Shown: positions 1 to 49,119 of the stretch, one piece after another | How positions within the stretch are numbered: position 1 is the first letter of the stretch | Layout of the letters: every line of letters begins with the position of its first letter | Sequence record: PZ465523.1 | Reading direction: 5' to 3' (one strand) | Length of the DNA stretch: 49,119 bases | DNA from: a phage | Translations under genes and position numbers: made by a program | The notes under the pieces: model-generated | Told to the model about the DNA's origin: nothing | The model's database searches: none | What the model saw: the letters and a program-made list of their open reading frames with translations, nothing else

Positions 1-121
1 CCGTTCCGCGTTGATGCTCGCGCAGGTGACTTTATTATCGTAAATAAGCCCGATGGCAAGCCCGCGAAGCGCACAATCTCAAGTGTTAGTGCGGATGGTA
101 AGACTATAGAGGTTAACATCG
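1..121. repeat. Terminal direct repeat, copy 1; identical to 48999..49119
   Basis: Exact 121-bp identity between window start and end, read directly. Confidence 0.9.
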
Positions 122-1884
122 GCTTTGGCTTTCCTGTGAAGCCTAACACGGTATTCGCAATCGATCGTACCGACATTGCGTTGCAGCAGTACGTCGTGAC
201 CAAAATCGACAAGGGTGATGATGATGAGGAATTTACCTACAAAATCACTGCAGTGGAGTACGATCCTAACAAGTACGATGAGATTGATTACGGAGTTAAC
301 ATCGACGACCGACCGACGAGCATCGTTGAGCCAGATCAGATCCCTAAACCGGAAAACGTGAAAGTGTCCTCAGAGTCGAGAATCGTTCAGGGGATGAGCG
401 TAGAAACGATGATTGTTAGCTGGGATAAAGTTCCGTACGCAGTTTTCTATGACGTCCAGTGGCGAAAGGATAATGGCAACTGGCAGAACGTCCCGCAGAC
501 GGCAAACAAGGAGGTTTATGTTGAAGGGATTTACGCTGGCAACTATCAGGTTCGCGTTCGATCTGTCGCTGGTTCCGGTACGACTTCAGGATGGTCAAAT
601 ATCGTAGCTGCGACGCTGACTGGTAAACAAGGTGAGCCGGGGCGACCGATTAACCTTACAGCTACGGATGATGTTGTTTTTGGTATCCGTACAAAATGGG
701 GGTTCTCTGATGGTTCTGGAGATACGGCCTATACAGAGTTGCAACAGTCACCGGATGGAACAGTGGATAACGCAAGTTTGCTTTCTTTGATTCCGTACCC
801 GCAGCATGAGTATTATCACTCACCGATGCCTGGAGGAAATATTGTGTGGTATCGGGTAAGGACCGTTGATAGGATCGGTAACGTGTCTCAGTGGACTGAT
901 TTTGTCAGAGGTATGGCATCAACAAACGTTGACGATATCATTGGAGAGATTTCTGTCGATATCGAAAACTCGCCGGGTTACGAGTGGCTTGTTGATAACG
1001 CAACCGACAACGCGGCGCAGAACGCAGCGAACGCAGAGGCAGCAATTGAGAACGCGCTAGCCAATGACAAAGACGCGATCTACATGAAGAAGGAGAACGG
1101 AAAGCGAAAAGCTGAGTACACGAAATCACTGAAACTTATTGCTGATGAGACGCAGGCGCGAGTGACGTCGATCGAGCAGTTGAAGGCAAGTTTTGACGAT
1201 CAGATTAGCGCAAGCAATAGCGAATTGCGTGAAGTTATAGCGACTGAGACTGGAGCGATATCGCGTGAAATTGACCAGCTAAAGGCTCAGATTGGTGACG
1301 ATATTCAGGCGAACTTGACAGATATCCGAGAGGCTATCGCAAACGAGACTGAGGCTAGAACTCAGGCCGACTTAACGTTAAGCGCGAGACTTGGAAATAA
1401 CGAGGCGGCACTTTCTCAAAAACTTGACTCTTGGAGTAATGCGAGTTCCACCGGGGTAATGCACGGAGTCAAGTTGGGTCTGAAATATAACGGTCAGGAA
1501 TACAGTGCAGGCATGGCTATGTCTCTTATTGGTTCAGGTGCTGCGGTTAAGGCGCAAATTCTATTCGAGGCGTCACGATTTGCAATCATGACAGGGATGA
1601 ACGGTCAGACTCAGTATCCTTTCGTTGTTGAAGGTAATCAGGTGATTCTTAATAGCGCCATCATTAAGAACGGATTCATCACGAATGCGATGATTGGAAA
1701 CTTCATTCAGTCGAATAACTATGTCTTTAACCAGTCCGGCTGGAGGCTTGACAAGGGTGGAACATTCGAAAACTACGGAAGTGACGGTGAGGGTGCAATG
1801 AAGCAAACTAATACCACAATATCTGTTAGGGATGCGAATGGTCGCCTGAGGGTTCAGATTGGCAGGTTGACTGGTTCATGGTAA
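1..1884 (+). CDS. Tail tip / host specificity protein (lambda J-like), C-terminal part; 5' partial here, continues from 47463..49119
   Basis: Frame at 121 matches frame of the open ORF running off the window end; ORF track 136..1884 is the same frame; long coiled and beta-rich C-terminus; stop at 1884. Confidence 0.8.
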   Translation, partial: PFRVDARAGDFIIVNKPDGKPAKRTISSVSADGKTIEVNIGFGFPVKPNTVFAIDRTDIALQQYVVTKIDKGDDDEEFTYKITAVEYDPNKYDEIDYGVNIDDRPTSIVEPDQIPKPENVKVSSESRIVQGMSVETMIVSWDKVPYAVFYDVQWRKDNGNWQNVPQTANKEVYVEGIYAGNYQVRVRSVAGSGTTSGWSNIVAATLTGKQGEPGRPINLTATDDVVFGIRTKWGFSDGSGDTAYTELQQSPDGTVDNASLLSLIPYPQHEYYHSPMPGGNIVWYRVRTVDRIGNVSQWTDFVRGMASTNVDDIIGEISVDIENSPGYEWLVDNATDNAAQNAANAEAAIENALANDKDAIYMKKENGKRKAEYTKSLKLIADETQARVTSIEQLKASFDDQISASNSELREVIATETGAISREIDQLKAQIGDDIQANLTDIREAIANETEARTQADLTLSARLGNNEAALSQKLDSWSNASSTGVMHGVKLGLKYNGQEYSAGMAMSLIGSGAAVKAQILFEASRFAIMTGMNGQTQYPFVVEGNQVILNSAIIKNGFITNAMIGNFIQSNNYVFNQSGWRLDKGGTFENYGSDGEGAMKQTNTTISVRDANGRLRVQIGRLTGSW

Positions 1885-1890
1885 TATCAA

Positions 1891-1919
1891 GGGCATCGAG
1901 AGATGCCCTTTTCTTTTTG
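1891..1919 (+). terminator. Rho-independent terminator after J-like gene
   Basis: GC stem GGGCATC-gaga-GATGCCC followed by T-run. Confidence 0.7.
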
Positions 1920-1929
1920 AGGATTTATT

Positions 1930-2235
1930 ATGGCGTATGGTATATCAACTTGGGACGCAAATGGCGTTTATAATAACTATGGAATTAAGCCTGTTACGGT
2001 TGTTGGTTGGAACTTTTTGTCAGCAGGACAGAATTCAGCATCGTTCAGCTATCAAGTTCCTCCTGGTATGCATGTGAACTACGTTATAAGCCTTGACGAT
2101 GGCGCCATTAGTGGGCCTGGCAGGAAAATTATTGCTAGCGGTAATACGATAACAGTAACGCCAACAAACTCACCTGGGCCAAACGTGTACCCATCATCAA
2201 ACTGCTACTTAATAGCATATCTGGAGAATGATTAA
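1930..2235 (+). CDS. Hypothetical tail-region protein, paralog of the next ORF
   Basis: ATG with RBS GAGGA; shares Y-G-x-x-x-W-D-A-x-G motif with 2235..2924. Confidence 0.55.
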   Translation: MAYGISTWDANGVYNNYGIKPVTVVGWNFLSAGQNSASFSYQVPPGMHVNYVISLDDGAISGPGRKIIASGNTITVTPTNSPGPNVYPSSNCYLIAYLEND

Positions 2236-2924
2236 TGTCATACGGTGCTTTTATAGATGTAAACGGAAACCCATTCATAACCCCGTTATCCACGCCATTC
2301 GCCTTATATGCGAGAGGGGAAATTCAATCAGTAAATGTTAGTGGTTCACAGGTTGCGGAGAGATATGTTCGGATACCTACAGGTGTTCCGGTTATAGCTT
2401 TTTGCAAAACAACAAACACGCAGCAGGGGACCGCGCTTTCAGCCTTTACTTTCAGAGATGGACCAAATGTTGGAACTGTTTACATAAGGGGGACAAATCC
2501 AGCAAACCAATCATACACGCTAACATATTACATATTTGCCATATTTGAGCAGTCACTACCGAGCTGGGGTATGGCAATATGGGATGCGTCAGGAAAGCTA
2601 GTGCTGACAAATGAGACAAAAGTCCTTAGTGATTTGGTTACAATCGGAACTCCTGGGTACGCTGGCGGTGGGCTAAACATAGACACAACACTCAGCGGAA
2701 GCTACGCAGTTGTCCCAACTATACTTGGCAACTATCAAATTGTTATCGGCAGATTGCCAACTGGGCAACCCATAATAGGAAACTCAACAGCAGGCAGTTC
2801 ATGCAGATACAACGGGAGCACAACGAGAATAAATGCAGCAGCAACCACTGCGGCAGGTCAGGTAATGAACACCACGAATAATGGAAATATTATAACAGCA
2901 ATAAAAACGGCAGCATACGACTAA
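2235..2924 (+). CDS. Hypothetical tail-region protein, possible receptor-binding accessory
   Basis: ATG overlaps upstream stop (TAATG); Gly/Thr/Asn-rich C-terminus. Confidence 0.55.
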   Translation: MSYGAFIDVNGNPFITPLSTPFALYARGEIQSVNVSGSQVAERYVRIPTGVPVIAFCKTTNTQQGTALSAFTFRDGPNVGTVYIRGTNPANQSYTLTYYIFAIFEQSLPSWGMAIWDASGKLVLTNETKVLSDLVTIGTPGYAGGGLNIDTTLSGSYAVVPTILGNYQIVIGRLPTGQPIIGNSTAGSSCRYNGSTTRINAAATTAAGQVMNTTNNGNIITAIKTAAYD

Positions 2925-2947
2925 GCCCCTTCCGGGGCTTTTCTTTT
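2924..2947. terminator. Hairpin terminator between convergent genes
   Basis: AGCCCCTTCCGGGGCT stem followed by T-run. Confidence 0.6.
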
Positions 2948-3173
2948 ACATCGAGCAATCGTGAGACTTGAAGTTATTCTCTGATACGTAGTTGAAGGAG
3001 AATGGGTATCCAGCACGTAACAGCATCTCATCACCGCGCATCTTAGATCCAAAAACGTAAACCGAGTAATCTTCACCGCCTGATTCATAAATTGCCGTAC
3101 AAGTGCGCTCAGGCATCGATGAACAACCAGTCAGGATGAATGCCGCAGTAATAATGGTGATTAACTTTTTCAT
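2946..3173 (-). CDS. cor: Cor-like superinfection-exclusion lipoprotein (75 aa)
   Basis: N-terminal signal peptide with lipobox (ILTGC); position after tail genes as in T1-like phages; RBS GAGGA before ATG at 3173. Confidence 0.6.
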   Translation of the reverse strand: MKKLITIITAAFILTGCSSMPERTCTAIYESGGEDYSVYVFGSKMRGDEMLLRAGYPFSFNYVSENNFKSHDCSM

Positions 3174-3698
3174 TTGTATGTCCTCGTCGTTAGTGTGATT
3201 GCATTGTATGTCGCATTTACTTTTATTGCAATAGCGCAATTACAATTTTTTTCGTGTAACGGGTGTCTATTTTTGTAACTGGAGATGGTGTTACAAAATC
3301 TACCACATCCGAACGCAGGTAGATATGATAAAAACTCTATATAATATATATAGATAGATAATATTTAATTTTAGCTTTATATATAATTATTGTTGTGTAA
3401 CAGTTGTCTATCGTGTAACAGGTGATTTTATTGATTCGTCAAATTTCTATCATATATGTTCAAAATTTAATCAATATTGATTCTATTCATGGATATCTGT
3501 GTATTTCTAAGAAAATGCTGTTACAAGTATTACACAATAGACACCACATAAAAACATTACTAAGATATTGATTGCGTTGACACTGGTTGTAACTTGAGCG
3601 ATATAGACACGCGGTTACACTCCAATTATATGTATTCTATTGACTAAACGCTGTTAATGGCTATAATTGACTCATCGTAAACGAAGGAGATAAACGCA
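3174..3698. promoter_or_regulatory. AT-rich divergent control region with GTTACA / TAGACA repeats and TA-repeat tract
   Basis: No plausible ORF; shares 13-mers GGTGTTACAAAAT (3287..3299) and AGATAGATAATAT (3352..3364) with region 22165..22856. Confidence 0.5.
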
Positions 3699-4763
3699 AT
3701 GTTCAAGGTATTCACATCAAGCCAGCTTTCCAACGAAGAGTACCATAGCAATGAAGGTTGGGCGGCAGAGTATGTAAGCGGATCGAGTCTTGCAGAAATT
3801 TATCAGACCTGCCCGGCTAACTGGAGATTCAAGAAGAACGAGACAACGAAAGCTCTTGAGTTTGGCACTCAGTCGCATACTAACTTTGAGAGTCGTGATC
3901 TGTTTACTGCAACGTATGCACGTTGTCCGGCTCCGTCAGAGTTCAAGGATCTGATTACGTCACAAGCCGCACTGGCTGCAAAATTAAAACCTTTCGGCCT
4001 GAAAGGTACATCCGGCAAGCAATACCCGGACCTCATCAAAATGATGATTGATTGCGGTGAAGAACTCAACGTTCAGTATCTGATCGAACTGATCGCAGAA
4101 GCTGAGGCGCGCGCTGAAGGAAAGCAACTGGTTGACGCTGACAAATACGACGCCTGCATGAAGATGAGGGCAATCCTTGAGCAGAATCCGGATCACGAAG
4201 CGTGCATCAATAGCGAGACGGCGCAGCGTGAGATCTCAATCTTCGGTGAGATATCCGGCGTCAAAGTTAAGGTTCGTCTTGACCATCTGGACTACAAAGA
4301 GAATGTTCCAGGTCGCGTGCTGACTGGTTATGATGAGAACGGCGATCCGGTATTTGAAGACGTTATTTTTCCTGAAGCTCTAATTATCACTGACTTCAAA
4401 ACCACGATGAGCGCCAACCCTTTAGAGTTCCCGAGACTGGCATACAATCACGGCTATTACCTGAAAATGGCATTGCAGCATGACCTGCTACGACGCGCAA
4501 TCCAGGCTGGCGCTTTTGAAGGAAACTTCCCAGAAGATATCCCGATCGTAGTTCGATTGCTTGCGCAGGAGAAAAAAGAGCCTTACATTGCACTTGCTTA
4601 CCGTATGACTATGGAGCAAATCAGGATCGGTCGTAGTCAGTATGTTAGCGTTGTCCACACTTACAAGGCTTGTTCTGAAATGGATGTTTGGCCTGGATAC
4701 GCTGGCGACGCAAGCGAGATTGAACTTGAAACGCCGTCATGGGTACGCTACCAAAATAAGTAA
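3699..4763 (+). CDS. RecE / lambda-exo-like PD-(D/E)XK exonuclease
   Basis: Motifs RLDHLD and LIITDFKTT resemble nuclease motifs II and III; RBS AAGGAGA; followed by ERF and SSB. Confidence 0.65.
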   Translation: MFKVFTSSQLSNEEYHSNEGWAAEYVSGSSLAEIYQTCPANWRFKKNETTKALEFGTQSHTNFESRDLFTATYARCPAPSEFKDLITSQAALAAKLKPFGLKGTSGKQYPDLIKMMIDCGEELNVQYLIELIAEAEARAEGKQLVDADKYDACMKMRAILEQNPDHEACINSETAQREISIFGEISGVKVKVRLDHLDYKENVPGRVLTGYDENGDPVFEDVIFPEALIITDFKTTMSANPLEFPRLAYNHGYYLKMALQHDLLRRAIQAGAFEGNFPEDIPIVVRLLAQEKKEPYIALAYRMTMEQIRIGRSQYVSVVHTYKACSEMDVWPGYAGDASEIELETPSWVRYQNK

Positions 4764-4837
4764 ACGGCACAAATAGCTAAACAAATAATTAATGAGGTGT
4801 TATAATGCACCTCACACACCAATCAGGAGAAGTTAAG

Positions 4838-5434
4838 ATGCAACTATCACCAGAAACCAACGAAATCCTTCCGGCTCTGTTCAATGCTCGCAACAAATTC
4901 GCGAAAGCAAAGAAGGATGCAAAAAACAATCACCTGAAAAACTCTTACGCAACGCTTGACGCAATGATGGCGGCAGTTAGCCCGGCGCTCACTGATAACG
5001 ATATTATGATCCTGCAATCAATGCTGGACACCAGCACGGAAACGACTTTCCATCTTGAGACGATGCTGATTCACAAATCCGGGCAGTGGGCTAAATTCTT
5101 CATGATGATGCCGATTGCAAAACGAGATCCGCAAGGAGTAGGTTCCGCAATGACGTATGCGCGACGTTACTCATTAGCCGCAGCGCTTGGAATTAGCCAA
5201 AGTGACGACGACGCGCAGCTTGCGGTGAAATCCGTCAAGGACTGGAAAAAAGAACTTGATGCGTGTGAAGATATCGAATCACTGAAAGAGGTATGGGCTA
5301 ACGCTTACCGCCAGACGGACACGGCGAGCAAGTCAATCATCCAGGATCACTACAACGCATTGAAGGCTAAGTTTGAGATCGGTAAAGCTCGCGGCATTCG
5401 CCCGGCGCAACCGGAACAGAAAAAAACAGGTTGA
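4838..5434 (+). CDS. erf: ERF-family single-strand annealing protein
   Basis: GSAMTYARRYSLAAALGI matches the ERF signature; start chosen at ATG after RBS CAGGAGA. Confidence 0.7.
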   Translation: MQLSPETNEILPALFNARNKFAKAKKDAKNNHLKNSYATLDAMMAAVSPALTDNDIMILQSMLDTSTETTFHLETMLIHKSGQWAKFFMMMPIAKRDPQGVGSAMTYARRYSLAAALGISQSDDDAQLAVKSVKDWKKELDACEDIESLKEVWANAYRQTDTASKSIIQDHYNALKAKFEIGKARGIRPAQPEQKKTG

Positions 5435-5533
5435 AGCAACGAGCGCGAAACCTGTACAATCTCAATCAATCACCAACTTTGAATAATCATTTCGGGCGGC
5501 TTCGGTCGCCCATAAATTTTAGGATAGAAAATC

Positions 5534-5947
5534 ATGCATATTATCACTGGCGAGATCCGCAAAGAACCGAAGATTCTTGAACGTAATGGCGGGAATACTT
5601 ATATAATCGAACTGGCAGAAAGCTACAAGCCTCGTGATGGCGATCGCGAATACACAAACTACACATTCTTTTTTAGCGATGGTGGAAAGCCTGGTCTTGC
5701 TGACTGGTATCGCGAAGCGTTTCAGGTTGGTCGGGTAATTTCAGTATCTTGCGAAACGTTGAAGATCTCATCCCGTGAGCATAACGGAACGACTTACAAT
5801 TCATTGCAGGCTGCTGATTTCCCTAAGTTGGTATTTAGTCAGCGAGGACAAAGCAATCAACAACGAGCACAGCAGCAACAACATCGAACGCAATCACAGC
5901 CACAGCCAAATCCTCAATCAACTTTCGATGATGATATCCCGTTCTAA
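5534..5947 (+). CDS. ssb: Single-stranded DNA-binding protein
   Basis: OB-fold-like N-terminus, Gln/Pro-rich linker and acidic C-terminal tail DDDIPF. Confidence 0.8.
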   Translation: MHIITGEIRKEPKILERNGGNTYIIELAESYKPRDGDREYTNYTFFFSDGGKPGLADWYREAFQVGRVISVSCETLKISSREHNGTTYNSLQAADFPKLVFSQRGQSNQQRAQQQQHRTQSQPQPNPQSTFDDDIPF

Positions 5948-5950
5948 CAA

Positions 5951-5977
5951 AAATCCCCGCAATGCGGGGATTTTATC
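5951..5977. terminator. Bidirectional rho-independent terminator
   Basis: ATCCCCGCAATGCGGGGAT stem flanked by A-run and T-run. Confidence 0.7.
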
Positions 5978-7481
5978 ATTTGGACTTCAATATTTTTATC
6001 TCTTCTTGTAACTCTTCAACTTTCTTTATTGTATCCTGTAAAGCTCTCATAGTGTCAAGCAATAAAGGAGTTGTATCAAGCTCAAGCCTTTCAACTTTTG
6101 GCCCGTTTAGCTCGTGGCTCTCATACACCCTTCTCTTAACATATAGATTGTCGATCTCTTCTATCTCCTGAGCTATAACACCTCGCCTTACCCTTTCTTG
6201 CTCATCATCGTTAAATATAAAGCTCCTAAATCTCATTGATTTTATATTGTTGTATGCAATGCTTGATTCATCATCCTTTATGCTGTGCTTTATATTTCTG
6301 TCAGATGCCGGAACTTGTTGGAAACTTCCAGCCCCTTGCGGTCCAGAGTAAGATATTTGCCCTGAAGCTATAAACCTGAAATGCATTTGCAGACCAATAT
6401 TGCCTGCTCCATCCCTATCTTGAACACCTACTGATATTTGTGCCCTGGGCCATTCAGCATTGCCAGTAGTCATCATGCCAAAAGCTACGCCGCCAACGTA
6501 TCCCTGACCTCTAGTGTCGCACGATCCAGCAATAAGTGATTGATAGTTTTCAACACCACTATTAGCGGTGTAAGCATTTCCTTGAAAGCATGAAGCGGAC
6601 CACATCTGGTTATAACCCATAGTTGTTTTCTGGCATAAAAACTGATTGGCCCTGAATCTATTGTTAGTCTCGAAGTAGTTTGCCCACTCATAAAATAATA
6701 AAGTCCCAGCATATCCATCACTGCTATTTTTTTTTCTGACGTAAATCCCTGGCTCAGACACTCCATCAGGTGACATAATCATCAATGATGACAATATGGA
6801 CTGACTACCCCAGTTAGAACCGTTCCATGAGTTCCTTCCTGCACCTATAGCACCAGTGGTGTTAATAGTAAGAAAGTTAACAGCATCATTTTCACCTAAC
6901 CCAATATTTTTTCTAGACTCTTTTTTGTTCATAAGACCAGAGAGATTACCATCCTTAGTTAAAAGATTATCGGCATTAATGCTATTAGCTGCGTCTTTAG
7001 CTTCTTGAGCGCTTACCGAAGCCGCATCTTTTGATCTTACGGCATCGTCACGCGCTAATTCAGCCTGATTTTGCGCAGCTTGAGAATCAGATTTCGCCTT
7101 ATTCACATCAGCAACTATTTGCTCAAGTTTATTCATATCAAGCTGATTTATCAGATCTATAGCTGCCGCGATCTCAGTCTCTTTGCTTTGATAGTATCGA
7201 AGCGTCTCGGCAACGTTTTGAGCTAAGCCGTTAACAGTTAACGAATCGTTAAGCAAGATCACATACTTTCCGTCAGATGCGGTCTGACCACCCGTAGAGA
7301 TAGCCTTTAGCTCTGTGTCGCTCACAATATCGCTAATCACCGCCAGCTTAATTGGTTGCTCCAGGAATACGATAGTTGCACCTACGCGAATCAAGGCAAG
7401 TTGATCTTTCCATTTTGTATCTGTTCCGTGAACCGTTCCGTCTGCATCCATTGATGCTGTACCGCGTCTATATAAAGCCAT
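5976..7481 (-). CDS. Tail fiber protein with C-terminal intramolecular-chaperone-like domain
   Basis: 501 aa; Ala/Gln-rich coiled region, Gly/Ser-rich distal part, C-terminal segment resembling self-cleaving chaperone domains; RBS AAGGAG. Confidence 0.7.
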   Translation of the reverse strand: MALYRRGTASMDADGTVHGTDTKWKDQLALIRVGATIVFLEQPIKLAVISDIVSDTELKAISTGGQTASDGKYVILLNDSLTVNGLAQNVAETLRYYQSKETEIAAAIDLINQLDMNKLEQIVADVNKAKSDSQAAQNQAELARDDAVRSKDAASVSAQEAKDAANSINADNLLTKDGNLSGLMNKKESRKNIGLGENDAVNFLTINTTGAIGAGRNSWNGSNWGSQSILSSLMIMSPDGVSEPGIYVRKKNSSDGYAGTLLFYEWANYFETNNRFRANQFLCQKTTMGYNQMWSASCFQGNAYTANSGVENYQSLIAGSCDTRGQGYVGGVAFGMMTTGNAEWPRAQISVGVQDRDGAGNIGLQMHFRFIASGQISYSGPQGAGSFQQVPASDRNIKHSIKDDESSIAYNNIKSMRFRSFIFNDDEQERVRRGVIAQEIEEIDNLYVKRRVYESHELNGPKVERLELDTTPLLLDTMRALQDTIKKVEELQEEIKILKSK

Positions 7482-7502
7482 AGTGTAAACTCCTTAAGTA
7501 AA

Positions 7503-7517
7503 TAGCACGAATTGCTA
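7503..7517. promoter_or_regulatory. Dyad box TAGCAcgaatTGCTA directly upstream of tail fiber RBS
   Basis: Palindromic core of the repeated box family; reversed relative to the tail fiber gene. Confidence 0.5.
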
Positions 7518-7561
7518 ATCACTGATTTTATCATTGTGTTACGAGTCTTGCAATGAGCAAC

Positions 7562-7582
7562 AAAAAACCGCCCGAGGGCGGT
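7562..7582 (-). terminator. Rho-independent terminator after primase gene
   Basis: CCGCCCGAGGGCGG stem with U-run on minus strand. Confidence 0.65.
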
Positions 7583-8517
7583 TAGAGTAGATCGCTTGCT
7601 GAGAATAATTTGGCTTGCATTCCTGAACGGTATCCTCCAGGGTTCGGGATTATTATTTTTAATTGTCTGTCGTCAGCCATGTATAAAGTCTCCTTATCTG
7701 AAGGCTCGCAAGCAACCCTTACCTCGCGATCACCCTTGTATCTGTACGCAACCATTTCGAGATTTTCAGGAGTGAAGCAGGACCATACCTCTTGCTTTGT
7801 GTGAAATGCAATATGCTGAGCATCAATCCAATTAAGGCATAAGTAGATCGCTTTTTCAGTTTTACCAGTCACGGCAACCGAGCAACTTGTGTATTTCTTC
7901 GCGTAGAATGACTCCCTTCCTTCCTCATCAATAATCAAAATATTGCAGAACTCATCATCAAGCCCGTCCTCGTGTACAAGTTGACAAGGTATAGTGTGAA
8001 ATACGCTCTCCCCTCCATCCTCGCGACGTTTTACGCCAACGTCGAATGATTCAGTAGGCAGTGACTCAAACATGCTTAATGGAGTGTTTACGCGCCTCTC
8101 TGTGCGACCCATGACTTTCATCACTGCTTCATGATCTGCCATCATGACATTGACACCAGACACCGGAGTCCGGCGCGCTTTCTTGTTTGCCTTGACGATG
8201 TATTCCTGCGGAACCTTTCCGAGAAATCTCCCCAGGATGTTTATACATTCACTGTACGGCATACCAGTTAATTTCATCAACCAACCTATCCCGGAGTCGT
8301 TACCGCATGAGTTGCAGATCGCACCGCCGTCGCCAGGAGTATTCAGGTTATCAGTCCAGCGAAAGCGGTCTTTACCCCCGCAGTTAGGGCAAGGTTGGTG
8401 CTTCTTATTAAAAATATCATTCGGCAATCCGCATATTGACTGGAAAGCCTCGCGCCATAACCCCTTCATGTACGGCAATACGTCCTCTTTCTGAAACATC
8501 ATAAATTCTTCGTTCAC
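7582..8517 (-). CDS. DNA primase-like protein with N-terminal Cys4 zinc ribbon
   Basis: CPNCGG...CNSCG zinc-binding motif and acidic IIDEEG stretch; GTG start with GGAG 8 nt upstream. Confidence 0.55.
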   Translation of the reverse strand: MNEEFMMFQKEDVLPYMKGLWREAFQSICGLPNDIFNKKHQPCPNCGGKDRFRWTDNLNTPGDGGAICNSCGNDSGIGWLMKLTGMPYSECINILGRFLGKVPQEYIVKANKKARRTPVSGVNVMMADHEAVMKVMGRTERRVNTPLSMFESLPTESFDVGVKRREDGGESVFHTIPCQLVHEDGLDDEFCNILIIDEEGRESFYAKKYTSCSVAVTGKTEKAIYLCLNWIDAQHIAFHTKQEVWSCFTPENLEMVAYRYKGDREVRVACEPSDKETLYMADDRQLKIIIPNPGGYRSGMQAKLFSASDLL

Positions 8518-8577
8518 TTCCAGATCTCCAAATAAAAAACGCGTAGAAGGATGTTAACCCGCTACGCGTCGTTTGTT

Positions 8578-9030
8578 TTAACTAAAAATGCTATTTGTCG
8601 TTCCGATATCTTCCTTCTTCACGACGCGCATAAATTTCTTGTTCTTGCATCGCTTCTCAAGGCACTTGCCGTTACCGTCAAACTTCAGATCGAATCGAAG
8701 CCATGCGGCCCGAAACCCTTTGCAACCCTGACGGCGGTAAGCGCGATGTGCAGATTCAGCACCTTGCCACGAAATCATATTGCGATCCTTCCAGCCTTGC
8801 ACGGTCTGATTGCTAACCTTCAGAGCTTTTGCGCAGGCCGCTGGTCCGCCGTAATATTCAATAAGAGCGTCAAGTCGCGCTCGCAGTCCCGCTCGTGTTT
8901 CTTCTTTATGAATATAGAAGCCGCAGCGCTGTCGAGGCTTTTTGTCTTTACCGCGTCGCGTTCCGTTGTTACCATTAATGTGACGTTTATCGATTTCACC
9001 AGTTGACTCTGCGATACGTTGTATATTCAT
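8578..9030 (-). CDS. Helix-turn-helix DNA-binding protein, candidate regulator
   Basis: Cro/YdaS-like HTH segment GGPAACAKALKVSNQTVQGWK; basic N-terminus; start set at ATG 9030 after RBS AGGAGAA. Confidence 0.6.
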   Translation of the reverse strand: MNIQRIAESTGEIDKRHINGNNGTRRGKDKKPRQRCGFYIHKEETRAGLRARLDALIEYYGGPAACAKALKVSNQTVQGWKDRNMISWQGAESAHRAYRRQGCKGFRAAWLRFDLKFDGNGKCLEKRCKNKKFMRVVKKEDIGTTNSIFS

Positions 9031-9043
9031 ATTAATTCTCCTG

Positions 9044-9086
9044 TAGCACTTTTTGCTAAAAACGTTTACTGTATGTCGTGTATTAT
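9044..9086 (+). promoter_or_regulatory. Box-type promoter: TAGCACTTTTTGCTAAAAA, 22 nt, TATTAT
   Basis: Box plus -10-like hexamer at fixed spacing, upstream of helicase gene. Confidence 0.55.
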
Positions 9087-9124
9087 AGCGTAAACGATAC
9101 AACGATTCAAAGGATTAAATAGCC

Positions 9125-11143
9125 GTGACAATTAACATCAAGAAGCAAATCGCATTACTTGGCGAGGACTATATAAAACGCACTCAAGAACGATTCACTG
9201 TCGGTGATGTCGTTCCTTATCCGTATCAGGTTGTTGCTTATGCCGAGATCGCAAAACGCCTGTCAAATTACGAGCATCCATTCTTTGTTAAAGCGTCAGT
9301 ATCTGCGGGTAAAACAATCATATTCGCTATGGTGGCAAAGCAGTGTCAAAAAATGGGCCTGAAAATGCTTGTGCTTGCCCGGCAGGGTGAGATTGTCGAT
9401 CAGGATAGTGAGGAGATCGACAACTTCGGGGTAACGAACTCCATCTTCTCAGCATCGCTTGGAATCAAGTCCTGCTACTTCCCGATCGTGGTTGGCTCTG
9501 AGGGTACGGTTGCAAATGGCCTCGACAATGAGTTGGCTGATTTTGTCCCGCATGTAATTGGGATCGACGAATGTCACCAGGTGGATTGGGAAGATCTTGC
9601 GCAAGCCATCGAAGGAAAGGAAACGATGGAGCAGATGAAGGGCGAGAAAGGGAAAGTTATTATGGACGGGGAGATTCCTCTGATTGGTAATGACGGGAAA
9701 CCTTTACTTGGAACTAAGCGAAGCCAGTACACGATCGTAATTATGGAGATGATGCGTCGCTGTAAAGAGATTCACGGGCATGACCTCAGAATATTTGGCA
9801 TGACAGGATCTGAATTTAGGGGCGTTGTTCCGATTCTAGTGGAGAATCCAAAGGCGTTAGGATTCTGGCGTGAGCGCGTAACTGATATCGATACAAACTA
9901 TCTGATTGAGTTCGGCTCTGTTGTGCCGACGATATTCGGCTCTACTGACGGCGTACACTACGATCTTGATAAGTTCAAGGCATCAAGCGAGGACGGCGTA
10001 CAGGACTTTACAGAGAAAGATATGAAGGCAATGGAAAATGAGATCCTTCATGATAAATCTCTTACTCAGCGAATAATGCAAATGGTCGCCAAAAAGGCTG
10101 AAGAACGTAACGCGGTTCTGATTACATGCGCTGGGGTGCGTCACTGTAAAGAGGCGGCGGCGGCACTGCCTCCAGGAAGCACCTATGCAATAATCACTGG
10201 CGACACAGACACCAAAACGCGCAAGAAGATTCTGGACGATGTGAGGGCTGGGAAAATTAAATACACCTTTCAGGTAATGGCGCTAACTACTGGCGTTAAC
10301 GTTCCAAATTGGGATTTCAGCGTAATACTTCGCAAGATAGGATCGCTCACTCTGTTGATTCAGCTTTTGGGTAGGGGGATGCGCCTGCTTAAATCATGGC
10401 AGGTTGCTGAAGGAATGGTTAAGCAAGACCATCTGGTATGGGATTTCGCTGGCACTATGGATGAGTTGGGCCAACTTTATTTCGATCCGATACTTGAGCA
10501 GGCTCAATTCCAGAAGCGATTCGAAAACGGCAAAGACCCGAAAACGTGCCCTAAGTGTGGCTGCGTTAATAGCTTCTACGCTCGCAGATGCGTTAACGTT
10601 ATCGACGGTGAACGTTGCGATTATTTCTGGACTTCTCAGATTTGCGAGGACCAGGTGGATGAGCGTACTGGTAAAATCCTTGTTAAAGGGTGTGGTGCTG
10701 AGAATGACGTTGTTGCCCGGGTATGTCGTTGTTGTGATGTTTCTCTTGTCGATCCGAACTTGAAGCTATCCGGGAAGGCGTACACTAAGAATGACTGGTA
10801 CGAGGTAAAGAATTTTGAGGTTACGCTAACCAAAAACCAAAAGGGCGTTATATACAAATACACGCTGATTGATGATGAAGGTGATGAGTTCAAGGCGTAT
10901 GAAAAATTCTTCCCTGAGTCAGACTCTAAGATTTGCGGTACGCTATGGAAAACAAAAGGTGTATTACCTCATGTGTCAGATCCTAAAATGCGCCGCTACT
11001 TTATCGGAATGAAGAACGCCATCAAGATTTTGCAATACTCACATCATATTGCTCACCCGGTGCGCGTAACTCATCGTCGCAACCAGAAGAAAGAAGATAT
11101 TATCTCACGCAAAGACTTCGGTATGGAGGATATCCCGGAATGA
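9125..11143 (+). CDS. SF2 (DExH-type) ATP-dependent helicase with C-terminal zinc ribbon
   Basis: Walker A-like SAGKT, motif II GIDECHQ, C-terminal CPKCGC...C cluster; GTG start. Confidence 0.7.
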   Translation: MTINIKKQIALLGEDYIKRTQERFTVGDVVPYPYQVVAYAEIAKRLSNYEHPFFVKASVSAGKTIIFAMVAKQCQKMGLKMLVLARQGEIVDQDSEEIDNFGVTNSIFSASLGIKSCYFPIVVGSEGTVANGLDNELADFVPHVIGIDECHQVDWEDLAQAIEGKETMEQMKGEKGKVIMDGEIPLIGNDGKPLLGTKRSQYTIVIMEMMRRCKEIHGHDLRIFGMTGSEFRGVVPILVENPKALGFWRERVTDIDTNYLIEFGSVVPTIFGSTDGVHYDLDKFKASSEDGVQDFTEKDMKAMENEILHDKSLTQRIMQMVAKKAEERNAVLITCAGVRHCKEAAAALPPGSTYAIITGDTDTKTRKKILDDVRAGKIKYTFQVMALTTGVNVPNWDFSVILRKIGSLTLLIQLLGRGMRLLKSWQVAEGMVKQDHLVWDFAGTMDELGQLYFDPILEQAQFQKRFENGKDPKTCPKCGCVNSFYARRCVNVIDGERCDYFWTSQICEDQVDERTGKILVKGCGAENDVVARVCRCCDVSLVDPNLKLSGKAYTKNDWYEVKNFEVTLTKNQKGVIYKYTLIDDEGDEFKAYEKFFPESDSKICGTLWKTKGVLPHVSDPKMRRYFIGMKNAIKILQYSHHIAHPVRVTHRRNQKKEDIISRKDFGMEDIPE

Positions 11144-11556
11144 TTACAGACAATGGTGATTATTTAGAGTTTTACGAGCGAGATCCTAGCGACACTCGAA
11201 AGGAGGACGCTCATCAGGTGGATTGCGTGTCCTGGCTGAAATACAATTTCCCTCACCTTCTATTTTGGCACACTGTCAATGAAGGTGAAAAAACAATCAC
11301 ATCGGCACTAAGGGATGAACAAGCTGGATTACTTAAAGGCGTGTCAGACTTCGTTATCCTGATTGGTGTCAACTCACGATACCCGTTTGCAGCAATAGAA
11401 CTCAAGCGGGTTAATAAGTCAGGCAAAGGAAAGGCGTCACCAGTCAGCGATAAGCAAAGGGAGTTTCTTCGAAAGGTCCGGGAGCGTGGAGGCTTCTCTG
11501 CCGTCGCATACGGATTCGCGCAATTCAAGATCTCAATTTACGAAATGATGAAATAG
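11140..11556 (+). CDS. VRR-NUC-like nuclease domain protein
   Basis: 138 aa with conserved D...E.K spacing typical of VRR-NUC; start overlaps helicase stop. Confidence 0.5.
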   Translation: MITDNGDYLEFYERDPSDTRKEDAHQVDCVSWLKYNFPHLLFWHTVNEGEKTITSALRDEQAGLLKGVSDFVILIGVNSRYPFAAIELKRVNKSGKGKASPVSDKQREFLRKVRERGGFSAVAYGFAQFKISIYEMMK

Positions 11557-11596
11557 CACTTTTTGTTAAAACTGCCGGAATGGAATCTGGCATTAT
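11552..11596 (+). promoter_or_regulatory. Box-type promoter: AATAGCACTTTTTGTTAAAA, 22 nt, CATTAT
   Basis: Upstream of Dam gene; box overlaps stop of VRR-NUC gene. Confidence 0.55.
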
Positions 11597-11623
11597 TATC
11601 TCACCAAAACGAGAGGACTAAAA

Positions 11624-12337
11624 ATGAAAGACTTCAATGATATTGAAACCATCGACTTTGCAGAGACTGGTTGCTCATTCACTCGCGAAGCAATAGCATC
11701 AGGCGGTTATTATCAGGCGCTAAAAACGCCAACCTGCAAAGAGATTTCAGGACGTCGATACAAGGGAACAAATACCCCTGACGCCGTTCGTGATTTATGG
11801 TCAACTCCGCGCGAGGTTATTTCATACCTTGAGGGGCGCTACGGAAAATATGATCTCGACGCTGCGGCAAGCGAAGAAAATAAAGTTTGCGAGAAGTTTT
11901 ATTCTCAGGAAACAAACTGCTTAAAACGTTGGTGGGGTAAAAATAAGCATGTGTGGTTAAATCCTCCTTATAGTCGACCTGATATATTCATCAAGAAGGC
12001 GATCGAGCAAATGGAGCACAACAATCAGATTGATATTCTGTTGCCTGCTGATAATTCTACAGCGTGGTTTACTGAGGCTCGACAGCACGCGGCTGAGATT
12101 ATCTGGATTGAAGCGGATTTGACTGAGGATATCGACGGGAACGAGTACGCACGATCCGGTCGCCTGGCGTTCATATCAGGTGAAACCGGGAAGGCCGTTG
12201 ATGGTAATAACAAAGGTTCTGTGATTTTCATTATGCGCGAACTGAAAGATGGTGAGGTTCAACAGACTCACTATATCCCAATCACAAGCATTTGCCCTTC
12301 AGTTAAAAACAAGCGCGCAAAATTAAGGAAAGTATGA
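11624..12337 (+). CDS. dam: DNA N6-adenine methyltransferase (phage Dam family)
   Basis: DLDAAAS and NPPYS motifs. Confidence 0.75.
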   Translation: MKDFNDIETIDFAETGCSFTREAIASGGYYQALKTPTCKEISGRRYKGTNTPDAVRDLWSTPREVISYLEGRYGKYDLDAAASEENKVCEKFYSQETNCLKRWWGKNKHVWLNPPYSRPDIFIKKAIEQMEHNNQIDILLPADNSTAWFTEARQHAAEIIWIEADLTEDIDGNEYARSGRLAFISGETGKAVDGNNKGSVIFIMRELKDGEVQQTHYIPITSICPSVKNKRAKLRKV

Positions 12338-12585
12338 TGAACGAGAAAATGATTCCTGTTAAGTTAACAGATCAAGGTTTATGGCTACTTTATCGAGCTA
12401 CGTGCTGCGAAATTATGGAGCGAAACGGATTGACTCAGGATGTTATTGGTTGCGATCTGTGGGAGTTCACTAGTTCTCTTGATATGTCTTTCGATGAGAT
12501 AAAAAATGAACATATAGAGAGTTGGCCTTCAATTATCCAGAAAGACGTAGAGGAACTTAAAGCAGATACGATCGCGCAGCACTAA
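12334..12585 (+). CDS. Hypothetical protein
   Basis: ATG overlapping Dam stop; stop codon lies inside the next box. Confidence 0.5.
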   Translation: MMNEKMIPVKLTDQGLWLLYRATCCEIMERNGLTQDVIGCDLWEFTSSLDMSFDEIKNEHIESWPSIIQKDVEELKADTIAQH

Positions 12586-12619
12586 TTGCTAAAAATACCC
12601 GGCGAAAGTCGGGTATAGT
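12578..12619 (+). promoter_or_regulatory. Box-type promoter: AGCACTAATTGCTAAAA, 22 nt, TATAGT
   Basis: Hairpin TACCCG-gcgaaagt-CGGGTA inside the spacer. Confidence 0.55.
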
Positions 12620-12651
12620 TATTTCATTGAGACGAAACGAGGAATCAAAAG

Positions 12652-12861
12652 ATGGCACGCATTAACGCAAACTTTTTCAATATCGCTCAACAGTCAGCAA
12701 AAATGGCTGTTCATATCACCAACAAGAAAGGCGGTAACTTTGATTGGGATATTGCTATGAACTTCCTTAAAATGGCTTATTACCTATGCTCAGTCAAAGA
12801 TGTTGAGTGTTTTATTGAAAGCGTGGAGAAACTAACCAATGCTGATAAAAAAACAAGGTAA
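12652..12861 (+). CDS. Hypothetical protein
   Basis: RBS GAGGAA; ORF-track ORF. Confidence 0.5.
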   Translation: MARINANFFNIAQQSAKMAVHITNKKGGNFDWDIAMNFLKMAYYLCSVKDVECFIESVEKLTNADKKTR

Positions 12862-13111
12862 ACGAGAGGTTTGGGAGCACGCGAAGGAATGCGGAATATC
12901 AGACGATATAGCACTAATAGCAAAATATTTCGATATAAAGGATGTTAGCATCATCTCAAACGGAAAGATTTCATTTATGGAAGATATGCCGAGAAAAATG
13001 CATAGAGTGCCAGCCACCCCATCACTTGAGTTTTATCGTGAAGAAGGAAAGAGAATTGAGCGAGAACGAAAAAACGCAAAGAACAACAAGCCTTCCAGGC
13101 TTAAATATTAA
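12839..13111 (+). CDS. Hypothetical basic protein
   Basis: Lys/Arg-rich C-terminus; overlaps frame of 12942..13343. Confidence 0.45.
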   Translation: MLIKKQGKREVWEHAKECGISDDIALIAKYFDIKDVSIISNGKISFMEDMPRKMHRVPATPSLEFYREEGKRIERERKNAKNNKPSRLKY

Positions 13112-13343
13112 CTCAGATGACTACCAGACAATATGGATTGGGAAAAAGCAGGTTAAGCAAATCCCTTTCTCTGACTGGTTGCCACCTGACTTTGTTAATG
13201 TGCTTTGCACTATCGGTATCGAGCAGGAGTTGCATATAGGTTACTACTCACCAGGCAGAAACAGTATGATGCTTGAGGTTGACGGAAAACTTGTTGAGTT
13301 TAAACATGCTGATCTAGGATTCTGGTTAAAGGCTGTGGCATGA
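12942..13343 (+). CDS. Hypothetical protein; only the part after 13111 looks protein-like, start unresolved
   Basis: Frame has no ATG after 13111; possible +1 frameshift fusion with 12839..13111. Confidence 0.35.
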   Translation: MLASSQTERFHLWKICREKCIECQPPHHLSFIVKKERELSENEKTQRTTSLPGLNINSDDYQTIWIGKKQVKQIPFSDWLPPDFVNVLCTIGIEQELHIGYYSPGRNSMMLEVDGKLVEFKHADLGFWLKAVA

Positions 13344-13421
13344 AACTTTATTTTGCTGTAGTATTAACACCGCTAATTTAATTTTCATTAATGTATTTCA
13401 TTATCATGTAAGGATTAAAAT

Positions 13422-14573
13422 ATGTCACAAGCTAAAATCACCACCGAGCAACTTATCGAAGAGCGCATGAACGGCCTCACACTTCGCGAGATCGCGGAAA
13501 AGTACGGTATGCACATTCGCACTGTTGAAGCGCGCCATGCCAAGCTGGCAAAAGAAGGTCATTTCCACGGTAACGAGCATGTTGCTAAAAACGTGCCCGA
13601 GGGATTCATGGTAAAAGGCACGTCGACGATGATTCGAGGTGATGGGACCGAGGTAGTGCGCTGGGTAAAAACCGATCAGGACCGTGAGAAGATTGCAGCA
13701 ATGATGGAAGCGGCGCGCATTGCATTCTGTGAAGACCTGCCGCGAGCAAAGCCAACCGAGTTACTAACCTCGCAAGGGCTTACTACAGCTATGGGTAAGC
13801 TGGCACTATATCCGGTATTCGACCTGCACATTGGCGCGCTTGCTCACAAGCATGAATGCGGAGAGAACTACTCTACCGACGTAGCTGAAAAAGTGCTTGG
13901 CGACTTCTTCAATTACGCGATCGATATTGCTCCTAAAGCAGAGAAAGCTGTTCTGTTAATCGGCGGTGACTTCCTTCACTCTGACGGTCTTGATGCTGTT
14001 ACCCCGGCAAGCGGTCACGTTCTGGATCAGGATTCACGATACGCAAAATTGGTGCATGTTGCGATCCGTTCGGTGCGTCGCGCTATCGACAAAATGCTTA
14101 TGAAACACAAAGAAGTCGAGGTTCAGATTATTGAAGGGAACCACGACCAGGCCGGGATGATTTGGCTACGCGCTGCAATGTCGGCATATTATGAAGACGA
14201 GCCGCGAGTATTCGTTGACGTTAGCCCTATGATTCTGCATAAGACTCGATGGGGAAACACCTTATTGGGATACACTCACGGGCACACTATGAAAAAGGCA
14301 GACACGCGACTTGCAGCGATGGCGGCAGACTTCCGTGCAGACTTCGGAGAGAGCAAGTATGTGTATACTCATAGCGGTCACTGGCATCATCAGACAATCA
14401 CTGAACACTCGTTAGGTATCGATGAGGTTCACGGTCAGTTAGGAGCGAAGGATGCATACGCAGCACGAGGCGGGTGGCGCTCATATCGTCAGGCGGCGGT
14501 AATCGTTTACGACAAGCAATTTGGTGAGATAGGTCGATTCATCTACCGTCCAGAAATGACAGGATCGCATTAA
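13422..14573 (+). CDS. Metallophosphoesterase (calcineurin-like) with N-terminal HTH-like segment
   Basis: GDFLHSD, GNHD and GHTH-like metal-binding motifs. Confidence 0.6.
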   Translation: MSQAKITTEQLIEERMNGLTLREIAEKYGMHIRTVEARHAKLAKEGHFHGNEHVAKNVPEGFMVKGTSTMIRGDGTEVVRWVKTDQDREKIAAMMEAARIAFCEDLPRAKPTELLTSQGLTTAMGKLALYPVFDLHIGALAHKHECGENYSTDVAEKVLGDFFNYAIDIAPKAEKAVLLIGGDFLHSDGLDAVTPASGHVLDQDSRYAKLVHVAIRSVRRAIDKMLMKHKEVEVQIIEGNHDQAGMIWLRAAMSAYYEDEPRVFVDVSPMILHKTRWGNTLLGYTHGHTMKKADTRLAAMAADFRADFGESKYVYTHSGHWHHQTITEHSLGIDEVHGQLGAKDAYAARGGWRSYRQAAVIVYDKQFGEIGRFIYRPEMTGSH

Positions 14574-14607
14574 TTGCTAAAAATGCCCGAACGGATTCGG
14601 GTATAGT
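14568..14607 (+). promoter_or_regulatory. Box-type promoter: GCATTAATTGCTAAAA, 22 nt, TATAGT
   Basis: Gene stop TAA embedded in box; hairpin CCCGAA-cgga-TTCGGG in spacer. Confidence 0.55.
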
Positions 14608-14638
14608 GACCACATCTAAAACAAAGAGGATGCATATC

Positions 14639-14815
14639 ATGAAACGAGTTAAGTGCATCCGAAATGACTCAAAAACACTTCCATTCCGCGTAAATCAGAT
14701 TTATAGTGTTGGTTATGATTTCGGTGGTGGATTGTTTGAGATTTACGACGGGCAAGGTTCAGTAATCCAAGCACCTCTGAAAGGTAGCTATCTGGAATTT
14801 ATTGCGATAGATTAA
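14639..14815 (+). CDS. Small protein of the Cys beta-hairpin repeat family
   Basis: ATG after RBS AAAGAGG; VKCIRNDSKTLPFRVNQIYSV motif. Confidence 0.55.
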   Translation: MKRVKCIRNDSKTLPFRVNQIYSVGYDFGGGLFEIYDGQGSVIQAPLKGSYLEFIAID

Positions 14816-14836
14816 CAATATCATTCATCACCTTAC

Positions 14837-14869
14837 AGGCTGGCATGATTTACATGCTGGCCTTTTTGC
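14837..14869 (+). terminator. Rho-independent terminator
   Basis: 11-bp stem with two G-U pairs, 5-nt loop, then UUUUU. Confidence 0.65.
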
Positions 14870-14933
14870 GTTGTATCAATTAAATTTGAAGGTTAAAATC
14901 GACTCACTTGTTCAAAAAATATATGGTGAGATT

Positions 14934-15149
14934 ATGAAAGAATTTTTAACAGCAGCTACGTCAAGCACGGGCGGTGCTTCGTTGGTAGGGGCAGCGACAG
15001 GTCAACTTTATATTGCTGGCGCTACATTCATTTGCTTTCTGCTTTTTGGCGCTTGGGGAGCGTACTGGAAGTATCGCGATAGCAAGGCAATTCAGGAAGC
15101 GTTAAACGATGGCGATCTAAATAAGGCGCTTAAGATCAGGGGGAGATAA
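14934..15149 (+). CDS. Holin, single-TMD, possibly pinholin-like
   Basis: 71 aa with hydrophobic helix [21 protein letters not shown]; immediately upstream of endolysin. Confidence 0.55.
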
Positions 15150-15637
15150 TGAGTTTAAAAAATAACGTTATAGGAGCATCGATCGGGGCAGCTTTGACGT
15201 TGACACCTACCCTACTGGAACGAATCGAAGGTATAGAATACGAGGTTTATTACGATATCGCCGGAGTCCCTACCGTATGCAGCGGAATAACCGGGCCGGA
15301 CGTCATACCTGGTAAGAAATACACTAAGCGAGAATGCGATGCTTTGTTGATAAAACACATCGGCGTTGCTCAGAGATACGTAGACAAAAAGGTGAATGTT
15401 GATATTCCGGTAACGATGCGCGCGTCATTGTATAGCTTTACTTTCAACGTTGGTACTGGCGCGTTCGGATCTTCTACAATGCTTAAGCTAATAAATCAGG
15501 GTAAGCACAGGGAAGCGTGCAATCAGTTATGGCGATGGGTATACTACTACAACCCAAAAACCAAAAAGCGCGAAGTGTCTAGAGGACTCAAGAACAGACG
15601 CTCTGAAGAATACGCGTATTGCGTTAAGGAATTATGA
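15149..15637 (+). CDS. Endolysin, GH24 lysozyme family, with SAR-like N-terminal signal-anchor
   Basis: [23 protein letters not shown] catalytic region; Gly/Ala/Ser-rich weakly hydrophobic N-terminus. Confidence 0.7.
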
Positions 15638-16038
15638 TGAAACTGAAGAAAACATGCATTGCGATTGTAGTGGCTGTTGGTGTTATTTCTCTATCCTGTT
15701 GCTCGACGGCATCTGCCCTGAGCGGTTTAATCGGATCTAAACCTGAAGTTACAGCACAGATTGGAGAGGAGAACACAAAGCAATTAGCAGGAGTGACCGC
15801 AAAATCCGAAGATAAGCGAGATGTTAAAGTTGAAAAGTCCAATGTAGGAAAGGTTGACTCTTCCGTGAAGAAGTCAATTGAAGTTTCAACCATTCAGGCC
15901 AACACGGTTAACGCTGAAAGCATCACTGTTACAAAACCTGGGAACTGGTACGACGCTATCGCTGGCTGGACCCTCGTTCTCATTGGTCTGTTGCTGGTTT
16001 ATTTTTCACTTCGCAAGGACGAAAAAAAGGAGGCATAA
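15634..16038 (+). CDS. Unimolecular spanin-like lysis protein
   Basis: N-terminal lipoprotein-like signal ending LSCC plus C-terminal TMD; last gene of lysis cassette. Confidence 0.55.
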
Positions 16039-16053
16039 GCCTCCTTTTCTTTT
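16029..16053. terminator. Bidirectional terminator between convergent operons
   Basis: GGAGGC-ataa-GCCTCC stem with flanking A- and T-runs; spanin stop codon sits in the loop. Confidence 0.65.
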
Positions 16054-16267
16054 ATGCATCAGCCCACATGTAACTTTCGTTCGTGAGTTTTGCGTATTCG
16101 CGAACTTCAATTTCACAGGTGTCTACGTACATCTCAGCGACCTTTTTCTCATTCGCTACCGCTGATTCCTCGGTCCATCCATCAGCTTTGCTGTAGAGGG
16201 TAGGAATTTCACTTCTAGTGCCGTTAGAGTGATTGTAAACGCGAACTACTAAAAATTTGTTAGCCAT
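16052..16267 (-). CDS. Hypothetical protein (72 aa)
   Basis: ATG after RBS GAAGGA; first gene downstream of box at 16330. Confidence 0.5.
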   Translation of the reverse strand: MANKFLVVRVYNHSNGTRSEIPTLYSKADGWTEESAVANEKKVAEMYVDTCEIEVREYAKLTNESYMWADA

Positions 16268-16304
16268 GATATTTTCCTTCAGGTCGTTTCGTTTCGATGA
16301 AACA

Positions 16305-16350
16305 AATATACCCGATACGAGATCGGGTGTTTTAACAAAAAGTGCTATTT
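16305..16350 (-). promoter_or_regulatory. Box-type promoter: AAATAGCACTTTTTGTTAAAA, 22 nt, TATATT
   Basis: Hairpin CCCGAT-ctcgt-ATCGGG in spacer. Confidence 0.55.
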
Positions 16351-16456
16351 GTATCTTTTTACGTGGAGAAGCAACTCCCCATCTTGGTCGCAAAGATCAT
16401 GCTCGCTGTCGCCGTTGGCTCTCATTGAAGTGAGTAGCAGGCTCAATAATCCTTGT

Positions 16457-16864
16457 TCAAATTCTTCTTTCGTAAGCTGGAGACTTGCGCACAATTCGAC
16501 GTTCCGATCTATCAACGTTTCTACGTTCGCCAAACAATTCCTCATCACTCATTTCTCCAATGTGCATCATTTCCCACGTATATCGATTGTTGTAGCCATC
16601 AATACACATCAGCTTCATCATTACCGGGCGCTTGATCTTTCCCTTGCACCAGTAAAATCCATCATTACGATCCAAGTAACCCTCAGTCACGCAGCGTGCG
16701 CAAAACTCCTTAGATAGCGCGCTTGTAAATTCACGGTGAGTCATCCCGGCGGCCTTAGCAAATCGCTCACTTTCCTTGTGGGCGTATATAAATTTCGCTA
16801 TGTGCTGCCGAGTGTATTTGTCGTAACCTTCGCAGAACCTGAACAGATCCAAAAGAAGAAGCAT
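16457..16864 (-). CDS. Hypothetical Cys-containing protein (135 aa)
   Basis: ORF-track ORF with ATG start 4 nt after upstream stop. Confidence 0.5.
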   Translation of the reverse strand: MLLLLDLFRFCEGYDKYTRQHIAKFIYAHKESERFAKAAGMTHREFTSALSKEFCARCVTEGYLDRNDGFYWCKGKIKRPVMMKLMCIDGYNNRYTWEMMHIGEMSDEELFGERRNVDRSERRIVRKSPAYERRI

Positions 16865-16868
16865 ATTT

Positions 16869-18437
16869 TTAACCCATCAGTCGAGGATTTATGAAAACAA
16901 TATCATCAATACGGCAAGTGTAATTCATCTCTTCTAGCGTGATTAGAAGACTGTCGATTCGCTCAGATACTTTCTGTTGACCGTTGAACGGAGTAACGTT
17001 CCGGCACTTTGCAACAATACTATGAATAGGTGCGCGGCCTTTGTTCTTCTTCGCGATCTCAGTGATAACATCAATCAGCTTACGAGATTCAGCCTCATCA
17101 CCAGCATACCCGGCAGCGCTGGCAGACGACAGATAAGTCCTGGAAAGCTCATTGAAGATCATGATCGCTTCCTGCATTGTTTCAAGGTCAATCTCACGGT
17201 TGGAACGGTTCGGTGATTCACCCTCCCAATTCTTGATCGTGTGGAGAACCGAAGCAATACGCAAAGCGTGCTTATCGAACTTGCCGAGATGACCGCGAAG
17301 CATTGAGTGAGAGTATTTCCCCCCGGCGGCGAAATCAGGCTCCATCGCCTGGCGCGCAAGGTTTAATTCACGCATAGCATTACGGCTCACAGAGAGAACA
17401 ACGTTGTCCTCCTTCATGATGTTGTGCACGAGTCTGTAATATTTGCTAACCAGTCCGCGATCGACTTCCTTATACAGCGCATCGCCATTTTCATCACAAA
17501 GAATACGAGTACCTAAAAGCGGCTCCTCGCGAACCAACAAGAAACGTTCGGATACACCTATACCGCGCTGGCCTGCATCCATGATGCCCTTGATTGTTTC
17601 ATCCTGCGCAATGACGCAGATCGAACCGACCGGGCAAAGAGATAAGTTGTTGTCCTGATTTGAACGCGCGACCTCCATATGGTTTTTATCCCACGCCTTA
17701 AGGATAAGCTCACTGTTAGATTTCTTATCTGAACCGCCATACGTAAGCCCGAGCAATGTATTGATTGCCGTTGCCTCGTCAGATATTACGGAAAAGTGAC
17801 CTTGCACTGCCGCCACTTTCGCAAGACCTTCAGGTGTAGGATCTGATACAGCGAAAACAATATCAGCCATCTTCTTGATCTTCTCTTCCAGCTTTTCTTT
17901 GTCCTCGTACAGAGCCGCCGTCGTGTTGCCTTTAGGATCGTTTTTTATTTCCTTCTCGACCTGACGTAGCTGACTGGTTAAACGGATACGTTCCTTTTTG
18001 CGCTCTTCATTCAGTCGCTGAATCTCCGCACGCATAGGTGTAATCGCCGCTGAGTTAATCGCTGATTTACCTGTTGATGGTGGCTGACTGATTACCATGT
18101 AAAGCGCTGTCGGCTGTTCTTCTCCATGATATTGCACCCAAAACTTCCCGAGCATCGCGGCTGATATGCAACCGATAAAATGAGCATACGCGGATGAAAC
18201 CGGGAACTGGACTGATTCAGCTTTTGCTTTTGCATATTCGAATACCAGGTTATCGCCACCTAACGAAATCAGAGGGAACTTATCGTTTCCGCTGTTGATA
18301 TCGATCGGATCTTGCCAAAAAGAAACTGAATCCCCGTAACTGTTTTCACGAATTGCGATCGCCACCGGATTCACTCCAGTGCTATTTGCGATCTCAATAA
18401 TTTGTTGGTAATTCAGTTTTGGCTTAATGTTAAACAT
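16869..18437 (-). CDS. Large early protein, possibly replication-associated; function unresolved
   Basis: 523 aa; start set at ATG 18437 after RBS AAGGAG; no clear Walker A. Confidence 0.6.
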   Translation of the reverse strand: MFNIKPKLNYQQIIEIANSTGVNPVAIAIRENSYGDSVSFWQDPIDINSGNDKFPLISLGGDNLVFEYAKAKAESVQFPVSSAYAHFIGCISAAMLGKFWVQYHGEEQPTALYMVISQPPSTGKSAINSAAITPMRAEIQRLNEERKKERIRLTSQLRQVEKEIKNDPKGNTTAALYEDKEKLEEKIKKMADIVFAVSDPTPEGLAKVAAVQGHFSVISDEATAINTLLGLTYGGSDKKSNSELILKAWDKNHMEVARSNQDNNLSLCPVGSICVIAQDETIKGIMDAGQRGIGVSERFLLVREEPLLGTRILCDENGDALYKEVDRGLVSKYYRLVHNIMKEDNVVLSVSRNAMRELNLARQAMEPDFAAGGKYSHSMLRGHLGKFDKHALRIASVLHTIKNWEGESPNRSNREIDLETMQEAIMIFNELSRTYLSSASAAGYAGDEAESRKLIDVITEIAKKNKGRAPIHSIVAKCRNVTPFNGQQKVSERIDSLLITLEEMNYTCRIDDIVFINPRLMG

Positions 18438-18466
18438 CACAATAAACTCCTTAGTTGACGGTGTGA

Positions 18467-18512
18467 ATGATACACCGCCAATGTTACACGCGTTTTGCAA
18501 AAAGTGCTATTG
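18467..18512 (-). promoter_or_regulatory. Box-type promoter: AATAGCACTTTTTGCAAAA, 22 nt, TATCAT
   Basis: Hairpin CGGTGT-atcattc-ACACCG downstream. Confidence 0.5.
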
Positions 18513-18513
18513 G

Positions 18514-18930
18514 TTATAAGTATTTGGCCTCAAAGGTTGTGCCGTCAGCAATACTAAAACCAATCTCTTCGCGGAATAATGTCCAGCGGCAACCGTCCTC
18601 ATCAAAGATGTAACCAGCCACTCCACCGAGAGCGCGACCGCTTTCCACCTGGTAACGCTTGCCAACTTTGAATGATTTTTTCATTGGGTTGCGATGGTCA
18701 AGCCCGGTACACTTGAGTGTTTTGGTTTTAAGTTCAGTGAATTTTGCGAAGAAGATTTCATCAGATCCGTGAATCTGTAATTCATCGTGCTTATCAAGTT
18801 TTAAATACTTACCGCACTTTAACTTAACCTCGCGAGTGCCATCGTAGCGTTCTCGACCTTTGTACATGTTGTTAACTTCAAATCCTGTGATTTTGTCTGC
18901 TGAAGTGCATTTAAGTTTGATGGATTTCAT
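18514..18930 (-). CDS. Cys beta-hairpin repeat family protein (2-3 repeats)
   Basis: Repeats IKLKCTSADKITGFEV / VKLKCGKY / LKCTGLDHRNPMKKSFKVGKRYQV; start at ATG 18930 after CAGGAG. Confidence 0.6.
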   Translation of the reverse strand: MKSIKLKCTSADKITGFEVNNMYKGRERYDGTREVKLKCGKYLKLDKHDELQIHGSDEIFFAKFTELKTKTLKCTGLDHRNPMKKSFKVGKRYQVESGRALGGVAGYIFDEDGCRWTLFREEIGFSIADGTTFEAKYL

Positions 18931-18966
18931 TGCGTTCACTCCTGATTGGTTATCTTGAATAAGGCC

Positions 18967-19013
18967 ACTTTATCAAATGACATTACGTCAATATTAACAA
19001 ATCGTGCTATTTA
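18967..19013 (-). promoter_or_regulatory. Box-type promoter: AAATAGCACGATTTGTTAA, 22 nt, TAAAGT
   Basis: Read on minus strand. Confidence 0.5.
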
Positions 19014-19223
19014 CCAGGGAATATAATCGTCGTCGTCATTATCAACAATATCATCGCCGGGCATCTCGAAGTCGGGATTATATTCACTTTCTGCGTCCAT
19101 ATCCATATTCCCTAGCGCGTCGTCAAGCGTAATTTCTTTATATGCAACCTTGATACACCATTCCGCACTAAGCCCGGCATCGAGCGCGGCAAAATAACGA
19201 GTCCAGAAATTATCCTGTTCCAT
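19011..19223 (-). CDS. Small acidic protein (70 aa)
   Basis: C-terminus DDIVDNDDDDYIPW. Confidence 0.5.
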   Translation of the reverse strand: MEQDNFWTRYFAALDAGLSAEWCIKVAYKEITLDDALGNMDMDAESEYNPDFEMPGDDIVDNDDDDYIPW

Positions 19224-19226
19224 TAA

Positions 19227-19451
19227 TTAGCTCCATGAATTAATGTAAATCGAGTTAGCCTCAAGCGTTGCGCGAACATCCGCATCTGTTGCATTTACTA
19301 AGCGCGATCCTGGTGTGCTGCCAATAACGTTATTACCGTTCCGAGCCTTAGTTACCGTCATTGAAACAAAACCGGAAGGCTTATCCATTTTGATAACTAC
19401 ACGTCCTTTCGCGTTCAGATGCTTGATGATATTCTCAACTTTAATACTCAT
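19227..19451 (-). CDS. Hypothetical protein (74 aa)
   Basis: ORF-track ORF with ATG start. Confidence 0.5.
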   Translation of the reverse strand: MSIKVENIIKHLNAKGRVVIKMDKPSGFVSMTVTKARNGNNVIGSTPGSRLVNATDADVRATLEANSIYINSWS

Positions 19452-19484
19452 TTTTAATTCCTTTATTTCGCTTGGTGTGGGAGT

Positions 19485-19530
19485 AATATACCTTACTCCC
19501 TATTTATTGTCTTTAGCAATTAGTGCTATC
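19485..19530 (-). promoter_or_regulatory. Box-type promoter: GATAGCACTAATTGCTAAA, 23 nt, TATATT
   Basis: Hairpin GGGAGTAA-ggtatat-TTACTCCC. Confidence 0.55.
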
Positions 19531-19672
19531 AGTACTCGGAAATTACTTTGCACTCTTTGATTGTTCCACCTAGAACTACTTTCTGCATCATTGCTTTTTG
19601 GTGACTATCGTAAACGCGAACATTTTTTACGCTGTTAAATTTGCCAGTATAGAAAGTGTGAATATAAATCAT
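19529..19672 (-). CDS. Small protein (47 aa) not in ORF track
   Basis: ATG overlaps upstream stop as ATGA; its own TGA abuts the box TAGCAC. Confidence 0.4.
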   Translation of the reverse strand: MIYIHTFYTGKFNSVKNVRVYDSHQKAMMQKVVLGGTIKECKVISEY

Positions 19673-19989
19673 TTTTTACCGTCCCATGTTTGATACGCCG
19701 TCACAAGGTTAATGCTATGGTCGAACTCGTCAATGCTAAGCGATCCGATTCGAACCAGTTCTTTATCATGCTTAATATCGATCATCCGGCTATATGGATG
19801 ACCTGGCACGTATTTGAACAGTCGCTTACTGTCGGCAATATCAGCGTTGATTCCATAGAATCGGCCCACTGCCGCCTTCACGCGCTCCATGATGTTTTTT
19901 TCGTGGATTGCCGCCGCGTTATTCAATGCCGCGACCGTGCTTCCGTTAATCTTCGGTGATTTAGTTGTGATTTTATAAGTGTGGTTCAT
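19669..19989 (-). CDS. Hypothetical protein (106 aa)
   Basis: Start at ATG 19989 after RBS AGGGGGAA. Confidence 0.55.
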   Translation of the reverse strand: MNHTYKITTKSPKINGSTVAALNNAAAIHEKNIMERVKAAVGRFYGINADIADSKRLFKYVPGHPYSRMIDIKHDKELVRIGSLSIDEFDHSINLVTAYQTWDGKK

Positions 19990-20005
19990 TATTCCCCCTA
20001 ACCAG

Positions 20006-20569
20006 TCAGGATAGCTTTCGCGCTTCATCAATGATAACAGGTTCGAGACGCTCAAGTCGAACGCGGAACGTGTTCATAAATCCTTCGTTATTCTTCAATA
20101 GCTCGAAGGCGTCTGTTGCCTCAATGGCGCTATTTCCCATGTAGGCAACTACGCTCTTTTGCGTCTTGCGTGAGATCGCCACCACGCGGTAAATATTATC
20201 ACTCATACAATGCCTCCTTAACACGGTGCGCAATGCAGGAATTGACGGTGATTGAGTAGTTTGCCACGCCCATAATGCAATATTGCCAAGCTCGGTACGC
20301 ATTGATGGATTGTTAAGCTGGATTATCGTCTCTCCAGTATCTTTATCTACGAAGCGAGACACGCCCAAATGGTCAACCACGCGCGTTACGCGGTTCACGC
20401 ACTCCATTGCATCACTTACGCCGTAATAAGCGCTCAGAGCGGCTCTCACGGCCTTCTCTTGCTTGTTGTAAATCTTGCGCGCTATGTTCTCGATCGCAAT
20501 CTGCTCTTTTTCGTCAGTCTGTATTGCCGTGCTTGCTGAGAAGTCCAAGTCAATGAACTGCTTAAACAT
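20006..20569 (-). CDS. Hypothetical protein (187 aa)
   Basis: Start at ATG 20569 after RBS GAGGAAAG, downstream of box promoter at 20601..20645. Confidence 0.55.
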   Translation of the reverse strand: MFKQFIDLDFSASTAIQTDEKEQIAIENIARKIYNKQEKAVRAALSAYYGVSDAMECVNRVTRVVDHLGVSRFVDKDTGETIIQLNNPSMRTELGNIALWAWQTTQSPSIPALRTVLRRHCMSDNIYRVVAISRKTQKSVVAYMGNSAIEATDAFELLKNNEGFMNTFRVRLERLEPVIIDEARKLS

Positions 20570-20600
20570 GATTCTTTCCTCGTTTGCTGTTGATGGGATG

Positions 20601-20645
20601 ACTATACCAGCCATCCCGGATGCGCGTTTAGCAAAAAGTGCTATC
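20601..20645 (-). promoter_or_regulatory. Box-type promoter: GATAGCACTTTTTGCTAAA, 22 nt, TATAGT
   Basis: Hairpin GGGATG...CATCCC overlapping the -10. Confidence 0.55.
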
Positions 20646-20646
20646 C

Positions 20647-20751
20647 TCAGCGACCAACTGCATCCATAATGATTAAGAACATGATCGCGACCAGGCATCC
20701 TGACAGAGAGAAAAGCACCGATCCAATTGCATAATTAAAAAACTTTGCCAT
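20647..20751 (-). CDS. Small membrane peptide (34 aa)
   Basis: MAKFFNYAIGSVLFSLSGCLVAIMFLIIMDAVGR; RBS GAGGG; stop abuts box. Confidence 0.45.
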   Translation of the reverse strand: MAKFFNYAIGSVLFSLSGCLVAIMFLIIMDAVGR

Positions 20752-20756
20752 AATTA

Positions 20757-20984
20757 CCCTCTGAAACTATCAATTGTGTCGTTGATGTATTTCACTTGAG
20801 CCTCTACGTCAGACGTTGCGATATACTGGAATGTATCGTAATCATCCCACAAGTCGACAAGCTCAACCTTTGTATGATGCTATTTTAAGCCGCCCATGTG
20901 ACCGTAATGTGTGCGGTAGACGATGAATCCCTCATCATTGGCGCGCTGAATTGCTTTCTTTAATCCGGGGTGTTTAATTGCCAC
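20757..20984 (-). pseudogene. Reading frame interrupted by a single in-frame TAG; possible pseudogene or readthrough gene
   Basis: GTG start, 34 codons, TAG at 20880..20882, then 41 more in-frame codons to TAA at 20754..20756. Confidence 0.3.
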
Positions 20985-21015
20985 TTGGTCATTTCTCTGA
21001 TTGGTTGATGTTTTA

Positions 21016-21060
21016 AATATACCCCGATCACCTTCGGGGCGTTTAGCAATTCGTGCTATT
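21016..21060 (-). promoter_or_regulatory. Box-type promoter: AATAGCACGAATTGCTAAA, 22 nt, TATATT
   Basis: Hairpin CCCCGA-aggtga-TCGGGG in spacer. Confidence 0.55.
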
Positions 21061-21394
21061 AATCAATATCGAACTCAGCGGCATACGCTTTCTTGAAGCC
21101 AGCTTCACGCATGGTGCGCTTGCTGATTTTGCGCGGGAATTTGTACTGGCTGTTAGGCATAACCCACCAGAAGCAAGCAGTTTCACGAACGATTTCATAT
21201 TTACCGTAACGGGTGAAGGTGTCACGTTCCGCGTCCGGCTGGTTAACACAGGTCAGGAATTTAGCCGCTTTGTCTTCAGTTTTGATTTCTTCCCATACGA
21301 AGGAATCCATACCGTTAACATTGCAAGCTACCATGATGTACTCAACGCCGTTTTCGATTTTGATGATTTCGTTACCGCGATTTTCGTATTTCAT
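21059..21394 (-). CDS. Hypothetical protein (111 aa)
   Basis: ATG with RBS AGGAGCAGGAAA; C-terminus reads through the box. Confidence 0.5.
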   Translation of the reverse strand: MKYENRGNEIIKIENGVEYIMVACNVNGMDSFVWEEIKTEDKAAKFLTCVNQPDAERDTFTRYGKYEIVRETACFWWVMPNSQYKFPRKISKRTMREAGFKKAYAAEFDID

Positions 21395-21432
21395 TTTCCT
21401 GCTCCTGATGTGTATCTCGTTTCGATGAGGTA

Positions 21433-21478
21433 ATTATGCCAAACTACCCCGATCGAGTTTTAACAAAAAGTGCTATTT
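21433..21478 (-). promoter_or_regulatory. Box-type promoter: AAATAGCACTTTTTGTTAAAA, 22 nt, CATAAT
   Basis: Box encodes the Dcm C-terminus NSTFC and its stop. Confidence 0.55.
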
Positions 21479-22164
21479 GCGATCGCTTTGAAAAATCCAC
21501 GCGGCGACAGGGATCGTATCAGTTTGGTCTTTGCCGACTTGCCGCCCAACTTGCTATGCTGCGCAGAGTACCCTTCAGGAAGGCTTACAGGTTTTCTCTC
21601 CGGCATGACAAAATCGTCCGAGGTCCAAAGACACGTCTTTTTCGGATAAGCATCGCGCGGCGCAATATACATCGGGAACCAGGGATGCGAGTCATTCTCA
21701 GGAAGATAGCCGCCATACTCCCAGGGATTGAATGAGTGATCTGGTTTTCTCCAGGCAGATGACAGAACGCTAACCGGATTCTCAATGATGTAAGTCACGC
21801 CCAGGGCGTCGCCAATATTCGCAGCAATCCGGGCGGTGGCAACGGCCTTCTCCTGGAATAAGGGATTGCGCTTACGCTTACTTGCAAAGTGACGAGCACC
21901 ACTAACAGCCAGGTCAGTGCATGGAGGAAAGGCCATAATGAAATCCGGCTTACCATACACACCCGCAATCGCATCACGTTCGAACGTCTCATCAATGAAG
22001 ACGTTCACATACTCAATGTTCGGATGCTGTACCCGAGCATTGTACTTTGCATAATCTCCGTGATCGGCCCCGTCAAAGTTGAAGCACATCACCTTATGAC
22101 CTTGCTTAGCCAGTTCATGACCAGCAAGGCCGGAACCGTCGAATAGTGACCAAATTAGTTTCAT
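21460..22164 (-). CDS. dcm: DNA cytosine-5 methyltransferase
   Basis: LFDGSGLAG (motif I-like), FPPCTDLAVSG (motif IV PC), IIENP (motif VI ENV); start at ATG 22164 after AGGAGA. Confidence 0.7.
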   Translation of the reverse strand: MKLIWSLFDGSGLAGHELAKQGHKVMCFNFDGADHGDYAKYNARVQHPNIEYVNVFIDETFERDAIAGVYGKPDFIMAFPPCTDLAVSGARHFASKRKRNPLFQEKAVATARIAANIGDALGVTYIIENPVSVLSSAWRKPDHSFNPWEYGGYLPENDSHPWFPMYIAPRDAYPKKTCLWTSDDFVMPERKPVSLPEGYSAQHSKLGGKSAKTKLIRSLSPRGFFKAIANSTFC

Positions 22165-22197
22165 TGCAAATCTCCTGCTGATTGGTTGATGTGATGA

Positions 22198-22242
22198 ATC
22201 ATACCCTGCCAACATAGCTAAGTCGTTAGCAAAAAATGCTAT
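22198..22242 (-). promoter_or_regulatory. Box-type promoter variant: AATAGCATTTTTTGCTAAC, 23 nt, TATGAT
   Basis: Immediately upstream of Dcm leader CAACCAATCAGCAGGAG. Confidence 0.5.
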
Positions 22243-22427
22243 TCCAATAGTTGCTCATTATTCCATCAATAGTGGAATAGTTGGAATAATTTTGATTGTG
22301 ATTGATTGCGAATGATTAAACGTGATTATTGCATTGTGTGCAACAGTTGGTTGATTTGTTGATGAGAATGCAATGATTGTGAGAGGGAGGATTTAGTGTT
22401 ACCCGGTTCGCTTGGTAGTCACCTCCA

Positions 22428-22447
22428 TTTTTAGCAAAAAGTGCTAT
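22428..22447 (-). promoter_or_regulatory. Box GATAGCACTTTTTGCTAAAA without a matching -10 at the usual spacing
   Basis: Distal-most box of the leftward arm, followed by hairpin GGAGG...CCTCC. Confidence 0.45.
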
Positions 22448-22856
22448 CCGTCTATATCTTCGTTGTAATTGTCGTAATAGTTGTATACTATCGGGGGTGT
22501 TACAAAATGGCCCCGAAGGGATGGGCCTATATATACTAAAATATCTATATATAATAATAAGATAGATAATATATATATATTTATTTATTATATTATATAT
22601 TGGTATGTAATCGGCGTAATAGGTGCAACCGCATTTTTGGAAGGTGGCATATATTTCAGGGTGCATAGTATAAAAAACATACTATTCCGCGCGTCGAAAT
22701 GGATGTGTGTGCTTTTATAGAAAAAGTCGGTTGCATCGGTTGCACTGGTTACAAAAATAAAAAATGCAGCTATAGACATTGACGCGCCTAGCCAGGTTGC
22801 TGTAACATGTTTTTCGGGGCGGCAAGTTACGCCCGTAGACAACGAGGTATAGACAA

Positions 22857-23432
22857 ATGAAAACTCAGCTTAAAGAAGTAACGGAATTCGAACTCAACTT
22901 GCCGGACTACATTCGCAAGGCGATTGAAAATCACCGTTCAGGGAGTGAGTTCTCAATCACCGGAAAGCAAATGGTAGCTATCTACGTGCATGAGCAAGCC
23001 GAGATCGTAAAGATCACTCAGGATGTTGAGCTAACCGAGGACCAGATTGATGAGGCTATCATTAACGAGTACACGTCGCGCTCAGCCTGGTTGCTCGAAC
23101 GACTCACCGCTTCGTATGTTTCCAATATCATCAAGCGCCACATGCTCAAGGTGCATAACAAGGCCGTGTCGGTTCGAATCAATCGCGATCAGGTGGATGG
23201 CGTGACGATATTCATCACTGAACTGGAAGGTGAGGAAGCAGAAAAGGTCATAGGCGAAGCGAAACAGGGAAAGAGAGGACGGAAGCGTAAGAGCGTAGCC
23301 GATGTGTTCAATGCGAAGGTTGAGGCGTTCAGAATCGATCTGAGAGAGTTTGAAGGAAGCAACATCTCGGTATCGGATCTCAATAAACTGGTGGAGCAAT
23401 TCCGCGCACATTTACTGGGTGAGGAGAAGTAA
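22857..23432 (+). CDS. Hypothetical early protein (191 aa)
   Basis: First gene of rightward early operon; acidic protein with Lys/Arg cluster KQGKRGRKRK. Confidence 0.55.
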   Translation: MKTQLKEVTEFELNLPDYIRKAIENHRSGSEFSITGKQMVAIYVHEQAEIVKITQDVELTEDQIDEAIINEYTSRSAWLLERLTASYVSNIIKRHMLKVHNKAVSVRINRDQVDGVTIFITELEGEEAEKVIGEAKQGKRGRKRKSVADVFNAKVEAFRIDLREFEGSNISVSDLNKLVEQFRAHLLGEEK

Positions 23433-23434
23433 TC

Positions 23435-23590
23435 ATGAACAAGAAGAATGAAGGCAAAAAGAGCATTAGCCGTCACTTGGACACGTTCAAGCTGGATACT
23501 AAAAAACTGAGCGCGAACCGCATTCAACTTAGTAGCATCAATGAGATCGTGCGCCAGATGAAAGCGCATATCGAAAAGTGTGGACTGTGA
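23435..23590 (+). CDS. Small basic protein (51 aa) not in ORF track
   Basis: Strong RBS GAGGAGAAG; ATG 2 nt after upstream stop. Confidence 0.45.
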   Translation: MNKKNEGKKSISRHLDTFKLDTKKLSANRIQLSSINEIVRQMKAHIEKCGL

Positions 23591-23603
23591 GCACTGAACG
23601 GTA

Positions 23604-23648
23604 AATAGCACTTTTTGTTAAAACCGGATCGGAATAACCTGGTATAGT
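23604..23648 (+). promoter_or_regulatory. Box-type promoter: AATAGCACTTTTTGTTAAAA, 22 nt, TATAGT
   Basis: Read directly; upstream of gene 23680..24168. Confidence 0.55.
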
Positions 23649-23679
23649 AACCCCATCGACAACGAACGAGGACGCAAAC

Positions 23680-24168
23680 ATAAAAATCAAATTACTTTGC
23701 ACTGGCGGTTACAAGGGATTCACCCGCAACCTGGAAGCAGACCCTATCGTGGTTGATGCGGTTAAGTGCGATTCCAGCACTGGAGGCTACCGCGTTAAGG
23801 TTGACGATCTGGTTAAAGCTGGCGTGTACGATCTTGACTATGGACTTTCGGTTAGCCCTGTATTTGGTACGGCTGACTTTAACGAGAATGACGGAACGAT
23901 GTTCTTCTTCGAATGGGAAGTTCAAGCAAATCCTAAGCCGCGCAAGGTTCGACTTCTCAGTAATGGCGGCTACCCGCTGCGACAAGGCTATGAGAACCGC
24001 ACATTCCCAGTTATCGTGGACTTTGAAGAAATTACTAGCAATCTGGCATACGTTAACGATGAGCAGTTGCGAGCCGTTGGATTTGTCGGCGGGATGAATA
24101 AAGAGACGCTTTGCTTCTTCCACTGTAACGCCGAGCCGTTCGATATTGAGTGCGAGTTAGTTTACTAA
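23680..24168 (+). CDS. Cys beta-hairpin repeat family protein; apparent ATA start (ORF-track GTG at 23749 is the alternative)
   Basis: Frame open from 23638; RBS CGAGGA + 7 nt + ATA aligns with leaders of neighbouring genes; repeats IKLLCTGGYKGF and VKCDSSTGGYRVKV. Confidence 0.5.
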   Translation: MKIKLLCTGGYKGFTRNLEADPIVVDAVKCDSSTGGYRVKVDDLVKAGVYDLDYGLSVSPVFGTADFNENDGTMFFFEWEVQANPKPRKVRLLSNGGYPLRQGYENRTFPVIVDFEEITSNLAYVNDEQLRAVGFVGGMNKETLCFFHCNAEPFDIECELVY

Positions 24169-24209
24169 GCACGAATTGTTAAAAGGGGATTTGTCCTGAC
24201 TGGTATAAT
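24166..24209 (+). promoter_or_regulatory. Box-type promoter: TAAGCACGAATTGTTAAAA, 22 nt, TATAAT
   Basis: Gene stop TAA is the first triplet of the box; hairpin GGGGATT...AATCCCC. Confidence 0.55.
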
Positions 24210-24239
24210 CCCCAAGTAAACCACTAAGAGGAAAGAGTT

Positions 24240-24737
24240 ATGTTGAAATTAAACGAGATTAAATTCCCTGTAGTTTTTAACACTATTAGCTGCGGAAAAA
24301 TAACCTGCCATAGCAAAGACCGTGCAACAGATTCGTCATTCAATGAGTGCCATCCGTCTATTGTTGGTAATCTCATTGAGCTTCATAACAAGCACAACCC
24401 TGATAACATCCCGTCTCTTCCATATTATGTTGAGTATGTTGGACCCGGCTGGAAGGCTGGTTGGAAAGTTGGTAGAGCAATCTTTCATTCGTCAAAGCCA
24501 GAAATCAAGCCATCGCTACAGTGCACTCAGATCGAGAACATGCCATTGAGCGCGACGCTAAAGGGAGTCCAGCTTGATAGCGAATCCTGGACCGAGATTA
24601 CCGCCACACCTAAAACTATTGAGGTGCACGATGATGTGGTGATTCTCCTGTTGCATTACGGCGGCTTTAAGCACAAGACTGTATCAGGTGAAATCAGCAT
24701 TAAGCGCGGAACGCTTGTACGCTACGAGGTGAAATAA
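24240..24737 (+). CDS. Hypothetical protein (165 aa)
   Basis: RBS AAGAGGAAAGAG; ATG start. Confidence 0.55.
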   Translation: MLKLNEIKFPVVFNTISCGKITCHSKDRATDSSFNECHPSIVGNLIELHNKHNPDNIPSLPYYVEYVGPGWKAGWKVGRAIFHSSKPEIKPSLQCTQIENMPLSATLKGVQLDSESWTEITATPKTIEVHDDVVILLLHYGGFKHKTVSGEISIKRGTLVRYEVK

Positions 24738-24886
24738 TGGCTGCATGGGTTTTGATTATCTTAATGAGCACCGGGCCGGATCACGTATACATGGAAAGTC
24801 AGCAATCATGCAACAAGGCTCGGGAAGTAATTGCAGAGAACAAGCCGTTCGGGTACGAAGTTAAAACAATGTGCGTTAAACGATAG
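24737..24886 (+). CDS. Small membrane protein (49 aa) not in ORF track
   Basis: ATG overlaps upstream stop; hydrophobic N-terminus; TAG stop is part of box. Confidence 0.45.
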   Translation: MAAWVLIILMSTGPDHVYMESQQSCNKAREVIAENKPFGYEVKTMCVKR

Positions 24887-24926
24887 CACTAATTGCTAAA
24901 CCTTCCGCAAGGCCATTTGATATAGT
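24883..24926 (+). promoter_or_regulatory. Box-type promoter: ATAGCACTAATTGCTAAA, 22 nt, TATAGT
   Basis: Hairpin AAGGCCA...TGGCCTT spanning the -10. Confidence 0.55.
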
Positions 24927-24966
24927 GGCCTTATTGAAGCAAGGCAACCAATCAGAGGAATCAGCT

Positions 24967-25173
24967 ATGGCTACACGACTAACTCAGTGGCAGATTTACG
25001 ACAAGGCATCACGCCTTCGTGAATCGCTTCGCGGACTGACGCCGAATGACCGAATGGAGATTATCGGGCACGCATTGCACGAACTCACGCCTCAGGACGT
25101 AATCTATCATTCATGCGGCAATAAATTCTGGAACGTAACATTCGAGGTAAAGAAAGATGAGCAAAACTCATAA
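24967..25173 (+). CDS. Hypothetical protein (68 aa)
   Basis: ATG after conserved leader CAACCAATCAGAGGAATCA. Confidence 0.5.
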   Translation: MATRLTQWQIYDKASRLRESLRGLTPNDRMEIIGHALHELTPQDVIYHSCGNKFWNVTFEVKKDEQNS

Positions 25174-25444
25174 GTTAAAAATTACCCCGGTCCATTTCAT
25201 CGGTGTAATGAACGGCACAAAAACGGCAGAGTTCCGCATTAATGACCGCAACTTCCAGCTTGGCGATATCCTGGAGCTATGCGAGTTCGATCGGGATGAG
25301 TTTACCGGGTGGGAAGTGCATGCCAGGGTATCCGATGTTACAGACGTGACTCCTTACATCAATCGCGGGTATGACGATCAAGGATGCGACTTCACGCAAT
25401 ACGTGATGTTGTCAATCAAGCCTTACAGGAAGGTTAGACCATGA
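25157..25444 (+). CDS. ASCH-domain-like protein
   Basis: GTKTAEFR matches the ASCH G-x-K-x-x-E-x-R signature. Confidence 0.5.
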   Translation: MSKTHKLKITPVHFIGVMNGTKTAEFRINDRNFQLGDILELCEFDRDEFTGWEVHARVSDVTDVTPYINRGYDDQGCDFTQYVMLSIKPYRKVRP

Positions 25445-26097
25445 AATTTGAGTGCGTATCAAGTAGCGGATCTGGTTTTAAGTGGGGAAAAACTTACAAA
25501 GGTGTTCGCGTAAATGATGACAGCTTCATCATTACTGATGAGAACGGTTGCAACGTGAACGTTGTACGGCGTCACGAATACCAGGAAATTTTCCTGCCTT
25601 ATGGCGGTAGCTCAAAATATATCTTCCATCGAATCGTGGATGGTGTTAAATTTAACGACGTAATCGAAGCAATCAACCAACTGCATAATAAAGAGGTAAA
25701 ATTTATGAAATTCGAATGTATCAGTGATAACACCAAAAAATTTACCGTTGGCAAAATCTACGACGTTCCTACTGAGCACGCAAAGCACACTGTAGCGCTG
25801 ACCGACGACGCGGGCCGCCACCGCATTGCAACCGTAACTCACAATGGCGAAGGTCTTCGCTGGAATAGCGGCGGCACTAAGTTCGCAACGTTCGGCAAGA
25901 AGAAGCAGAAATTTAATACCAGTCGAATCAAGGGCGGTTTCCGCATCGAACATGGTAAGATTCACAGCGTTCATCCAAGCGAAGTTGATGGTAAAGTCAA
26001 GCCTAAGCTGACCAACAAGGATATTGATAATCTGGCGAATCTGGCTATGGCTACCGTGCTTCTTATTTCTCTTATCGTGCTGTTTTTCGTAGTTTAA
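25441..26097 (+). CDS. Membrane-anchored protein with two tandem Cys beta-hairpin repeats
   Basis: Repeats MKFECVSSSGSGFKWGKTYKGV and MKFECISDNTKKFTVGKIYDV; C-terminal TMD. Confidence 0.6.
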   Translation: MKFECVSSSGSGFKWGKTYKGVRVNDDSFIITDENGCNVNVVRRHEYQEIFLPYGGSSKYIFHRIVDGVKFNDVIEAINQLHNKEVKFMKFECISDNTKKFTVGKIYDVPTEHAKHTVALTDDAGRHRIATVTHNGEGLRWNSGGTKFATFGKKKQKFNTSRIKGGFRIEHGKIHSVHPSEVDGKVKPKLTNKDIDNLANLAMATVLLISLIVLFFVV

Positions 26098-26254
26098 CTT
26101 AAAGTGGGAATCGTTCCTGAGCGGTTCCCTATTTTTATGAGGTGAATATAAATAGCTTTATGCCTGACTTTAAGAACTGGAAAAACGAACCTCCATCATT
26201 TCATGAGTTGTTATTCTGCCTGCTGGTTTTGACGCTATCTCTTAAGGGTGTTTT

Positions 26255-26473
26255 ATGGCTACTATCATGACAGCAGAAGATGCAGCACGCGACGCAGTGG
26301 AAGGGATGCGCCCAAATAGCTCCAGAATCGCCCACTACTACAAATCTGATGTGTCGGCAGTGCAATTGGTCCATGAGATTTTAAGGCTACCACAAGTCGA
26401 TTCAGCGCGCGTGGTGACGTGCTTAAAAAATTATTTTTGCATCACTATTAAAACGAATAGCACGAATTGCTAA
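26255..26473 (+). CDS. Hypothetical protein (72 aa)
   Basis: ATG start; C-terminus NSTNC encoded by the box. Confidence 0.45.
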   Translation: MATIMTAEDAARDAVEGMRPNSSRIAHYYKSDVSAVQLVHEILRLPQVDSARVVTCLKNYFCITIKTNSTNC

Positions 26474-26500
26474 AACCTATCAAGGGGAATGCGCTATGAT
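26456..26500 (+). promoter_or_regulatory. Box-type promoter: AATAGCACGAATTGCTAAAA, 22 nt, TATGAT
   Basis: Hairpin GGGGAAT-gcgctatg-ATTCCCC. Confidence 0.55.
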
Positions 26501-26530
26501 TCCCCTACACCAACAAACGAGGAATCACTA

Positions 26531-26890
26531 ATGAAACACTTAATTTGCATTGAAACGCCTAACGATGAATACACTCTTCACGGTATCGGAATGTTCAAAG
26601 GTCACTACATGACAGCAAGCATTCATGATGCGCGACTATGCGATGGCGATCTGATGATTATATCAAAAGAAGTAAATCCGTACATTATGCAGAATCTTGG
26701 CAATAACGAATATATGGCATACGGCTGCAACGCCGTGTACAAGCATATCAAGATCCGCAAGCGTGTCGTGCGTGCATTCAAGAAGATTGCAATGAAATAC
26801 TGGAAGATGAGCAAGAAGGACGCCGGACGCTGGCGCGCAATGTTGCTGACTCGTACTTCTATCGTAACGGTGAGTCCCGCTACTTCCTGA
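26531..26890 (+). CDS. Hypothetical protein; C-terminal region may continue in another frame
   Basis: RBS CGAGGAA; alternative frame 26707..26976 encodes a more protein-like tail ending SCW. Confidence 0.45.
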   Translation: MKHLICIETPNDEYTLHGIGMFKGHYMTASIHDARLCDGDLMIISKEVNPYIMQNLGNNEYMAYGCNAVYKHIKIRKRVVRAFKKIAMKYWKMSKKDAGRWRAMLLTRTSIVTVSPATS

Positions 26891-26974
26891 TCGATGAAAT
26901 TATGGAAAGCTACGGCGGCGACTTCAGCCAGTGTAGCTTTGACGATTGGGCTGATTATGAGATCAGTTGCTGGT

Positions 26975-27019
26975 AATAGCACGAATTGCTAAAACTTGCT
27001 CAAGGGCATTTGTTAGAAT
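26975..27019 (+). promoter_or_regulatory. Box-type promoter: AATAGCACGAATTGCTAAAA, 22 nt, TAGAAT
   Basis: Hairpin AAGGGCATT...AATGCCCTT. Confidence 0.55.
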
Positions 27020-27058
27020 GCCCTTCGTTGAGTTAAGCAACCAATCAGAGGAATCAAT

Positions 27059-27262
27059 ATGAAAACTATTACCGGAATGAGCAACGAAACGAGAACGCAG
27101 AACGTTAACATGCTAATCGGGATGGCTGACGATATTCAGAATAGCCATGTCGTTATTGATTCATGCAATCAGACTCGTGAGAGTAAATTTGAATCATCCG
27201 GCTACAAAATTGTTGAAGAAGAATTAACCATCAAAATCATTCGCGTACAGGAGAAAGCATAA
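27059..27262 (+). CDS. Hypothetical protein (67 aa)
   Basis: ATG after leader CAACCAATCAGAGGAATCA. Confidence 0.5.
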   Translation: MKTITGMSNETRTQNVNMLIGMADDIQNSHVVIDSCNQTRESKFESSGYKIVEEELTIKIIRVQEKA

Positions 27263-27795
27263 TGGATAAAATCACAATTTGGGGTCAGACAATCAACCTG
27301 TTTCTCGGCACTCGCCGCGTGGCAATCTTTGACTTCGACGGAACACTGAGTGACGGCTCAAAACGTCTTCACCTGCTACCGACGAAAGATTTGCACTTAA
27401 CGGAAAGCTGGTCTGAGTTCAACCGCGCGGCAATATTTGACAATCCTATCCGTAGTACGATTGATGTGATGAACTCTATGTTTGCCGCTGGGTATCATGT
27501 GATTATTTTAACCGGGCGAAGCGATGAGGTGCGTTACGCATCTGAGTTATGGCTTAAGCATCACGGCGCTCGATATGATTACTTAGTCATGAGGCCGCAT
27601 ACCGACAACCGCAAAGACACGGTAATGAAAGAAGAGGCTGTGCGCGCGATCGGCATTGATAACATTCTGGCGGCCTGGGATGACTCACCGCAAATTATTC
27701 CATTATTCCGATCGCTTGGAATAACCACGTATGCCGTAGTTGACTATGGCGATAACGTTCACGACCATTTAAAATCTCACGGGGTGGATGAGTGA
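27262..27795 (+). CDS. HAD-superfamily phosphatase (polynucleotide 3'-phosphatase-like)
   Basis: DxDGT motif FDFDGTL near N-terminus; later TGR and DD motifs; start overlaps upstream stop. Confidence 0.65.
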   Translation: MDKITIWGQTINLFLGTRRVAIFDFDGTLSDGSKRLHLLPTKDLHLTESWSEFNRAAIFDNPIRSTIDVMNSMFAAGYHVIILTGRSDEVRYASELWLKHHGARYDYLVMRPHTDNRKDTVMKEEAVRAIGIDNILAAWDDSPQIIPLFRSLGITTYAVVDYGDNVHDHLKSHGVDE

Positions 27796-27907
27796 ACCTA
27801 TACGAATTTATTGCAGCACATCCTGTATTGACGGTTATCATCCTGTTAATCATCAATCACACTATCATCAATGTGGCAAAATTATTTTTAGGGAGATACT
27901 AACATGA
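27788..27907 (+). CDS. Cys/His-rich 39-aa peptide between phosphatase and kinase
   Basis: ATG overlaps phosphatase 3' end; stop TGA overlaps kinase ATG (ATGA); sequence MSEPIRIYCSTSCIDGYHPVNHQSHYHQCGKIIFREILT. Confidence 0.4.
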   Translation: MSEPIRIYCSTSCIDGYHPVNHQSHYHQCGKIIFREILT

Positions 27908-28476
27908 AAACAGCTATCATTTTAAACGGCGCACCTAGAGCGGGAAAAGACACTATCGGATGCATCCTGGCTGACACTTACGATCACGTAGCGCTCCGCA
28001 GCTTCAAGGCTCCAATGTTTGAGATTGCCCGGGCAATCCTGGGTGAAGCTAACTACGAGTATTTCATGTTCTTGTATGATGACCGTCGATATAAAGAAGA
28101 GCCAGCATCAATCCTGAACGGTAAAAGCCCGCGCCAGTTTATGATCTGGATTAGCGAGGAAGTCATCAAGCCGCAGTTCGGAAATCGCTTCTTCGGTATG
28201 CGAGCGGAAAGCGAGGTGAAAGAGTCGAACTCCCTTTCGGTATTTACTGATGGTGGATTCAAAGACGAAATCTTGCAGATGATTGAAGGTGATATCCAAG
28301 TCAAGCTATGCCGCATACATCGCAACGGCTGCAACTTCGATAACGACAGTCGAGATTATATCTACTTGGATGATATGATCGGTGTCAACGGTTATCAGGA
28401 ATGTGATTTCTTCTCTGTCGAAGGTCATCCAGAAATTACCGCTCAGCACATAGCCGCCACGTTCATCAATAAATAG
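27904..28476 (+). CDS. P-loop nucleotide or polynucleotide kinase
   Basis: Walker A NGAPRAGKDT near N-terminus; stop TAG inside box. Confidence 0.6.
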   Translation: MKTAIILNGAPRAGKDTIGCILADTYDHVALRSFKAPMFEIARAILGEANYEYFMFLYDDRRYKEEPASILNGKSPRQFMIWISEEVIKPQFGNRFFGMRAESEVKESNSLSVFTDGGFKDEILQMIEGDIQVKLCRIHRNGCNFDNDSRDYIYLDDMIGVNGYQECDFFSVEGHPEITAQHIAATFINK

Positions 28477-28516
28477 CACGAATTGCTAAAACGTCGATGG
28501 GGTGATTTGATATAGT
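28472..28516 (+). promoter_or_regulatory. Box-type promoter: AATAGCACGAATTGCTAAAA, 22 nt, TATAGT
   Basis: Read directly; kinase stop embedded. Confidence 0.55.
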
Positions 28517-28549
28517 TACCTCATCGACAACCAAGAGAGACAAATCGAA

Positions 28550-28759
28550 ATGATGGTATCAACTGATAAGTTTTTCACTTGCACTAAAACTTCTGAAGTA
28601 TTCGAACTGGTTCATACTGATAATGGTGATTTCATGCATGACGGTTGCGACGTTTTTATCGAAGTGAAAGAAAGCGACTATGACGACGGAGTTTATTATA
28701 ACCCGGCAGTGAACACTCAGTTTTTTACCCCGATCGAAGAGGAAGGAGAAGAGGCATGA
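28550..28759 (+). CDS. Small acidic protein (69 aa)
   Basis: C-terminus PIEEEGEEA; ATG after RBS AGAGAGA. Confidence 0.5.
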   Translation: MMVSTDKFFTCTKTSEVFELVHTDNGDFMHDGCDVFIEVKESDYDDGVYYNPAVNTQFFTPIEEEGEEA

Positions 28760-29100
28760 TCACGATTAACCTGTCAGAGAAGCAAGCTCGTGAAATCCTG
28801 GACACGATCGGCAACCAGTTACACATCAAAGGCGCTACCGCCGAACTTCTTAATCAGATCGAAAGGCAGCTCACTCCGGTGTCAACGAATCAATCTGAGT
28901 TCGCAGCATGGAAGAGTGAGCGCATCTTGCCAAATATCATCAAGACATGGAAGCGCAAGCATAAAAAAGAAATCAACGTTGAGGATTTATTTACCGATGA
29001 ATTAAGTCCTTCAAAGGTTGCTCAATATCAGTTGCGATACATGGAATCAGTTTGCAATCAGGTTTTAGGTGTTAATTTTTCATTCGGGAGAGGCAAATAA
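28756..29100 (+). CDS. Hypothetical protein (114 aa)
   Basis: Overlapping start/stop with neighbours. Confidence 0.5.
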   Translation: MITINLSEKQAREILDTIGNQLHIKGATAELLNQIERQLTPVSTNQSEFAAWKSERILPNIIKTWKRKHKKEINVEDLFTDELSPSKVAQYQLRYMESVCNQVLGVNFSFGRGK

Positions 29101-29330
29101 TGTTCGGTTTAAGTGAAGCGGAATGGAATGTTGTAAAGCGAGCAGCAAAGGAATTAAATAAATTCGTCAGTGGCATGAAGAAAGAAGATCGGAAAAACGA
29201 CAAGATCATGATTGACGTTATTTCTACTCACCACAAAAAGGTCGAATTACTCATAGATCGCTACAAATTTGTCTGGACTGCCGGGTATATTGCCGGGCGC
29301 GTAGGTAACAAAGAAGGGGATTACGAATAA
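29100..29330 (+). CDS. Hypothetical protein (76 aa)
   Basis: ATG overlaps upstream stop. Confidence 0.5.
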   Translation: MFGLSEAEWNVVKRAAKELNKFVSGMKKEDRKNDKIMIDVISTHHKKVELLIDRYKFVWTAGYIAGRVGNKEGDYE

Positions 29331-29533
29331 TGGCTAATTTACCAAAGAGAGGAGAGCAGGTTCGATGTGTCACTTCACGCAATAGCGACGCTTTCTCAGC
29401 CGGGTGCGCGTACGACGTAGAAAAGGTTAGTAAATCAAAGAGGCTTGTATTCGTGTACGGCGACGATGGAAACTTGCATGAGATTGATTACCCGCAGGAT
29501 ATGACTAAGGGACAATTCGAAATTAATGATTGA
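29330..29533 (+). CDS. Small protein of the Cys beta-hairpin family
   Basis: VRCVTSRNSDAFSAGCAYDV motif. Confidence 0.5.
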   Translation: MANLPKRGEQVRCVTSRNSDAFSAGCAYDVEKVSKSKRLVFVYGDDGNLHEIDYPQDMTKGQFEIND

Positions 29534-29697
29534 CCTACGTCACTGAGCGGTGATAGTATTAATCCCGTAGACAGACGAGGCGCAATTAGGCGCAACGCGT
29601 GAGACGATTCTCACTCTTCCAGCTAACAAGCTCGGTTGCATAGTGGTTAAGCAACGCCGCAGACCCGTAAGCGGCAAAAATTCAAGAGGATTGCATA
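29530..29697 (+). promoter_or_regulatory. Sigma70-like promoter (TTGACC ... TAGTAT) plus a highly structured ~130-nt leader
   Basis: Hairpins GAGA-cgat-TCTC, GTTGC...GCAAC, GCCGC...GCGGC; motif CCCGTAGACAGACGAGG shared with 22832..22847. Confidence 0.45.
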
Positions 29698-29859
29698 ATG
29701 CAAAACACTAAAGATGAATCAGTCAAAATTGAAATTAAAGTAACTCGCAACGGTGAAACCACTCGTTATAAAAAACGATTAAATCCTGGCGAGGCTGTTA
29801 TTGGTCGAATTGCTGGCGTTATGATTAAGGCGCAGGAAGATGAAGCGATTCAAAGTTAA
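29698..29859 (+). CDS. Small protein (53 aa) not in ORF track
   Basis: ATG after RBS AAGAGGA. Confidence 0.4.
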   Translation: MQNTKDESVKIEIKVTRNGETTRYKKRLNPGEAVIGRIAGVMIKAQEDEAIQS

Positions 29860-30025
29860 ATTAATCATTCGAAAGATGGGAATGTTTTGCCAGTCGTGCA
29901 AGCAATCTTTCGAAACTGAATTATCAGCAACCAGTCAGGCAGAAGCCATCACGAAAGCAAAAAAACTTTCCGGCGCTAACCTTGACACTCACAAAATAAA
30001 TATTGAATTAATCAAGGAGATTTAA
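29840..30025 (+). CDS. Small CxxC-containing protein; start uncertain
   Basis: ORF-track ORF overlapping the previous one; contains CQSC. Confidence 0.35.
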   Translation: MKRFKVKLIIRKMGMFCQSCKQSFETELSATSQAEAITKAKKLSGANLDTHKINIELIKEI

Positions 30026-30026
30026 C

Positions 30027-30254
30027 ATGACAATTTTTTTATTGATTATCGCTGGTGTTGTTATTTTTGGTGCTGGTTTGTTTGCTGGCTTCGCACTTGT
30101 TGCGGCAGCAATTGCGATGGACGCGAAGGATAAAACTGTTGTATGGCTGACCTACTCACCTAAGAAGGACCAATGGGAAATGACTGGCGACCTTGCTCAC
30201 TGCTATTCCAAAGCTAAGACCCACCCTAAAGGCATTAAACGACTATTGTCGTGA
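30027..30254 (+). CDS. Small membrane protein (75 aa)
   Basis: N-terminal hydrophobic helix IFLLIIAGVVIFGAGLFAGFALVAAAIA. Confidence 0.55.
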   Translation: MTIFLLIIAGVVIFGAGLFAGFALVAAAIAMDAKDKTVVWLTYSPKKDQWEMTGDLAHCYSKAKTHPKGIKRLLS

Positions 30255-30264
30255 TAAACACTAA

Positions 30265-30286
30265 CCCGCTCCGGCGGGTTTTTTTA
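30265..30286 (+). terminator. Rho-independent terminator ending the rightward early operon
   Basis: CCCGC-tcc-GGCGGG stem followed by TTTTTTT. Confidence 0.7.
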
Positions 30287-30303
30287 TGCCTGCAATATGG
30301 TAA

Positions 30304-30322
30304 AATAGCACTAAATGTTAAA
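30304..30322 (+). promoter_or_regulatory. Degenerate box AATAGCACTAAATGTTAAA upstream of terminase small subunit
   Basis: TATGGT hexamer just upstream; RBS AAAGAGG downstream. Confidence 0.4.
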
Positions 30323-30338
30323 CAAAGAGGATGGATTT

Positions 30339-30863
30339 ATGAGTGAACCTAAGAACGCTCCCGTTGTTCAGGGAGGTAATTTCAAAGAGCTATACAAGAA
30401 AAAGTTCGGCACTGTTCTTGCGAAGAACCGGGCAATGACTCCTGAGCAACTATTCGATCTGTCAGTGAAGTATTTTGAGTGGGCCGAGGACAATGCGATC
30501 AAGGCGTCAGAATCAGCCAGCTTTCAGGGTGGCGTTTATGAATCTCTTGTTCATAAGCCGCGCGTCTTCACCTGGACCGGATACCGACTATTTATCGGTG
30601 CAAGCGAGGCCGCAATCATTAAGTGGAAGCGAGAGGAAGAATACAGTGAGGTTATGGAGTTTGTGGAATCGGTAATCAACGAGCAAAAATTCCAGCTTGC
30701 CGCCAACGGTGTTATTAATGCCTCCTTTATCGGCAAGGATCTCGGAATCGATAAGCCAGCCTCAATAAATATCGAAAACTCGTCAGCCTCCGCATCGACA
30801 GTAGTCGCCACTACTGAGGATGCAATGAAAGAGGCAGTAAACAGCATTCTTGATATGCTTTAA
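30339..30863 (+). CDS. Terminase small subunit
   Basis: Position directly before large terminase; ATG 30339 after RBS AAAGAGGA. Confidence 0.6.
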   Translation: MSEPKNAPVVQGGNFKELYKKKFGTVLAKNRAMTPEQLFDLSVKYFEWAEDNAIKASESASFQGGVYESLVHKPRVFTWTGYRLFIGASEAAIIKWKREEEYSEVMEFVESVINEQKFQLAANGVINASFIGKDLGIDKPASINIENSSASASTVVATTEDAMKEAVNSILDML

Positions 30864-30902
30864 CGTTACGGGCGCGCGAGCGCCCACATGGGAGACTTAA
30901 TC

Positions 30903-32471
30903 ATGATTCAATGGGAAGACCTTAACGCAACGCAGAAGTTAGCGATCAAGAAAATGAGCGAGGCCAATTTCGAAAAAATGATTCGGATCTGGTTCCAGCT
31001 TATGCAGGCGCAGCAGTTCCAGCCTAACTGGCATCACCTTTACCTATGTCACGAAGTGGAGGAAATTATTGCAGGGCGGCGAGGGAATACAATCTTTAAC
31101 GTCACGCCAGGTTCCGGTAAAACTGAAGTGTTCTCAATTCACCTTCCGGTGTACGCAATGCTCAAGTGTAAGAAGGTGCGAAACCTTAACGTGTCGTTTG
31201 CCGACAGCTTGGTTAAGCGTAACAGTAAGCGTGTCCGTGAGATTATCAGCAGCAACGAATTTCAAGAGCTATGGCCTTGCAAATTCGGTACATCGAAAGA
31301 TGAGGAGATGCAGGTTCTTAACGAAGATGGAAAGGTTTGGTTTGAGCTAATCTCCGCTGCGGCTGGCGGTCGTATTACTGGTTCGCGTGGTGGGTACATG
31401 ACGCCTGGATTCTCCGGGATGGTAATGCTCGACGATATCGATAAGCCTGATGATATGTTCTCAAAGGTTAAGCGTGAGCGTACGCACATGCTATTGAAAA
31501 ACACCATTCGATCCCGTCGTATGCACAACGAGACGCCGATTATTGCGATTCAGCAGCGACTACATGCCCAGGACTCAACCTGGTTCATGATGAATGGCGG
31601 CATGGGTATTGAGTTTGACCAAATCTCAATTCCGGCGCTGGTGACGGAAGAATACGGGAAGACACTTCCTGATTGGTTGCAGCCTTACTTTGAGCGTGAT
31701 GTTTTATCGTCTGATTATGTAGAATTGGATGGCGTTAAGCATTACTCTTTTTGGCCCAGCAAGGAAAGTGTTCACGACCTGTTAGCCTTGCGAGAAGCTG
31801 ACCAGTACACCTTTGACTCTCAGTATCAGCAGAAGCCGATCGCGCTTGGTGGCTCCGTGTTTAACTCGGAGTGGTGGACTTATTACGGCAGCAGCCTTGA
31901 CGCTGACGAGCCAGATCCTGGCAAATATGATTACCGTTTTATCACAGCCGATACTGCTCAGAAGACAGGCGAGCTAAACGACTACACGGTATTTTGTTTG
32001 TGGGGCAAGAAGAATGATAAGGTTTACTTTATCGACGGCATTCGCGGAAAGTGGGAAGCGCCGGATATGGAGAGGCAATTTACAGCTTTCGTCAATCAGG
32101 CATGGAGGCACAATAAATCAATGGGGGTACTTCGTAAAATCTATGTGGAAGATAAGGCGAGCGGTACGGGCTTAATCCAGAACCTAAGGAAAAAGACTCC
32201 GATCTCTATCACTCCATTGCAGCGTAACAAGGATAAAGTTACCCGAGCGATGGATGCTCAGCCAGTCATTAAGGCTGGTCGCGTGGTTCTGCCAGAAGAG
32301 CACCCCATGCTTGCGGAAATTATCGCGGAACATAGCGCATTCACTTACGATGACACTCACCCGCATGATGATATCGTCGATAACTTCATGGATGCGGCGA
32401 ATATCGAATTACTGACAATTGACGATCCTATCGAGCGAATGAAGCGACTCGCCGGGATGGTTAAGCGGTAA
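30903..32471 (+). CDS. Terminase large subunit
   Basis: Walker A VTPGSGKT; C-terminal nuclease-like acidic residues; start at ATG after GGGAGA. Confidence 0.8.
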   Translation: MIQWEDLNATQKLAIKKMSEANFEKMIRIWFQLMQAQQFQPNWHHLYLCHEVEEIIAGRRGNTIFNVTPGSGKTEVFSIHLPVYAMLKCKKVRNLNVSFADSLVKRNSKRVREIISSNEFQELWPCKFGTSKDEEMQVLNEDGKVWFELISAAAGGRITGSRGGYMTPGFSGMVMLDDIDKPDDMFSKVKRERTHMLLKNTIRSRRMHNETPIIAIQQRLHAQDSTWFMMNGGMGIEFDQISIPALVTEEYGKTLPDWLQPYFERDVLSSDYVELDGVKHYSFWPSKESVHDLLALREADQYTFDSQYQQKPIALGGSVFNSEWWTYYGSSLDADEPDPGKYDYRFITADTAQKTGELNDYTVFCLWGKKNDKVYFIDGIRGKWEAPDMERQFTAFVNQAWRHNKSMGVLRKIYVEDKASGTGLIQNLRKKTPISITPLQRNKDKVTRAMDAQPVIKAGRVVLPEEHPMLAEIIAEHSAFTYDDTHPHDDIVDNFMDAANIELLTIDDPIERMKRLAGMVKR

Positions 32472-32525
32472 TAAATGAGATATAATCAGGGCTGTCAATT
32501 GACGGCCCTTTTTATTGGAGGAAAC

Positions 32526-33809
32526 ATGAAAATTGTTAAACATGATGGATATAACGATATTTTTAACGGCGGTGCAGATGGATCGCCTAAGCCATTCTTT
32601 ATGTCTGATGCATCATATCACGTCGGTTCTTTCTACAACGACAACGCAACCGCGAAGCGAATTGTGGATGTTATCCCGGAAGAGATGGTGACGGCTGGCT
32701 TTAAAATGTCAGGTGTTAAGGATGAAAAAGAGTTCAAGTCTTTATGGGATAGCTACAAACTTGATTCAAGTCTGGTGGATCTTCTTTGTTGGGCGAGACT
32801 TTACGGTGGCGCGGCGATGGTGGCAATCATCAAAGACAACCGGATGTTAACCAGTCAGGCAAAGCCTGGAGCTAAACTTGAAGGCGTCCGAGTTTACGAT
32901 CGATTTGCTATCACTGTTGAAAAGCGAGTCACCAATGCAAGATCCCCTCGCTATGGTGAGCCTGAAATCTACAAGGTATCCCCTGGCGACAATATGCAGC
33001 CGTATCTGATTCATCACTCAAGAGTCTTTATTGCTGATGGTGAGCGAGTAACGCAACAGGCAAGAAAACAGAATCAAGGATGGGGAGCATCGGTATTGAA
33101 CAAGTCACTGATTGATGCAATCTGTGACTATGATTACTGTGAATCTCTGGCTACTCAGATCTTGAGACGTAAGCAACAGGCTGTATGGAAGGTCAAAGGT
33201 CTTGCCGAAATGTGTGATGATGATGATGCTCAGTACGCCGCGCGCCTGCGACTTGCTCAGGTTGATGATAACTCCGGCGTGGGCCGTGCGATCGGTATCG
33301 ATGCTGAGACTGAGGAATATGACGTTCTCAACTCTGATATCAGCGGAGTTCCTGAGTTCTTATCAAGCAAGATGGACCGCATCGTCTCCCTGTCAGGTAT
33401 TCATGAGATTATCATCAAGAATAAGAACGTAGGCGGCGTATCAGCGAGCCAAAACACAGCGCTTGAGACTTTCTATAAGCTAGTCGATCGCAAACGCGAG
33501 GAAGATTACAGGCCGCTTCTTGAGTTCTTGTTGCCGTTCATTGTTGATGAGGAAGAGTGGTCGATCGAGTTTGAGCCTTTGTCTGTTCCGAGTAAGAAAG
33601 AGGAATCAGAGATCACGAAGAATAACGTTGAGTCGGTTACGAAAGCTATCACTGAGCAAATCATCGATCTGGAAGAAGCTCGCGACACGTTGCGATCCAT
33701 TGCCCCTGAGTTCAAACTCAAGGATGGTAATAACATCAACATTCGCGAACCGGAAGAAACAACCGAACCGGAACCGGGATTAGGGGAGAAGTTAGAAGAT
33801 GAAAATTAA
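32526..33809 (+). CDS. Portal protein
   Basis: Size and position after terminase; start after RBS GGAGGAAAC. Confidence 0.7.
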   Translation: MKIVKHDGYNDIFNGGADGSPKPFFMSDASYHVGSFYNDNATAKRIVDVIPEEMVTAGFKMSGVKDEKEFKSLWDSYKLDSSLVDLLCWARLYGGAAMVAIIKDNRMLTSQAKPGAKLEGVRVYDRFAITVEKRVTNARSPRYGEPEIYKVSPGDNMQPYLIHHSRVFIADGERVTQQARKQNQGWGASVLNKSLIDAICDYDYCESLATQILRRKQQAVWKVKGLAEMCDDDDAQYAARLRLAQVDDNSGVGRAIGIDAETEEYDVLNSDISGVPEFLSSKMDRIVSLSGIHEIIIKNKNVGGVSASQNTALETFYKLVDRKREEDYRPLLEFLLPFIVDEEEWSIEFEPLSVPSKKEESEITKNNVESVTKAITEQIIDLEEARDTLRSIAPEFKLKDGNNINIREPEETTEPEPGLGEKLEDEN

Positions 33810-34551
33810 TGGCGTTGCAACACAGTGGCGCTATCCTGAAATGAGCGAGCGCGCAATGTCGCGCTCCCTACAGGATGTTGCAGCCAAACTAACTGAGAAA
33901 ATGCGTGACGAATTAAAACCGATGAAATTTGACGCTACTGACGAAGAGATAGATCAGACAGAAAGGTCATTGCTTGATTACGTCGAATCACTCATCGCTC
34001 CGATTATTGGTTCTCTATCATCCGTTGCGCTCACGATCTATAAATTCAACTCTAAGCAGTGGCTGCGCATCGCTCGAAATTCTGGAGGTAAGAAGAATCA
34101 AGCCGTGATGCTACTTGCCCTGATTGGTCCTACCGCTGCCGAAAGCTGGTACTCAGGACAATATAATCTATGGCGATCGCAGGTGACTACTTCTATCAGG
34201 AAATTTGCTGCCAACATGGTTACTGATTTCACTGATAAACTTCGTGCTGCATCCGGTCAGGGTAAAAGCAAGGATTTTGTTGTTGAACTTGCTAATGAGC
34301 GATTTGGTGTTTACCGGAATTGGGCCAAAAATAGAGCGTCGGGAATTGTTGGAACCTGGAACAGTAGACTAATGCGTCAGCGCATAAAAGACGCTGGAGT
34401 CTCTTACTATTTCTGGCGCGGGGTGATGGATTTACGCGAACGTGAAAAACATGTAAGATGGGAAGGTAAGCGCATAGCGGTAGATTCCGATCACGTATTC
34501 CCAGGTGAGGAATACAATTGCCGCTGTTGGGCTGTTCCATCGTTCACATAA
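33799..34551 (+). CDS. Head morphogenesis / minor capsid protein
   Basis: Position after portal; start overlaps portal stop. Confidence 0.55.
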   Translation: MKINGVATQWRYPEMSERAMSRSLQDVAAKLTEKMRDELKPMKFDATDEEIDQTERSLLDYVESLIAPIIGSLSSVALTIYKFNSKQWLRIARNSGGKKNQAVMLLALIGPTAAESWYSGQYNLWRSQVTTSIRKFAANMVTDFTDKLRAASGQGKSKDFVVELANERFGVYRNWAKNRASGIVGTWNSRLMRQRIKDAGVSYYFWRGVMDLREREKHVRWEGKRIAVDSDHVFPGEEYNCRCWAVPSFT

Positions 34552-34566
34552 AGGAGGTGCTGAATA

Positions 34567-35049
34567 GTGAATTTTAATGATTTGTTTTACCATGAAGGAA
34601 AGGATCTCATATGAAAGGTTAGCACATCAAGAAGGGTAAAGGTTGGTGATGTAGCAGGATGGAAGGATGAGCTAGGGTATGTTTATGTAAGAGTTAACGG
34701 TAAGCTAATTCCTGCTCATAGGATAATATGGGAGATGCACTACGGAAAAATTCCAGAAGGTATGGAGATAGACCACATAAATCATATAACCGACGATAAC
34801 AGGATTGAAAACTTAAGGCTGGTAACGAGGAAAGATAACTGCAAAAACGTATCCATGAGCAAATCTAACAAGAGCGGAGTGGTTGGAGTTAGCTGGTGCA
34901 AAAGGACTTGCAAATGGTTTGCATCAATTAGAGTTGATAGAAAGGAAAAGTTTTTGGGTAGATATGATAAAATTGAGGATGCAGCAGCAGCAAGAAAGGC
35001 GGCTGAGTTAAAATACAATTTTCACAAAAATCACGGGAGTAAAAAATGA
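34567..35049 (+). pseudogene. HNH homing endonuclease with AP2-like domain, interrupted by in-frame TGA at 34612..34614
   Basis: Strong RBS AAGGAGGTG + GTG 34567; TGA at codon 16; downstream EIDHINHITDDNRIENLRL...DNCKN and AP2-like WCKRTCKWFASIRVDRK. Confidence 0.55.
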
Positions 35050-36158
35050 AGGCAAAGCAAAGATTCGATTCAGTAAAAATCAAGGCGCACTTTGATGATA
35101 ACGGTTTTTTAGTTGACCGCCCAATCGTGGCGCGAATCGGCGCTCAGGTTTACAAAACTCCTCACGGCGATCGGGTTGAGTTCCGTCCGGCGTCCGAAGT
35201 TTTCAAGCAAGATTCCTTGCAAAGTTTTGCAGGCAAGCCGATCACAGTCGGTCACGTAACGGTGACTCCCCAAAATGCTAAGGACGTTGTTGTCGGATCG
35301 TGTGCTGGCGCTGGTATTGCTTCAGGGGTTGGCGTTGAAGTTCCTTTGAGTATTTACAGCGACTACGCGATCAGCAAAGCTAAAGCAAAAGAAGCGGGTG
35401 AATTATCTGTTGGCTACACGTCAGTAGATATTGATAAGCCTGGATGGGGTTCTAACGAGACTGGGGAATATATCTTCGAAGAGGATATGAAGCAGGATGA
35501 AGCACCGCCGGAAGGCTGGGTTAAATTTGACGCGGTACAGACTAATATCAAGGTCAACCATATCGCACTAGTTTTCAAGGGTCGTGCTGGAATTGCTAAA
35601 TTAAACCTTGATGCTGAACAGGAATTTCCGTATGATAATAACGTTCAATTAACTAACGAGGACAAGCAAATGAAAAAAATCAAGATCGACTCCGTTGATG
35701 TGGAAGTAACCGAAGACGTTGCTAACCATATCGAAAAATTAACCGCACAGATTGCCACCATTCAGGGGAAAGCTGATGGCTTCGAAGCTGAGCGCGACGC
35801 TCTTAAGGTTAAGGTTGATTCTATTCCTGAACTTGTAAAAGCAGAAGTAGAGAAGCAGAAAGCTGACGCCGCAGCACGTGCAGAAGTTACCGCAGTAGCA
35901 GAAACCGCAGGCGTCAAACATGATGGTCTTGATATCAAAGACGTCAAGATTGCCGTAGTTAAAGCCATGCTTGATAAAGATGTTAGTGAAAAATCAGACG
36001 CATATATCGACGCTATGTTTGATGTTGCTAAAGATTCTGATATCATGGCTATTCAGCGTAAAGCAGTAAAAGGCGACTCTATCGAAGATGGCAAGCAGGA
36101 AGAGAAAAACGACGCCGCACCTGTTACGCCAAATTCACGTTTAAGCAAAGTAATGTAA
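35046..36158 (+). CDS. Head scaffolding-like protein
   Basis: Position before capsid genes; C-terminal coiled-coil rich in A/E/K. Confidence 0.5.
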   Translation: MKAKQRFDSVKIKAHFDDNGFLVDRPIVARIGAQVYKTPHGDRVEFRPASEVFKQDSLQSFAGKPITVGHVTVTPQNAKDVVVGSCAGAGIASGVGVEVPLSIYSDYAISKAKAKEAGELSVGYTSVDIDKPGWGSNETGEYIFEEDMKQDEAPPEGWVKFDAVQTNIKVNHIALVFKGRAGIAKLNLDAEQEFPYDNNVQLTNEDKQMKKIKIDSVDVEVTEDVANHIEKLTAQIATIQGKADGFEAERDALKVKVDSIPELVKAEVEKQKADAAARAEVTAVAETAGVKHDGLDIKDVKIAVVKAMLDKDVSEKSDAYIDAMFDVAKDSDIMAIQRKAVKGDSIEDGKQEEKNDAAPVTPNSRLSKVM

Positions 36159-36170
36159 GGAGAAAAAATC

Positions 36171-36647
36171 ATGGCACAGATTAACGCATCTTATCAGCGC
36201 GATATGGCGATCGCCCTTCCGGGTATGGTTGCAGACACTTCCAAGTACAACATTGACGGCGCTTGTGTCGTTAACGAAGGTGATGTTTTCGTCGGTGCTG
36301 CCGTCCAGGTTGTCCAGGCTCAGGCGGTTGACGGTCATAAACTGGTTAAAGCTATGGAGGCATCTAAAGTGCCTTATGGTGTAGCCATTCGATCTCACTG
36401 GCAGACTGTGAACTCTAAAAACCAAATGGTTTATGAAGAAGGCGGCGCAATCAACGTCATGACCTCCGGTCGAGTCTGGATGCTTTCAAAATCAGAAGAA
36501 GCACCAACTTTCGGAACCGCCGTAAAACTTGACGTTGACGGTCAAGAGAAATCTGATGGCGAGATCGAAACTAACTGGACTTACGCTGGCGGCTGGACTA
36601 AATACAAAGACGTTAAGCTTGTAGAGGTTCAGTTGCATCAACTGTAA
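36171..36647 (+). CDS. Capsid-associated protein, possible decoration protein; paralog of next ORF
   Basis: Shares YNIDG-x-CV, FGAAVQVV, PYG-x-A-x-RS and WT-x-AGG blocks with 36708..37472. Confidence 0.55.
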   Translation: MAQINASYQRDMAIALPGMVADTSKYNIDGACVVNEGDVFVGAAVQVVQAQAVDGHKLVKAMEASKVPYGVAIRSHWQTVNSKNQMVYEEGGAINVMTSGRVWMLSKSEEAPTFGTAVKLDVDGQEKSDGEIETNWTYAGGWTKYKDVKLVEVQLHQL

Positions 36648-36663
36648 TTAGCGTTTAATATGG

Positions 36664-36693
36664 GGACTATCCTTTTTGGATAGTCCTTTTTTT
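36664..36693 (+). terminator. Rho-independent terminator
   Basis: GGACTATCC-ttttt-GGATAGTCC stem followed by TTTTTTT. Confidence 0.7.
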
Positions 36694-36707
36694 ATGGAGA
36701 AATTATT

Positions 36708-37472
36708 ATGGCTTACGAAAATTTAATGTTGCGACCAGCGTGTCCTGGCAATCTTTCTGATACTTCAACCTACAATATTGATGGATCTTGTGTTGCTCAG
36801 GGTGATATTGAGTTCGGCGCTGCGGTTCAGGTTGTCGGGATCGTTGATGGAGTGAAGGTTGTAAAGGCGCTTGCTGATGGTGGTACTCCTTACGGTATCG
36901 CTTTCCGTTCACAATACGAAAACCTGAGCGGTAAAATCTTAGACGGTGAAGTTTGCAACGTCGTTTCTCATGGTCGCATGTGGACCCTCACTTCTCTTGA
37001 TGAATCTCCGGCCTTATTCTCAAAGTTACAATTTGGATCTGGCGGTGTTGTTACTGGTAGCTCTGGTTCCGTAGGTTGGACATTTGCTGGCGGGTTTGTT
37101 AAGCACGATGAAGGGTACATTATTGAGGTGCAGGTGAAGCAAAATACTTTCATTACTCCACCTCCACCCACTCCTGTTGTTCTTGTTGAGTCTGCGACGA
37201 TTACCACTAACAAGGAGAGTCCGCAGCCAAACAATGCGCCTGTGCAATTTAACGTTGCCGTAAAACCTGACAACGCCACCAATAAAACTGGCGTGTGGTC
37301 TGTTGATGCTGAAAATGTTGCGACAATAGATCCAAAATCTGGCGTTCTTACTCCAATTGGTGGAGATTCAGCAGGTAGCGTAAACGTAAATTGGACGGCT
37401 AACGATGCCAGCAAAACTAAAGAATCGATCACTTATGTCTTTGATGCTACGCCAGCCGAAGAAGACTCATAA
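36708..37472 (+). CDS. Capsid-associated protein with C-terminal Ig-like extension
   Basis: N-terminal domain paralogous to 36171..36647; Pro-rich linker then beta-rich C-terminus. Confidence 0.55.
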   Translation: MAYENLMLRPACPGNLSDTSTYNIDGSCVAQGDIEFGAAVQVVGIVDGVKVVKALADGGTPYGIAFRSQYENLSGKILDGEVCNVVSHGRMWTLTSLDESPALFSKLQFGSGGVVTGSSGSVGWTFAGGFVKHDEGYIIEVQVKQNTFITPPPPTPVVLVESATITTNKESPQPNNAPVQFNVAVKPDNATNKTGVWSVDAENVATIDPKSGVLTPIGGDSAGSVNVNWTANDASKTKESITYVFDATPAEEDS

Positions 37473-37484
37473 CATAAAAATACT

Positions 37485-37512
37485 TTGACGCTTTAACAAA
37501 AAGTGCTATTAT
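37485..37512 (+). promoter_or_regulatory. Sigma70-like promoter (TTGACG, 16 nt, TATTAT) with reversed box in the spacer
   Basis: Read directly; upstream of major capsid gene. Confidence 0.55.
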
Positions 37513-37516
37513 TGAA

Positions 37517-37543
37517 GCCGTGAACATAATCACGGCTTTTTTA
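37517..37543 (+). terminator. Terminator hairpin immediately downstream of capsid promoter
   Basis: GCCGTGA-acataa-TCACGGC followed by TTTTTT; probable start site lies inside the left arm. Confidence 0.6.
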
Positions 37544-37563
37544 TTAACTAAGGAGAAGTAATC

Positions 37564-38523
37564 ATGACTACTAAAAAATTTGATGAAGCAGATAAGAGCA
37601 ATGTTGAAATGTATCTGATCCAGGCTGGCGTAAAACAGGATGCAGCCGCAACGATGGGTATCTGGACCGCTCAGGAACTACACCGCATCAAGAGCCAGTC
37701 CTATGAAGAAGACTACCCGGTAGGCTCCGCACTTCGAGTATTCCCGGTCACTACCGATCTTTCTCCGACCGACAAGACGTTTGAGTATATGACCTTTGAT
37801 AAGGTTGGCACTGCGCAGATTATCGCTGACTATACAGATGACCTGCCGCTTGTTGATGCCCTGGGTACTTCTGAGTTCGGCAAGGTATTTCGTTTGGGTA
37901 ACGCGTATCTGGTCTCAATTGATGAAATCAAAGCAGGTCAGGCAACTGGTCGACCACTGTCAACTCGCAAGGCAAGCGCATGTCAGTTAGCACACGACCA
38001 ACTGGTTAACCGCCTGGTGTTCAAAGGTTCCGTTCCGCACAAGATCGTGTCCGTGTTCAATCATCCGAACATCACCAAAATTACCTCCGGTAAGTGGATG
38101 AATGTCTCAACTCCGAAGCCGGAAACGGCTGAAGCGGAATTGACTCAGGCGATTGAAACAATCGAGACGATTACTCGCGGCCAGCACCGAGCTACCAATA
38201 TTCTGATCCCGCCGTCTATGCGTAAGGTTCTGGCGATCCGTATGCCTGAAACTACCATGTCTTACCTGGACTATTTCAAGTCTCAGAATGCGGGTATCGA
38301 AATCGACTCTATCGCAGAGCTTGAAGATATCGACGGTGCGGGTACTAAAGGCGTGCTGGTGTACGAAAAAAATCCGATGAATATGTCCATCGAGATCCCG
38401 GAAGCATTTAACATGCTGCCAGCGCAGCCGAAAGACTTGCACTTTAAAGTGCCTTGCACCTCTAAGTGTACTGGTCTTACAATTTATCGCCCGATGACTA
38501 TTGTCTTAATCACTGGCGTGTAA
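37564..38523 (+). CDS. Major capsid protein
   Basis: 319 aa; strong RBS AAGGAGAAG; promoter upstream and strong terminator downstream; position in head module. Confidence 0.7.
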   Translation: MTTKKFDEADKSNVEMYLIQAGVKQDAAATMGIWTAQELHRIKSQSYEEDYPVGSALRVFPVTTDLSPTDKTFEYMTFDKVGTAQIIADYTDDLPLVDALGTSEFGKVFRLGNAYLVSIDEIKAGQATGRPLSTRKASACQLAHDQLVNRLVFKGSVPHKIVSVFNHPNITKITSGKWMNVSTPKPETAEAELTQAIETIETITRGQHRATNILIPPSMRKVLAIRMPETTMSYLDYFKSQNAGIEIDSIAELEDIDGAGTKGVLVYEKNPMNMSIEIPEAFNMLPAQPKDLHFKVPCTSKCTGLTIYRPMTIVLITGV

Positions 38524-38530
38524 TATTATA

Positions 38531-38558
38531 GGGGCTAACTTAGTTAGTCCCTTTTTTA
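38531..38558 (+). terminator. Rho-independent terminator after capsid gene
   Basis: GGGGCTAAC-tta-GTTAGTCCC stem followed by TTTTTT. Confidence 0.7.
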
Positions 38559-38572
38559 TTGGAGAAATCAAA

Positions 38573-38860
38573 ATGGCTAAAGAAAAAACTGTTGTTATCG
38601 TAAACGTTGGTGTAGCTCTTCAGATGTTCCGTCTTGAAGATGGTTCCTTTGCTAAAGTTCTTCCAGATGAAGAGGTCACGCTTCCGGCTTCCGTTCTTGA
38701 TTTACCTGGCCTGCGTTGCTTAATTGCTCGCGAAGAAATCGAAGTTAAAGACGACAGTGCAACCAACCGCAAAATCCGCGATGAAATGGCAAAGATCACG
38801 AAGCCAGATCCGTGGGATAGCAAAAGCGTTAAAGAGCTTGAGGACGGCGGCGAATATTAA
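38573..38860 (+). CDS. Hypothetical head-tail region protein (95 aa)
   Basis: RBS GGAGAAA; flanked by terminators. Confidence 0.5.
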   Translation: MAKEKTVVIVNVGVALQMFRLEDGSFAKVLPDEEVTLPASVLDLPGLRCLIAREEIEVKDDSATNRKIRDEMAKITKPDPWDSKSVKELEDGGEY

Positions 38861-38904
38861 TCATCAAGGCGCTCACGTAGCGCCTTTTTTTATGGGGGTG
38901 AATT

Positions 38905-39315
38905 ATGAATCAAGAAACTTTAATTGCAGTTATCGAGCAAATGCGAAAGCTGGTTCCGGCACTTCGCAAGGTTCCAGACGAAACGCTTTATGCTTGGGTA
39001 GAAATGGCTGAGCTATTTGTATGCCAGAAGACCTTTAAAGATGCATACGTCAAGGCGCTTGCTCTTTATGCATTGCACCTTGCTTTCCTTGATGGGGCGC
39101 TAAAAGGTGAAGATGAGGATCTTGAATCGTACTCACGACGCGTTACGTCATTCTCCCTGAGCGGTGAATTTAGCCAGACTTTCGGAGAGGTGACGAAGAA
39201 CCAGTCAGGAAACATGATGCTATCGACGCCGTGGGGTAAGATGTTCGAACAGCTTAAAGCACGACGCCGTGGTCGATTCGCATTAATGACAGGACTCCGT
39301 GGAGGATGCCGCTAA
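38905..39315 (+). CDS. Head-tail connector / adaptor-like protein
   Basis: Position and size in the head-tail joining block. Confidence 0.45.
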   Translation: MNQETLIAVIEQMRKLVPALRKVPDETLYAWVEMAELFVCQKTFKDAYVKALALYALHLAFLDGALKGEDEDLESYSRRVTSFSLSGEFSQTFGEVTKNQSGNMMLSTPWGKMFEQLKARRRGRFALMTGLRGGCR

Positions 39316-39686
39316 TGAACTACTCACAGATTGAAAGGATGGCTCGTAAAGGCGTAGCTTTCTTCACCGATCCGTCAAGACCTATGAACCTGATAAAGCA
39401 AGGTGAATACGGATATGATGAAAACGGATTCGAGATCCCACCTATGGAAAAGGTTATTCCAATATCCGGCACGATGCGAAGACCGAACGCGCGTGAAATT
39501 GACGGGGAAACTATCCGCGCCTCAGACATTTTGGGGATCTTCAATAATGATCATGAAATAAACGAAGGTGACTATATAGAGATTGATGGCATTCGTCATG
39601 TTGTCGTTGATGCTCGCCCGGTTCAGGCGTCACTGAAACCAGTCGCCTATCGTCCAGTATTGCGGAGGGTATCAGTCGGTGGCTAA
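39315..39686 (+). CDS. Head-tail joining protein candidate
   Basis: ATG overlapping upstream stop (TAATG) with GGAGG 9 nt upstream. Confidence 0.45.
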   Translation: MNYSQIERMARKGVAFFTDPSRPMNLIKQGEYGYDENGFEIPPMEKVIPISGTMRRPNAREIDGETIRASDILGIFNNDHEINEGDYIEIDGIRHVVVDARPVQASLKPVAYRPVLRRVSVGG

Positions 39687-40122
39687 TTATCAGATTCGTA
39701 GATTTCAAGGTGAGATTGATGCGTGGATTAAGGCCGCTGAAAGCACGTTAGAACATTCCATTGAGATATTTGTAAGGGATGTTCACGATGCGCTCGTTAG
39801 TCGCTCTCCTGTCGACACAGGGCGCTTTAAGGGTAACTGGCAGATAACTTTTAACGAAATCCCTAACTACGCATTAAATCGATACGATAAAACTGGCGGC
39901 GTCGTCCGTAGTGAGGAGCAAGCCAAAACTTATGGCATGTTCAGCCGTGGAGGCGCGATAACATCCGTTCACTTCTCAAACATGTTGATTTATGCGAACT
40001 CTCTTGAGTACGGTCATTCACAACAAGCACCAAACGGCGTCGTCGGACTGGTTGCATTGAGATTGAGATCGTATATGTCAGGCGCAATAAAGCAAGCAAG
40101 GAGACAACAAAATGCACTATGA
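39679..40122 (+). CDS. Tail component, HK97 gp10-like
   Basis: GRFKGNWQ motif; GTG start with RBS GGAGGG. Confidence 0.5.
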   Translation: MANYQIRRFQGEIDAWIKAAESTLEHSIEIFVRDVHDALVSRSPVDTGRFKGNWQITFNEIPNYALNRYDKTGGVVRSEEQAKTYGMFSRGGAITSVHFSNMLIYANSLEYGHSQQAPNGVVGLVALRLRSYMSGAIKQARRQQNAL

Positions 40123-40510
40123 GTTATCAGCGGCGGCGCGAGCCGCCTTTCTGTCGAAGTATAGAGACTTTCCTCACTACATGGAAAACAGGAACTTTAC
40201 ACCGCCGAAGGATGGCGGAATGTGGCTAAGGTTCAACTACATTGAAGGGGATACGCTTTATCTATCAATTGACAGAAAGTGTAAATCTTACATCGCAATC
40301 GTTCAGATCGGCGTAGTGTTCCCTCCAGGCTCCGGCGTTGATGAGGCAAGATTGAAAGCAAAAGAGATTGCCGATTTTTTCAAAGATGGTAAAATGCTTA
40401 ACGTTGGTTATATTTTTGAGGGTGCAATCGTGCATCAAATTGTTAAACATGAAAGCGGATGGATGATTCCAGTTCGTTTCACGGTACGAGTAGACACAAA
40501 GGAGACTTAA
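40112..40510 (+). CDS. Tail completion-like protein
   Basis: Position immediately before major tail protein. Confidence 0.45.
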   Translation: MHYELSAAARAAFLSKYRDFPHYMENRNFTPPKDGGMWLRFNYIEGDTLYLSIDRKCKSYIAIVQIGVVFPPGSGVDEARLKAKEIADFFKDGKMLNVGYIFEGAIVHQIVKHESGWMIPVRFTVRVDTKET

Positions 40511-40512
40511 TT

Positions 40513-41181
40513 ATGCACTTACCAAATGGCGCGCAAATTTTCGTGGAAACCTCTCGCGGAGAAGAGATTGAGGCGACCGCTGTCACTAACGCAAAAAATC
40601 CTGTTGCTACAGTTGCATCTAAGGGCGACATGGCAAAAGGTGATTACGTTATTGTAACTCAGTCAACTTGGGCTAAGATGGTTAGTCGGGTATTGATTGT
40701 TACTGACGCTCAGGGAACAAGAATTACTCTTGCTGGAATTGACACTACTGATACTCTTGTTTTCCCGGCTGGCGGTAAGATGAGCTTTGCAAAAGTTACT
40801 GGCTGGACTGAGATTCCTTGCGTACAGGAGATTGGTCAGGACGGCGGCGAACAGCAGTACTACACTTATCAGTGTTTGTCCGACGATAAGGAGCAGCAGA
40901 TCCCGACATTTAAATCTGCGATCTCACTAACTTACACCTTCGCGCACGAATTTGATAACCCGATCTATCCAATTCTGCGTAAGCTAGATTCTTCTGGTCA
41001 GGTAACTGCGGTTCGTATGTATGTTCCAAAAGCGAACGAGATGCGCATGTGGGCTGGAATCTTGTCTTTTAACGACATTCCATCTACGCAAGTAAACGAA
41101 ATGGAAACAGTACAACTCGCCGTATCCCTGAAAGGTGATTTTACTTTCGTCTCATCCACTCTGGCATCTCCAGGAGCCTAA
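40513..41181 (+). CDS. Major tail protein
   Basis: 222 aa; RBS AGGAGA; followed by terminator and tail chaperone genes. Confidence 0.65.
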   Translation: MHLPNGAQIFVETSRGEEIEATAVTNAKNPVATVASKGDMAKGDYVIVTQSTWAKMVSRVLIVTDAQGTRITLAGIDTTDTLVFPAGGKMSFAKVTGWTEIPCVQEIGQDGGEQQYYTYQCLSDDKEQQIPTFKSAISLTYTFAHEFDNPIYPILRKLDSSGQVTAVRMYVPKANEMRMWAGILSFNDIPSTQVNEMETVQLAVSLKGDFTFVSSTLASPGA

Positions 41182-41193
41182 ATCACATCCATA

Positions 41194-41220
41194 GGGGGCT
41201 TGCGCCCCCTTCTTCATTTC
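41194..41220 (+). terminator. Terminator after major tail gene
   Basis: GGGGGC-ttgc-GCCCCC stem followed by T-rich tract. Confidence 0.6.
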
Positions 41221-41254
41221 TGTAGAATCATCGTATCAACTTTATTCACTTCAC

Positions 41255-41274
41255 TTTTAACAAAAAGTGCTATC
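41255..41274. promoter_or_regulatory. Reversed box TTTTAACAAAAAGTGCTATC directly before tail chaperone leader
   Basis: Followed by CAACCAATCAGGAGAA and ATG. Confidence 0.5.
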
Positions 41275-41293
41275 AACCAATCAGGAGAACATC

Positions 41294-41611
41294 ATGGCTA
41301 AATTCAATTTTGTGCTGGGCCAGCTTCCAGACTTCAAACTTCCGGTTACTTTCACCATGCCAAACGGTGAAGATGCTACGATTATTTTTACCGTACGCCA
41401 CCTTTCCAGCAAAGAAGTACAGGATATGTACACTAAGCAGGGAGAAATGAATGATAGCGATTTTATCACCAAGATCGCGTCCGGTTGGAATATTGAAGAA
41501 GAATTTAACGAAGAGAACGCGCGAAAACTGGTCCAGTATTACCCTTCCGCAGCGTACAATCTGACAGCCACTTATATTAAGGCTCTCGCCGGACACCGCG
41601 CAAAAAACTAA
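41294..41611 (+). CDS. Tail assembly chaperone (lambda G-like)
   Basis: Position between major tail and tape measure genes; acidic protein; ends just after slippery heptamer. Confidence 0.65.
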   Translation: MAKFNFVLGQLPDFKLPVTFTMPNGEDATIIFTVRHLSSKEVQDMYTKQGEMNDSDFITKIASGWNIEEEFNEENARKLVQYYPSAAYNLTATYIKALAGHRAKN

Positions 41612-41928
41612 AAAGGGCGGTTTATCTGTTATATCAGAAACCGCCGACAGAAGAGCAATTACGATCGGTTGGCCTTAGTCTTTCTGACTATGAGGACGAA
41701 GAACCGGAGACGATAATCGGCGACGCTGAGATGGTTAAGTCGTGGAATGTTTTTACGTCAATGCTAACTCAGTGGAGAAGTTCAGGCGCTGGCGCTTATG
41801 GTCTTGATTATAATGTTTTGCCTATGTTGTTCAAAATCTATAAAATAGATGATGAAGAACTGGCATTGCAGGACGTTAGAATCATGGAAGCGAAAGCGCT
41901 TGAAATGATTGCTAAGCAGAATAACTAA
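41294..41928 (+). CDS. Tail assembly chaperone frameshift product (GT-like), via -1 shift at A_AAA_AAC 41602..41608
   Basis: -1 frame is open from slippery site to stop at 41928; hairpin GGCGG...CCGCC starts 8 nt downstream. Confidence 0.55.
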
Positions 41929-41950
41929 GCCGCCGTTTGGCGGTTTTTTC
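41929..41950 (+). terminator. Terminator-like hairpin before tape measure gene
   Basis: GCCGCC-gtttg-GCGG followed by TTTTTT. Confidence 0.5.
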
Positions 41951-41966
41951 GTATATAGGGGACTAT

Positions 41967-44840
41967 ATGATTGATAAAGTAGCAGGTTTGTCTCTTGACG
42001 TTGACGTGTCAACAGTACAGCGCGCAGTCAAGTCACTGAAGGAGTTTTCAAGGGCCAACGACCAGGCCGCTGACTCTATGGGATCTTTGATCAATGAGGC
42101 AGAAGTAGCGAAGCAGAAGGCTAAAGAACACGCAGAACAACTCAAGCGACAGAGAAAAGAGTACGAAGCGGTAGAGAAAGCAATCGATCCTACAGTTGCA
42201 AAAATGGAGAGGTTAAAAGTTGCTTCCCAGCAGCTTGATAAACTCTGGCAGCAAGGCGTCGTTCCAGATGACACGTTTTTCCGTTTAGGTGAAATGCTGG
42301 ATATGCAAAACGCAAAACTTGCTCGCAGTCGGGCGATGCTGACGGAAGAGGGTCAGGCTGCATTGCAGGAAGCGAAAGCAAAAGAGCAGGCGGCAGCACG
42401 AAGCAAGGCATTCATGGATGCCCTGAATGGTCAAGTTAACGCGATCGGCAAGACTCACGCTGAATTGATGGAACTGAAAGCGGCTGAGCTTGGCTTATCG
42501 AAAGAAGCAGCGCCACTAATCGCAAAACTGAAAGATCAGGGTCGGGCAATGAATGCCGCAGGTATTAGCGCAGGGCAATATAGGCAGGCAATGCGAATGC
42601 TTCCTGCACAGATTACAGACGTCGTTACATCTCTTGCGTCCGGTATGCCAGTTTGGATGGTTGCCATCCAGCAAGGCGGCCAAATCAAGGATTCTTTCGG
42701 CGGGATCGGCAACACGTTTAAGGTATTGCTCAGTTATATTAATCCGGTCACAGCAGGTATTGGTGTTCTTGTCGGCTCTTTAGGTCTTCTTGCGAAAGCT
42801 GGTTATGACTCTTACAAGTCAATCACTGATATGCAAAACGCCCTCATTGAGACTGGCGGTTATGCAGGCGTTACGGCTGATGACCTTGATTCTGTTGCCA
42901 AAAAGATCGCACAGACAAGCAACTCAACCGTTGGAAGTGTTCGTGATATTGTAACGGAGTTGGCGAGTTCTGGTAAGTACACCCGCGAGCAGATCAAGAA
43001 CATCACTAAGGCGACGGCTGAGTGGTCGTCAGCAACTGGAAAATCAGCAAGCCAAATCATTGCTGAGTTCGACAAAATCGCAAGCGATCCGGTTAAAGGT
43101 CTGGAGAAGTTAAACGAACAATATAACTTCCTGGAGAAAGGACAACTGACATATATCGACACGCTAAGCCGCACTAAGGGTGAGACTGAGGCGGTGTCTG
43201 AAGCCACGAAATTATTCGCAGAAGTTATGGAGAAGCGAATGAAGTCGATCGCAGACAATGCCACACCTCTTGAAAAAATGTGGAACGATATTAAGCAGTG
43301 GGCATCTGATGCGTGGGGATGGGTAGGGGATCATACTCTCGGGGCGCTTAACCTGATTATTGATGTGGTTCAGGGTACAGTGATTCAGGTAAAAATGATT
43401 CTTGCGAAAGGTGATGAGTACATCTCAAACTTTATCGCATCTGCAATCAAGGCCACGCAATCCCTGCCTGGCATGAGTGATTTTGGTGCCGATGTGCTGA
43501 AGGAGCAGGAGAACATCGTAAAAAGTTCTCGCGACAACTACGACCAGTTGGCATCCGAGCTTGACGCTATTAACGCTCGTGTAGAAAAAGGAGAGATGGG
43601 ATACGTTGAAGCGATGAAGCAGCGCCGCACTCTTGAAAAGCAGTACAGTGAGGAAACTAAGGAAGCAATAAGGAAAGAAGCTGAAGAGATCGAGAAGCGA
43701 AACCGAGAGCGAAATAAGCAGTCGAAAATTGTACGTTCACCGACAGAGCAATTCGACAAGGAGTTAATTTCACTCAAAGCGCAGCTTAAGGTTTTGCAGG
43801 AGCACAAGGGGATCGGGCAAAAACTTTCCGCACAGAGAAAGGCGCTTTTTACAACCGAGGCTACGATTGCTGTTCTTCGTGAAGCCAGTTCTAAGCGTCA
43901 GTTGTCTACGGAAGAAAAAGCACTACTTGCAAACCAGGAGAAAGTTTTAGAGCTTGCGAAACAGAAGGCTGAGATTGGCGATCAGATTGTTAAGCAGCAG
44001 CAGTTGAACGCTCTTACCGATAAATCACTGAAATTTGTCAATGATTTGACGGCAGCTACAGAGCAGCTAAACGCGTCTCGCGGGATGAGCACCCGAGAAA
44101 TGGAGCGACAAGCTGAGTTGGCTAAGATCACCACTGATTATATTAATGCAGGTGGCAGCGAAGGAGATGAGAAACTCCAGAACATGATCAAGGCACAAAA
44201 TGATTACTATGCCGCTGAAGATGCCAAGCGTGCTGACTGGTTGGCAGGTGCTGAAAGCGCATTTGCAGATTACGGCGATTCTGCAATGGATATGTATGGT
44301 AACGTATATGATATCGCGTCAAGTTCACTTAACGGAATGAGTGATATGATGACCCAATTCCTGACTACAGGTAAGGCAAACTTTGAGGACTTTGCGAAAA
44401 ACATCATTAGCATGATTATAAAGATGATTGCTCAGATGGTAATCTTCAATACGATCTCAGGCATGATGGGCGGTAAGACGTGGAGCTTTGCTGGAGTGGC
44501 GTCGTCTGGTGCTTCTGTGGCATCACAGGCAACTCCTACGCCTGCCGCCTCCGGTTTTAGGTCTTTATCATCTGGCGTTGCTGTTACCTCGCTTGCTGCC
44601 GCAGCTGGTAGTGTGGCAACATCTGGATTTAACGCATCTAAAGCAGCGCCGAAGGCAGTAAACCAATCAGCAGGTGGGACGGTCGTTGACGTTAGGGGTA
44701 TGGAGGTTAAAGTTGACAACGGTTCAGATCCGAGAGGCATTTCTCAGGGTGTAGAAATGATGTTCAAAAAAATGATTCGTGAGTCTTGTTCTCAGGGCGG
44801 CGAGGTTTATAATTACATTCAGGAAAAAACAGGAGGTTAA
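41967..44840 (+). CDS. Tail tape measure protein
   Basis: 958 aa; long coiled-coil region and Gly/Ser/Ala-rich C-terminal part. Confidence 0.8.
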
Positions 44841-44842
44841 TA

Positions 44843-45196
44843 ATGGCGACACTTGACACTTTCGGTTGGTGTACGCAGGTTCAAGGGGGCGGTGGCTCCC
44901 TTACCACTACCAATAACGACCGCTCCATCCAGTTTGGTAATGGCTACATGCAGCTTGCATTGTCTGGATTTAACACCACTCGACGCGAGTATTCAGTTGT
45001 CTATGCCGGGGAAGATTTCATGGATGTTTACGACTTCTGCGATTCTCACCGCATTAAGCCGTTCGCATGGATGCCGCCGGACGGGAAGATCGGGATATGG
45101 GTTGTCAAGCCTAACAGCCTGGGAGCGAAGCCAGTATCACGCGACGTGATGGAGATTAACGTAACGTTTATTGAGCAGTTTACATCTATGAAATAG
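44843..45196 (+). CDS. Minor tail protein (lambda M-like)
   Basis: Size and position after tape measure; RBS AGGAGG. Confidence 0.65.
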   Translation: MATLDTFGWCTQVQGGGGSLTTTNNDRSIQFGNGYMQLALSGFNTTRREYSVVYAGEDFMDVYDFCDSHRIKPFAWMPPDGKIGIWVVKPNSLGAKPVSRDVMEINVTFIEQFTSMK

Positions 45197-45212
45197 CGCC
45201 ACATAACAAAAG

Positions 45213-45234
45213 CCCGCCTTGCGCGGGTTTTTTT
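45213..45234 (+). terminator. Rho-independent terminator (cassette copy 1)
   Basis: CCCGCCTTGCGCGGG followed by TTTTTTT, then TAGAAT. Confidence 0.7.
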
Positions 45235-45275
45235 GTAGCTGTAGAATGGTTGCTGGTAAACAAGAGGAAAAATCA

Positions 45276-46058
45276 ATGAGCGAAAACAAAAAACTTTATG
45301 ATGAAGAAAGCGGGAGAAGCCTGTTTCACAACTGCCTACAATCACTGTATCCTGGCGAGATAATCACCCTTATTGAAGTTGATGGTAGTAAGTTCGGTGC
45401 TCAGGTGTACAGATTCCACGGGGAGAATATCCAGTACACTCCAGAAGAAATCATGCAGGCCCAGCAAACAGGAACGCTGCCGCCGAAAGAAATTACCTTC
45501 CGTGGCGAGCAATACGGCGCAAGACCTTTTGGTATATCAGGGATCTCGTTCGACAGTTCAGGCAAGGCTACAAAACCACAATTAACGGTAGCAAACATTG
45601 ATAGTAGAGTGTCTGCGATGATTCGCGCGTATAACGGATTGATGCAGGCGAAGGTGACAATCTGGATCACTCAAAAGGACTTAATTAAACCTGATGGCTC
45701 AATCGCTGACGGTGCTTATCGGAAGCTGGTATACTATATCGAACGCCCGAGCTATGTCGATAAGAGCGTTGCAAGATTCGATCTCACGTCGCCGTATGAT
45801 ATGGATGGAATCATGATACCGTCACGACTCACGCAAAGCGTTTGCTATTGGGCGCAGCGTGGCTGGTATAAAACCGGGAAAGGTTGCGGATACAACGGGC
45901 AAAACGGTTACTTTGACAAAGACAATAATCCTGTAGATGATCCCGCGCTCGACTTCTGCCCGGGAACGGTAACTGCCTGCCGCCTTCGGTTCGGTGCAAA
46001 CAATGAATTGGATTTTGGCGGCTGTGCTGTCGCTTCACTACAGAGGAAAAATCAATGA
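45276..46058 (+). CDS. Minor tail protein (lambda L-like)
   Basis: Cys cluster near C-terminus; start after RBS AAGAGGAAA. Confidence 0.65.
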   Translation: MSENKKLYDEESGRSLFHNCLQSLYPGEIITLIEVDGSKFGAQVYRFHGENIQYTPEEIMQAQQTGTLPPKEITFRGEQYGARPFGISGISFDSSGKATKPQLTVANIDSRVSAMIRAYNGLMQAKVTIWITQKDLIKPDGSIADGAYRKLVYYIERPSYVDKSVARFDLTSPYDMDGIMIPSRLTQSVCYWAQRGWYKTGKGCGYNGQNGYFDKDNNPVDDPALDFCPGTVTACRLRFGANNELDFGGCAVASLQRKNQ

Positions 46059-46789
46059 TTAGTGCAAAAATTAAACTTGAAATCATGACCCACGCTCAAG
46101 AAGAATACCCCCGCGAATGCTGCGGGGTAGTTACCCAAAAGGGCCGGGTGCAAAAATACCATAGAGTCGATAATGTGCATCGTGATCCTGAAAATCATTT
46201 CATGATGGATGCTGTGCAGTACGCATGTATTGAGGACGACGCGGAATCAACCACGATCGCAATTGTTCATAGTCATACCGGGGACGGAGCTACAACTCTT
46301 CCAAGCGCTCACGATACGTGCATGTGTAATGAGATGGAGGTGACCTGGGTTATTGTTAGCGTACCGGAAGGAGATATGCGATTTGTGAAGCCTGAGAAAT
46401 TACCTCTGATTGGTCGTCCGTGGTCGTTAGGCTCATTTGACTGTTACGGTCTTGTTATGGCTTGGCACAAAGAGCACGGCGTAGAATTGCGCGATCGAAG
46501 GTTGAATTTTGAATGGTGGAAACCGGAATATGGAATTAATCTCTATCAGGATTATTACAAGCAAGATGGATTCGTTGAGATTCCAGATCAGAATAATCCG
46601 TCGCTCGGTGATATGGTAATCATGCAGATAGGGCAAAATGTTCCGGTGTGGAACCATGCAGGGATTTACCTGGGTGATAATCAGATCTTGCATCACGCAT
46701 TCGGAAAGCTATCACGTCGTGATATTTATTCCGGCTGGTATCAGGATCACACGGTTTTAATTGTTCGCCATAAGGATCTTAAATTATGA
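46055..46789 (+). CDS. Tail assembly protein (lambda K-like), MPN/JAB plus NlpC/P60-like
   Basis: JAMM-like HSHTGD motif and Cys/His-containing C-terminal domain. Confidence 0.7.
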   Translation: MISAKIKLEIMTHAQEEYPRECCGVVTQKGRVQKYHRVDNVHRDPENHFMMDAVQYACIEDDAESTTIAIVHSHTGDGATTLPSAHDTCMCNEMEVTWVIVSVPEGDMRFVKPEKLPLIGRPWSLGSFDCYGLVMAWHKEHGVELRDRRLNFEWWKPEYGINLYQDYYKQDGFVEIPDQNNPSLGDMVIMQIGQNVPVWNHAGIYLGDNQILHHAFGKLSRRDIYSGWYQDHTVLIVRHKDLKL

Positions 46790-47385
46790 ATGATGTAAAA
46801 GTAATCAAATTATCCGGTTCGCTTGGTAGGCGCTTCGGGGTCTTTCACCGCTTTGCTGTTGACTCTTACCCGGAAGCCATTCGTGCACTATCCAGTCAGG
46901 TAGATGGATTTAAAGAATACATGCAGAGCGAGGTGGGATCACGTAGCAAGTTTGCAATATTTGTAGATGGCGTTAACGTTGGACACCATGAAGAGGAAAA
47001 ATTCAAGTGCGCCAAAGAGATAAGGATTGTCCCGATCCCGACTGGTTCTAAGTCCGGCGGTCTATTCCAGGTTGTATTGGGTGCGGCAATAATGGTTGCG
47101 GCATTCTATACTGGCGGCGCATCTCTGGCGTTAATGGGCGCAATGTCCTCATCACTGTTTATGATGGGCGGCGCTATGGTGCTGGGAGGCGTGATGCAGA
47201 TGATTTCACCGCAGCCCGGAGGGGCAAACTTTGAAGTTCAATCAAGCAAGAATAAACCTTCGTACGCGTTCGGTGGTGCTGTCAATACGACTGCGGCGGG
47301 ATACCCTCTCCCGGTCCCGTATGGATATCGCGCCGGAGGTGGCGCAACTTTCTCAGCAGGTTCTTATGCTGAGGATATGAGTTAA
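46786..47385 (+). CDS. Tail assembly protein (lambda I-like)
   Basis: Gly/Ala/Met-rich hydrophobic C-terminal half. Confidence 0.65.
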   Translation: MNDVKVIKLSGSLGRRFGVFHRFAVDSYPEAIRALSSQVDGFKEYMQSEVGSRSKFAIFVDGVNVGHHEEEKFKCAKEIRIVPIPTGSKSGGLFQVVLGAAIMVAAFYTGGASLALMGAMSSSLFMMGGAMVLGGVMQMISPQPGGANFEVQSSKNKPSYAFGGAVNTTAAGYPLPVPYGYRAGGGATFSAGSYAEDMS

Positions 47386-47391
47386 AATATA

Positions 47392-47414
47392 CCCGCCTTG
47401 CGCGGGTTTTTTTT
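47392..47414 (+). terminator. Rho-independent terminator (cassette copy 2)
   Basis: Same stem CCCGCCTTGCGCGGG followed by TTTTTTTT. Confidence 0.7.
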
Positions 47415-47420
47415 CGCCTG

Positions 47421-47447
47421 TATAATGGGTTCACAGATAAATAGCAC
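47421..47447 (+). promoter_or_regulatory. Promoter before J-like gene: TATAAT followed by AATAGCAC half-box
   Basis: Read directly. Confidence 0.5.
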
Positions 47448-47462
47448 AAAAAGGTAAACACC

Positions 47463-49119
47463 ATGATTCAAAAAGTGATAAGCGGATCGAAAGGCGGTTC
47501 ATCTAAGCCGCATAAGCCAGTTGAGATGGAAGATAATCTAATCTCAATCAACAAAATCAAGATCCTGTTAGCTGTGTCTGATGGCGAGATTGACGAAACA
47601 TTCAGCCTAAAGCAGTTGATGTTTAACTCAGTCCCTGTGCAAAACGAGGATGGCTCATTTAACTTCGAGGGAGTAAATGCAGAGTTTAGGCCGGGGACGC
47701 AGACTCAGGAATATATCAAGGGGATGGAAGATAGCTCTAGTGAGGTAACTGTAAGCCGTGAGGTTACTACAGATAACCCATACACGATCTCAGTAACCAA
47801 CAAAACGCTTTCGGCAATCCGTATCAAAATGTTTATGCCTCGCGGCGTACGAATTGAAAGCAACGGTGATAAAAACGGCGTAAGAGTTGAGTATGAGGTG
47901 CAACAAGCTGTTGATGGCGGCTCGTTTGAGACGGTGCTCACCGATGTAATCGAAGGCAAAACAATGTCAGGTTATGATCGAAGCAGACGCATAAACCTTC
48001 CGAGCTTTAACAATCAGGTGATATTCAGAGTCGTTCGCAAAACTCCAGACTCTAACGATTCGAACGTGGTCGATGCTATTCAAGTGAAAAGCTACGCCGA
48101 GGTGATTGATGCAAAATTCCGTTACCCTCTGACTGGTCTTCTTTTCGTCGAGTTCGATTCGAAGATGTTCCCAAATCAGTTACCTACGATCTCAATTCGT
48201 AAGCGCTGGAAGATTGTAAACGTTCCGTCAAACTATGATCCAGAATCACGAACTTATAACGGAAATTGGGATGGAACTTTTAAGAAGGCGTGGACTAATA
48301 ATCCGGCTTGGGTGCTTTATGACCTGATGATTAATCAGCGTTATGGGCTGGATCAGAAAGAGCTTGGAATATCTGTCGATAAATGGGCGCTATATGAGGC
48401 GGCGCAATATTGCGACCAGATGGTTCCTGACGGAAAAGGCGGTACTGAGCCTCGCTACCTTTGCGACGTGATAATTCAGTCACAGACTGATGCGTACAAG
48501 GTGATTCGAGATATTTGCTCAATCTTCCGTGGAATGAGCTTTTGGAATGGTGAAAGCATTTCGGTAATCATCGACAGGCCGCGTGAACCTGCGTACATCT
48601 TCACTAACGACAACGTTGTTAACGGTGACTTCTCCTATACTTTCGCAAGCGAGAAAAGTATGTACACGACGTGCAACGTGATGTTTGATGATGAACAAAA
48701 CATGTATCAGCAGGACGTTGAGCCAGTATTCGATCGAGAAGCCACTCTACGGTTCGGGAATAACGTAACAAGCATTACAGCGATCGGGTGCACACGTCGA
48801 AGTGAAGCTAACCGTCGCGGACGATGGATTCTGAAAACAAACCTTCGCAGCACTACGGTAAACTTTGCTACCGGGCTTGAGGGTATGATTCCGACAATTG
48901 GAGATGTTGTAGCGATAGCTGATAACTTCTGGTCAAGTAACTTGACTATGAACCTGTCAGGGCGTTTGCTCGAAGTGTCTGGAAGTCAGATTTTCCTGCC
49001 GTTCCGCGTTGATGCTCGCGCAGGTGACTTTATTATCGTAAATAAGCCCGATGGCAAGCCCGCGAAGCGCACAATCTCAAGTGTTAGTGCGGATGGTAAG
49101 ACTATAGAGGTTAACATCG
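47463..49119 (+). CDS. Tail tip / host specificity protein (lambda J-like), N-terminal part; runs off window end and continues at 1..1884
   Basis: No stop before window end; frame continuous with 1..1884 through the repeat; about 1139 aa in total. Confidence 0.8.
   Translation, partial: MIQKVISGSKGGSSKPHKPVEMEDNLISINKIKILLAVSDGEIDETFSLKQLMFNSVPVQNEDGSFNFEGVNAEFRPGTQTQEYIKGMEDSSSEVTVSREVTTDNPYTISVTNKTLSAIRIKMFMPRGVRIESNGDKNGVRVEYEVQQAVDGGSFETVLTDVIEGKTMSGYDRSRRINLPSFNNQVIFRVVRKTPDSNDSNVVDAIQVKSYAEVIDAKFRYPLTGLLFVEFDSKMFPNQLPTISIRKRWKIVNVPSNYDPESRTYNGNWDGTFKKAWTNNPAWVLYDLMINQRYGLDQKELGISVDKWALYEAAQYCDQMVPDGKGGTEPRYLCDVIIQSQTDAYKVIRDICSIFRGMSFWNGESISVIIDRPREPAYIFTNDNVVNGDFSYTFASEKSMYTTCNVMFDDEQNMYQQDVEPVFDREATLRFGNNVTSITAIGCTRRSEANRRGRWILKTNLRSTTVNFATGLEGMIPTIGDVVAIADNFWSSNLTMNLSGRLLEVSGSQIFLPFRVDARAGDFIIVNKPDGKPAKRTISSVSADGKTIEVNI
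48999..49119. repeat. Terminal direct repeat, copy 2; identical to 1..121
   Basis: Exact identity read directly. Confidence 0.9.

Follow-up and report, generated by a model that had tools for sequence, protein, structure and literature searches.

A single in-frame amber codon divides a small accessory gene of a T1-like phage: probably a very young null allele

A small leftward gene in a T1-like siphovirus (Drexlerviridae, Tunavirus) is interrupted by a single in-frame TAG. The window analyzed here is the complete genome of sequence record PZ465523.1, taken over its entire length of 49,119 nucleotides. With a probability of roughly 0.7, the interrupted frame is a null allele, or very young pseudogene, of a gene that is small, non-essential, and part of the phage's leftward accessory block.

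The ancestral gene would have encoded a 76-amino acid, single-domain protein having an alpha-beta-beta-beta-alpha fold (the family phrog_13365 / VOG8624). One G-to-T transversion is proposed to have converted its codon 35 from GAG, which encodes Glu, to TAG. Where the host has no suppressor, a ribosome that begins at the GTG would halt after 34 residues; the fragment thereby released, helix 1 and strand 1, would be unable to form the domain. Initiation would already have been weak, with the GGAG core of the Shine-Dalgarno sequence lost and with GTG as the start codon. The 41 codons downstream of the TAG would be untranslated remnants, too recent to have decayed. The phage would tolerate this loss because the gene is, presumably, dispensable. 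Three parts of this reading are inferred: the truncated product has no function, the T is a true mutation rather than an error in the consensus, and expression of the gene is early.

Reading the minus strand bears out the frame as it was first described: GTG, 34 codons, TAG, 41 further in-frame codons, and TAA. The coordinates of its parts, and those of the other features that enter the argument, are collected in Table 1. The N-terminal sense stretch of 34 codons, opened by the GTG at 20984-20982, is VAIKHPGLKKAIQRANDEGFIVYRTHYGHMGGLK. The protein sequence of this part is the same as that of residues 2-34 of the intact homologues. The 41 sense codons that lie between TAG and TAA are HHTKVELVDLWDDYDTFQYIATSDVEAQVKYINDTIDSFRG. 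This C-terminal part carries between one and four non-synonymous nucleotide differences in comparison with each relative, and no change that is unique to the window.

Table 1. Features of the broken gene, its surroundings, and other lesions in the window (positions are those of the whole stretch).
Feature	Position	Strand	Remark
Conserved box TTGCTAAACG-N16-GGTATAnT	21016..21049	-	CCCCGA/TCGGGG hairpin; possible promoter or terminator-promoter
Degraded initiation region	20985..20998	-	Shine-Dalgarno AGGAG changed to AGAGA; changed base beside start codon
N-terminal 34 codons of broken 76-codon gene	20883..20984	-	GTG start at 20984-20982
In-frame TAG, codon 35	20880..20882	-	One G-to-T change from GAG (Glu); altered base 20882
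C-terminal 41 codons, in frame, undecayed	20757..20879	-	Beyond reach of normal translation
Ancestral TAA stop of 76-codon gene	20754..20756	-	Position common to all relatives (TAA or TGA)
Downstream gene, 34-aa predicted membrane peptide	20647..20751	-	Own GAGGG Shine-Dalgarno
123-aa gene (phrog_11577), G4 to G3 frameshift	20202-20569, lesion 20270-20272	-	GGGG in all relatives
Erf-like single-strand annealing recombinase, A6 to A7	4805-5483, lesion ~5420	+	A6 in three relatives
148-aa hypothetical gene, G3 to G2 frameshift	26531-26973, lesion ~26832	+	Frameshift after codon 101
HNH endonuclease gene, TGA at codon 17	34567-35043, stop 34612-34614	+	Trp or Tyr in paralogues
TAG in AT-rich low-complexity stretch	22316-22850, TAG 22718-22720	+	Between divergent gene blocks

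The closing TAA (20756-20754) sits between the GAGGG Shine-Dalgarno sequence and the ATG (20751) of the next small ORF. That ORF, which has equivalent coding sequences annotated in SA12KD and ULIM2, encodes the predicted 34-aa membrane peptide. Its ribosome-binding site pairs with the anti-Shine-Dalgarno sequence at -6.3 kcal/mol, and its translation is therefore probably independent of the translation of the broken gene. Together with the second copy of a box described below, this ORF forms a small insert between the 76-aa gene and a 123-aa gene. Among the relatives examined, the insert is found only in SA12KD, ECO104 4-5-2, and ULIM2; in the others, another gene, mostly the 123-aa gene, comes immediately after the 76-aa gene.

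Three interpretations had been offered for the frame: that it is a pseudogene, that it is a gene expressed by amber read-through, or that it is two tiny ORFs. Comparison with relatives supports the first and speaks against the second and third. As the original prediction had proposed, homologs were sought using the joined translation; the search recovers uninterrupted 76-aa homologues that span the TAG, and thereby identifies the locus as one gene split by a stop. The matches are to annotated 76-aa coding sequences in 17 phage records, cover the full length, and have 92-96% identity. The joined translation also matches phrog_13365 (hmmscan, E=1.1e-35, residues 3-76), the same family that is labelled VOG8624 (pVOG) in the notes of the relatives' records. 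Named members of this family are pSf-2 gp75, phi2457T gp77, SH6 gp78, and SA12KD_53.

In all 12 of the distinct relatives that were fetched, the gene is a single, uninterrupted coding sequence of 231 nt (76 aa). Codon 35 is GAG in 11 of these and GAT in the remaining one, where the window has TAG. The family itself is very small, with three clusters among 5.8 billion proteins. A family search of 1.8 billion representatives gave five matches, one of which (P0004) is an artefact of a low-complexity repeat. A distant homologue, P0005, lies on a contig of 1.6 kb, where its neighbours are uninformative. No Pfam domain was found in the 76-aa protein.

The window locus shares with the members of phrog_13365 / VOG8624 a genomic position, which in 12 relatives is after the box and a 111-aa gene, and before the 123-aa gene. 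It differs from the family in its degraded Shine-Dalgarno sequence, in its GTG start, and in the TAG at codon 35, which breaks the uninterrupted, whole-domain frame that is a trait of phrog_13365 members. Judged by its sequence, the locus is a disrupted allele of this family and not a functional member of it.

The predicted structure indicates what the TAG would do to the protein. An AlphaFold model of an intact homologue (pLDDT 80) has a helix at residues 6-17, strands at 20-27, 37-44, and 51-57, and a second helix at 60-75. In the model, the TAG falls within the loop that joins the first and second strands of one compact alpha-beta-beta-beta-alpha domain. The 34 N-terminal codons span only helix 1 and strand 1 of that domain.

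One might, of course, regard the two halves as independent tiny genes, the first encoding a 34-aa peptide and the second a separately initiated peptide of 32-41 aa, with both products functional. Both halves are open, and the early regions of phages are rich in tiny proteins, of which the adjoining 34-aa membrane peptide is an example. In all of the homologues, however, the 76 aa make up one protein, for which one domain is predicted. None of them equals the N-terminal half alone, and the sequences from two phages that depart from the full-length pattern (P0003 and vB_SsoS_008, described below) are disrupted variants rather than representatives of a half-gene family. Further, the only in-frame restarts that follow the TAG are a TTG at codon 45 (anti-Shine-Dalgarno pairing of -3.6 kcal/mol) and a GTG at codon 64; Shine-Dalgarno pairing is poor at each. 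A pair of functional genes at this locus is accordingly given the very lowest credence.

Programmed read-through is a second way in which a frame with an internal stop might be used intact. It occurs in phages; the A1 read-through protein of Qbeta is an example. Genes of the Qbeta A1 type and the window locus are alike in that the frame stays open for a long stretch beyond an in-frame stop. In the programmed cases, however, the stop is conserved, with a complete protein ahead of it and an extension domain behind it. At this locus, none of the 12 relatives has a stop at codon 35, and the model places the stop not at the end of a complete protein, but in the middle of a small domain that is thereby halved. 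Because only one genome has the stop, and because it lies in mid-domain, programmed read-through was rejected. No nucleotide unique to the window was found in or after the gene other than the T itself, which means that no dedicated context for read-through has evolved.

Nor has TAG been reassigned in this genome. Approximately six conserved genes in the window are terminated by TAG, and this excludes reassignment. The many in-frame TAGs that reassignment implies are likewise missing: a tblastn comparison in which every annotated protein from three whole relatives was aligned to the window gave only the TAG under study, a TGA in an HNH gene, and a TAG in a doubtful, low-complexity ORF. This leaves a single credible in-frame TAG genome-wide, plus the one in the doubtful ORF.

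The HNH stop had been noted from the start as a second unusual in-frame stop. It does exist, but it is TGA, not TAG, and therefore no amber mechanism shared by the two is indicated. A mechanism specific for amber codons was rejected on this ground and on two others. First, TAG is the only stop codon that can be reached from GAG in one step, and that the stop is amber is therefore uninformative. Second, the TAG at 22718 lies in the doubtful ORF.

More subtle is the possibility that the gene is kept working by its host, either an amber-suppressor strain (of the supE or supF type) or one in which UAG is naturally leaky. The supE44 allele is, of course, present in many laboratory strains of E. coli K-12. 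Codon 35 lies in a surface loop in the model and varies between E, D, R, and G in distant homologues; any residue inserted at this site, Gln or Tyr included, would probably yield a working protein, and the defect would then go unseen on a suppressor host. The undecayed C-terminal half is also to be expected if the gene is still read through.

However, the stop is found in one genome only, and so is no conserved regulatory device, and the nucleotides that surround it are the same as in the relatives. ARAGORN found no tRNA gene in the window, and hence the phage supplies no suppressor tRNA. The weak Shine-Dalgarno sequence and the GTG start point to loss of expression rather than to its upkeep. 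Last, the genome's second nonsense lesion is a TGA and would be beyond rescue by an amber suppressor. Rescue by suppression or by leaky read-through is, on balance, quite improbable.

The age of the stop can be approached by asking which bases in the gene are peculiar to the window. A column-wise comparison of the gene with its relatives leaves only one base in its 231 nt that is unique to the window, the T at 20882. Every other difference is also seen in at least one relative, and these differences are mostly synonymous. This is not for want of divergence, as 6-16% of positions are different between the window gene and any one relative. In its N-terminal half, it shows 4-14 synonymous differences and no non-synonymous difference from 9 of the 12 relatives.

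Among pairs of intact relatives, 1379 synonymous differences are counted versus 225 non-synonymous, for a dN/dS of approximately 0.05 by crude count. This, in turn, means that the family has been under purifying selection and that the stop is recent. To judge from these comparisons, the nonsense change is the latest event in the gene, with no decay behind the stop since it arose. The undecayed C-terminal half by itself, however, is equally to be expected from a recent mutation, from an error, or from continued use.

The TAG allele was sought elsewhere. It was not found in IMG/VR (using both TAG-specific and any-codon patterns), in metagenome contigs, or in GTDB genomes. A megablast search of complete genomes and plasmids of E. 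coli, combined with pattern scans, returned only four isolates that were already known. Exact-protein look-ups in public assemblies gave no match for the 34-aa fragment, for the 111-aa protein, for the methylase, or for a 187-aa fusion that is described below.

A stop that is found only once may, of course, be an error of sequencing or assembly, in which case the true codon 35 would be GAG and the gene would be intact. The TAG results from a single base, is unique among known copies, and has no match in the public sequences searched; the remainder of the gene shows no decay. Further, the contig carries three gene-breaking differences in homopolymer length and a raw overlap of 121 nt at its ends, and so is unpolished and uncurated.

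The overlap is itself informative about the assembly. Positions 1-121 and 48999-49119 of the window match each other exactly; this 121-nt repeat lies inside the gene for a large tail-tip (J-like) protein. The repeat is an untrimmed overlap from a circular assembly, and the true length of the genome is ~48,998 bp. The assembly is therefore complete and circular, and was opened within the tail-tip gene. An overlap of exactly 121 nt suggests that accurate short reads were assembled by a large-k de Bruijn method. No record identical to the window was found in the sequence collection searched; Eco_BIFF, phiL, Shfl1, and Sfin-3 match it with 91-95% identity across most of its length.

Against an error stands the fact that the change at 20882 is a substitution that lies outside any homopolymer; consensus substitutions would be rare in the kind of large-k, short-read assembly that the overlap suggests. 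The ribosome-binding site of the same gene carries four further unique changes, which are unlikely as random errors. Moreover, all of the lesions in the genome avoid the genes for structure, packaging, lysis, and core replication, which make up ~60% of it. A rough estimate gives p ~0.04 for finding four of five lesions within hypothetical or HNH genes, a distribution that fits mutations that have been filtered by selection. An error at codon 35 is unlikely, although it is the most probable of the rival readings.

The other lesions, of which the three homopolymer frameshifts had escaped the original prediction, deserve individual description. One lies in the same operon as the TAG, in the next-but-one gene, ~600 nt downstream. 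Here, the loss of one G shifts the 123-aa gene at approximately codon 100 into the frame of an overlapping 66-aa gene (phrog_6503), giving a fused ORF of 187 aa at 20006-20569. The extra A in the gene for the Erf-like recombinase shifts the frame of only the last ~20 residues, the C-terminal tail. In the 148-aa gene, the window has GG where Eco_BIFF and phiL have GGG, and alignment with Sfin-3 places the gap ~5 nt upstream.

The HNH gene has a GTG start behind a strong AAGGAGG Shine-Dalgarno sequence, and ~143 in-frame codons, which include the HNH motif, follow its TGA; the comparison here is with paralogues at only 38-42% identity. As for the TAG at 22718, phiL annotates an ORF of 119 aa in the stretch equivalent to 22316-22850, 94% identical and with Tyr where the window has TAG. 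The other two whole relatives have no gene annotated in that stretch beyond the methylase. Rather than the site of a second amber pseudogene, the stretch is probably non-coding and has a control role. A frameshift in a tail-assembly gene at 47296 was considered and dismissed, being a peculiarity of Sfin-3 and not of the window. Together, the three homopolymer frameshifts, the TGA in the HNH gene, and the TAG studied here flag this assembly for a quality check at the level of the reads.

The signals for initiation have changed as well. Four bases in the initiation region, 20985 and 20994-20996, are unique to the window and fall within 12 nt; the background around the locus is 25 unique bases in 3109 nt. 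Nowhere else in the surrounding 3.3 kb do unique changes lie so densely. The 78 nt upstream of the gene contain six unique bases, versus one in the body of the gene (Fisher p=0.001). The AGGAG is invariant in the relatives. The energy of the duplex with the anti-Shine-Dalgarno sequence is -2.9 kcal/mol in the window versus -7.4 in every relative. The start codon is GTG in the window and in DELF2 only; the others have ATG.

Further upstream, the original prediction had placed a "box promoter." The box itself stands: the motif TTGCTAAACG-N16-GGTATAnT occurs in two copies in the window, where none is expected by chance, and DNA alignments show that the copy at 21016-21049 is also conserved in relatives. 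The second copy (20601-20634, minus strand) lies ahead of the next leftward gene block. The promoter label fares less well. The hexamers within the box, TTGCTA and TATATT (TATAnT), are 22 nt apart, which is outside the canonical sigma-70 spacing of 16-18 nt, and a scan with the sigma-70 consensus called no promoter at the box. The 6-bp GC hairpin in the first copy is annotated in SA12KD as a terminator. A G-to-T change at 21017, unique to the window, has altered TATAGT to TATATT within this copy. The box as a promoter is, at present, a hypothesis.

A null allele would be more readily understood if the gene were seen to be lost elsewhere. Approximately 18 of the 78 records that share the flanking DNA have the gene. 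Those without it include the closest overall relatives of the window, Eco_BIFF and phiL, where the 111-aa gene is followed directly by the 123-aa gene. In Shigella phage vB_SsoS_008, the gene has suffered multiple internal deletions and is unannotated (its remnant is at 1501-1685 of L004). In a metagenomic phage (ONAT22-1_SAMEA6814399_METAG-scaffold_665, ENA assembly ERZ28615646), the 5' half of the gene has been replaced, leaving a chimera of 53 aa (protein P0003).

Both of these phages, like the window, carry an inactivated or remodelled version of this accessory gene. The lesions differ: deletions or a 5' replacement in the two phages, versus a single point nonsense change in the window that leaves the rest of the frame intact. 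As far as the available genomes indicate, the gene is repeatedly lost in T1-like phages, and two other phages have disrupted it independently. This distribution suggests that the gene is dispensable. In DELF2, the cytosine methylase is annotated as two coding sequences (274-978 of L012). Erosion of the leftward accessory region appears to be common in the group, with DELF2 and vB_SsoS_008 as examples.

What the intact protein does may be approached through its predicted fold. Its top match among PDB folds is T7 Gp1.2 (7u66 chain G), with a TM score of 0.67 over 71 columns, a Foldseek probability of 1.0, and E=4.5e-3; generic dsRBD-like alpha-beta-beta-beta-alpha folds score nearly as well in the same list. 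Both are small phage proteins (76 aa here, 85 aa for Gp1.2), and the alpha/beta topology predicted for the first is similar to that solved for the second. The T7 record annotates Gp1.2 as an inhibitor of dGTPase and a target of F exclusion. Further, T7 Gp1.2, a known early protein, is dispensable on ordinary hosts, as the 76-aa gene would be here.

Homology between the two did not emerge from direct comparison, where hhalign gave a probability of 0.2% and BLASTP was not significant. A profile search of the PDB with the 76-aa family did not retrieve Gp1.2. In a viral structure library, the matches are only to uncharacterised proteins of the Drexlerviridae, with Gp1.2 absent. Support from gene order was also considered, as one relative labels the upstream neighbour "gp1.05," and was rejected, as only T1-like phages carry this neighbour. 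As far as models can say, the likeness to Gp1.2 is one of resemblance only, not of membership.

By analogy with T7 Gp1.2, which T7 can spare on ordinary hosts but which exposes it to exclusion by the F plasmid, the loss of the gene might be thought adaptive, with the 76-aa protein being toxic in the isolation host or sensed by one of its defence systems. Successive hits would then have silenced the gene: destruction of the Shine-Dalgarno sequence, replacement of ATG by GTG, and finally the amber codon. This is conceivable, but the chance assigned to it is slim.

On the preferred reading, that of a young null allele of a dispensable gene, annotation should treat this locus as one pseudogene, disrupted by an internal stop and homologous to the 76-aa protein of Tunavirus, and not as two tiny ORFs or a recoding event. 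For the biology of these phages, it would be a further case of a small T1-like gene that is dispensable and repeatedly lost. Only if the loss were proved adaptive would it indicate a function in host interaction for this uncharacterised family; the family would then be a candidate trigger of defence, or a candidate counter-defence protein, of T1-like phages.

What the first reader, a model, noticed from the sequence alone, without database searches (positions are those of the whole stretch)
22244..22427. ORF-free, dyad-rich 185-bp unit between two boxes at the head of the leftward early arm
Between the boxes at 22428..22447 and 22225..22242 lies a stretch with no credible ORF but a hairpin (GGAGGTGACTACC...CCTCC), repeated TGATTG / AATGATT units and a palindrome TTGCA-ttgtg-TGCAA. 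Being flanked by promoter-type boxes in the direction of transcription, it may be a small non-coding RNA or a regulatory binding array.
Basis: inference. Interest (0 to 1): 0.45.

Follow-up and report, generated by a model that had tools for sequence, protein, structure and literature searches.

The report
Packaging-start (pac) region of T1-like phage
The ORF-free 185-bp stretch is most likely not a small RNA gene but the DNA site where this T1-like phage starts cutting and packaging its genome, a site known at low resolution for T1, though its sequence anatomy has not been described in the papers I could search.

Summary
The window is a Tunavirus whose small terminase (TerS) is 100% identical to that of T1. 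The two "boxes" are copies of the published 21-nt direct repeat of T1-like phages, and there are 14 in the window.

The interval between the boxes is non-coding. It is exactly 190 nt in 12 of 13 Tunaviruses, with no indels. It holds three elements:
- four TATTCCA/TGGAATA heptamers next to box 2;
- seven TGATT pentamers (0.5 expected), the densest cluster in the genome, spaced roughly in helical phase;
- a conserved GTTGCA-N5-TGCAAC palindrome.

A small RNA is not supported:
- there is no Rfam hit;
- the fold z-score is -1.4 on both strands;
- 0 of 35 predicted pairs show compensatory change;
- there is no terminator;
- box 1 is the only one of 14 boxes without a -10 hexamer at the fixed 23-24 nt distance.

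Every genome end or record break I could trace for relatives falls inside the homologous interval. These are T1 (with its annotated terminal repeat 1..2800), TLS (restriction-mapped pac), MSK and UDF157lw (PhageTerm), and IME167, Henu5_2 and IME347. They lie 100-189 nt from box 2.

Best reading: this is the pac region. I infer that the TGATT array is the TerS binding site. The heptamers next to box 2 may also act as an operator.

This is a known kind of site at a known locus; only the anatomy is new.

The parts
22429..22449 (-). Box 1: a copy of the 21-nt T1-family direct repeat (core 22433-22447, reads GGATAGCACTTTTTGCTAAAA on the - strand). It is an 'orphan' copy with no -10 hexamer at the family's fixed distance. 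Homology among Tunaviruses ends just upstream of it.
   Evidence: hexamer score 1/6 at offset 23/24, against 4-5/6 for the other 13 boxes; homology break; consensus from PMC11447400.
22381..22428 (.). Segment nearest the reported ends. It contains GACTACCA (- strand, 22420-22413), the imperfect dyad TACCAAG-CGAA-CCGGGTA (22417-22400) and the near-invariant GGGTAACAC (22404-22396; TGGTAACAC in T1). The record break of IME167 and Henu5_2 corresponds to 22416|22415. IME347 breaks 21 nt after its own box 1.
   Evidence: record junctions; conservation; the MSK PhageTerm terminus falls at GGACTA|CCATAC.
22293..22378 (+). Array of seven direct TGATT(G) pentamers, starting at 22293, 22299, 22303, 22313, 22323, 22352 and 22374. 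Spacings of 10, 10, 10, 29 and 22 nt are roughly in helical phase. Proposed TerS recognition array. It makes the - strand the most C-rich, G-poor 120 nt of the genome.
   Evidence: 7 observed, 0.51 expected, genome maximum; positions; the same motif array in T1, IME167, IME347, the Klebsiella phages VAC2 and P17, and TLS; Rayleigh R 0.46-0.97 at 10.4 bp, p 0.009-0.18 per phage; GC skew +0.72, rank 1.
22328..22344 (.). Palindrome (A/G)TTGCA-N5-TGCAA(C/T) inside the TGATT array. The arms are conserved and the spacer varies. Position 1 of the T1 GenBank and RefSeq records corresponds to window 22328, the first base of this palindrome.
   Evidence: D7, I6; pairs 89-94/100-105 are invariant or G-U; T1 coordinate 3-121 equals window 22330-22448; repeat_region 1..2800.
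22240..22288 (.). Four heptamers: TATTCCA (22240-22246 and 22259-22265) and TGGAATA (22273-22279 and 22282-22288). Together they form the nested dyads ATTATTCCA-N16-TGGAATAAT and TATTCCA-N7-TGGAATA. The outermost copy overlaps box 2. The array looks like an operator.
   Evidence: (I17, I21). It is conserved in Badaguanvirus and in Klebsiella Webervirus. TLS has two AGACCGATTGGTCT palindromes at the same place.
22198..22244 (-). Box 2 (21-nt repeat 22224-22244, core 22228-22242) with its -10 hexamer TATGAT (22203-22198). This is the promoter-type element that serves the first leftward gene.
   Evidence: TATGAT at offset 24, 5/6 match.
21460..22164 (-). First gene of the leftward arm, a DNA (cytosine-5-like) methyltransferase (ATG at 22164, preceded by GGAG). 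T1 itself lacks this gene, and there the unit precedes T1 Orf1.
30339..30860 (+). Small terminase subunit (TerS), P22 gp3 family and 100% identical to T1 TerS. It is the presumed trans-acting reader of the pac region and lies about 8 kb from it.
   Evidence: (PF16677 GP3_package, 39.4 bits against a 29.4 cut-off).

Best explanation
The interval is the packaging-initiation (pac) region of a T1-type headful phage. It acts as DNA, not as a transcript.

Proposed mechanism:
- Late in infection an oligomer of the gp3-family small terminase (gene at 30339-30860) binds the phased TGATT repeats at 22293-22378. The flanking dyads may help. This step is inferred.
- TerS positions the large terminase to make the first, somewhat imprecise cut in the concatemer, inside or at the box-1 end of the interval, roughly window 22328-22416. 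This range is mapped by homology from relatives.
- Packaging then runs rightward, through box 1 and the AT-rich tract into the arm that leads to the terminase and head genes. It continues for a few headfuls and gives about 2.8 kb of terminal redundancy. This is taken from the T1 annotation and from the PhageTerm results for relatives.

The heptamer dyads that abut box 2 probably have a second role as an operator of the leftward box-2 promoter. Box 1 is an orphan copy of the family repeat next to the cut, not a working promoter.
For: Shown here:

1. The phage is a Tunavirus. Its TerS is 100% identical to T1 TerS and belongs to Pfam GP3_package.

2. Seven genome ends or record breaks of relatives, from five lineages, fall in the homologous interval. 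Distances are from the start of box 2:
- the T1 record origin, 100 nt, with RefSeq repeat_region 1..2800 starting there;
- TLS, 135 nt. Its pac was mapped by restriction digests and its record starts there (PMC11447400);
- UDF157lw, 158 nt. Its record was re-organised by PhageTerm (PMC10838988);
- MSK, 164 nt. PhageTerm gave a forward terminus at 36,862 (PMC8421802);
- IME347, 184 nt, and IME167 and Henu5_2, 189 nt.
The interval is about 0.4% of each genome.

3. The SU57 paper states that the pac of T1 and T1-like phages lies in this untranslated region between the two arms of small ORFs (PMC7718038).

4. TGATT occurs 7 times against 0.5 expected, the genome maximum, all in one orientation and with spacings near multiples of 10 bp. 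The motif array persists in Badaguanvirus, Webervirus and TLS although the surrounding sequence has diverged.

5. The interval is exactly 190 nt in 12 of 13 Tunaviruses despite about 10% substitutions. Its identity (0.84-0.91) lies between that of third codon positions (0.73-0.89) and first plus second positions (0.96-0.985) of the neighbouring gene. The dyad arms are invariant while the spacers vary. This is the pattern expected of protein-binding DNA with fixed geometry.

Against: - No end of this phage's own virion DNA has been measured. The cut position is transferred by homology.
- For IME167, IME347 and Henu5_2 I found no statement that the record start was determined experimentally.
- The reported positions spread over about 90 bp. 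The T1 and TLS positions were fixed at low resolution, and TLS was finally placed by a weak resemblance to P22 pac.
- TerS binding to TGATT is pure inference. The repeats are sparse in the Rtp-like and Rogue-like phages: 3 and 2 copies on the box-2 side of the reported cut.
- The phasing statistics are only suggestive (p 0.009-0.18) and the phages are related.
- The GACTACCA octamer shared by the Tunavirus and MSK cuts is on opposite strands relative to the gene arms. It is absent at the UDF157lw cut, so no conserved cut sequence is established.
- No P22-type pac sequence is present.
- An operator or leader function for the same DNA is not excluded.
Confidence: 0.6

Rival explanations
1. The interval is a transcriptional control region of the leftward early operon. 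The heptamer dyads, the GTTGCA-N5-TGCAAC palindrome and the two boxes would bind a phage or host regulator, for example by looping between the boxes 205 bp apart, to switch the box-2 promoter.
For: - Dyad sites lie directly upstream of box 2 and overlap it.
- TLS has two perfect 14-bp palindromes at the same position.
- The palindrome shares the GCA-N5-TGC core with the box dyad TAGCA-N5-TGCTA.
- The box-to-box distance is fixed at 205 bp.
- The phage encodes an HTH protein flanked by boxes.
This reading is compatible with the pac reading for the part next to box 2.
Against: - It does not explain why the genome ends of seven relatives map here.
- It does not explain the one-orientation TGATT array.
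- Box 1 is absent in TLS, MSK and UDF157lw, although the rest of the module is present.
- No regulator has been identified.
Confidence: 0.2
2. The interval is transcribed leftward, from box 1 or from further upstream, as a small RNA or an untranslated leader. Because the transcript would be the most C-rich, G-poor and unstructured stretch of the genome, it could act as a Rho-loading (rut) attenuator ahead of the methylase operon.
For: - The boxes are oriented with transcription.
- The - strand of 22271-22390 has the most extreme C-over-G skew of all 120-nt windows.
- The predicted RNA is weakly structured.
- The 5' leaders of other box-driven genes are also CA-rich, and the interval contains a copy of the box-2 leader motif (TCAACAAATCAACCAA against TCATCACATCAACCAA, D4).
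Against: - Box 1 has no -10 hexamer at the distance used by the 13 other boxes.
- There is no terminator, no Rfam hit, and no evidence for structure or covariation.
- The skew follows directly from the TGATT repeats.
- I found no transcriptome of a T1-like phage.
Confidence: 0.08
3. The interval is part of the phage replication origin, with iteron-like repeats next to an AT-rich unwinding element.
For: - A 78-bp, almost pure A+T tract lies 80 bp beyond box 1 (22526-22603).
- It is flanked by inverted arrays of 9-mers (TCGGTTGCA x3), which differ between phages in the manner of iterons.
- The region sits at the divergence point of transcription, and the origin of T1 is unknown (PMC11447400).
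Against: - Those origin-like features lie outside the interval and are not conserved together with it. Homology breaks at box 1.
- There are no DnaA boxes or IHF consensus sites in the intergenic region.
- The mapped genome ends point to packaging.
Confidence: 0.08

Closest known systems
pac end of coliphage T1 and of TLS, with the family's 21-nt intergenic repeats (T1 records AY216660 and NC_005833; TLS paper PMC11447400)
   Same: - The locus is homologous: the divergent non-coding region between the two arms of small early genes.
- TerS is identical to that of T1.
- The T1 record origin and its terminal repeat 1..2800 start at window-equivalent 22328.
- The TLS record starts inside its own TGATT array.
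- The boxes match the published consensus aaATAGCACnnnTTGnTAAAA.
   Different: - The papers I could read place pac only at low resolution, or by a 6-nt resemblance to P22.
- They describe neither the TGATT array, nor the heptamer dyads, nor the orphan box, nor the indel-free 190-nt spacing.
- This phage has a methylase gene between the unit and the T1 Orf1 homologue.
P1 pac site: about 160 bp with TGATCA/G hexamers on both sides of the cut, bound by PacA and controlled by Dam methylation (from my own knowledge of the work of Sternberg and Skorupski; not checked here)
   Same: - It is a pac region of roughly 150-190 bp.
- It is built from short repeats of similar sequence (TGATTG here, TGATCA/G in P1).
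- The cut lies inside or next to the array.
- Most Tunaviruses and TLS have 2-3 GATC sites in the array.
   Different: - The window has no GATC at all in the 692-bp intergenic region, so Dam control is not a conserved feature.
- The repeats here lie mainly on one side of the most precisely reported cuts.
- The P1 site lies inside pacA, whereas this one is about 8 kb from terS.
- The terminase families differ.
P22 and Sf6 pac: a 22-bp site inside the gp3-family terS gene, with the first cuts spread over about 120 bp (cited in PMC11447400; the cut spread is from my own knowledge)
   Same: - TerS belongs to the same Pfam family, GP3_package.
- The spread of reported ends over about 90 bp resembles the imprecise series-initiation cuts of P22.
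   Different: - The window has no match to the P22 pac sequence.
- The site is intergenic and far from terS.
SPP1 pac: pacL and pacR TerS-binding boxes flanking the pacC cut, with DNA bending or wrapping (from my own knowledge; not checked here)
   Same: - Short repeats are spaced in helical phase beside the cut, consistent with DNA wrapped on a TerS ring.
- One side is conserved and is not encapsidated.
   Different: - There is no sequence similarity.
- Binding on the encapsidated side has not been identified here.
- The SPP1 site overlaps the terS promoter and gene.

Membership tests
Headful-phage pac site | It is the site of the first, sequence-directed cut: a preferred end of virion DNA maps there. 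| tested here: met
   Met by homology only. Seven reported ends or record breaks of relatives map 100-189 nt from box 2 inside the homologous unit. The virion DNA of this phage itself has not been examined.
Headful-phage pac site | The phage uses a TerS/TerL headful mechanism. | tested here: met
   TerS is at 30339-30860, belongs to Pfam GP3_package, and is 100% identical to T1 TerS. T1, TLS, MSK and UDF157lw are reported as pac-type headful packagers.
Headful-phage pac site | TerS binds the site specifically, and the site alone is enough to direct packaging or transduction. | not testable with these tools
   This needs EMSA or footprinting, and plasmid-transduction assays.
P22-type pac sequence | A match to GAAGATTTATCTGAAGTCGTTA or to its 12-nt core. 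| tested here: not met
   There are 0 matches to the 22-mer with up to 3 mismatches. The 12-mer with up to 2 mismatches gives 3 hits elsewhere, fewer than the 6.5 expected by chance.
P1-type pac site | TGATCA/G hexamers carrying GATC (Dam) sites on both sides of the cut. | tested here: not met
   The repeats are TGATT(G). There is no GATC in 22165-22856. The resemblance is in architecture only.
T1-family 21-nt direct repeat (aaATAGCACnnnTTGnTAAAA) | The consensus sequence, located between genes and oriented with transcription. | tested here: met
   Both boxes match. There are 14 copies against 0.41 expected, all co-oriented with the flanking genes.
T1-family 21-nt direct repeat (aaATAGCACnnnTTGnTAAAA) | The repeat is followed by a gene (about 76 nt to the start codon) and, as found here, by a -10-like hexamer 23-24 nt downstream. 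| tested here: not met
   Box 2 meets both (TATGAT at offset 24; ATG at 22164). Box 1 meets neither: the hexamer score is 1/6, there is no TANNNT at offsets 15-39, and no ORF follows.
Small non-coding RNA gene | Its own promoter and terminator delimit a discrete transcript. | tested here: not met
   Box 1 has no -10 hexamer. There is no sigma-70-type site on the - strand and no terminator in the interval.
Small non-coding RNA gene | A conserved secondary structure, shown by stability beyond shuffles, by covariation, or by a known family. | tested here: not met
   z = -1.44 and -1.43. 0 of 35 pairs are compensatory. There is no Rfam match (best E = 6.4). Power is limited by about 10% divergence.
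Replication origin (iterons plus AT-rich DUE, DnaA or IHF sites) | Initiator-binding repeats next to an unwinding element, inside the interval. | tested here: inconclusive
   The AT-rich tract and the 9-mer arrays lie outside the interval, at 22526-22753. There is no DnaA box or IHF consensus in the intergenic region. Origin function as such cannot be tested here.

The most novel reading that the evidence does not exclude
The phased, one-orientation TGATT(G) array, about 8 kb from terS, is the recognition element that a P22-gp3-family small terminase wraps. An orphan copy of the family's promoter box sits 17-21 bp from the cut in Tunavirus and Badaguanvirus. This could couple the still-unknown box-binding factor, and so the transcription programme, to the start of packaging. 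If true, it would be the first sequence-level definition of the T1-family pac site and would give a function to at least one copy of the unexplained 21-nt repeat.
Probability: 0.3. Interest if true: 0.55.

Novelty: new member of a known kind. Interest (0 to 1): 0.35.

Why it matters
T1-like phages (Drexlerviridae) are common laboratory and fermentation contaminants, candidates for phage therapy, and generalized transducers. Yet their pac site has been placed only roughly. The 2024 TLS paper assigned it by a 6-nt resemblance to P22, and the SU57 paper calls it "not identified".

A defined module of about 190 bp, with a testable recognition array, would help in several ways:
- genome ends could be annotated consistently;
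- pac-carrying plasmids could be designed for transduction or for rebooting phages;
- the specificity of gp3-family TerS proteins could be compared.

The analysis also sharpens the open question about the 21-nt repeats. Thirteen of 14 sit at a fixed distance from a -10 hexamer, in the geometry of an activator site, and the single exception lies next to the cut.

Tried and rejected
- Rfam scan of 21900-23000 at E up to 10: only chance hits.
- RNA folding of both strands and of the possible leader: z = -1.4 to -1.8.
- RNAalifold covariation: none.
- ORF search down to 20 aa, and coding-signature tests on the stop-free frame seen in relatives: not coding.
- Generic sigma-70 promoter and terminator scan: nothing on the - strand inside the interval.
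- P22 pac sequence, DnaA boxes and IHF consensus: absent.
- The TACCAGG-CGAA-CCTGGTA dyad is perfect only in T1. Its substitutions elsewhere are not compensatory.
- Literature: I found no transcriptome or TSS map of any Drexlerviridae phage. The T1 genome paper is not held. The paper on the IME phages says nothing about termini. The KanT1, SH6, ZCKp20p and CRKP-cocktail papers gave no coordinates.
- Cumulative GC skew only mirrors the direction of transcription.
- A conserved cut sequence could not be established. GACTACCA is shared by Tunavirus and MSK but is inverted relative to the gene arms, and it is absent in UDF157lw.

Full report
**Identity of the window.** Megablast of 21400-23500 finds 76 phage records. 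All the listed top hits are Tunavirus (T1-like, Drexlerviridae), and the best is Shigella phage phiL at 96%. The small terminase at 30339-30860 is 100% identical to that of T1. The finding lies in the ~690-bp non-coding region between two divergent arms. The leftward arm starts with a DNA methyltransferase (ATG at 22164). The rightward arm starts at 22857 and, by comparison with the phiL annotation, runs through about 8 kb of small genes into terS, terL and the head and tail genes.

**Check of the observation.**
- The box core AGCAAAAARTGCTAT, with up to 2 mismatches, occurs 14 times against 0.41 expected, always oriented with local transcription.
- It is the published 21-nt direct repeat of T1-like phages (aaATAGCACnnnTTGnTAAAA). 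That repeat has 18 intergenic copies in TLS, and its function is stated to be unknown (PMC11447400).
- TGATT occurs 7 times at 22293-22378 (0.51 expected, P about 1e-6). This is the densest cluster in the genome.
- The palindrome TTGCA-N5-TGCAA at 22329-22343 keeps its arms in 13 Tunaviruses while its spacer varies.
- The GGAGG...CCTCC hairpin has 5 bp and a 31-nt loop, and the other 12 phages read GGAGA, so it is not a conserved feature.
- The only ORF of at least 20 aa (22316-22666, minus strand) runs through the AT-rich tract into non-conserved DNA.
- In 10 of 13 relatives one minus-strand frame is stop-free from box 1 to box 2. It has no start codon (T1 has TAA two codons upstream), 48 non-synonymous against 7 synonymous codon variants, and no excess of third-position changes. 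It is broken in the window, in phiD2-2 and in Sso008. The interval is therefore non-coding.

**Anatomy and conservation.** I aligned 13 Tunaviruses on the minus strand.
- The interval from the end of box 1 to the start of box 2 is exactly 190 nt in 12 of them, with no indels, despite a mean pairwise identity of 0.90.
- Against phages that share the methylase, identity in the unit (0.84-0.91) lies between that of third codon positions (0.73-0.89) and first plus second positions (0.96-0.985).
- Homology among Tunaviruses stops abruptly just beyond box 1.
- Going from box 2 toward box 1, the unit contains four elements:
  - four heptamers (TATTCCA x2, TGGAATA x2; 22240-22288) forming nested dyads, the outermost overlapping box 2;
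  - the TGATT array, with spacings of 10, 10, 10, 29 and 22 nt;
  - the palindrome, which lies inside that array;
  - a more variable segment (22381-22428) with an imperfect dyad, perfect only in T1, and the near-invariant GGGTAACAC (TGGTAACAC in T1).
- The same layout, namely box 2, heptamer dyads, then a run of TGATT in one orientation, is kept in Badaguanvirus (IME347) and in Klebsiella Webervirus phages, although the sequence between the motifs has diverged.
- TLS has two 14-bp palindromes in place of the heptamers, and its own TGATT run.

**Is it an RNA?**
- I measured the distance from each box to the best -10-like hexamer. Thirteen of 14 boxes have a hexamer matching TATAAT at 4 or more of 6 positions exactly 23-24 nt downstream. 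The background rate is 2%.
- Box 1 scores 1/6 and has no TANNNT at offsets 15-39. The same sequence is conserved in all the relatives.
- The interval has no intrinsic terminator and no Rfam match.
- Fold z-scores are -1.44 and -1.43 on the two strands. RNAalifold finds 0 of 35 pairs with compensatory change.
- One RNA-flavoured feature remains. The minus strand of 22271-22390 is the most C-rich, G-poor 120 nt of the genome, as a Rho-loading site would be. But this follows directly from the TGATT repeats, so I keep it only as a minor rival.
- I found no transcriptome or TSS map of a T1-like phage.

**What the locus is known for.** Blast hits of the unit end at record boundaries in many relatives, so I traced each boundary.
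- The T1 records begin at window-equivalent 22328, the first base of the palindrome. RefSeq annotates repeat_region 1..2800 from there, which is the terminal redundancy. T1 DNA is thus taken to start here and to be packaged rightward.
- The SU57 paper states that the pac site of T1 and T1-like phages lies in this untranslated region (PMC7718038).
- The TLS pac was mapped by restriction digests, and the record starts inside its TGATT run.
- For the Rtp-like phage MSK, PhageTerm gave a forward terminus at 36,862 (PMC8421802). In the record that position lies in the homologous region, 164 nt from the box-2 equivalent.
- The Rogue-like UDF157lw record was re-organised according to PhageTerm (PMC10838988). 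It breaks 158 nt from box 2.
- The records of IME167 and Henu5_2 (Tunavirus) break at GACTA|CCAGG, 17 nt after box 1. IME347 (Badaguanvirus) breaks 21 nt after its own box 1, in different sequence.
- Measured from the start of box 2, the seven positions are 100, 135, 158, 164, 184 and 189 (the last shared by IME167 and Henu5_2). All lie inside the unit, which spans 15-204 on that scale. The unit is about 0.4% of each genome, so this agreement cannot be chance.

**Best explanation.**
- The unit is the pac region. The location is supported by homology, as above.
- I infer that the gp3-family TerS binds the phased TGATT repeats and directs TerL to cut within or at the box-1 end of the unit.
- Packaging then proceeds rightward.
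- The spread of about 90 bp in the reported ends fits the imprecise series-initiation cutting known for P22-type terminases (my own knowledge). It also reflects the low resolution of the T1 and TLS positions.
- The phasing is suggestive only (Rayleigh R 0.46-0.97 at 10.4 bp, p 0.009-0.18 per phage, and the phages are not independent).
- The heptamer dyads abutting box 2 are better placed to be an operator of the leftward promoter. The two roles are compatible.
- The octamer GACTACCA is found at both the Tunavirus and the MSK breaks, but on opposite strands relative to the arms, and it is absent in UDF157lw. I therefore do not claim a conserved cut sequence.

**Comparison with known systems.**
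- The site is homologous to the T1 and TLS pac end.
- In architecture it resembles the P1 pac site (short TGATCA/G repeats around the cut) and SPP1 pacL/pacR.
- Membership of the P1 type fails, because the window's intergenic region has no GATC.
- Membership of the P22 type fails by sequence, although TerS is in the P22 gp3 Pfam family.
- Unlike P22, Sf6, SPP1 and P1, this site is about 8 kb from terS.
- An origin of replication is a weaker rival. The AT-rich tract and the lineage-specific 9-mer arrays lie outside the unit, and no DnaA or IHF consensus is present.

**Verdict.**
- The small-RNA reading is not supported. The "binding array" reading is partly right, but the likely ligand is the terminase.
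- That pac lies at this locus is already known for T1 at low resolution. The sequence anatomy (phased TGATT array, heptamer dyads, orphan box beside the cut, indel-free spacing) is not described in the papers I could search, and it is directly testable.
- Interest is moderate to low for a specialist.

Noticed in passing
window, all 14 boxes (8580, 9043, 11553, 16334, 18496, 19515, 20630, 21462, 22228, 22433, 23605, 24883, 37495, 41259): Thirteen of 14 copies of the 21-nt family repeat are followed, exactly 23-24 nt after the 15-nt core, by a TATAAT-like hexamer, often with an upstream TGn. The core is a dyad, TAGCA-N5-TGCTA, whose centre would fall near -42. Its TTGCTA is 22 nt from the -10 hexamer and so cannot serve as a -35. 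This is the geometry of a class-II activator site (compare Mu Mor/C). It suggests an answer to the published open question about these repeats. Many copies also have a short hairpin that encloses the -10 hexamer.
   Followed up: partly
window 8581-9030 (-), with boxes at 8580-8594 and 9043-9057: A 150-aa protein with a sub-threshold P22_Cro/YdaS-type HTH match (annotated as a transcriptional regulator in phiL) is flanked on both sides by boxes. It is a candidate for the unknown box-binding factor.
   Followed up: no
window 22448-22856: Beyond box 1 lie an almost pure A+T tract (22526-22603) and inverted arrays of 9-mers (TCGGTTGCA x3 at 22721-22753, with inverted copies at 22606-22638), just upstream of the first rightward gene (22857-23432, no Pfam family). 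T1 has a different 9-mer (CGATTAACA x3) at the same place. These are lineage-specific iteron-like or operator-like repeats and possibly the origin. Homology among Tunaviruses breaks exactly at box 1, as if the box were a mosaic boundary.
   Followed up: partly
window 22228-22447, minus strand, frame of ATA GCA CTT: This frame is free of stop codons across the whole box 1 to box 2 span (73 codons) in 10 of 13 Tunaviruses. It has no start codon and no coding signature, and it is interrupted in the window (TAA at 22319-22317). It is probably a by-product of the A/C-rich repeats.
   Followed up: yes
window 22165-22856: This 692-bp intergenic region has no GATC site, although the genome has 239 (4.9 per kb) and the phage family encodes a Dam-type methylase. 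Most other Tunaviruses and TLS carry 2-3 GATC sites inside their TGATT arrays.
   Followed up: partly
window 22220-22228; L018 (MSK) 36718-36726; UDF157lw junction: AAGTCGTTA beside box 2 equals the last 9 nt of the 22-nt P22 pac site. MSK and UDF157lw have AGATTTATG, like the P22 pac core, on the other side of their box 2. No full P22-type site exists in the window, so this is probably chance. It is noted because TerS belongs to the P22 gp3 family.
   Followed up: partly
L001 (phiL) 2594-2953; window 22316-22666 (-): The hypothetical-protein CDS annotated in phiL across the AT-rich tract, and the 116-aa ORF in the window, lie in non-conserved, low-complexity DNA. They look like over-calls.
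   Followed up: no
L003 (SA30RD), terminator features, e.g. 3013-3057: Several features annotated as rho-independent terminators in SA30RD cover the box plus the hairpin that encloses the -10 hexamer. The same elements are thus read as terminators in one record and behave as promoter modules by geometry. They may be bifunctional terminator-promoter cassettes.
   Followed up: no

Follow-up and report, generated by a model that had tools for sequence, protein, structure and literature searches.

Initiation at near-cognate codons is inefficient in Escherichia coli, where AUA, AUC, AUU and CUG each support about 1–2% of the initiation seen with AUG, and the only natural non-canonical starts confirmed in that organism are those of infC and pcnB, both of them AUU (Hecht et al., bioRxiv 10.1101/063800). 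Start codons are also sites of loss-of-function mutation in phages: in PhiM1, changes in the start codon of M1-23, a small non-essential gene, arise as escapes from abortive infection (PMC5377504). T1-like phages have an additional feature, a direct repeat of 21 nt (aaATAGCACnnnTTGnTAAAA) that was described in one of them, TLS, and whose role was left open between an UP-like element, a promoter element, an enhancer site and an operator (PMC11447400). Here we describe a T1-like phage gene that combines these themes, in which such a repeat, a −10-like hexamer, a conserved leader and a Shine–Dalgarno (SD) sequence lead to ATA in the place where relatives have ATG.

The DNA analysed (sequence record PZ465523.1; 49,119 nt, hereafter the window; all features of the locus lie on its plus strand) is, judged by sequence similarity, that of a T1-like coliphage (Tunavirus, Drexlerviridae). 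Matches to Eco_BIFF, phiL, Sfin-3 and others, at 91–95% identity, cover half of the window, the phage itself has no entry in the phage collection, and the 1-kb region around the ATA locus is 84–94% identical to T1-like phages. The nearest homologous locus, L037, is 97.0% identical over 23605–24240 (636 nt), with 19 mismatches and no gaps. The gene at 23680..24168 is a homolog of T1 orf71 (CPTT1_007, AAP49929.1; PHROG 9595, 162 aa), and its reading frame of 162 codons and a TAA stop is intact by comparison with the family profile and homologs and by its pN/pS values. Its 489 nt equal the annotated length of the homologous coding sequences in phiL, Chapo and T1, the 162 positions of the PHROG 9595 profile align 1–162 on residues 1–162 of the product (E = 7.6 × 10−99), and among 5.8 billion proteins searched there were 54 homologs, 46 of which are full-length (160–165 aa) at 77–98% amino acid identity. 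Identity to T1 orf71 and its Tunavirus orthologs is 78–98% at the amino acid level. The gene has kept the genomic position and the upstream signals of the orf71 family (repeat box, −10-like hexamer, leader and SD) and, as in T1 and the Tunavirus orthologs, it is placed between two repeat boxes, upstream of an orf70 homolog. It differs from these orthologs in its ATA start and in two uncommon residues, the private Pro64Thr and Asp17Asn, the latter at a nearly invariant Asp.

Upstream of the locus, the segment 22857–23590, with genes of 191 aa and 51 aa, gave megablast matches in the phage collection over its last ~60 bases only. Among the contigs examined, just three, those of phiL and two Logan assemblies, encode an identical 51-aa product; at L037 the 191-aa gene directly precedes the orf71 homolog and the 51-aa gene is absent. 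The putative early region around 22857–23590 is locally mosaic. Translational coupling of the orf71 homolog to the upstream ORF, which ends at 23590, 90 nt upstream, was considered and rejected because the repeat box and the −10-like hexamer stand between the two.

The box at 23605..23623 (ATAGCACTTTTTGTTAAAA) fits the T1-like consensus with zero mismatches, lies between genes, points in the same direction as the gene that follows it, and shows in itself no difference from the T1/TLS repeat. The repeat (ATAGCACnnnTTGnTAAAA) occurs 23 times in the window, where 0.2 occurrences would be expected, for example at 11553, 16348 (−), 21476 (−), 23605, 26457 and 28473; the next box identified in the repeat scan, at 24166..24184, overlaps the stop codon of the orf71 homolog and stands at the head of the next gene's transcription unit (ATG 24240). 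The hexamer TATAGT (23643..23648) lies 19 nt after the box at 23605, is preceded by TGG and is conserved in homologs. This arrangement recurs across the window, with TATAnT exactly 19 nt after ~15 boxes, often with GG or TGG before it, followed by a leader of ~25–40 nt and an SD. The initial annotation had spoken of a box promoter. The box in question is the known T1-like repeat, with a −10-like hexamer after it, but a promoter scan found no canonical sigma-70 promoter at the locus (−35/−10 elements 16–18 nt apart), where the gap from TTGTTA to TATAGT (TTGnTA to TATAnT) is 22 nt. The repeat box and hexamer together may reasonably be read as a promoter, the hexamer possibly as an extended −10 element given the TGG that precedes it, and the fixed box–hexamer spacing suggests a phage-specific, uncharacterised promoter architecture.

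Between hexamer and gene lies a 5′ leader (23654..23679; CATCGACAACGAACGAGGACGCAAAC) that is nearly invariant among homologs, as are the box, the hexamer and the SD in the alignment with phiL, Chapo and T1. Its first 10-mer, CATCGACAAC (23654–23663), is found again at 28522–28531 upstream of ATG 28550, so the leader sequence earlier reported at 23655 and 28523 is indeed common to both genes, with the reported coordinates one base off. The SD, CGAGGA at 23667..23672 (GAGGA, 23668–23672), had been proposed as the ribosome binding site 7 nt before the ATA, and both its sequence and its 7-nt spacer are as described. Its predicted duplex with the anti-SD has a dG of −5.9 kcal/mol, inside the span of −4.7 to −9.3 kcal/mol seen for neighbouring genes.

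The reading frame is open back to 23638, directly after a TAA at 23635–23637, and contains no ATG, GTG or TTG in the gene frame between 23638 and 23749, as the initial annotation had noted for ATG. In the alignment of homologous loci, the codon at 23680..23682 is ATA at the position of the ancestral ATG start, with a private G-to-A change at 23682; the column is ATG in 29/29 homologous loci covering the codon. These 29 loci comprise phiL, Chapo, T1, 15 IMG/VR loci and contigs recovered via neighbouring genes, some of which duplicate the same phage. MKIKLL opens every homolog inspected or aligned (about 50) that retains the N-terminal region. We also looked for the opposite case, a homolog beginning at the equivalent of 23749 (MVDAVKC), and found none among those inspected or aligned. 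The invariant ATG column, the end-to-end profile alignment and the MKIKLL termini thus confirm the earlier placement of the true start at 23680.

The remainder of the genome provides an internal comparison. All of the ~15 units of repeat box, −10-like hexamer and leader reach an ATG or GTG after the SD except the unit at 23605, which reaches ATA, and the pattern is therefore not attributable to chance. A start-codon survey in which every Eco_BIFF coding sequence was compared with the window, with ~60 genes common to both aligned from their first residue, likewise found that a credible start had been lost only in the orf71 homolog. One other position drew attention in this survey: at 41659 the window has TTA where Eco_BIFF annotates the TTG start of the 89-aa gene that follows the major tail protein gene (tail chaperone region). 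Because the start given to this gene in ULIM2 is a later one, the Eco_BIFF start is probably mis-annotated, and we do not count it as a second start-codon loss.

Several observations bear on the age of the change. Compared with 16 homologous coding sequences of the same length, only two of the 489 nt are private to the window, 23682 and 23869. The second is a C-to-A change (Pro64Thr) in a loop modelled with low confidence (pLDDT <50 for residues 55–64). A further substitution in the N-terminal segment, again G-to-A, lies at 23728 and gives Asp17Asn (GAC to AAC); it is not strictly private, since one other homolog also has N at residue 17, and 48 of the 49 homologs in the alignment have D there. 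Against the same 16 homologs, pN/pS was 0.09–0.32, values indicating a history of purifying selection on the gene, with no apparent decay since the start change. The exact pattern with ATA (GAGG N8 ATAAAAATYAAATTRCT) had no match in viral contigs, and its six metagenome matches and one genome match were all unrelated chance matches by tblastn; in the protein collection, neither the 139-aa nor the 162-aa product had an exact match, and the products of both neighbouring genes had none either. The ATA is confined to this genome, the gene has just one further private base, and its pN/pS is 0.09–0.32; the G-to-A change at 23682 is therefore best described as derived and recent, or else as an artefact.

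Relatives carry frameshifted (P0047–P0049), half-length (P0050, P0051 and P0053), degraded (P0054) and fused (P0052) versions, and because of these the orf71-family gene appears to be dispensable. In the fused form, domain 1 continues into the C-terminal half of the next gene (the homolog of window 24240–24737), and natural single-domain forms of the family measure 89–90 aa; the variants suggest that recombination or deletion is recurrent at the locus. The protein is probably built of two similar ~80-aa beta-rich domains in tandem. In the AF2 model (pLDDT 77), residues 2–5 form a beta strand that is mirrored by strand 89–92, and phage proteins of a single domain, 70–88 aa long, match one half of the model. 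Profile–profile comparison of the N-terminal and C-terminal halves placed residues 1–5 on 88–92 (E = 5.5 × 10−4) with a probability of only 30%, and BLASTP between the halves gave no match, so the tandem-domain reading is tentative.

We propose, with a probability of roughly 0.55, that a single G-to-A transition has produced a recent strong hypomorph or near-null allele of this orf71-family gene. The ancestral gene would have been short, conserved and dispensable, positioned behind a repeat-box/−10 unit and opened by an ATG 7 nt after the GAGGA SD. The transition at 23682 would have turned this ATG into ATA and left the remainder of the gene and its signals intact. Ribosomes (30S) would still dock on the intact SD, but the initiator tRNA would pair poorly with AUA and IF3 would be expected to reject such complexes, so that the full-length protein might fall to roughly 1–2% of the ATG level, and GTG 23749 would contribute no more than traces of a product truncated at its N terminus. 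The allele could be tolerated because the gene is non-essential, and it may even have been selected, should the protein impose a cost or be recognised by a host defence. The PhiM1 M1-23 escape mutants offer the nearest parallel, since there too one base of the start codon is changed in a short, dispensable gene that is otherwise intact. In PhiM1, however, abortive infection is known as the selective agent and none is known for the window allele; by analogy, selection for loss of the window gene is conceivable. Searching the literature yielded no specific account of the orf71 family or of escape mutants in Tunavirus. Under the proposed reading, the gene is best classified as a hypomorphic or defective allele that is still a member of the orf71 family.

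The alternative that survives best is that the phage really has ATG and that the A at 23682 is a sequencing or polishing artefact, a consensus or base-call error; we consider this possible, and of real but lesser weight. The change is unique among relatives and absent from public collections, and it sits in an otherwise perfect gene. The same assembly also contains three isolated 1-nt homopolymer frameshifts in conserved genes, a possible signature of error-prone sequencing: A6 to A7 at 5420–5426 (5426), which changes the last ~20 residues of a recombinase relative to Eco_BIFF and ULIM2; C4 to C3 at 20266–20269 (20269), which relative to the same two phages fuses the homologs of a 123-aa and a 66-aa gene (ORF 20569..20006); and G3 to G2 at 26831–26834 (26834), which relative to Eco_BIFF only shifts the frame of a 148-aa gene homolog after residue 101. 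The fourth of the other private disruptive lesions is a nonsense change, TGG (as in ULIM2) to TGA, that places a stop at 34612–34614 in an HNH endonuclease gene (34567–35049). This gene, flanked by the minor capsid gene on one side and the scaffold/capsid genes on the other, begins at GTG 34567 behind an AGGAGG SD and is 99.4% identical to ULIM2 over 521 nt; the only canonical ORF left to it starts at ATG 34735 (104 aa). The changes at 23682 and 34614 are both G-to-A directly 5′ of an A run, a context miscalled by some platforms.

The distribution of these lesions argues against error. All five, the start codon and the four others, fall in accessory genes or C-terminal tails, and none falls in the ~27 kb (~55% of the genome) occupied by large structural and replication genes, a placement that by a rough estimate has a chance of ~2% for five random lesions; it is expected of variants filtered by selection and improbable for random errors. 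Two of the three indels, moreover, are in short runs of 3–4 bases. The private substitution spectrum of the window is also unremarkable (G>A 227, C>T 293, A>G 245 and T>C 276 relative to Eco_BIFF and ULIM2). A G-to-A mutational bias, through mutagenesis or deamination, was considered as a separate source of the change and rejected on the same ordinary spectrum. We infer that the base is more probably real than a consensus error.

A third reading, very improbable in our estimation, is that the AUA is an evolved, functional start that keeps expression very low and sensitive to IF3, as is the case for infC with its AUU. The AUU start of infC is a long-established autoregulatory feature. The window gene resembles infC and pcnB in having a near-cognate AUN codon at the correct distance from an SD, with weak, IF3-discriminated initiation to be expected from it; the leader, the SD with its spacing and the ORF remain untouched, and AUA gives measurable initiation in E. 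coli (bioRxiv 10.1101/063800). What defines such starts, however, is a non-AUG codon that orthologs share. The ATA of the window is private to one genome, the non-AUG codon is not conserved in any of the 29 relatives, and with only two private bases the gene bears no sign of an old state, so it is not a member of the infC/pcnB class. Of the readings entertained in the initial annotation, mutation and base-call error therefore both stand, whereas a dedicated AUA start is disfavoured because the codon is confined to this genome.

The last reading, that the gene now works from GTG 23749 (23749..23751) as a 139-aa protein, follows the mechanical ORF call (23749..24168) and takes the first canonical in-frame start, the one a gene caller would annotate, yet it is scarcely credible given a weak SD (−3.3 kcal/mol, against −5.9 for the ATA) with a 12-nt spacer, a codon that encodes an internal residue (Val24 in homologs, I or V in its column) of the conserved PI[VI]VD motif and at which no homolog inspected or aligned starts, and a product deprived both of domain 1's first strand and of the conserved MKIKLLxxGGYKGFTRD segment. 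The initial annotation had already ranked this GTG as the poorer start. Eighteen of the first 23 positions are conserved at ≥90% in a 51-sequence alignment, a level of conservation that marks the 23 codons between ATA and GTG, which rank with the best conserved of the family and take in its first predicted beta strand, as real coding sequence. Because these codons are conserved and the SD is weak and badly spaced, GTG 23749 is evidently not the native start; it could possibly serve as a minor internal initiation site, and on the AF2 model a Val24-started product would lack the first strand together with the conserved GGYKGFTRD segment.

Most likely, the locus does not reveal a new way of initiating translation, start-codon loss and consensus error both being ordinary phenomena. 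If AUA were nevertheless the natural start here, no earlier example would be on record for an E. coli system, and the putatively early protein would be made at a trace level or its synthesis would be tied to the state of the host initiation factors. For annotation, the consequence is direct: the 139-aa protein that a gene caller would start at GTG 23749 is almost certainly a wrong call, and the locus should instead be recorded as an orf71 homolog with a mutated start, or be corrected if the base is erroneous. If the mutation is real, the phage would be a naturally occurring knock-down of a conserved, putatively early gene, and could be compared with its ATG-bearing relatives, for example in sensitivity to host defences.

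Follow-up and report, generated by a model that had tools for sequence, protein, structure and literature searches.

A Repeated Promoter-Leader Cassette and a Dispersed Word, ACCARTCAG, in a T1-like Phage Genome: A Candidate DNA Signal and Marbox-like Early Promoters

The Repeated String and the Cassettes That Carry It

The window is the whole stretch of DNA analyzed here, the 49,119-nt genome of a T1-like phage (Drexlerviridae; PZ465523.1). T1-like phages of Shigella and Escherichia are about 90–94% identical to it, and T1 itself can be aligned over its full length. An earlier note on this DNA reported the same string before two ATG codons, and the repeat is indeed exact. It is a 19-mer, CAACCAATCAGAGGAATCA, which ends 3 nt before the ATG at 24967 and 2 nt before the ATG at 27059. 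The region holding both copies is laid out as follows.

24883..24902 (+), box before gene 24967, ATAGCACTAATTGCTAAACC; positions 4–18 match gcannwwntgnnaaa perfectly
24911..24930 (+), stem-loop GGCCATTTGATATAGTGGCC around the −10 TATAGT (24921–24926), with TGa before it
24933..24966 (+), inferred 5′ UTR of gene 24967; +1 at about 24933, ACCAATCAG at 24947–24955, Shine-Dalgarno (SD) GAGGA at 24955–24959
24945..24963 (+), exact 19-mer CAACCAATCAGAGGAATCA, copy 1
26457..26530 (+), cassette of another leader family; box 26457–26476, −10 TATGAT 26495–26500, ATG 26531; leader ACACCAACAAACGAGGAATCACTA
26976..26995 (+), marbox-like box before gene 27059, ATAGCACGAATTGCTAAAAC
27002..27025 (+), stem-loop AAGGGCATTTGTTAGAATGCCCTT around the −10 TAGAAT (27014–27019), with TGt before it
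27026..27058 (+), inferred 5′ UTR of gene 27059; ACCAATCAG at 27040–27048, SD at 27048–27052
27038..27056 (+), exact 19-mer CAACCAATCAGAGGAATCA, copy 2

Variants of the string had also been reported before the starts at 4838, 41294, 18930 (−), and 22164 (−). All are present, and each adjoins an SD. At a further proposed start, the ATG of a short ORF at 20992 (−), the ACCAATCAG site (20997–21005) and its adjoining SD are confirmed but the start codon is not: that ATG opens an ORF of only 10 codons, and the GTG at 20984, which opens one of 34 codons, is the likelier start. Sites matching CAACCAATCAGAGGA with at most three mismatches number 13, against 1.37 expected from dinucleotide shuffles, and none of 100 shuffles reaches 13.

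Every leader copy named above, except that at 41276, sits within a longer repeated unit, a promoter-plus-leader cassette of about 75–85 nt that occurs about 20–25 times in the genome, before early genes. Further cassettes, and the exceptional leader, are listed below.

4764..4837 (+), Erf-like gene (ATG 4838); degenerate box, hairpin GAGGTG..CACCTC around TATAAT, ACCAATCAG 4818–4826
8518..8594 (−), primase gene (GTG 8517); T run after the hairpin
9043..9124 (+), helicase gene (GTG 9125)
11553..11623 (+), Dam methyltransferase gene (ATG 11624)
12576..12651 (+), ATG 12652; hairpin upstream of the −10
14564..14638 (+), ATG 14639; an HNH gene is inserted here in T1
16268..16348 (−), ATG 16267; T1 homology breakpoint at 16346
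18441..18510 (−), 522-aa helicase-like gene; breakpoint at 18511
18931..19010 (−), ATG 18930; box 18991–19010, −10 TAAAGT, ACCAATCAG 18942–18950
19452..19529 (−), ATG 19451; 23-nt spacing
20570..20644 (−), ATG 20569; breakpoint at 20644
20985..21059 (−), likely GTG 20984; box 21040–21059, −10 TATATT, ACCAATCAG 20997–21005
21395..21476 (−), ATG 21394
22165..22242 (−), ATG 22164; box 22223–22242, −10 TATGAT (23-nt spacing), ACCAATCAG 22178–22186
23605..23679 (+), T1 ST71 homologue; start codon reads ATA (23680); breakpoint at 23604
24166..24239 (+), ATG 24240; spacer with a reverse ACCAGTCAG (24196–24204) that overlaps the TGG of the extended −10
28473..28549 (+), ATG 28550
41274..41293 (+), leader CAACCAATCAGGAGAACATC of a tail-region gene (ATG 41294); ACCAATCAG 41276–41284; no forward box, but a reverse-oriented box (41254–41273) adjoins

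The cassette begins with a 20-nt box, ATAGCACwwwTTGyTAAAAC, which is the published “21-base repeat”. An 18-bp spacer follows, and then a −10 hexamer, TAnnnT, mostly with TG upstream. A GC-rich stem-loop encloses or adjoins the −10. Transcription would start at an A, 7 nt past the −10, so placed from the sequence. The leader, the putative 5′ UTR, is about 25–35 nt long, A/C-rich, T-poor, and unstructured; the SD and the start codon form the 3′ end. These parts are borne out by a positional profile of 232 unique cassettes, and TAnnnT lies exactly 22 nt past TTGNTA in 211 of about 300 cassettes from T1-like loci. The promoter cores fold strongly (mean MFE −11.2 kcal/mol, mean z −2.9), with a stem that spans the −10 in 73 cassettes and lies immediately 5′ to it in 59. 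Leader and control regions have MFEs of about −1.8 to −2.0 kcal/mol and z near 0. For the leaders of genes 24967 and 27059, respectively, 191 and 199 of the 200 shuffles fold more strongly than the leader itself; with its hairpin included, the leader region of gene 27059 has a z of −2.18. The T1 GenBank record annotates three of these stem-loops as terminators. A T run after the stem-loop is absent in most cassettes, and a terminator function is uncertain.

The Cassettes as Mosaic Junctions

Homology with T1 breaks at 14558, 16346, 18511, 20644, 23604, 24951, and 27058. When 130 related loci are compared with the window, 15 of the 57 distinct breakpoints fall in cassettes, which make up 5.3% of the genome; 3.0 are expected. 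The same leader is found before many unrelated genes in other phages, and both exact copies of CAACCAATCAGAGGAATCA belong to an 81-nt repeat (family D3) with 80% identity. We suggest that the cassettes are paralogous and serve as recombination junctions, with gene gain and loss falling precisely where the leader meets the ATG, in the manner of the PeSL cassettes discussed below. Paralogy and recombination would explain the long identity of the leaders. The earlier note had itself named a shared duplicated promoter segment as a finding that would undo its translational reading, and paralogous cassettes do account for the long identity. The conserved string does not stand on its own; it forms the 3′ part of the repeated promoter-leader unit.

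The Box Resembles a Marbox in a Class II Position

The paper on phage TLS described a 21-nt intergenic direct repeat in TLS and T1-like phages and left its function open, raising stoperators, enhancer sites, or UP elements (PMC11447400). Comparison with the marbox consensus, gcannwwntgnnaaa, and with the definition of class II promoters (PMC12052159) suggests another function. A perfect match to the consensus is found in 209 of the 232 unique cassettes, and where the repeat varies, the consensus has n or w. Perfect matches in the window number 20, with 0.09 expected. The end of the box and the −10 are 18 bp apart in the great majority of cassettes, as they are in E. coli micF (NC_000913), where a 20-bp box, 18 bp, and TAGAAT follow one another. 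The micF box is centered at −41.5 (PMC9638938); counted from the inferred +1, the cassette boxes are centered at −40.5 or −41.5, in the forward orientation and over the −35 region. Positions −35 to −30 of the cassettes read AAAACn, and a standard −35/−10 scan detected no cassette.

We propose that the box is a marbox whose position is that found in class II promoters dependent on MarA, SoxS, or Rob, and that the bound activator would substitute for the missing −35 contact. Neither phmmer nor a Pfam scan of the window’s 54 ORFs found an AraC/MarA homologue, and host Rob, MarA, or SoxS is therefore proposed as the reader of the box. In unstressed laboratory hosts, MarA and SoxS are low, yet T1 grows well. 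The cassettes may depend on MarA and SoxS only in part, since some basal activity could come from the TG-extended −10; alternatively, the box may be bound by a phage protein of unrecognized fold. The match and the class II geometry offer a concrete, testable hypothesis for the function of the repeat. The TLS description does not include the constant 18-bp gap before the −10, the match to the marbox, the stem-loop, the conservation of the leader, or the ACCARTCAG word. If the proposal is right, the early expression of a large family of virulent enterobacterial phages, among them therapy candidates and fermentation contaminants, is tied to the host’s Mar/Sox/Rob regulators of antibiotic and oxidative stress.

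ACCARTCAG throughout the Genome

The core of the leader string, ACCAATCAG, is one form of a word, ACCARTCAG, that is dispersed over the whole window. There are 27 copies (12 on the plus and 15 on the minus strand), about one per 1.8 kb, against about one expected. The two forms, ACCAGTCAG with 14 copies and ACCAATCAG with 13, are the top two 9-mers of the genome, each with an expectation of 0.5–0.6 under a third-order Markov model. By shuffling, 0.37 copies of ACCAATCAG are expected, and none of 100 shuffles reaches 13. Single-base neighbors of the word are nearly absent. The spacing is fairly even (CV of gaps 0.67, P ~0.02). Seven of the 27 copies are in leaders and 18 are inside genes, 6 sense and 12 antisense; the latter are therefore normally not in mRNA. 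The copies in genes, and one intergenic copy, are as follows.

616..624 (−), ACCAGTCAG in gene, antisense
3126..3134 (+), ACCAGTCAG in gene, antisense
4320..4328 (−), ACCAGTCAG in gene, antisense
5700..5708 (−), ACCAGTCAG in gene, antisense
9680..9688 (−), ACCAATCAG in helicase gene, antisense
11359..11367 (−), ACCAATCAG in VRR-NUC gene, antisense; inverted partner of 11439; kept in relatives with a helicase only 64–67% identical
11439..11447 (+), ACCAGTCAG in gene, sense
13171..13179 (−), ACCAGTCAG in gene, antisense
17970..17978 (−), ACCAGTCAG in gene, sense
20001..20009 (+), ACCAGTCAG, intergenic; reverse complement just 5′ of the SD of a minus-strand gene starting at 19989
29930..29938 (+), ACCAGTCAG in gene, sense
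31669..31677 (−), ACCAATCAG in large terminase gene, antisense
32850..32858 (+), ACCAGTCAG in portal gene, sense
34120..34128 (−), ACCAATCAG in gene, antisense
39200..39208 (+), ACCAGTCAG in gene, sense
44233..44241 (−), ACCAGTCAG in tape measure gene, antisense
44662..44670 (+), ACCAATCAG in tape measure gene, sense
46406..46414 (−), ACCAATCAG in gene, antisense
48129..48137 (−), ACCAGTCAG in tail fiber/tip gene running off the window end, antisense

T1 has 25 copies of the word, and 22 of the 24 copies that can be aligned are intact in T1. Within the in-gene copies, third codon positions diverge at 2 of 56 sites, against a background of 21.3% (P = 1.9 × 10⁻⁴); for the antisense copies alone, the figure is 1 of 36 (P = 0.0019). 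Such conservation at synonymous sites indicates a DNA-level signal. A 50-kb sample of E. coli DNA has two copies, so that the word is about tenfold rarer there than in the phage, and a divergent T1-like locus (L008; 14 kb, five cassettes) has none.

The Word in the Leaders

ACCAATCAG is present in the leaders of 31 of 233 unique cassettes of T1-like phages, always in the sense orientation; the G variant of the word is rare in leaders. Among leaders that are otherwise homologous, 20 contain the 9-mer and 11 lack it, as expected of a discrete unit that is optional; where present in a leader, it always adjoins the SD. In 26 of the 31 motif-bearing cassettes, it ends 10–11 nt before the ATG, and its distance to the −10 hexamer ranges from 10 to 21 nt. 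With the former distance fixed and the latter variable, ACCAATCAG in leaders is tied to the translation initiation region and not to the promoter. This position and the strict sense orientation would also fit a role at the RNA level.

A Proposed Reader of ACCARTCAG

ACCARTCAG is a new signal, under selection. Since the 27 copies are dispersed and those inside genes are under selection, a role confined to translation is improbable for ACCAATCAG. We propose, as the most likely reading, that the word is recognized by a factor that binds or processes DNA sequence-specifically. The leader, as the sole stretch that is neither coding nor promoter, would be where a copy can be parked and coding sequence left untouched, and only the A/C-rich orientation would suit an open ribosome-binding region. 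The explanation as a whole, from the cassettes to the word, seems to us moderately probable. The factor could act on duplex or single-stranded DNA, and the word could be a mark of phage “self” that attenuates a nuclease or directs replication or recombination, by a logic like that of Chi. Taken jointly, the two proposals, that ACCARTCAG is a new, protein-read DNA signal of T1-like phages and that about 22 early promoters are of the class II marbox type, form a tentative reading to which we assign a probability of roughly 0.3.

The reading of the earlier note, that the element is a translational enhancer or the site of a translational regulator, is the next to consider. ACCAAUCAG in the 5′ UTR would then boost ribosome recruitment or bind an RNA-binding protein, of phage or host, by which translation of some of the genes is tuned. 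The part of this claim that stands is positional: the motif keeps its 10–11 nt from the ATG whatever the distance to the promoter, is sense in every leader, comes and goes as a unit in homologous leaders that are unusually unstructured, and at 41276 also lies behind a promoter with no forward box. The complementarity to 16S rRNA that the note suggested looking for did not emerge, as 26–87% of shuffles form a duplex at least as good as the best one and the longest perfect complement is 7 nt (16S positions 1019–1025); neither 23S nor 5S rRNA matches the leader element beyond shuffles. No Rfam family matches the window, the genes served by motif-bearing leaders have no common function, and the cassettes are paralogous. 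Moreover, 20 of the 27 copies lie outside leaders, and the 12 that are antisense in genes are still conserved at synonymous sites, for which a translational enhancer cannot account. An enhancer or RNA operator is therefore rather unlikely, though it is the strongest competitor. A binding site for a regulator is possible, with the evidence favoring recognition on DNA over recognition on mRNA alone.

DNA-level conservation of an asymmetric site with many dispersed copies would also be expected of a stoperator-like operator, at which a phage repressor bound to ACCARTCAG, at +5 to +25 in part of the early transcription units and at the in-gene sites, would shut transcription down or block it later in infection. 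The site lies just downstream of the inferred +1 in the cassettes, a Cro-like HTH protein is encoded at 8581–9030 (−), and stoperators are among the functions raised, for the 21-nt repeat, in the TLS paper. However, no copy is near the promoter of the Cro-like gene, most copies fall in late genes for structural proteins, whose expression has to continue, and copies point with and against transcription about equally often (about 13 to 14). The stoperators of mycobacteriophage L5 are oriented with transcription. We regard this alternative as improbable, somewhat more so than the enhancer. Lower again, and doubtful, is the view that ACCAATCAG is a passenger of recent cassette duplication or gene conversion, with no function of its own. 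The 81-nt repeat that contains the exact copies, the mosaic junctions, and the presence of one subfamily before many different genes all agree with it, but the 9-mer is invariant where adjacent leader bases vary, it occurs with at least six promoter/hairpin backgrounds at varied −10 distances, and the word is over-represented and selectively conserved outside the cassettes. Chance or composition has nothing in its favor but the A/C-rich bias of leaders; it was rejected by the shuffles (0 of 100), the third-order Markov expectation, and the near absence of single-base neighbors, and its probability is negligible.

To return to the preferred reading, of a protein-read DNA signal, finding the reader of ACCARTCAG could reveal how these phages mark or protect their own DNA. 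There is also a point for annotation practice: before a conserved string ahead of ATG codons in a phage is labeled a translational signal, its frequency as a word in the whole genome should be checked.

Comparison with Known Systems

The class II micF promoter and the cassettes share an asymmetric 20-bp box with GCAC and YAAA elements, its forward orientation, the 18-bp gap, and the want of a usable −35 hexamer. The cassettes differ from the class II regulon in being about 20–25 copies in a virulent phage genome and not a stress regulon, and from micF-type promoters in having a conserved hairpin in the spacer.

Like the T7 gene 10 epsilon and the A/U-rich leaders that bind S1, the leader motif is a short conserved sequence 5′ of the SD in an unstructured region. 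Unlike them, it has no rRNA complementarity, is not A/U-rich, and as ACCARTCAG is conserved inside genes on both strands. With Chi and the L5 stoperators, ACCARTCAG shares the character of a short asymmetric word, far above chance, fairly evenly spread, and conserved irrespective of coding. Its sequence is unrelated to Chi (GCTGGTGG), which is absent from the window, and it has no orientation bias.

The closest parallel to the cassettes is found in the promoter-early stem-loop (PeSL) cassettes of T4-type phages (Arbiol, Comeau and Krisch 2010, PMC2839356; Comeau et al. 2014, PMC4122927). Both are small repeated intergenic units, concentrated among small genes of unknown function, that contain an early promoter for host RNAP and finish with an SD and start codon. 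In both, a stem-loop of the GGGG..CCCC type sits in the interval that separates the upstream element from the −10, or overlaps the −10. PeSLs are sites of insertion, deletion, and replacement between related phages, with crossovers mapped past the −10 and before the SD or ATG, and the junction role is shared. In contrast, the two belong to different phage families and have no sequence homology, the T1-like stem-loops mostly lack T runs, and where PeSLs have a consensus sigma-70 −35 and an AT-rich tract upstream, the T1-like cassettes have the marbox-like box, 5 bp further upstream. In its workings the T1-like cassette is like a PeSL, although it falls outside the PeSL family, and such cassettes account for the mosaicism of the Drexlerviridae early region as PeSLs do for that of T4-type phages.

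Leader Copies at the End of a Repeated Cassette

The window covers nearly the whole genome of a T1-like siphovirus (Drexlerviridae). The segment 24000–28000 is 90–94% identical to the Shigella phages phiL, Shfl1, and Sfin-1 and to many Escherichia and Klebsiella T1-like phages, and phage T1 can be aligned over the entire window at 84–95% identity. An exact 121-nt duplicate is found at the window ends (1–121 and 48999–49119); it most likely reflects overlapping ends of an arbitrarily opened assembly, circular or circularly permuted, and not a biological repeat.

An earlier note reported a leader string conserved before at least seven starts and proposed that its part upstream of the Shine-Dalgarno may be a translational enhancer or the binding site of a regulator of translation. 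The 19-mer CAACCAATCAGAGGAATCA is indeed identical at 24945–24963 and 27038–27056, before the ATGs at 24967 and 27059, and the string is commoner than chance allows, with 13 copies of a 15-mer (up to three mismatches) against 1.37 expected. The further sites named, before 4838, 41294, 18930 (minus), and 22164 (minus) and at 20997–21005 (minus), are present, each adjoining a Shine-Dalgarno (SD) sequence. At the last of these, the short ORF at 20992 has just 10 codons; the GTG at 20984, which opens a 34-codon ORF, is the likelier start.

With the sole exception of the copy at 41276, the leader copies all lie at the 3′ end of a repeated promoter–leader cassette, as follows. A relaxed search for ATAGCACnnnTTGnTAAA, the box that opens the cassette, finds about 26 copies in the window, on both strands, and in about 22 of these the box leads, at constant spacing, to a TAnnnT hexamer and onward to a short leader, an SD, and a start codon. 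In a comparison sample of 120 repeat-containing loci from IMG/VR, plus T1, TAnnnT lies exactly 22 nt after TTGNTA in 211 of some 300 cassettes from loci with several repeats. The profile of 232 unique cassettes begins with ATAGCAC-w-w-w-TTG-y-TAAAAC, followed by 16 variable nt, t-G-n-TATAAT, and n-a-C-C-c-C. Position 51 is A in 85% of these cassettes, and transcription would start at this A, 7 nt after the −10. An A-rich, T-poor stretch (T at 3–10% per column) follows and runs into AGGA. The cassette repeat is the published 21-base direct repeat of TLS, T1, Rtp, and Rogue1, whose function its authors left open, proposing stoperators, enhancer sites, or UP elements (PMC11447400).

The box copies without a correctly spaced −10 are as follows:
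30305–30324, box copy
37490–37509, minus strand, box copy
41254–41273, minus strand, box copy
22428–22447, minus strand, box copy
7502–7521, box copy

One of these lies 14 nt 5′ of the SD of the small-terminase gene, and two are antisense in late intergenic regions. The antisense box at 41254–41273 directly adjoins the ACCAATCAG leader of gene 41294.

The Box Resembles a Class II Marbox

The box is constant at G4, C5, A6, and C7, at T11, T12, and G13, and at A16–18, and it varies solely between A and T at positions 9–10 and between C and T at position 14. The MarA/SoxS/Rob site is asymmetric, 5′-gcannwwntgnnaaa-3′, and in class II promoters it is in the forward orientation and overlaps the −35, with its centre between −36 and −55 (PMC12052159). 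The class II micF box, made of a GCAC element and a CAAA element, is centred at −41.5 (PMC9638938). Positions 4–18 of the repeat fit the marbox consensus at every constrained position in 209 of the 232 cassettes, and the window contains 20 perfect marbox matches where 0.09 are expected. In E. coli K-12, micF has the box ACAGCACTGAATGTCAAAAC and, after a gap of exactly 18 bp, TAGAAT; read as the reverse complement of the genomic strand, the mar box is ATGCCACGTTTTGCTAAATC. The phage cassette has the same geometry and orientation as micF, that is, a 20-bp box, 18 bp, and the −10, and its upstream box is a perfect match to the marbox at class II spacing.

A −35/−10 scan for canonical sigma-70 promoters recovers none of the cassettes (four hits against nine expected), which fits activator-dependent promoters aided by the TG extension. 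In the six-frame ORFs, phmmer searches for a phage MarA-like activator, with MarA and SoxS queries, returned only noise, and a Pfam scan of 54 non-structural ORFs gave no HTH_18 or AraC hit. The annotated "transcriptional regulator" (8581–9030, minus; the homologue of T1 ST23) is weakly Cro/YdaS-like, below the Pfam cut-off. We infer that the cassette promoters are served by host Rob, MarA, or SoxS, or by RamA in Klebsiella. In the literature searched, no paper linking marboxes to Drexlerviridae was found.

One promoter of a different kind is also present:
about 22778–22856, canonical-looking sigma-70 promoter (TTGACG, 16 nt, TAACAT), upstream of gene 22857

Gene 22857 is the homologue of T1 ST77, at the left end of T1. 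The promoter near 22780 would not depend on the box and is a candidate for immediate-early expression. No DNA-binding domain was hit in the proteins downstream of it.

A Stem-Loop Core and an Open Leader

The cassette core (positions 19–54) folds with a mean energy of −11.2 kcal/mol and a mean z of −2.9, with z below −1.5 in 79% of cassettes, whereas the leader (positions 51–85) and positions 65–100 give about −1.8 to −2.0 kcal/mol and z near 0. The stems are GC-rich and variable in sequence; they enclose the −10 in 73 cassettes and end just 5′ of it in 59. There is no single fixed pairing register, and column-pair complementarity exceeds expectation by just 0.1–0.2, a weak signal because the position of the stem differs between cassettes. 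The case for the hairpin is made by the energy z-scores. A T run after the stems is usually absent; three of these hairpins carry the label of rho-independent terminator in the GenBank record of T1. The leader itself is open and A/C-rich. Folded from the putative +1, the two leaders before 24967 and 27059 show less structure than 191 and 199 shuffles out of 200.

Three modules in late intergenic regions were also noted:
30255–30300, GC hairpin with T run
45204–45249, GC hairpin with T run
47383–47428, GC hairpin with T run

In these, the strong GC hairpin and its T run are followed at once by CTGTAGAATGG, CTGTATAATGG, or CTGCAATATGG. Unlike the early cassettes, they consist of a terminator and then a −10-like hexamer, without a marbox.

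Cassettes as Mosaic Junctions

Comparison with T1 shows breaks in homology at cassette edges, at 14558/14600, 16047/16346, 18511/18516, 20644, 21477, 22448, and 23604, and further at 24951, inside ACCAATCAG, and at 27058, the last base before the ATG. About 740 bp of genes after the first of these two leaders are extra relative to T1, as is a 67-codon gene whose insertion falls precisely between the second leader and the gene for polynucleotide kinase. In comparisons with 130 related loci, 15 of the 57 distinct breakpoints fall in cassettes, which make up 5.3% of the genome (3.0 expected; binomial P ~3e-7). In other phages, the same cassette and leader stand before many unrelated genes, and identity stops 3–5 nt after ACCAATCAG(A/G)GG. 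The leader string forms the leader portion at the end of a repeated promoter cassette prone to recombination, and the long identity seen earlier is therefore mainly paralogy of this mobile regulatory unit.

In T1 (L001), HNH endonuclease genes (42028–42510 and 46085–46624) lie exactly at cassette positions, so homing-type genes, too, appear to use the cassettes as landing sites. At the window counterparts, 14564 and 18510, there is no HNH gene.

The homologue of T1 ST71 (23680–24168) begins with ATA at 23680 where T1 has ATG, the proteins being collinear apart from this; the change may reflect a mutated start codon, use of a non-canonical start, or a sequencing error. The 218-codon ORF at 25441–26097 has the appearance of a tandem pair of paralogues joined by in-frame readthrough, one starting MKFECVSS... 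at 25441 and the other MKFECISD... at 25706; each half has an SD of its own, and T1 homology resumes at 25693, beside the leader-like ATCAACCAAC. DUF7244 is matched by three window proteins. The 234-aa gene at 21460–22164 (minus), which follows a ACCAATCAG leader and is not in T1, gives a weak match, below threshold, to C-5 cytosine DNA methylase (E = 0.075). Apart from the cassettes, T1 lacks all of 20645–22185.

ACCARTCAG in Leaders and in Genes

Two leader families dominate, (ATC)GAAACGAAAC(GAGG) and CAACCAATCAG. The 9-nt word ACCARTCAG is found in the leader of 31 of 233 unique cassettes. It ends 10–11 nt 5′ of the ATG in 26 of these 31, with anything from 10 to 21 nt between it and the −10. 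In an alignment of one subfamily of 31 cassettes, ACCAATCAG is present in 20 and cleanly missing from 11, in the form GCA|ACCAATCAG|AGGA versus GCA|AAGGA, and the neighbouring leader bases are variable. The fixed distance to the ATG and the clean presence or absence mark ACCAATCAG as a separate unit linked to the ribosome-binding region, in line with what the earlier note had supposed.

The word is not confined to leaders. ACCAATCAG occurs 13 times in the window against 0.37 expected, and under a third-order Markov model the two most over-represented 9-mers are its G variant, ACCAGTCAG (14 against 0.46), and ACCAATCAG (13 against 0.60); both outrank words from the 21-nt repeat. Words that differ by one base hardly occur, save for A/G and a few T at position 5. 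The 27 copies (12 on the plus and 15 on the minus strand) comprise seven leaders abutting an SD, two other intergenic sites, and 18 sites in genes, 12 antisense and six sense, in several reading frames. Their spacing is somewhat more even than random (CV 0.67, P ~0.02). T1 has 25 copies, and 22 of 24 alignable copies are intact there. Enrichment extends to TLS, Rtp-like, and ESP2949-1-like loci and to a relative whose helicase is 67% identical; a single divergent T1-like locus lacks the word. Density is 3.5 copies per 10 kb in T1-like loci against 0.4 in unrelated viral loci, and a 50-kb sample of E. coli has two copies. In motif-free T1-like loci, no replacement motif was found; L024, among the motif-free loci, proved not to be T1-like.

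Third codon positions differ between the window and T1 in 21.3% of cases overall and in 2 of 56 within the in-gene copies (P = 1.9e-4; P = 0.0014 against random 9-mer sets). The antisense copies alone give 1 of 36 (P = 0.0019). ACCARTCAG, in both variants, is selected genome-wide irrespective of strand and coding. The in-gene conservation points to constraint at the level of DNA, which a translational enhancer cannot explain. The translational reading is partly supported, by the leader unit beside the SD. Nor does pairing with ribosomal RNA help it: RNAduplex energies of the leader against whole 16S rRNA, its 3′ 40 nt, 23S, and 5S do not exceed those of shuffles, with no complement in 23S or 5S. 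Rfam, at gathering thresholds, finds no known RNA family in the window. The leader copies may also act on mRNA, for which their constant spacing from the ATG is the strongest argument. Their all-sense orientation and preference for the A variant are explained by the avoidance of T and G in the leader. We favour the reading in which the leader copies would be a genome-wide DNA signal placed where non-coding space exists.

The in-gene copies are not enriched as recombination breakpoints (2 against 0.9 expected). Among IHF, Fis, PdhR/GntR half-sites, sigma-54 promoters, MotA boxes, type I/III restriction and BREX motifs, and primase sites, none is known to fit both the A and G variants. No partner half-site or longer consensus appears beyond about 1 nt per flank, with A favoured 5′ and T excluded 3′. 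No mention of the 9-mer in a phage context was found in the literature searched. One inverted pair was noted:
11359–11367 (minus) and 11439–11447 (plus), inverted ACCARTCAG pair, 80 bp apart, inside the VRR-NUC nuclease gene

The pair is kept in the relative with 67% helicase identity, and one copy is kept in a relative with 64%.

Of other words, Chi (GCTGGTGG) has zero copies in the window and six in the 50-kb E. coli sample. There are 239 GATC sites where 192 are expected, and 13 copies of the GATC-containing word CGATCTCA/TGAGATCG where 2.5 are. TATATATA is present 12 times against an expected 1.2, and two AT-rich stretches, 72% alike, are placed in the two largest intergenic regions (3240–3698 and 22667–22856) and may be origin-related or regulatory:
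3320–3380, (TATA)n/GATAGATAA-like repeats
22528–22588, (TATA)n/GATAGATAA-like repeats

Comparison with Known Systems

As far as the searchable literature shows, the genome-wide word that the cassette contains is undescribed. The cassette itself has known counterparts. In the PeSL of T4-type phages, an early promoter is combined with a GGGG..CCCC stem-loop that lies between the −35 and −10 or overlaps the −10; the 3′ end holds an SD and ATG, and crossovers fall in the stretch from the −10 to the SD (PMC2839356, PMC4122927). The cassettes described here share the junction behaviour of PeSLs, and with micF they share the spacing and orientation of a class II MarA/SoxS/Rob promoter. The element is a PeSL-like cassette with a putative class II marbox promoter, that is, known kinds of element in a new variant.

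Follow-up and report, generated by a model that had tools for sequence, protein, structure and literature searches.

The genome of a T1-like phage carries, on one strand, a gene for a HAD phosphatase, a very small reading frame and a gene for a P-loop kinase, packed so closely that they invite a common explanation. A phosphatase next to a kinase recalls the bifunctional polynucleotide kinase-phosphatase (PNKP) with which other phages heal broken nucleic acid ends, and an earlier note on this DNA accordingly read the locus as a possible split PNKP whose halves are joined by a small zinc-binding peptide, while keeping nucleotide metabolism as a fallback. We asked to which families the two enzymes belong, what is encoded between them, and what the pair is likely to do for the phage.

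The cassette and its surroundings

The window, by which we mean the whole stretch of 49,119 nucleotides analysed here (PZ465523.1), shows 96% identity by Megablast to Shigella phage Shfl1 (Tunavirus) and belongs to a T1-like coliphage of the same genus. The genes in question form one early-gene cassette on the forward strand, consisting of orf67 (27059..27262), the phosphatase (27262..27795), a 36-aa peptide gene (27792..27902) and the kinase (27904..28476), with copies of a promoter-associated repeat at both ends. The first of these is a 67-aa ORF matching phrog_29229, which is found in some relatives only and whose stop codon overlaps the phosphatase start (TAATG). The cassette is ordinary, and it is already annotated in T1-like coliphages: the Tunavirus orthologues of the other three genes share 90 to 98% identity, are listed as bas13_0074 to bas13_0076 in LeonhardEuler and as ARW57202 to ARW57204 in SH2, with the small gene annotated in the 27792 frame; in T1 the three places are taken by pnk, HNH and dNMP kinase.

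A simple sigma-70 scan did not find a promoter for the cassette, and the family-specific repeat units that flank it were located by a pattern search. The window contains 23 copies of the repeat, TAGCACGAATTGCTAAA, where 0.13 would be expected, and this family repeat has already been described for TLS and T1 (PMC11447400). Upstream of the cassette, the promoter-like unit at 26977..27019 (forward strand) combines one copy of TAGCACGAATTGCTAAA with TGtTAGAAT, an extended -10-like element (27014..27019) that lies inside the inverted repeat AAGGGCATTT/GAATGCCCTT, with 22 nt between repeat and hexamer. The next such unit, at 28474..28516 on the same strand, marks the end of the cassette; the first triplet of its TAGCACGAATTGCTAAA copy is the kinase stop codon TAG, and its -10-like TGaTATAGT ends at 28516, in the loop of the inverted repeat GTCGATGGGGTGATT/AGTTACCTCATCGAC. 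We rejected TTGCTA as a -35 element with a 17-nt spacer, because the -10-like hexamer sits 22 nt downstream. We found no terminator-like sites inside the cassette.

Family membership of the phosphatase and the kinase

The HAD phosphatase that the earlier note recognized by its FDFDGTL motif is real, and it can be placed further. The protein of 177 aa is a stand-alone DxDxT phosphatase that matches the Pfam family PF25109 (HAD_PNKP) with 61 bits (cut-off 27.6; E 1.8e-16), and matches phrog_415 at 1.9e-66, a family that the phosphatase domain of T4 PseT also matches. Profile searches of the PDB retrieved Pnkp1 (2.8e-15) and T4 Pnkp (1.7e-08), and hhalign aligned the protein with T4 PseT at 97% probability. 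The structural model agrees, with 4XRP (Pnkp1), 5UJ0 and 1LTQ (T4 Pnkp) as the best Foldseek matches (E 2.6e-07 to 6e-06); the TM score of these matches is only ~0.57, owing to the poor modelling of residues 30 to 65. Whether by sequence or by fold, Pnkp1 and T4 Pnkp are the only solved relatives.

The active site tells the same story. In T4 Pnkp, the roles of D165, D167, S211, K258 and D278 have been described, and the set comprises a nucleophilic Asp, a general-acid Asp, Ser/Thr and Lys contacts to the phosphate and a Mg-binding Asp (PMC3592404). These residues pair in hhalign with D24, D26, T84, K123 and D141 of the window phosphatase, respectively; T28 aligns as well, and all six are invariant or nearly so among 40 homologues. 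Every T4 Pnkp catalytic residue that we checked is thus conserved, and the catalytic set that we assign to the phosphatase consists of D24, D26, T28, R35, T84, R86, R111, D119, K123, D140 and D141.

By sequence and by model, we therefore classify the protein as a PNKP-type HAD enzyme, with substrates suggested by homology and fold. It shares the HAD subfamily PF25109, the fold and the catalytic residues with T4 Pnkp (1LTQ, 5UJ0) and with Capnocytophaga Pnkp1 (4XRP), which is part of the Pnkp1-Rnl-Hen1 RNA repair complex. Unlike Pnkp, however, it consists of the HAD domain only, with no fused P-loop kinase domain, and the gene order of phosphatase followed by kinase is the reverse of the Pnkp domain order. 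It also differs from the T4 enzyme in a highly conserved insertion of ~16 residues (H37..A56, LHLLPTKDLHLTESWSEFNRA), which is partly common to Pnkp1, and in having S142 where T4 has R279. In some relatives the phosphatase is 203 aa long, with an additional tail that contains Cys and His. The gene that is commonly called 'polynucleotide kinase' in T1-like phages is therefore the phosphatase half only, and the common annotation should be corrected in this sense.

The P-loop kinase of 190 aa, with its GAPRAGKDT motif, was likewise confirmed, and here the evidence points to a different family. The protein matches phrog_139 at 5.9e-46 over profile positions 82-260, and T4 gp1 matches the same profile over the same span (positions 83-261, 1.8e-65). 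The best structural match of the kinase model is T4 gp1 itself (1DEK; 170 of 190 residues aligned), and the two proteins share an unusual P-loop, G-x-x-R-x-GKDT, which reads GAPRAGKDT here and GVKRSGKDT in T4 gp1. Divergence is large, with only 14% identity to 1DEK and a length of 190 aa versus 241 aa, and since the runner-up structural match is phosphomevalonate kinase, the fold alone does not fix the substrate. When the kinase profile was aligned by hhalign with the single sequences of T4 gp1 or T4 PseT, only the P-loop was covered in both cases and the two could not be discriminated; because single-sequence alignments reach no further than the P-loop, the gp1 assignment draws on the PHROG profile and the predicted structure. 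In the PDB, neither the single sequence nor a 43-sequence profile found a significant match (best E 0.075, P-loop only), and Pfam and NCBIfam have no family for this kinase.

Relationship to polynucleotide kinases was sought directly. The kinase matched neither the PNK families phrog_505 and phrog_2071 nor the Pfam kinase models, and PNK kinase domains were matched neither by profile nor by fold. T4 Pnk depends on Asp35 as general base, on Arg38 after the P-loop and on Ser16 in GxxGxGKS (PMC2831316). On inspection of our kinase alignment (A1), neither Asp nor Arg is invariant anywhere in residues 17-76, the span of T4 Pnk Asp35 and Arg38; every sequence has Lys at position 35 and Asp, rather than Ser, at position 16. 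Profile and predicted structure together argue that this is a P-loop (deoxy)nucleoside monophosphate kinase of the T4 gp1 family and not a polynucleotide kinase, and its closest known systems are T4 gp1 (1DEK; phrog_139) and the T5 dNMP kinase family. The homology searches and structure prediction that had been proposed as a check on the split-PNKP reading therefore divide the locus, the phosphatase being PNKP-like and the kinase gp1-like rather than PNK-like.

Conserved pairing and the probable role of the two enzymes

The Drexlerviridae pair is strictly conserved and usually overlapping (ATGA). The kinase lies downstream of the phosphatase on the same strand in all 80 phosphatase loci that we examined, directly contiguous in 37 of them, and the phosphatase lies upstream in 44 of 47 kinase loci. 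In three loci (L025, L037 and L039) the overlapping pair is found at another position of the genome, between exonuclease and lysis genes; since both genes were relocated together, the pair moves as a unit. With order and strand kept in 80 of 80 loci, the pairing is not accidental. The same pairing was reported in the KanT1 paper, where nucleotide supply was proposed.

We consider the best explanation to be a cassette in which a PNKP-type phosphatase and a gp1-type kinase act in nucleotide supply (probability about 0.6), and the supply of nucleotides from degraded host DNA appears the most likely role, ahead of RNA repair by a split PNKP. The fallback of the earlier note, nucleotide metabolism, is the better reading given a gp1-type kinase. 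T1 and TLS degrade host DNA and reuse its nucleotides, and the TLS reannotation states that the enzymes responsible have yet to be identified (PMC11447400). In such a scheme the phosphatase, working via an aspartyl-phosphate intermediate on D24, would act on 3'-nucleotides and on the ends of DNA or RNA, stripping them of 3'-phosphates and perhaps of 2',3'-cyclic phosphates. Blocked 3'-phosphate ends and products would thereby be opened up, letting breakdown proceed to 5'-dNMPs, which the kinase would convert to dNDPs and so feed back into the dNTP pool. A 3'-phosphatase has no obvious obligatory step on the way to 5'-dNMP phosphorylation, so that the salvage link is plausible but indirect; our literature searches turned up no experiments on either of the two Drexlerviridae enzymes. 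The conserved pair of phosphatase and dNMP kinase is thus a candidate for the conversion of host DNA into phage dNTPs long known for T1, a modest and testable lead rather than a surprise.

Alternatively, the two enzymes might be functionally independent and merely syntenic accessory genes, with the kinase alone serving dNTP synthesis. The phosphatase might then, for example, clear blocked 3' ends at nicks in the phage DNA so that host polymerase and ligase can act on them, or its substrate might be a signalling nucleotide with a 3'-phosphate or a cyclic phosphate. This would sit well with the many Drexlerviridae in which a stretch of 0.7 to 2 kb with unrelated small genes lies between phosphatase and kinase, and with T4, in which the counterpart activities, pseT and gene 1, are unlinked. 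We nevertheless think it unlikely, though not negligibly so, in view of the invariant order and strand, the contiguous loci and the joint relocation described above.

The split PNKP is more doubtful. Here the HAD enzyme would heal 3'-phosphate or 2',3'-cyclic-phosphate ends, the gp1-like protein would phosphorylate 5'-OH ends of polynucleotides, and a host ligase would seal the healed breaks in tRNA or DNA, countering nuclease-based defences. The phosphatase is of the right type, a genuine PNKP-type domain whose active site is intact, and a strictly conserved, often translationally coupled pair is what a split bifunctional enzyme is expected to look like. The boundary between kinase classes is also not absolute, as T4 Pnkp accepts mononucleotides as well (PMC2831316). 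Yet the other half of the proposal fails on the kinase, which falls in the gp1 family phrog_139 with no PNK-family or Pfam kinase match, lacks the Asp35/Arg38 acceptor motif and has Asp instead of Ser at position 16. The phosphatase locus moreover shows neither the fused kinase nor the partner ligase of bifunctional Pnkp and RNA repair systems. The earlier note had seen no ligase, and this holds: the curated annotation of the relative LeonhardEuler, with 83 genes, lists none, and neither an RNA nor a DNA ligase emerged from Pfam and PHROG scans of the larger unassigned ORFs of the window. The E. coli RNA ligase RtcB works on 3'-phosphate or 2',3'-cyclic-phosphate ends, which it joins to 5'-OH ends, and healing would remove just the ends that RtcB uses. 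Taken together, these points make a split PNKP improbable.

A bolder proposal, to which we give little weight, takes the invariant pairing as the mark of a two-enzyme machine acting on one substrate, with the 36-aa peptide perhaps tethering or regulating the pair at the membrane. In one version the machine may be a split end-healing enzyme for which a gp1-fold kinase was recruited as 5'-kinase; in the other it may be a short pathway that leads to dNDPs from breakdown products bearing a 3'-phosphate, such as 3'-phosphate ends or nucleoside 3',5'-bisphosphates.

The small gene between the enzymes

Two overlapping frames compete for the space between the enzymes. The earlier note had pointed to the ORF at 27788..27907 (forward strand) as an unannotated gene, and its description of this ORF is correct: it has 39 codons with three Cys and four His, begins with an ATG within the final codons of the phosphatase and ends with a TGA that overlaps the start of the kinase. 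Our comparison of 14 distinct related sequences shows that it is not a gene and that the frame at 27792..27902 (forward strand), which is already annotated in relatives, is. The latter starts with GTG, overlapping the phosphatase stop (GTGA), and ends with TAA 1 nt ahead of the kinase ATG; its final codons include the Shine-Dalgarno sequence of the kinase, GGGAG (27891..27895). The packing of the three genes is thus tight enough for the translational coupling that had been suggested, with the 27792 frame, not the 27788 frame, as the middle gene.

Selection separates the two frames clearly. At the shallow divergence of the 14 distinct sequences (23 variable columns), the 27792 frame has a dN of 0.018 versus a dS of 0.257 (dN/dS ~0.07), indicating purifying selection, and third codon positions account for 15 of the 23 variable columns (P = 0.0017); part of the 3' end of the gene is under the additional constraint of the ribosome-binding site of the kinase. 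All 14 sequences begin this frame with ATG or GTG and close it with a stop in register. For the 27788 frame, dN is 0.082 versus a dS of 0.028 (dN/dS ~2.9), with amino-acid changes in 22 of 23 variable codons and synonymous change only in the remaining one. In 7 of the 14 sequences, TGA, TAA or AGA stands where this frame should have its ATG. Of the three Cys, two are variable (C13 is Gly in 11 of 14, C29 is Tyr in 2), and so are the His residues, whose abundance arises because the real frame has ATC (Ile) codons.

The proposal that a 39-aa Cys/His peptide is translated, binds zinc and links the two enzymes has almost no chance of being right, even though the frame stays open in the window and in every relative and keeps its ATG in half of the distinct sequences. 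A frame of this length stays open by chance with a probability of (61/64)^39 = 0.15 per frame, and ATG-initiated ORFs of at least 39 codons number 209 in the window. The peptide is absent from the called proteins of a 15-billion-protein collection, and the 27792 frame accounts for all of the conservation. We therefore rejected it on start loss, Cys variation and dN/dS; as far as comparative sequence analysis can show, it is refuted: the ORF merely shadows the 36-aa gene in an alternative frame, and the zinc-binding linker is a reading-frame artefact.

The product of the 36-aa gene, MNLYEFIAAHPVLTVIILLIINHTIINVAKLFLGRY, is predicted to be a hydrophobic single-helix membrane peptide (GRAVY 1.25; best 19-residue window mean 2.22), so that correcting the frame would replace a zinc-binding linker by a membrane peptide between the two enzymes. 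Exactly the same sequence is present in NCBI, several phage records in GenBank list it as "hypothetical protein", and the same frame is annotated as bas13_0075 (LeonhardEuler), ARW57203.1 (SH2) and WPJ70006.1 (ULIM2). We found the peptide in 52 phage records, all from Escherichia, Shigella or Enterobacteria phages. Neither Pfam nor NCBIfam has a family for it, and among 1.84 billion representative proteins only its own cluster was retrieved, with no wider family detectable. Conservation across these sequences marks 27792..27902 as a real gene, one that is confined to Tunavirus and probably was inserted between the two enzymes in this lineage with tight coupling retained. The peptide is dispensable for the phosphatase-kinase pair, and in T1, Eco_BIFF and one other genome a gene for a 164-aa HNH endonuclease replaces it.

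Gene order and reading frame of the small gene

The cassette runs in the order orf67 (27059..27262), phosphatase, 36-aa gene and kinase, with stops and starts that overlap or abut. The two enzyme ORFs are present as the earlier note described: a phosphatase of 177 aa with the motif FDFDGTL (27262..27795) and a kinase of 190 aa with the motif GAPRAGKDT (27904..28476). The small gene between them (27792..27902, product MNLYEFIAAHPVLTVIILLIINHTIINVAKLFLGRY) begins with a GTG that overlaps the phosphatase stop (GTGA) and ends with a TAA one base before the kinase ATG, and its last codons contain the kinase's Shine-Dalgarno sequence, GGGAG. We were not able to find a terminator-like site inside the cassette, which has a copy of the family's promoter-associated repeat on either side (26977 and 28474).

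The earlier note had read this gap differently, as a 39-codon ORF (27788..27907) encoding a possible zinc-binding linker. That ORF exists and contains three Cys and four His, but it is the wrong reading frame for the small gene. We collected 47 related loci from IMG/VR, using the kinase as query, and three annotated GenBank loci; fifteen sequences (14 distinct) had the same 108-nt spacing and were used to compare the frames. Variable columns at codon positions 1/2/3 numbered 6/2/15 in the hydrophobic frame versus 16/8/4 in the Cys/His frame, and variable codons split 14 synonymous-only to 5 amino-acid-changing in the former versus 1 to 22 in the latter. Both the third-position excess (binomial P = 0.0017) and the synonymous-only excess (P = 5e-5) favour the hydrophobic frame, for which mean pairwise dN and dS were 0.018 and 0.257, as against 0.082 and 0.028 for the Cys/His frame. 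An ATG or GTG start is kept in 14/14 distinct sequences for the hydrophobic frame, whereas the Cys/His start becomes TGA, TAA or AGA in 7/14. Cys13 is replaced by Gly in most relatives and Cys29 by Tyr in two.

GenBank gene calls at this gap also use the hydrophobic frame (bas13_0075, ARW57203.1), and the exact 36-aa sequence is deposited at NCBI as WPJ70006.1; the Cys/His peptide was not found among ~15 billion proteins. The His-richness of the Cys/His frame arises because the hydrophobic frame carries ATC (Ile) codons, and an open frame of 39 codons is unremarkable by itself, since its chance is 0.15 per frame and 209 ATG-ORFs of at least this length occur in the window. With its start, its Cys residues and its codons varying in this way, the Cys/His frame is ruled out as a gene on comparative grounds, and the zinc peptide gives way to a conserved, predicted hydrophobic product.

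A variable slot between phosphatase and kinase

The 36-aa peptide is strongly hydrophobic, with a GRAVY of 1.25 and an average of 2.22 in its best 19-residue window; its N-terminus is acidic and its C-terminus basic, a composition that fits a predicted single membrane-spanning helix. It is restricted to a narrow clade: it occurs in 52 phage records at >=90% identity, all from Escherichia, Shigella or Enterobacteria phages, and among 1.84 billion representative proteins it makes up one cluster. In T1 and two other genomes exactly the same slot holds a gene for a 164-aa HNH endonuclease; three genomes at a greater distance have phosphatase and kinase overlapping stop to start (ATGA); and elsewhere in Drexlerviridae the two enzyme genes are separated by 0.7 to 2 kb of small unrelated genes, many of them, often including the one directly after the phosphatase, encoding small membrane proteins. 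The slot seems to collect small membrane-protein genes. The 36-aa gene is therefore an insert specific to its lineage, in a slot whose content varies, and its product is not a linker that the enzymes need.

In loci L004, L006 and L007 (T1 genome) the HNH gene takes the exact place of the 36-aa gene, and the phosphatase gene has diverged at its 3' end as well, which suggests a homing-type insertion or replacement at this junction. In many Drexlerviridae (loci L018 to L050) the ORF overlapping or following the phosphatase stop codes for a small, unrelated protein that has a predicted membrane helix or signal-like N-terminus, such as the 27-aa MNTYQMMVFAAIMIINSIVIAIIVSGA in L031 or proteins of 73 to 89 aa in L018, L020, L023, L027 and L028. 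The 274-nt spacer (2226..2501) of a Shigella phage vB_SsoS_008-like record (IMGVR_UViG_2974611450; L040 and L068) looks like an interleaved mosaic of the HNH variant and the 36-aa-gene variant, and most probably arose as an artefact of assembly or consensus building from a mixed population.

Families of the two enzymes

A 1.7-kb query around the cassette matched 121 phage records, all T1-like siphophages of Escherichia, Shigella and Klebsiella, with Shigella phage Shfl1 (Tunavirus, Drexlerviridae) the best at 95.9% identity over the full length. In these records the phosphatase gene is labelled 'polynucleotide kinase' or 'kinase/phosphatase', and the kinase gene 'hypothetical', 'P-loop NTPase' or 'deoxynucleoside monophosphate kinase'. 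Public T1-like genomes thus already contain all three genes, mostly annotated, and the finding is ordinary.

The phosphatase belongs to phrog_415 and scores 61 bits against Pfam HAD_PNKP (threshold 27.6). By sequence, the only relatives with a solved structure are Capnocytophaga Pnkp1 and T4 Pnkp (PseT), and these also top the Foldseek list obtained with its AlphaFold model (mean pLDDT 81.5, weak at residues 30 to 65). Aligned to PseT with hhalign (97% probability), residues D24, D26, R35, T84, R86, R111, D119, K123 and D140/D141 pair with T4 D165, D167, R176, S211, R213, R246, D254, K258 and D277/D278, and all are invariant or almost so in 40 homologues. In T4 Pnkp, D165 is the nucleophile, D167 the general acid, S211 and K258 contact the phosphate and D278 is a Mg ligand; the enzyme acts on 3'-dTMP, 3'-phosphate RNA and 2',3'-cyclic-phosphate RNA (Das and Shuman, PMC3592404). 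Unlike T4 Pnkp, the window phosphatase has no fused kinase, carries a conserved ~16-residue insertion after R35, and has Ser in place of R279.

In some Tunavirus genomes (L002, L003, L009, L013, L017) the phosphatase is 203 aa long and is extended at its C-terminus by a 26-residue tail, VCNHEPSEPLPPFG(D/E)KICIKCKELLK, in which a C-x-H ... C-x-x-C pattern resembles a small zinc knuckle. This tail is missing from the window (at 27793) and from T1, whose phosphatases are of 176 or 177 aa.

No family emerged for the kinase from sequence searches of Pfam, NCBIfam and PDB. Among PHROGs it falls in phrog_139 ('deoxynucleoside monophosphate kinase'), at 5.9e-46 across profile positions 82 to 260. The T4 deoxynucleoside monophosphate kinase gp1 matches this family too, across positions 83 to 261; PseT falls in phrog_505 and phrog_2071, neither of which the window kinase matches. 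Its viral structural neighbours are overwhelmingly labelled dNMP kinases, and its P-loop, GAPRAGKDT, is closer to GVKRSGKDT of gp1 than to GCPGSGKST of PseT. Essential residues of the T4 Pnk kinase include Asp35 and Arg38 (PMC2831316); the family alignment of the window kinase has no invariant Asp or Arg at residues 17 to 76, and an invariant Lys at position 35. Family match, neighbours, P-loop and the missing Asp/Arg therefore identify it as a predicted gp1-type NMP kinase, on which all tests run agree. A BFVD match, A0A7S6HV70 of Escherichia phage JEP1 (518 aa), is a homologue of the kinase that contains a homing endonuclease domain of DOD (LAGLIDADG) type, so an intein or homing element can reside in the kinase gene.

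Pairing, possible role and promoter-like repeats

The phosphatase lies upstream in 44/47 kinase loci within the fetched flank, and reciprocally the kinase lies downstream on the same strand in 80/80 phosphatase loci, directly contiguous in 37. In three loci (L025, L037, L039) the overlapping pair is found between DNA-repair exonuclease and lysis genes rather than upstream of terminase, so the two genes move together. The KanT1 paper notes the same arrangement and suggests enhanced nucleotide supply, and T1 and TLS break down the host chromosome and recycle its nucleotides by means of gene products that have not been identified (PMC11447400). We propose that the phosphatase would strip 3'-phosphates from nucleic-acid ends or from nucleotides released by host DNA breakdown, that the kinase would return 5'-dNMPs to the dNTP pool, and that the 36-aa peptide may be a separate small membrane protein. 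The earlier note likened the pair to a split polynucleotide kinase-phosphatase, which in other phages supports the healing of nucleic-acid ends; this likeness holds for the phosphatase but not for the kinase, which is gp1-type and lacks the acceptor motif. As that note had also observed, no ligase is evident; none is annotated in a curated close relative, and none was found among the larger window ORFs that lack an assignment. The family of the kinase, its missing acceptor motif and the lack of a ligase all speak against RNA repair by a split enzyme, which keeps a small probability because the pairing is so strict.

The repeat TAGCACnnnTTGnTAAA occurs in 23 copies in the window versus 0.13 expected, for example at 12577, 14565, 24167, 24884, 26458, 26977 and 28474 on the plus strand and at 19528, 20643, 21058 and 21475 on the minus strand. 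This 21-nt direct repeat is known from TLS and T1, with its function unsettled (PMC11447400). A -10-like hexamer (TATAGT, TATAAT or TATATT) follows 18/23 copies (background frequency 10%), exactly 22 nt after TTGnTA in 17 of the 18 and 23 nt after it in one; this association of repeat and hexamer is the new observation here. Eleven of the 18 units carry an extended-10 TGn, and a short GC-rich inverted repeat usually accompanies the hexamer, which occupies its loop or overlaps one of its arms. Each unit resembles an extended-10 promoter that has a fixed element upstream.
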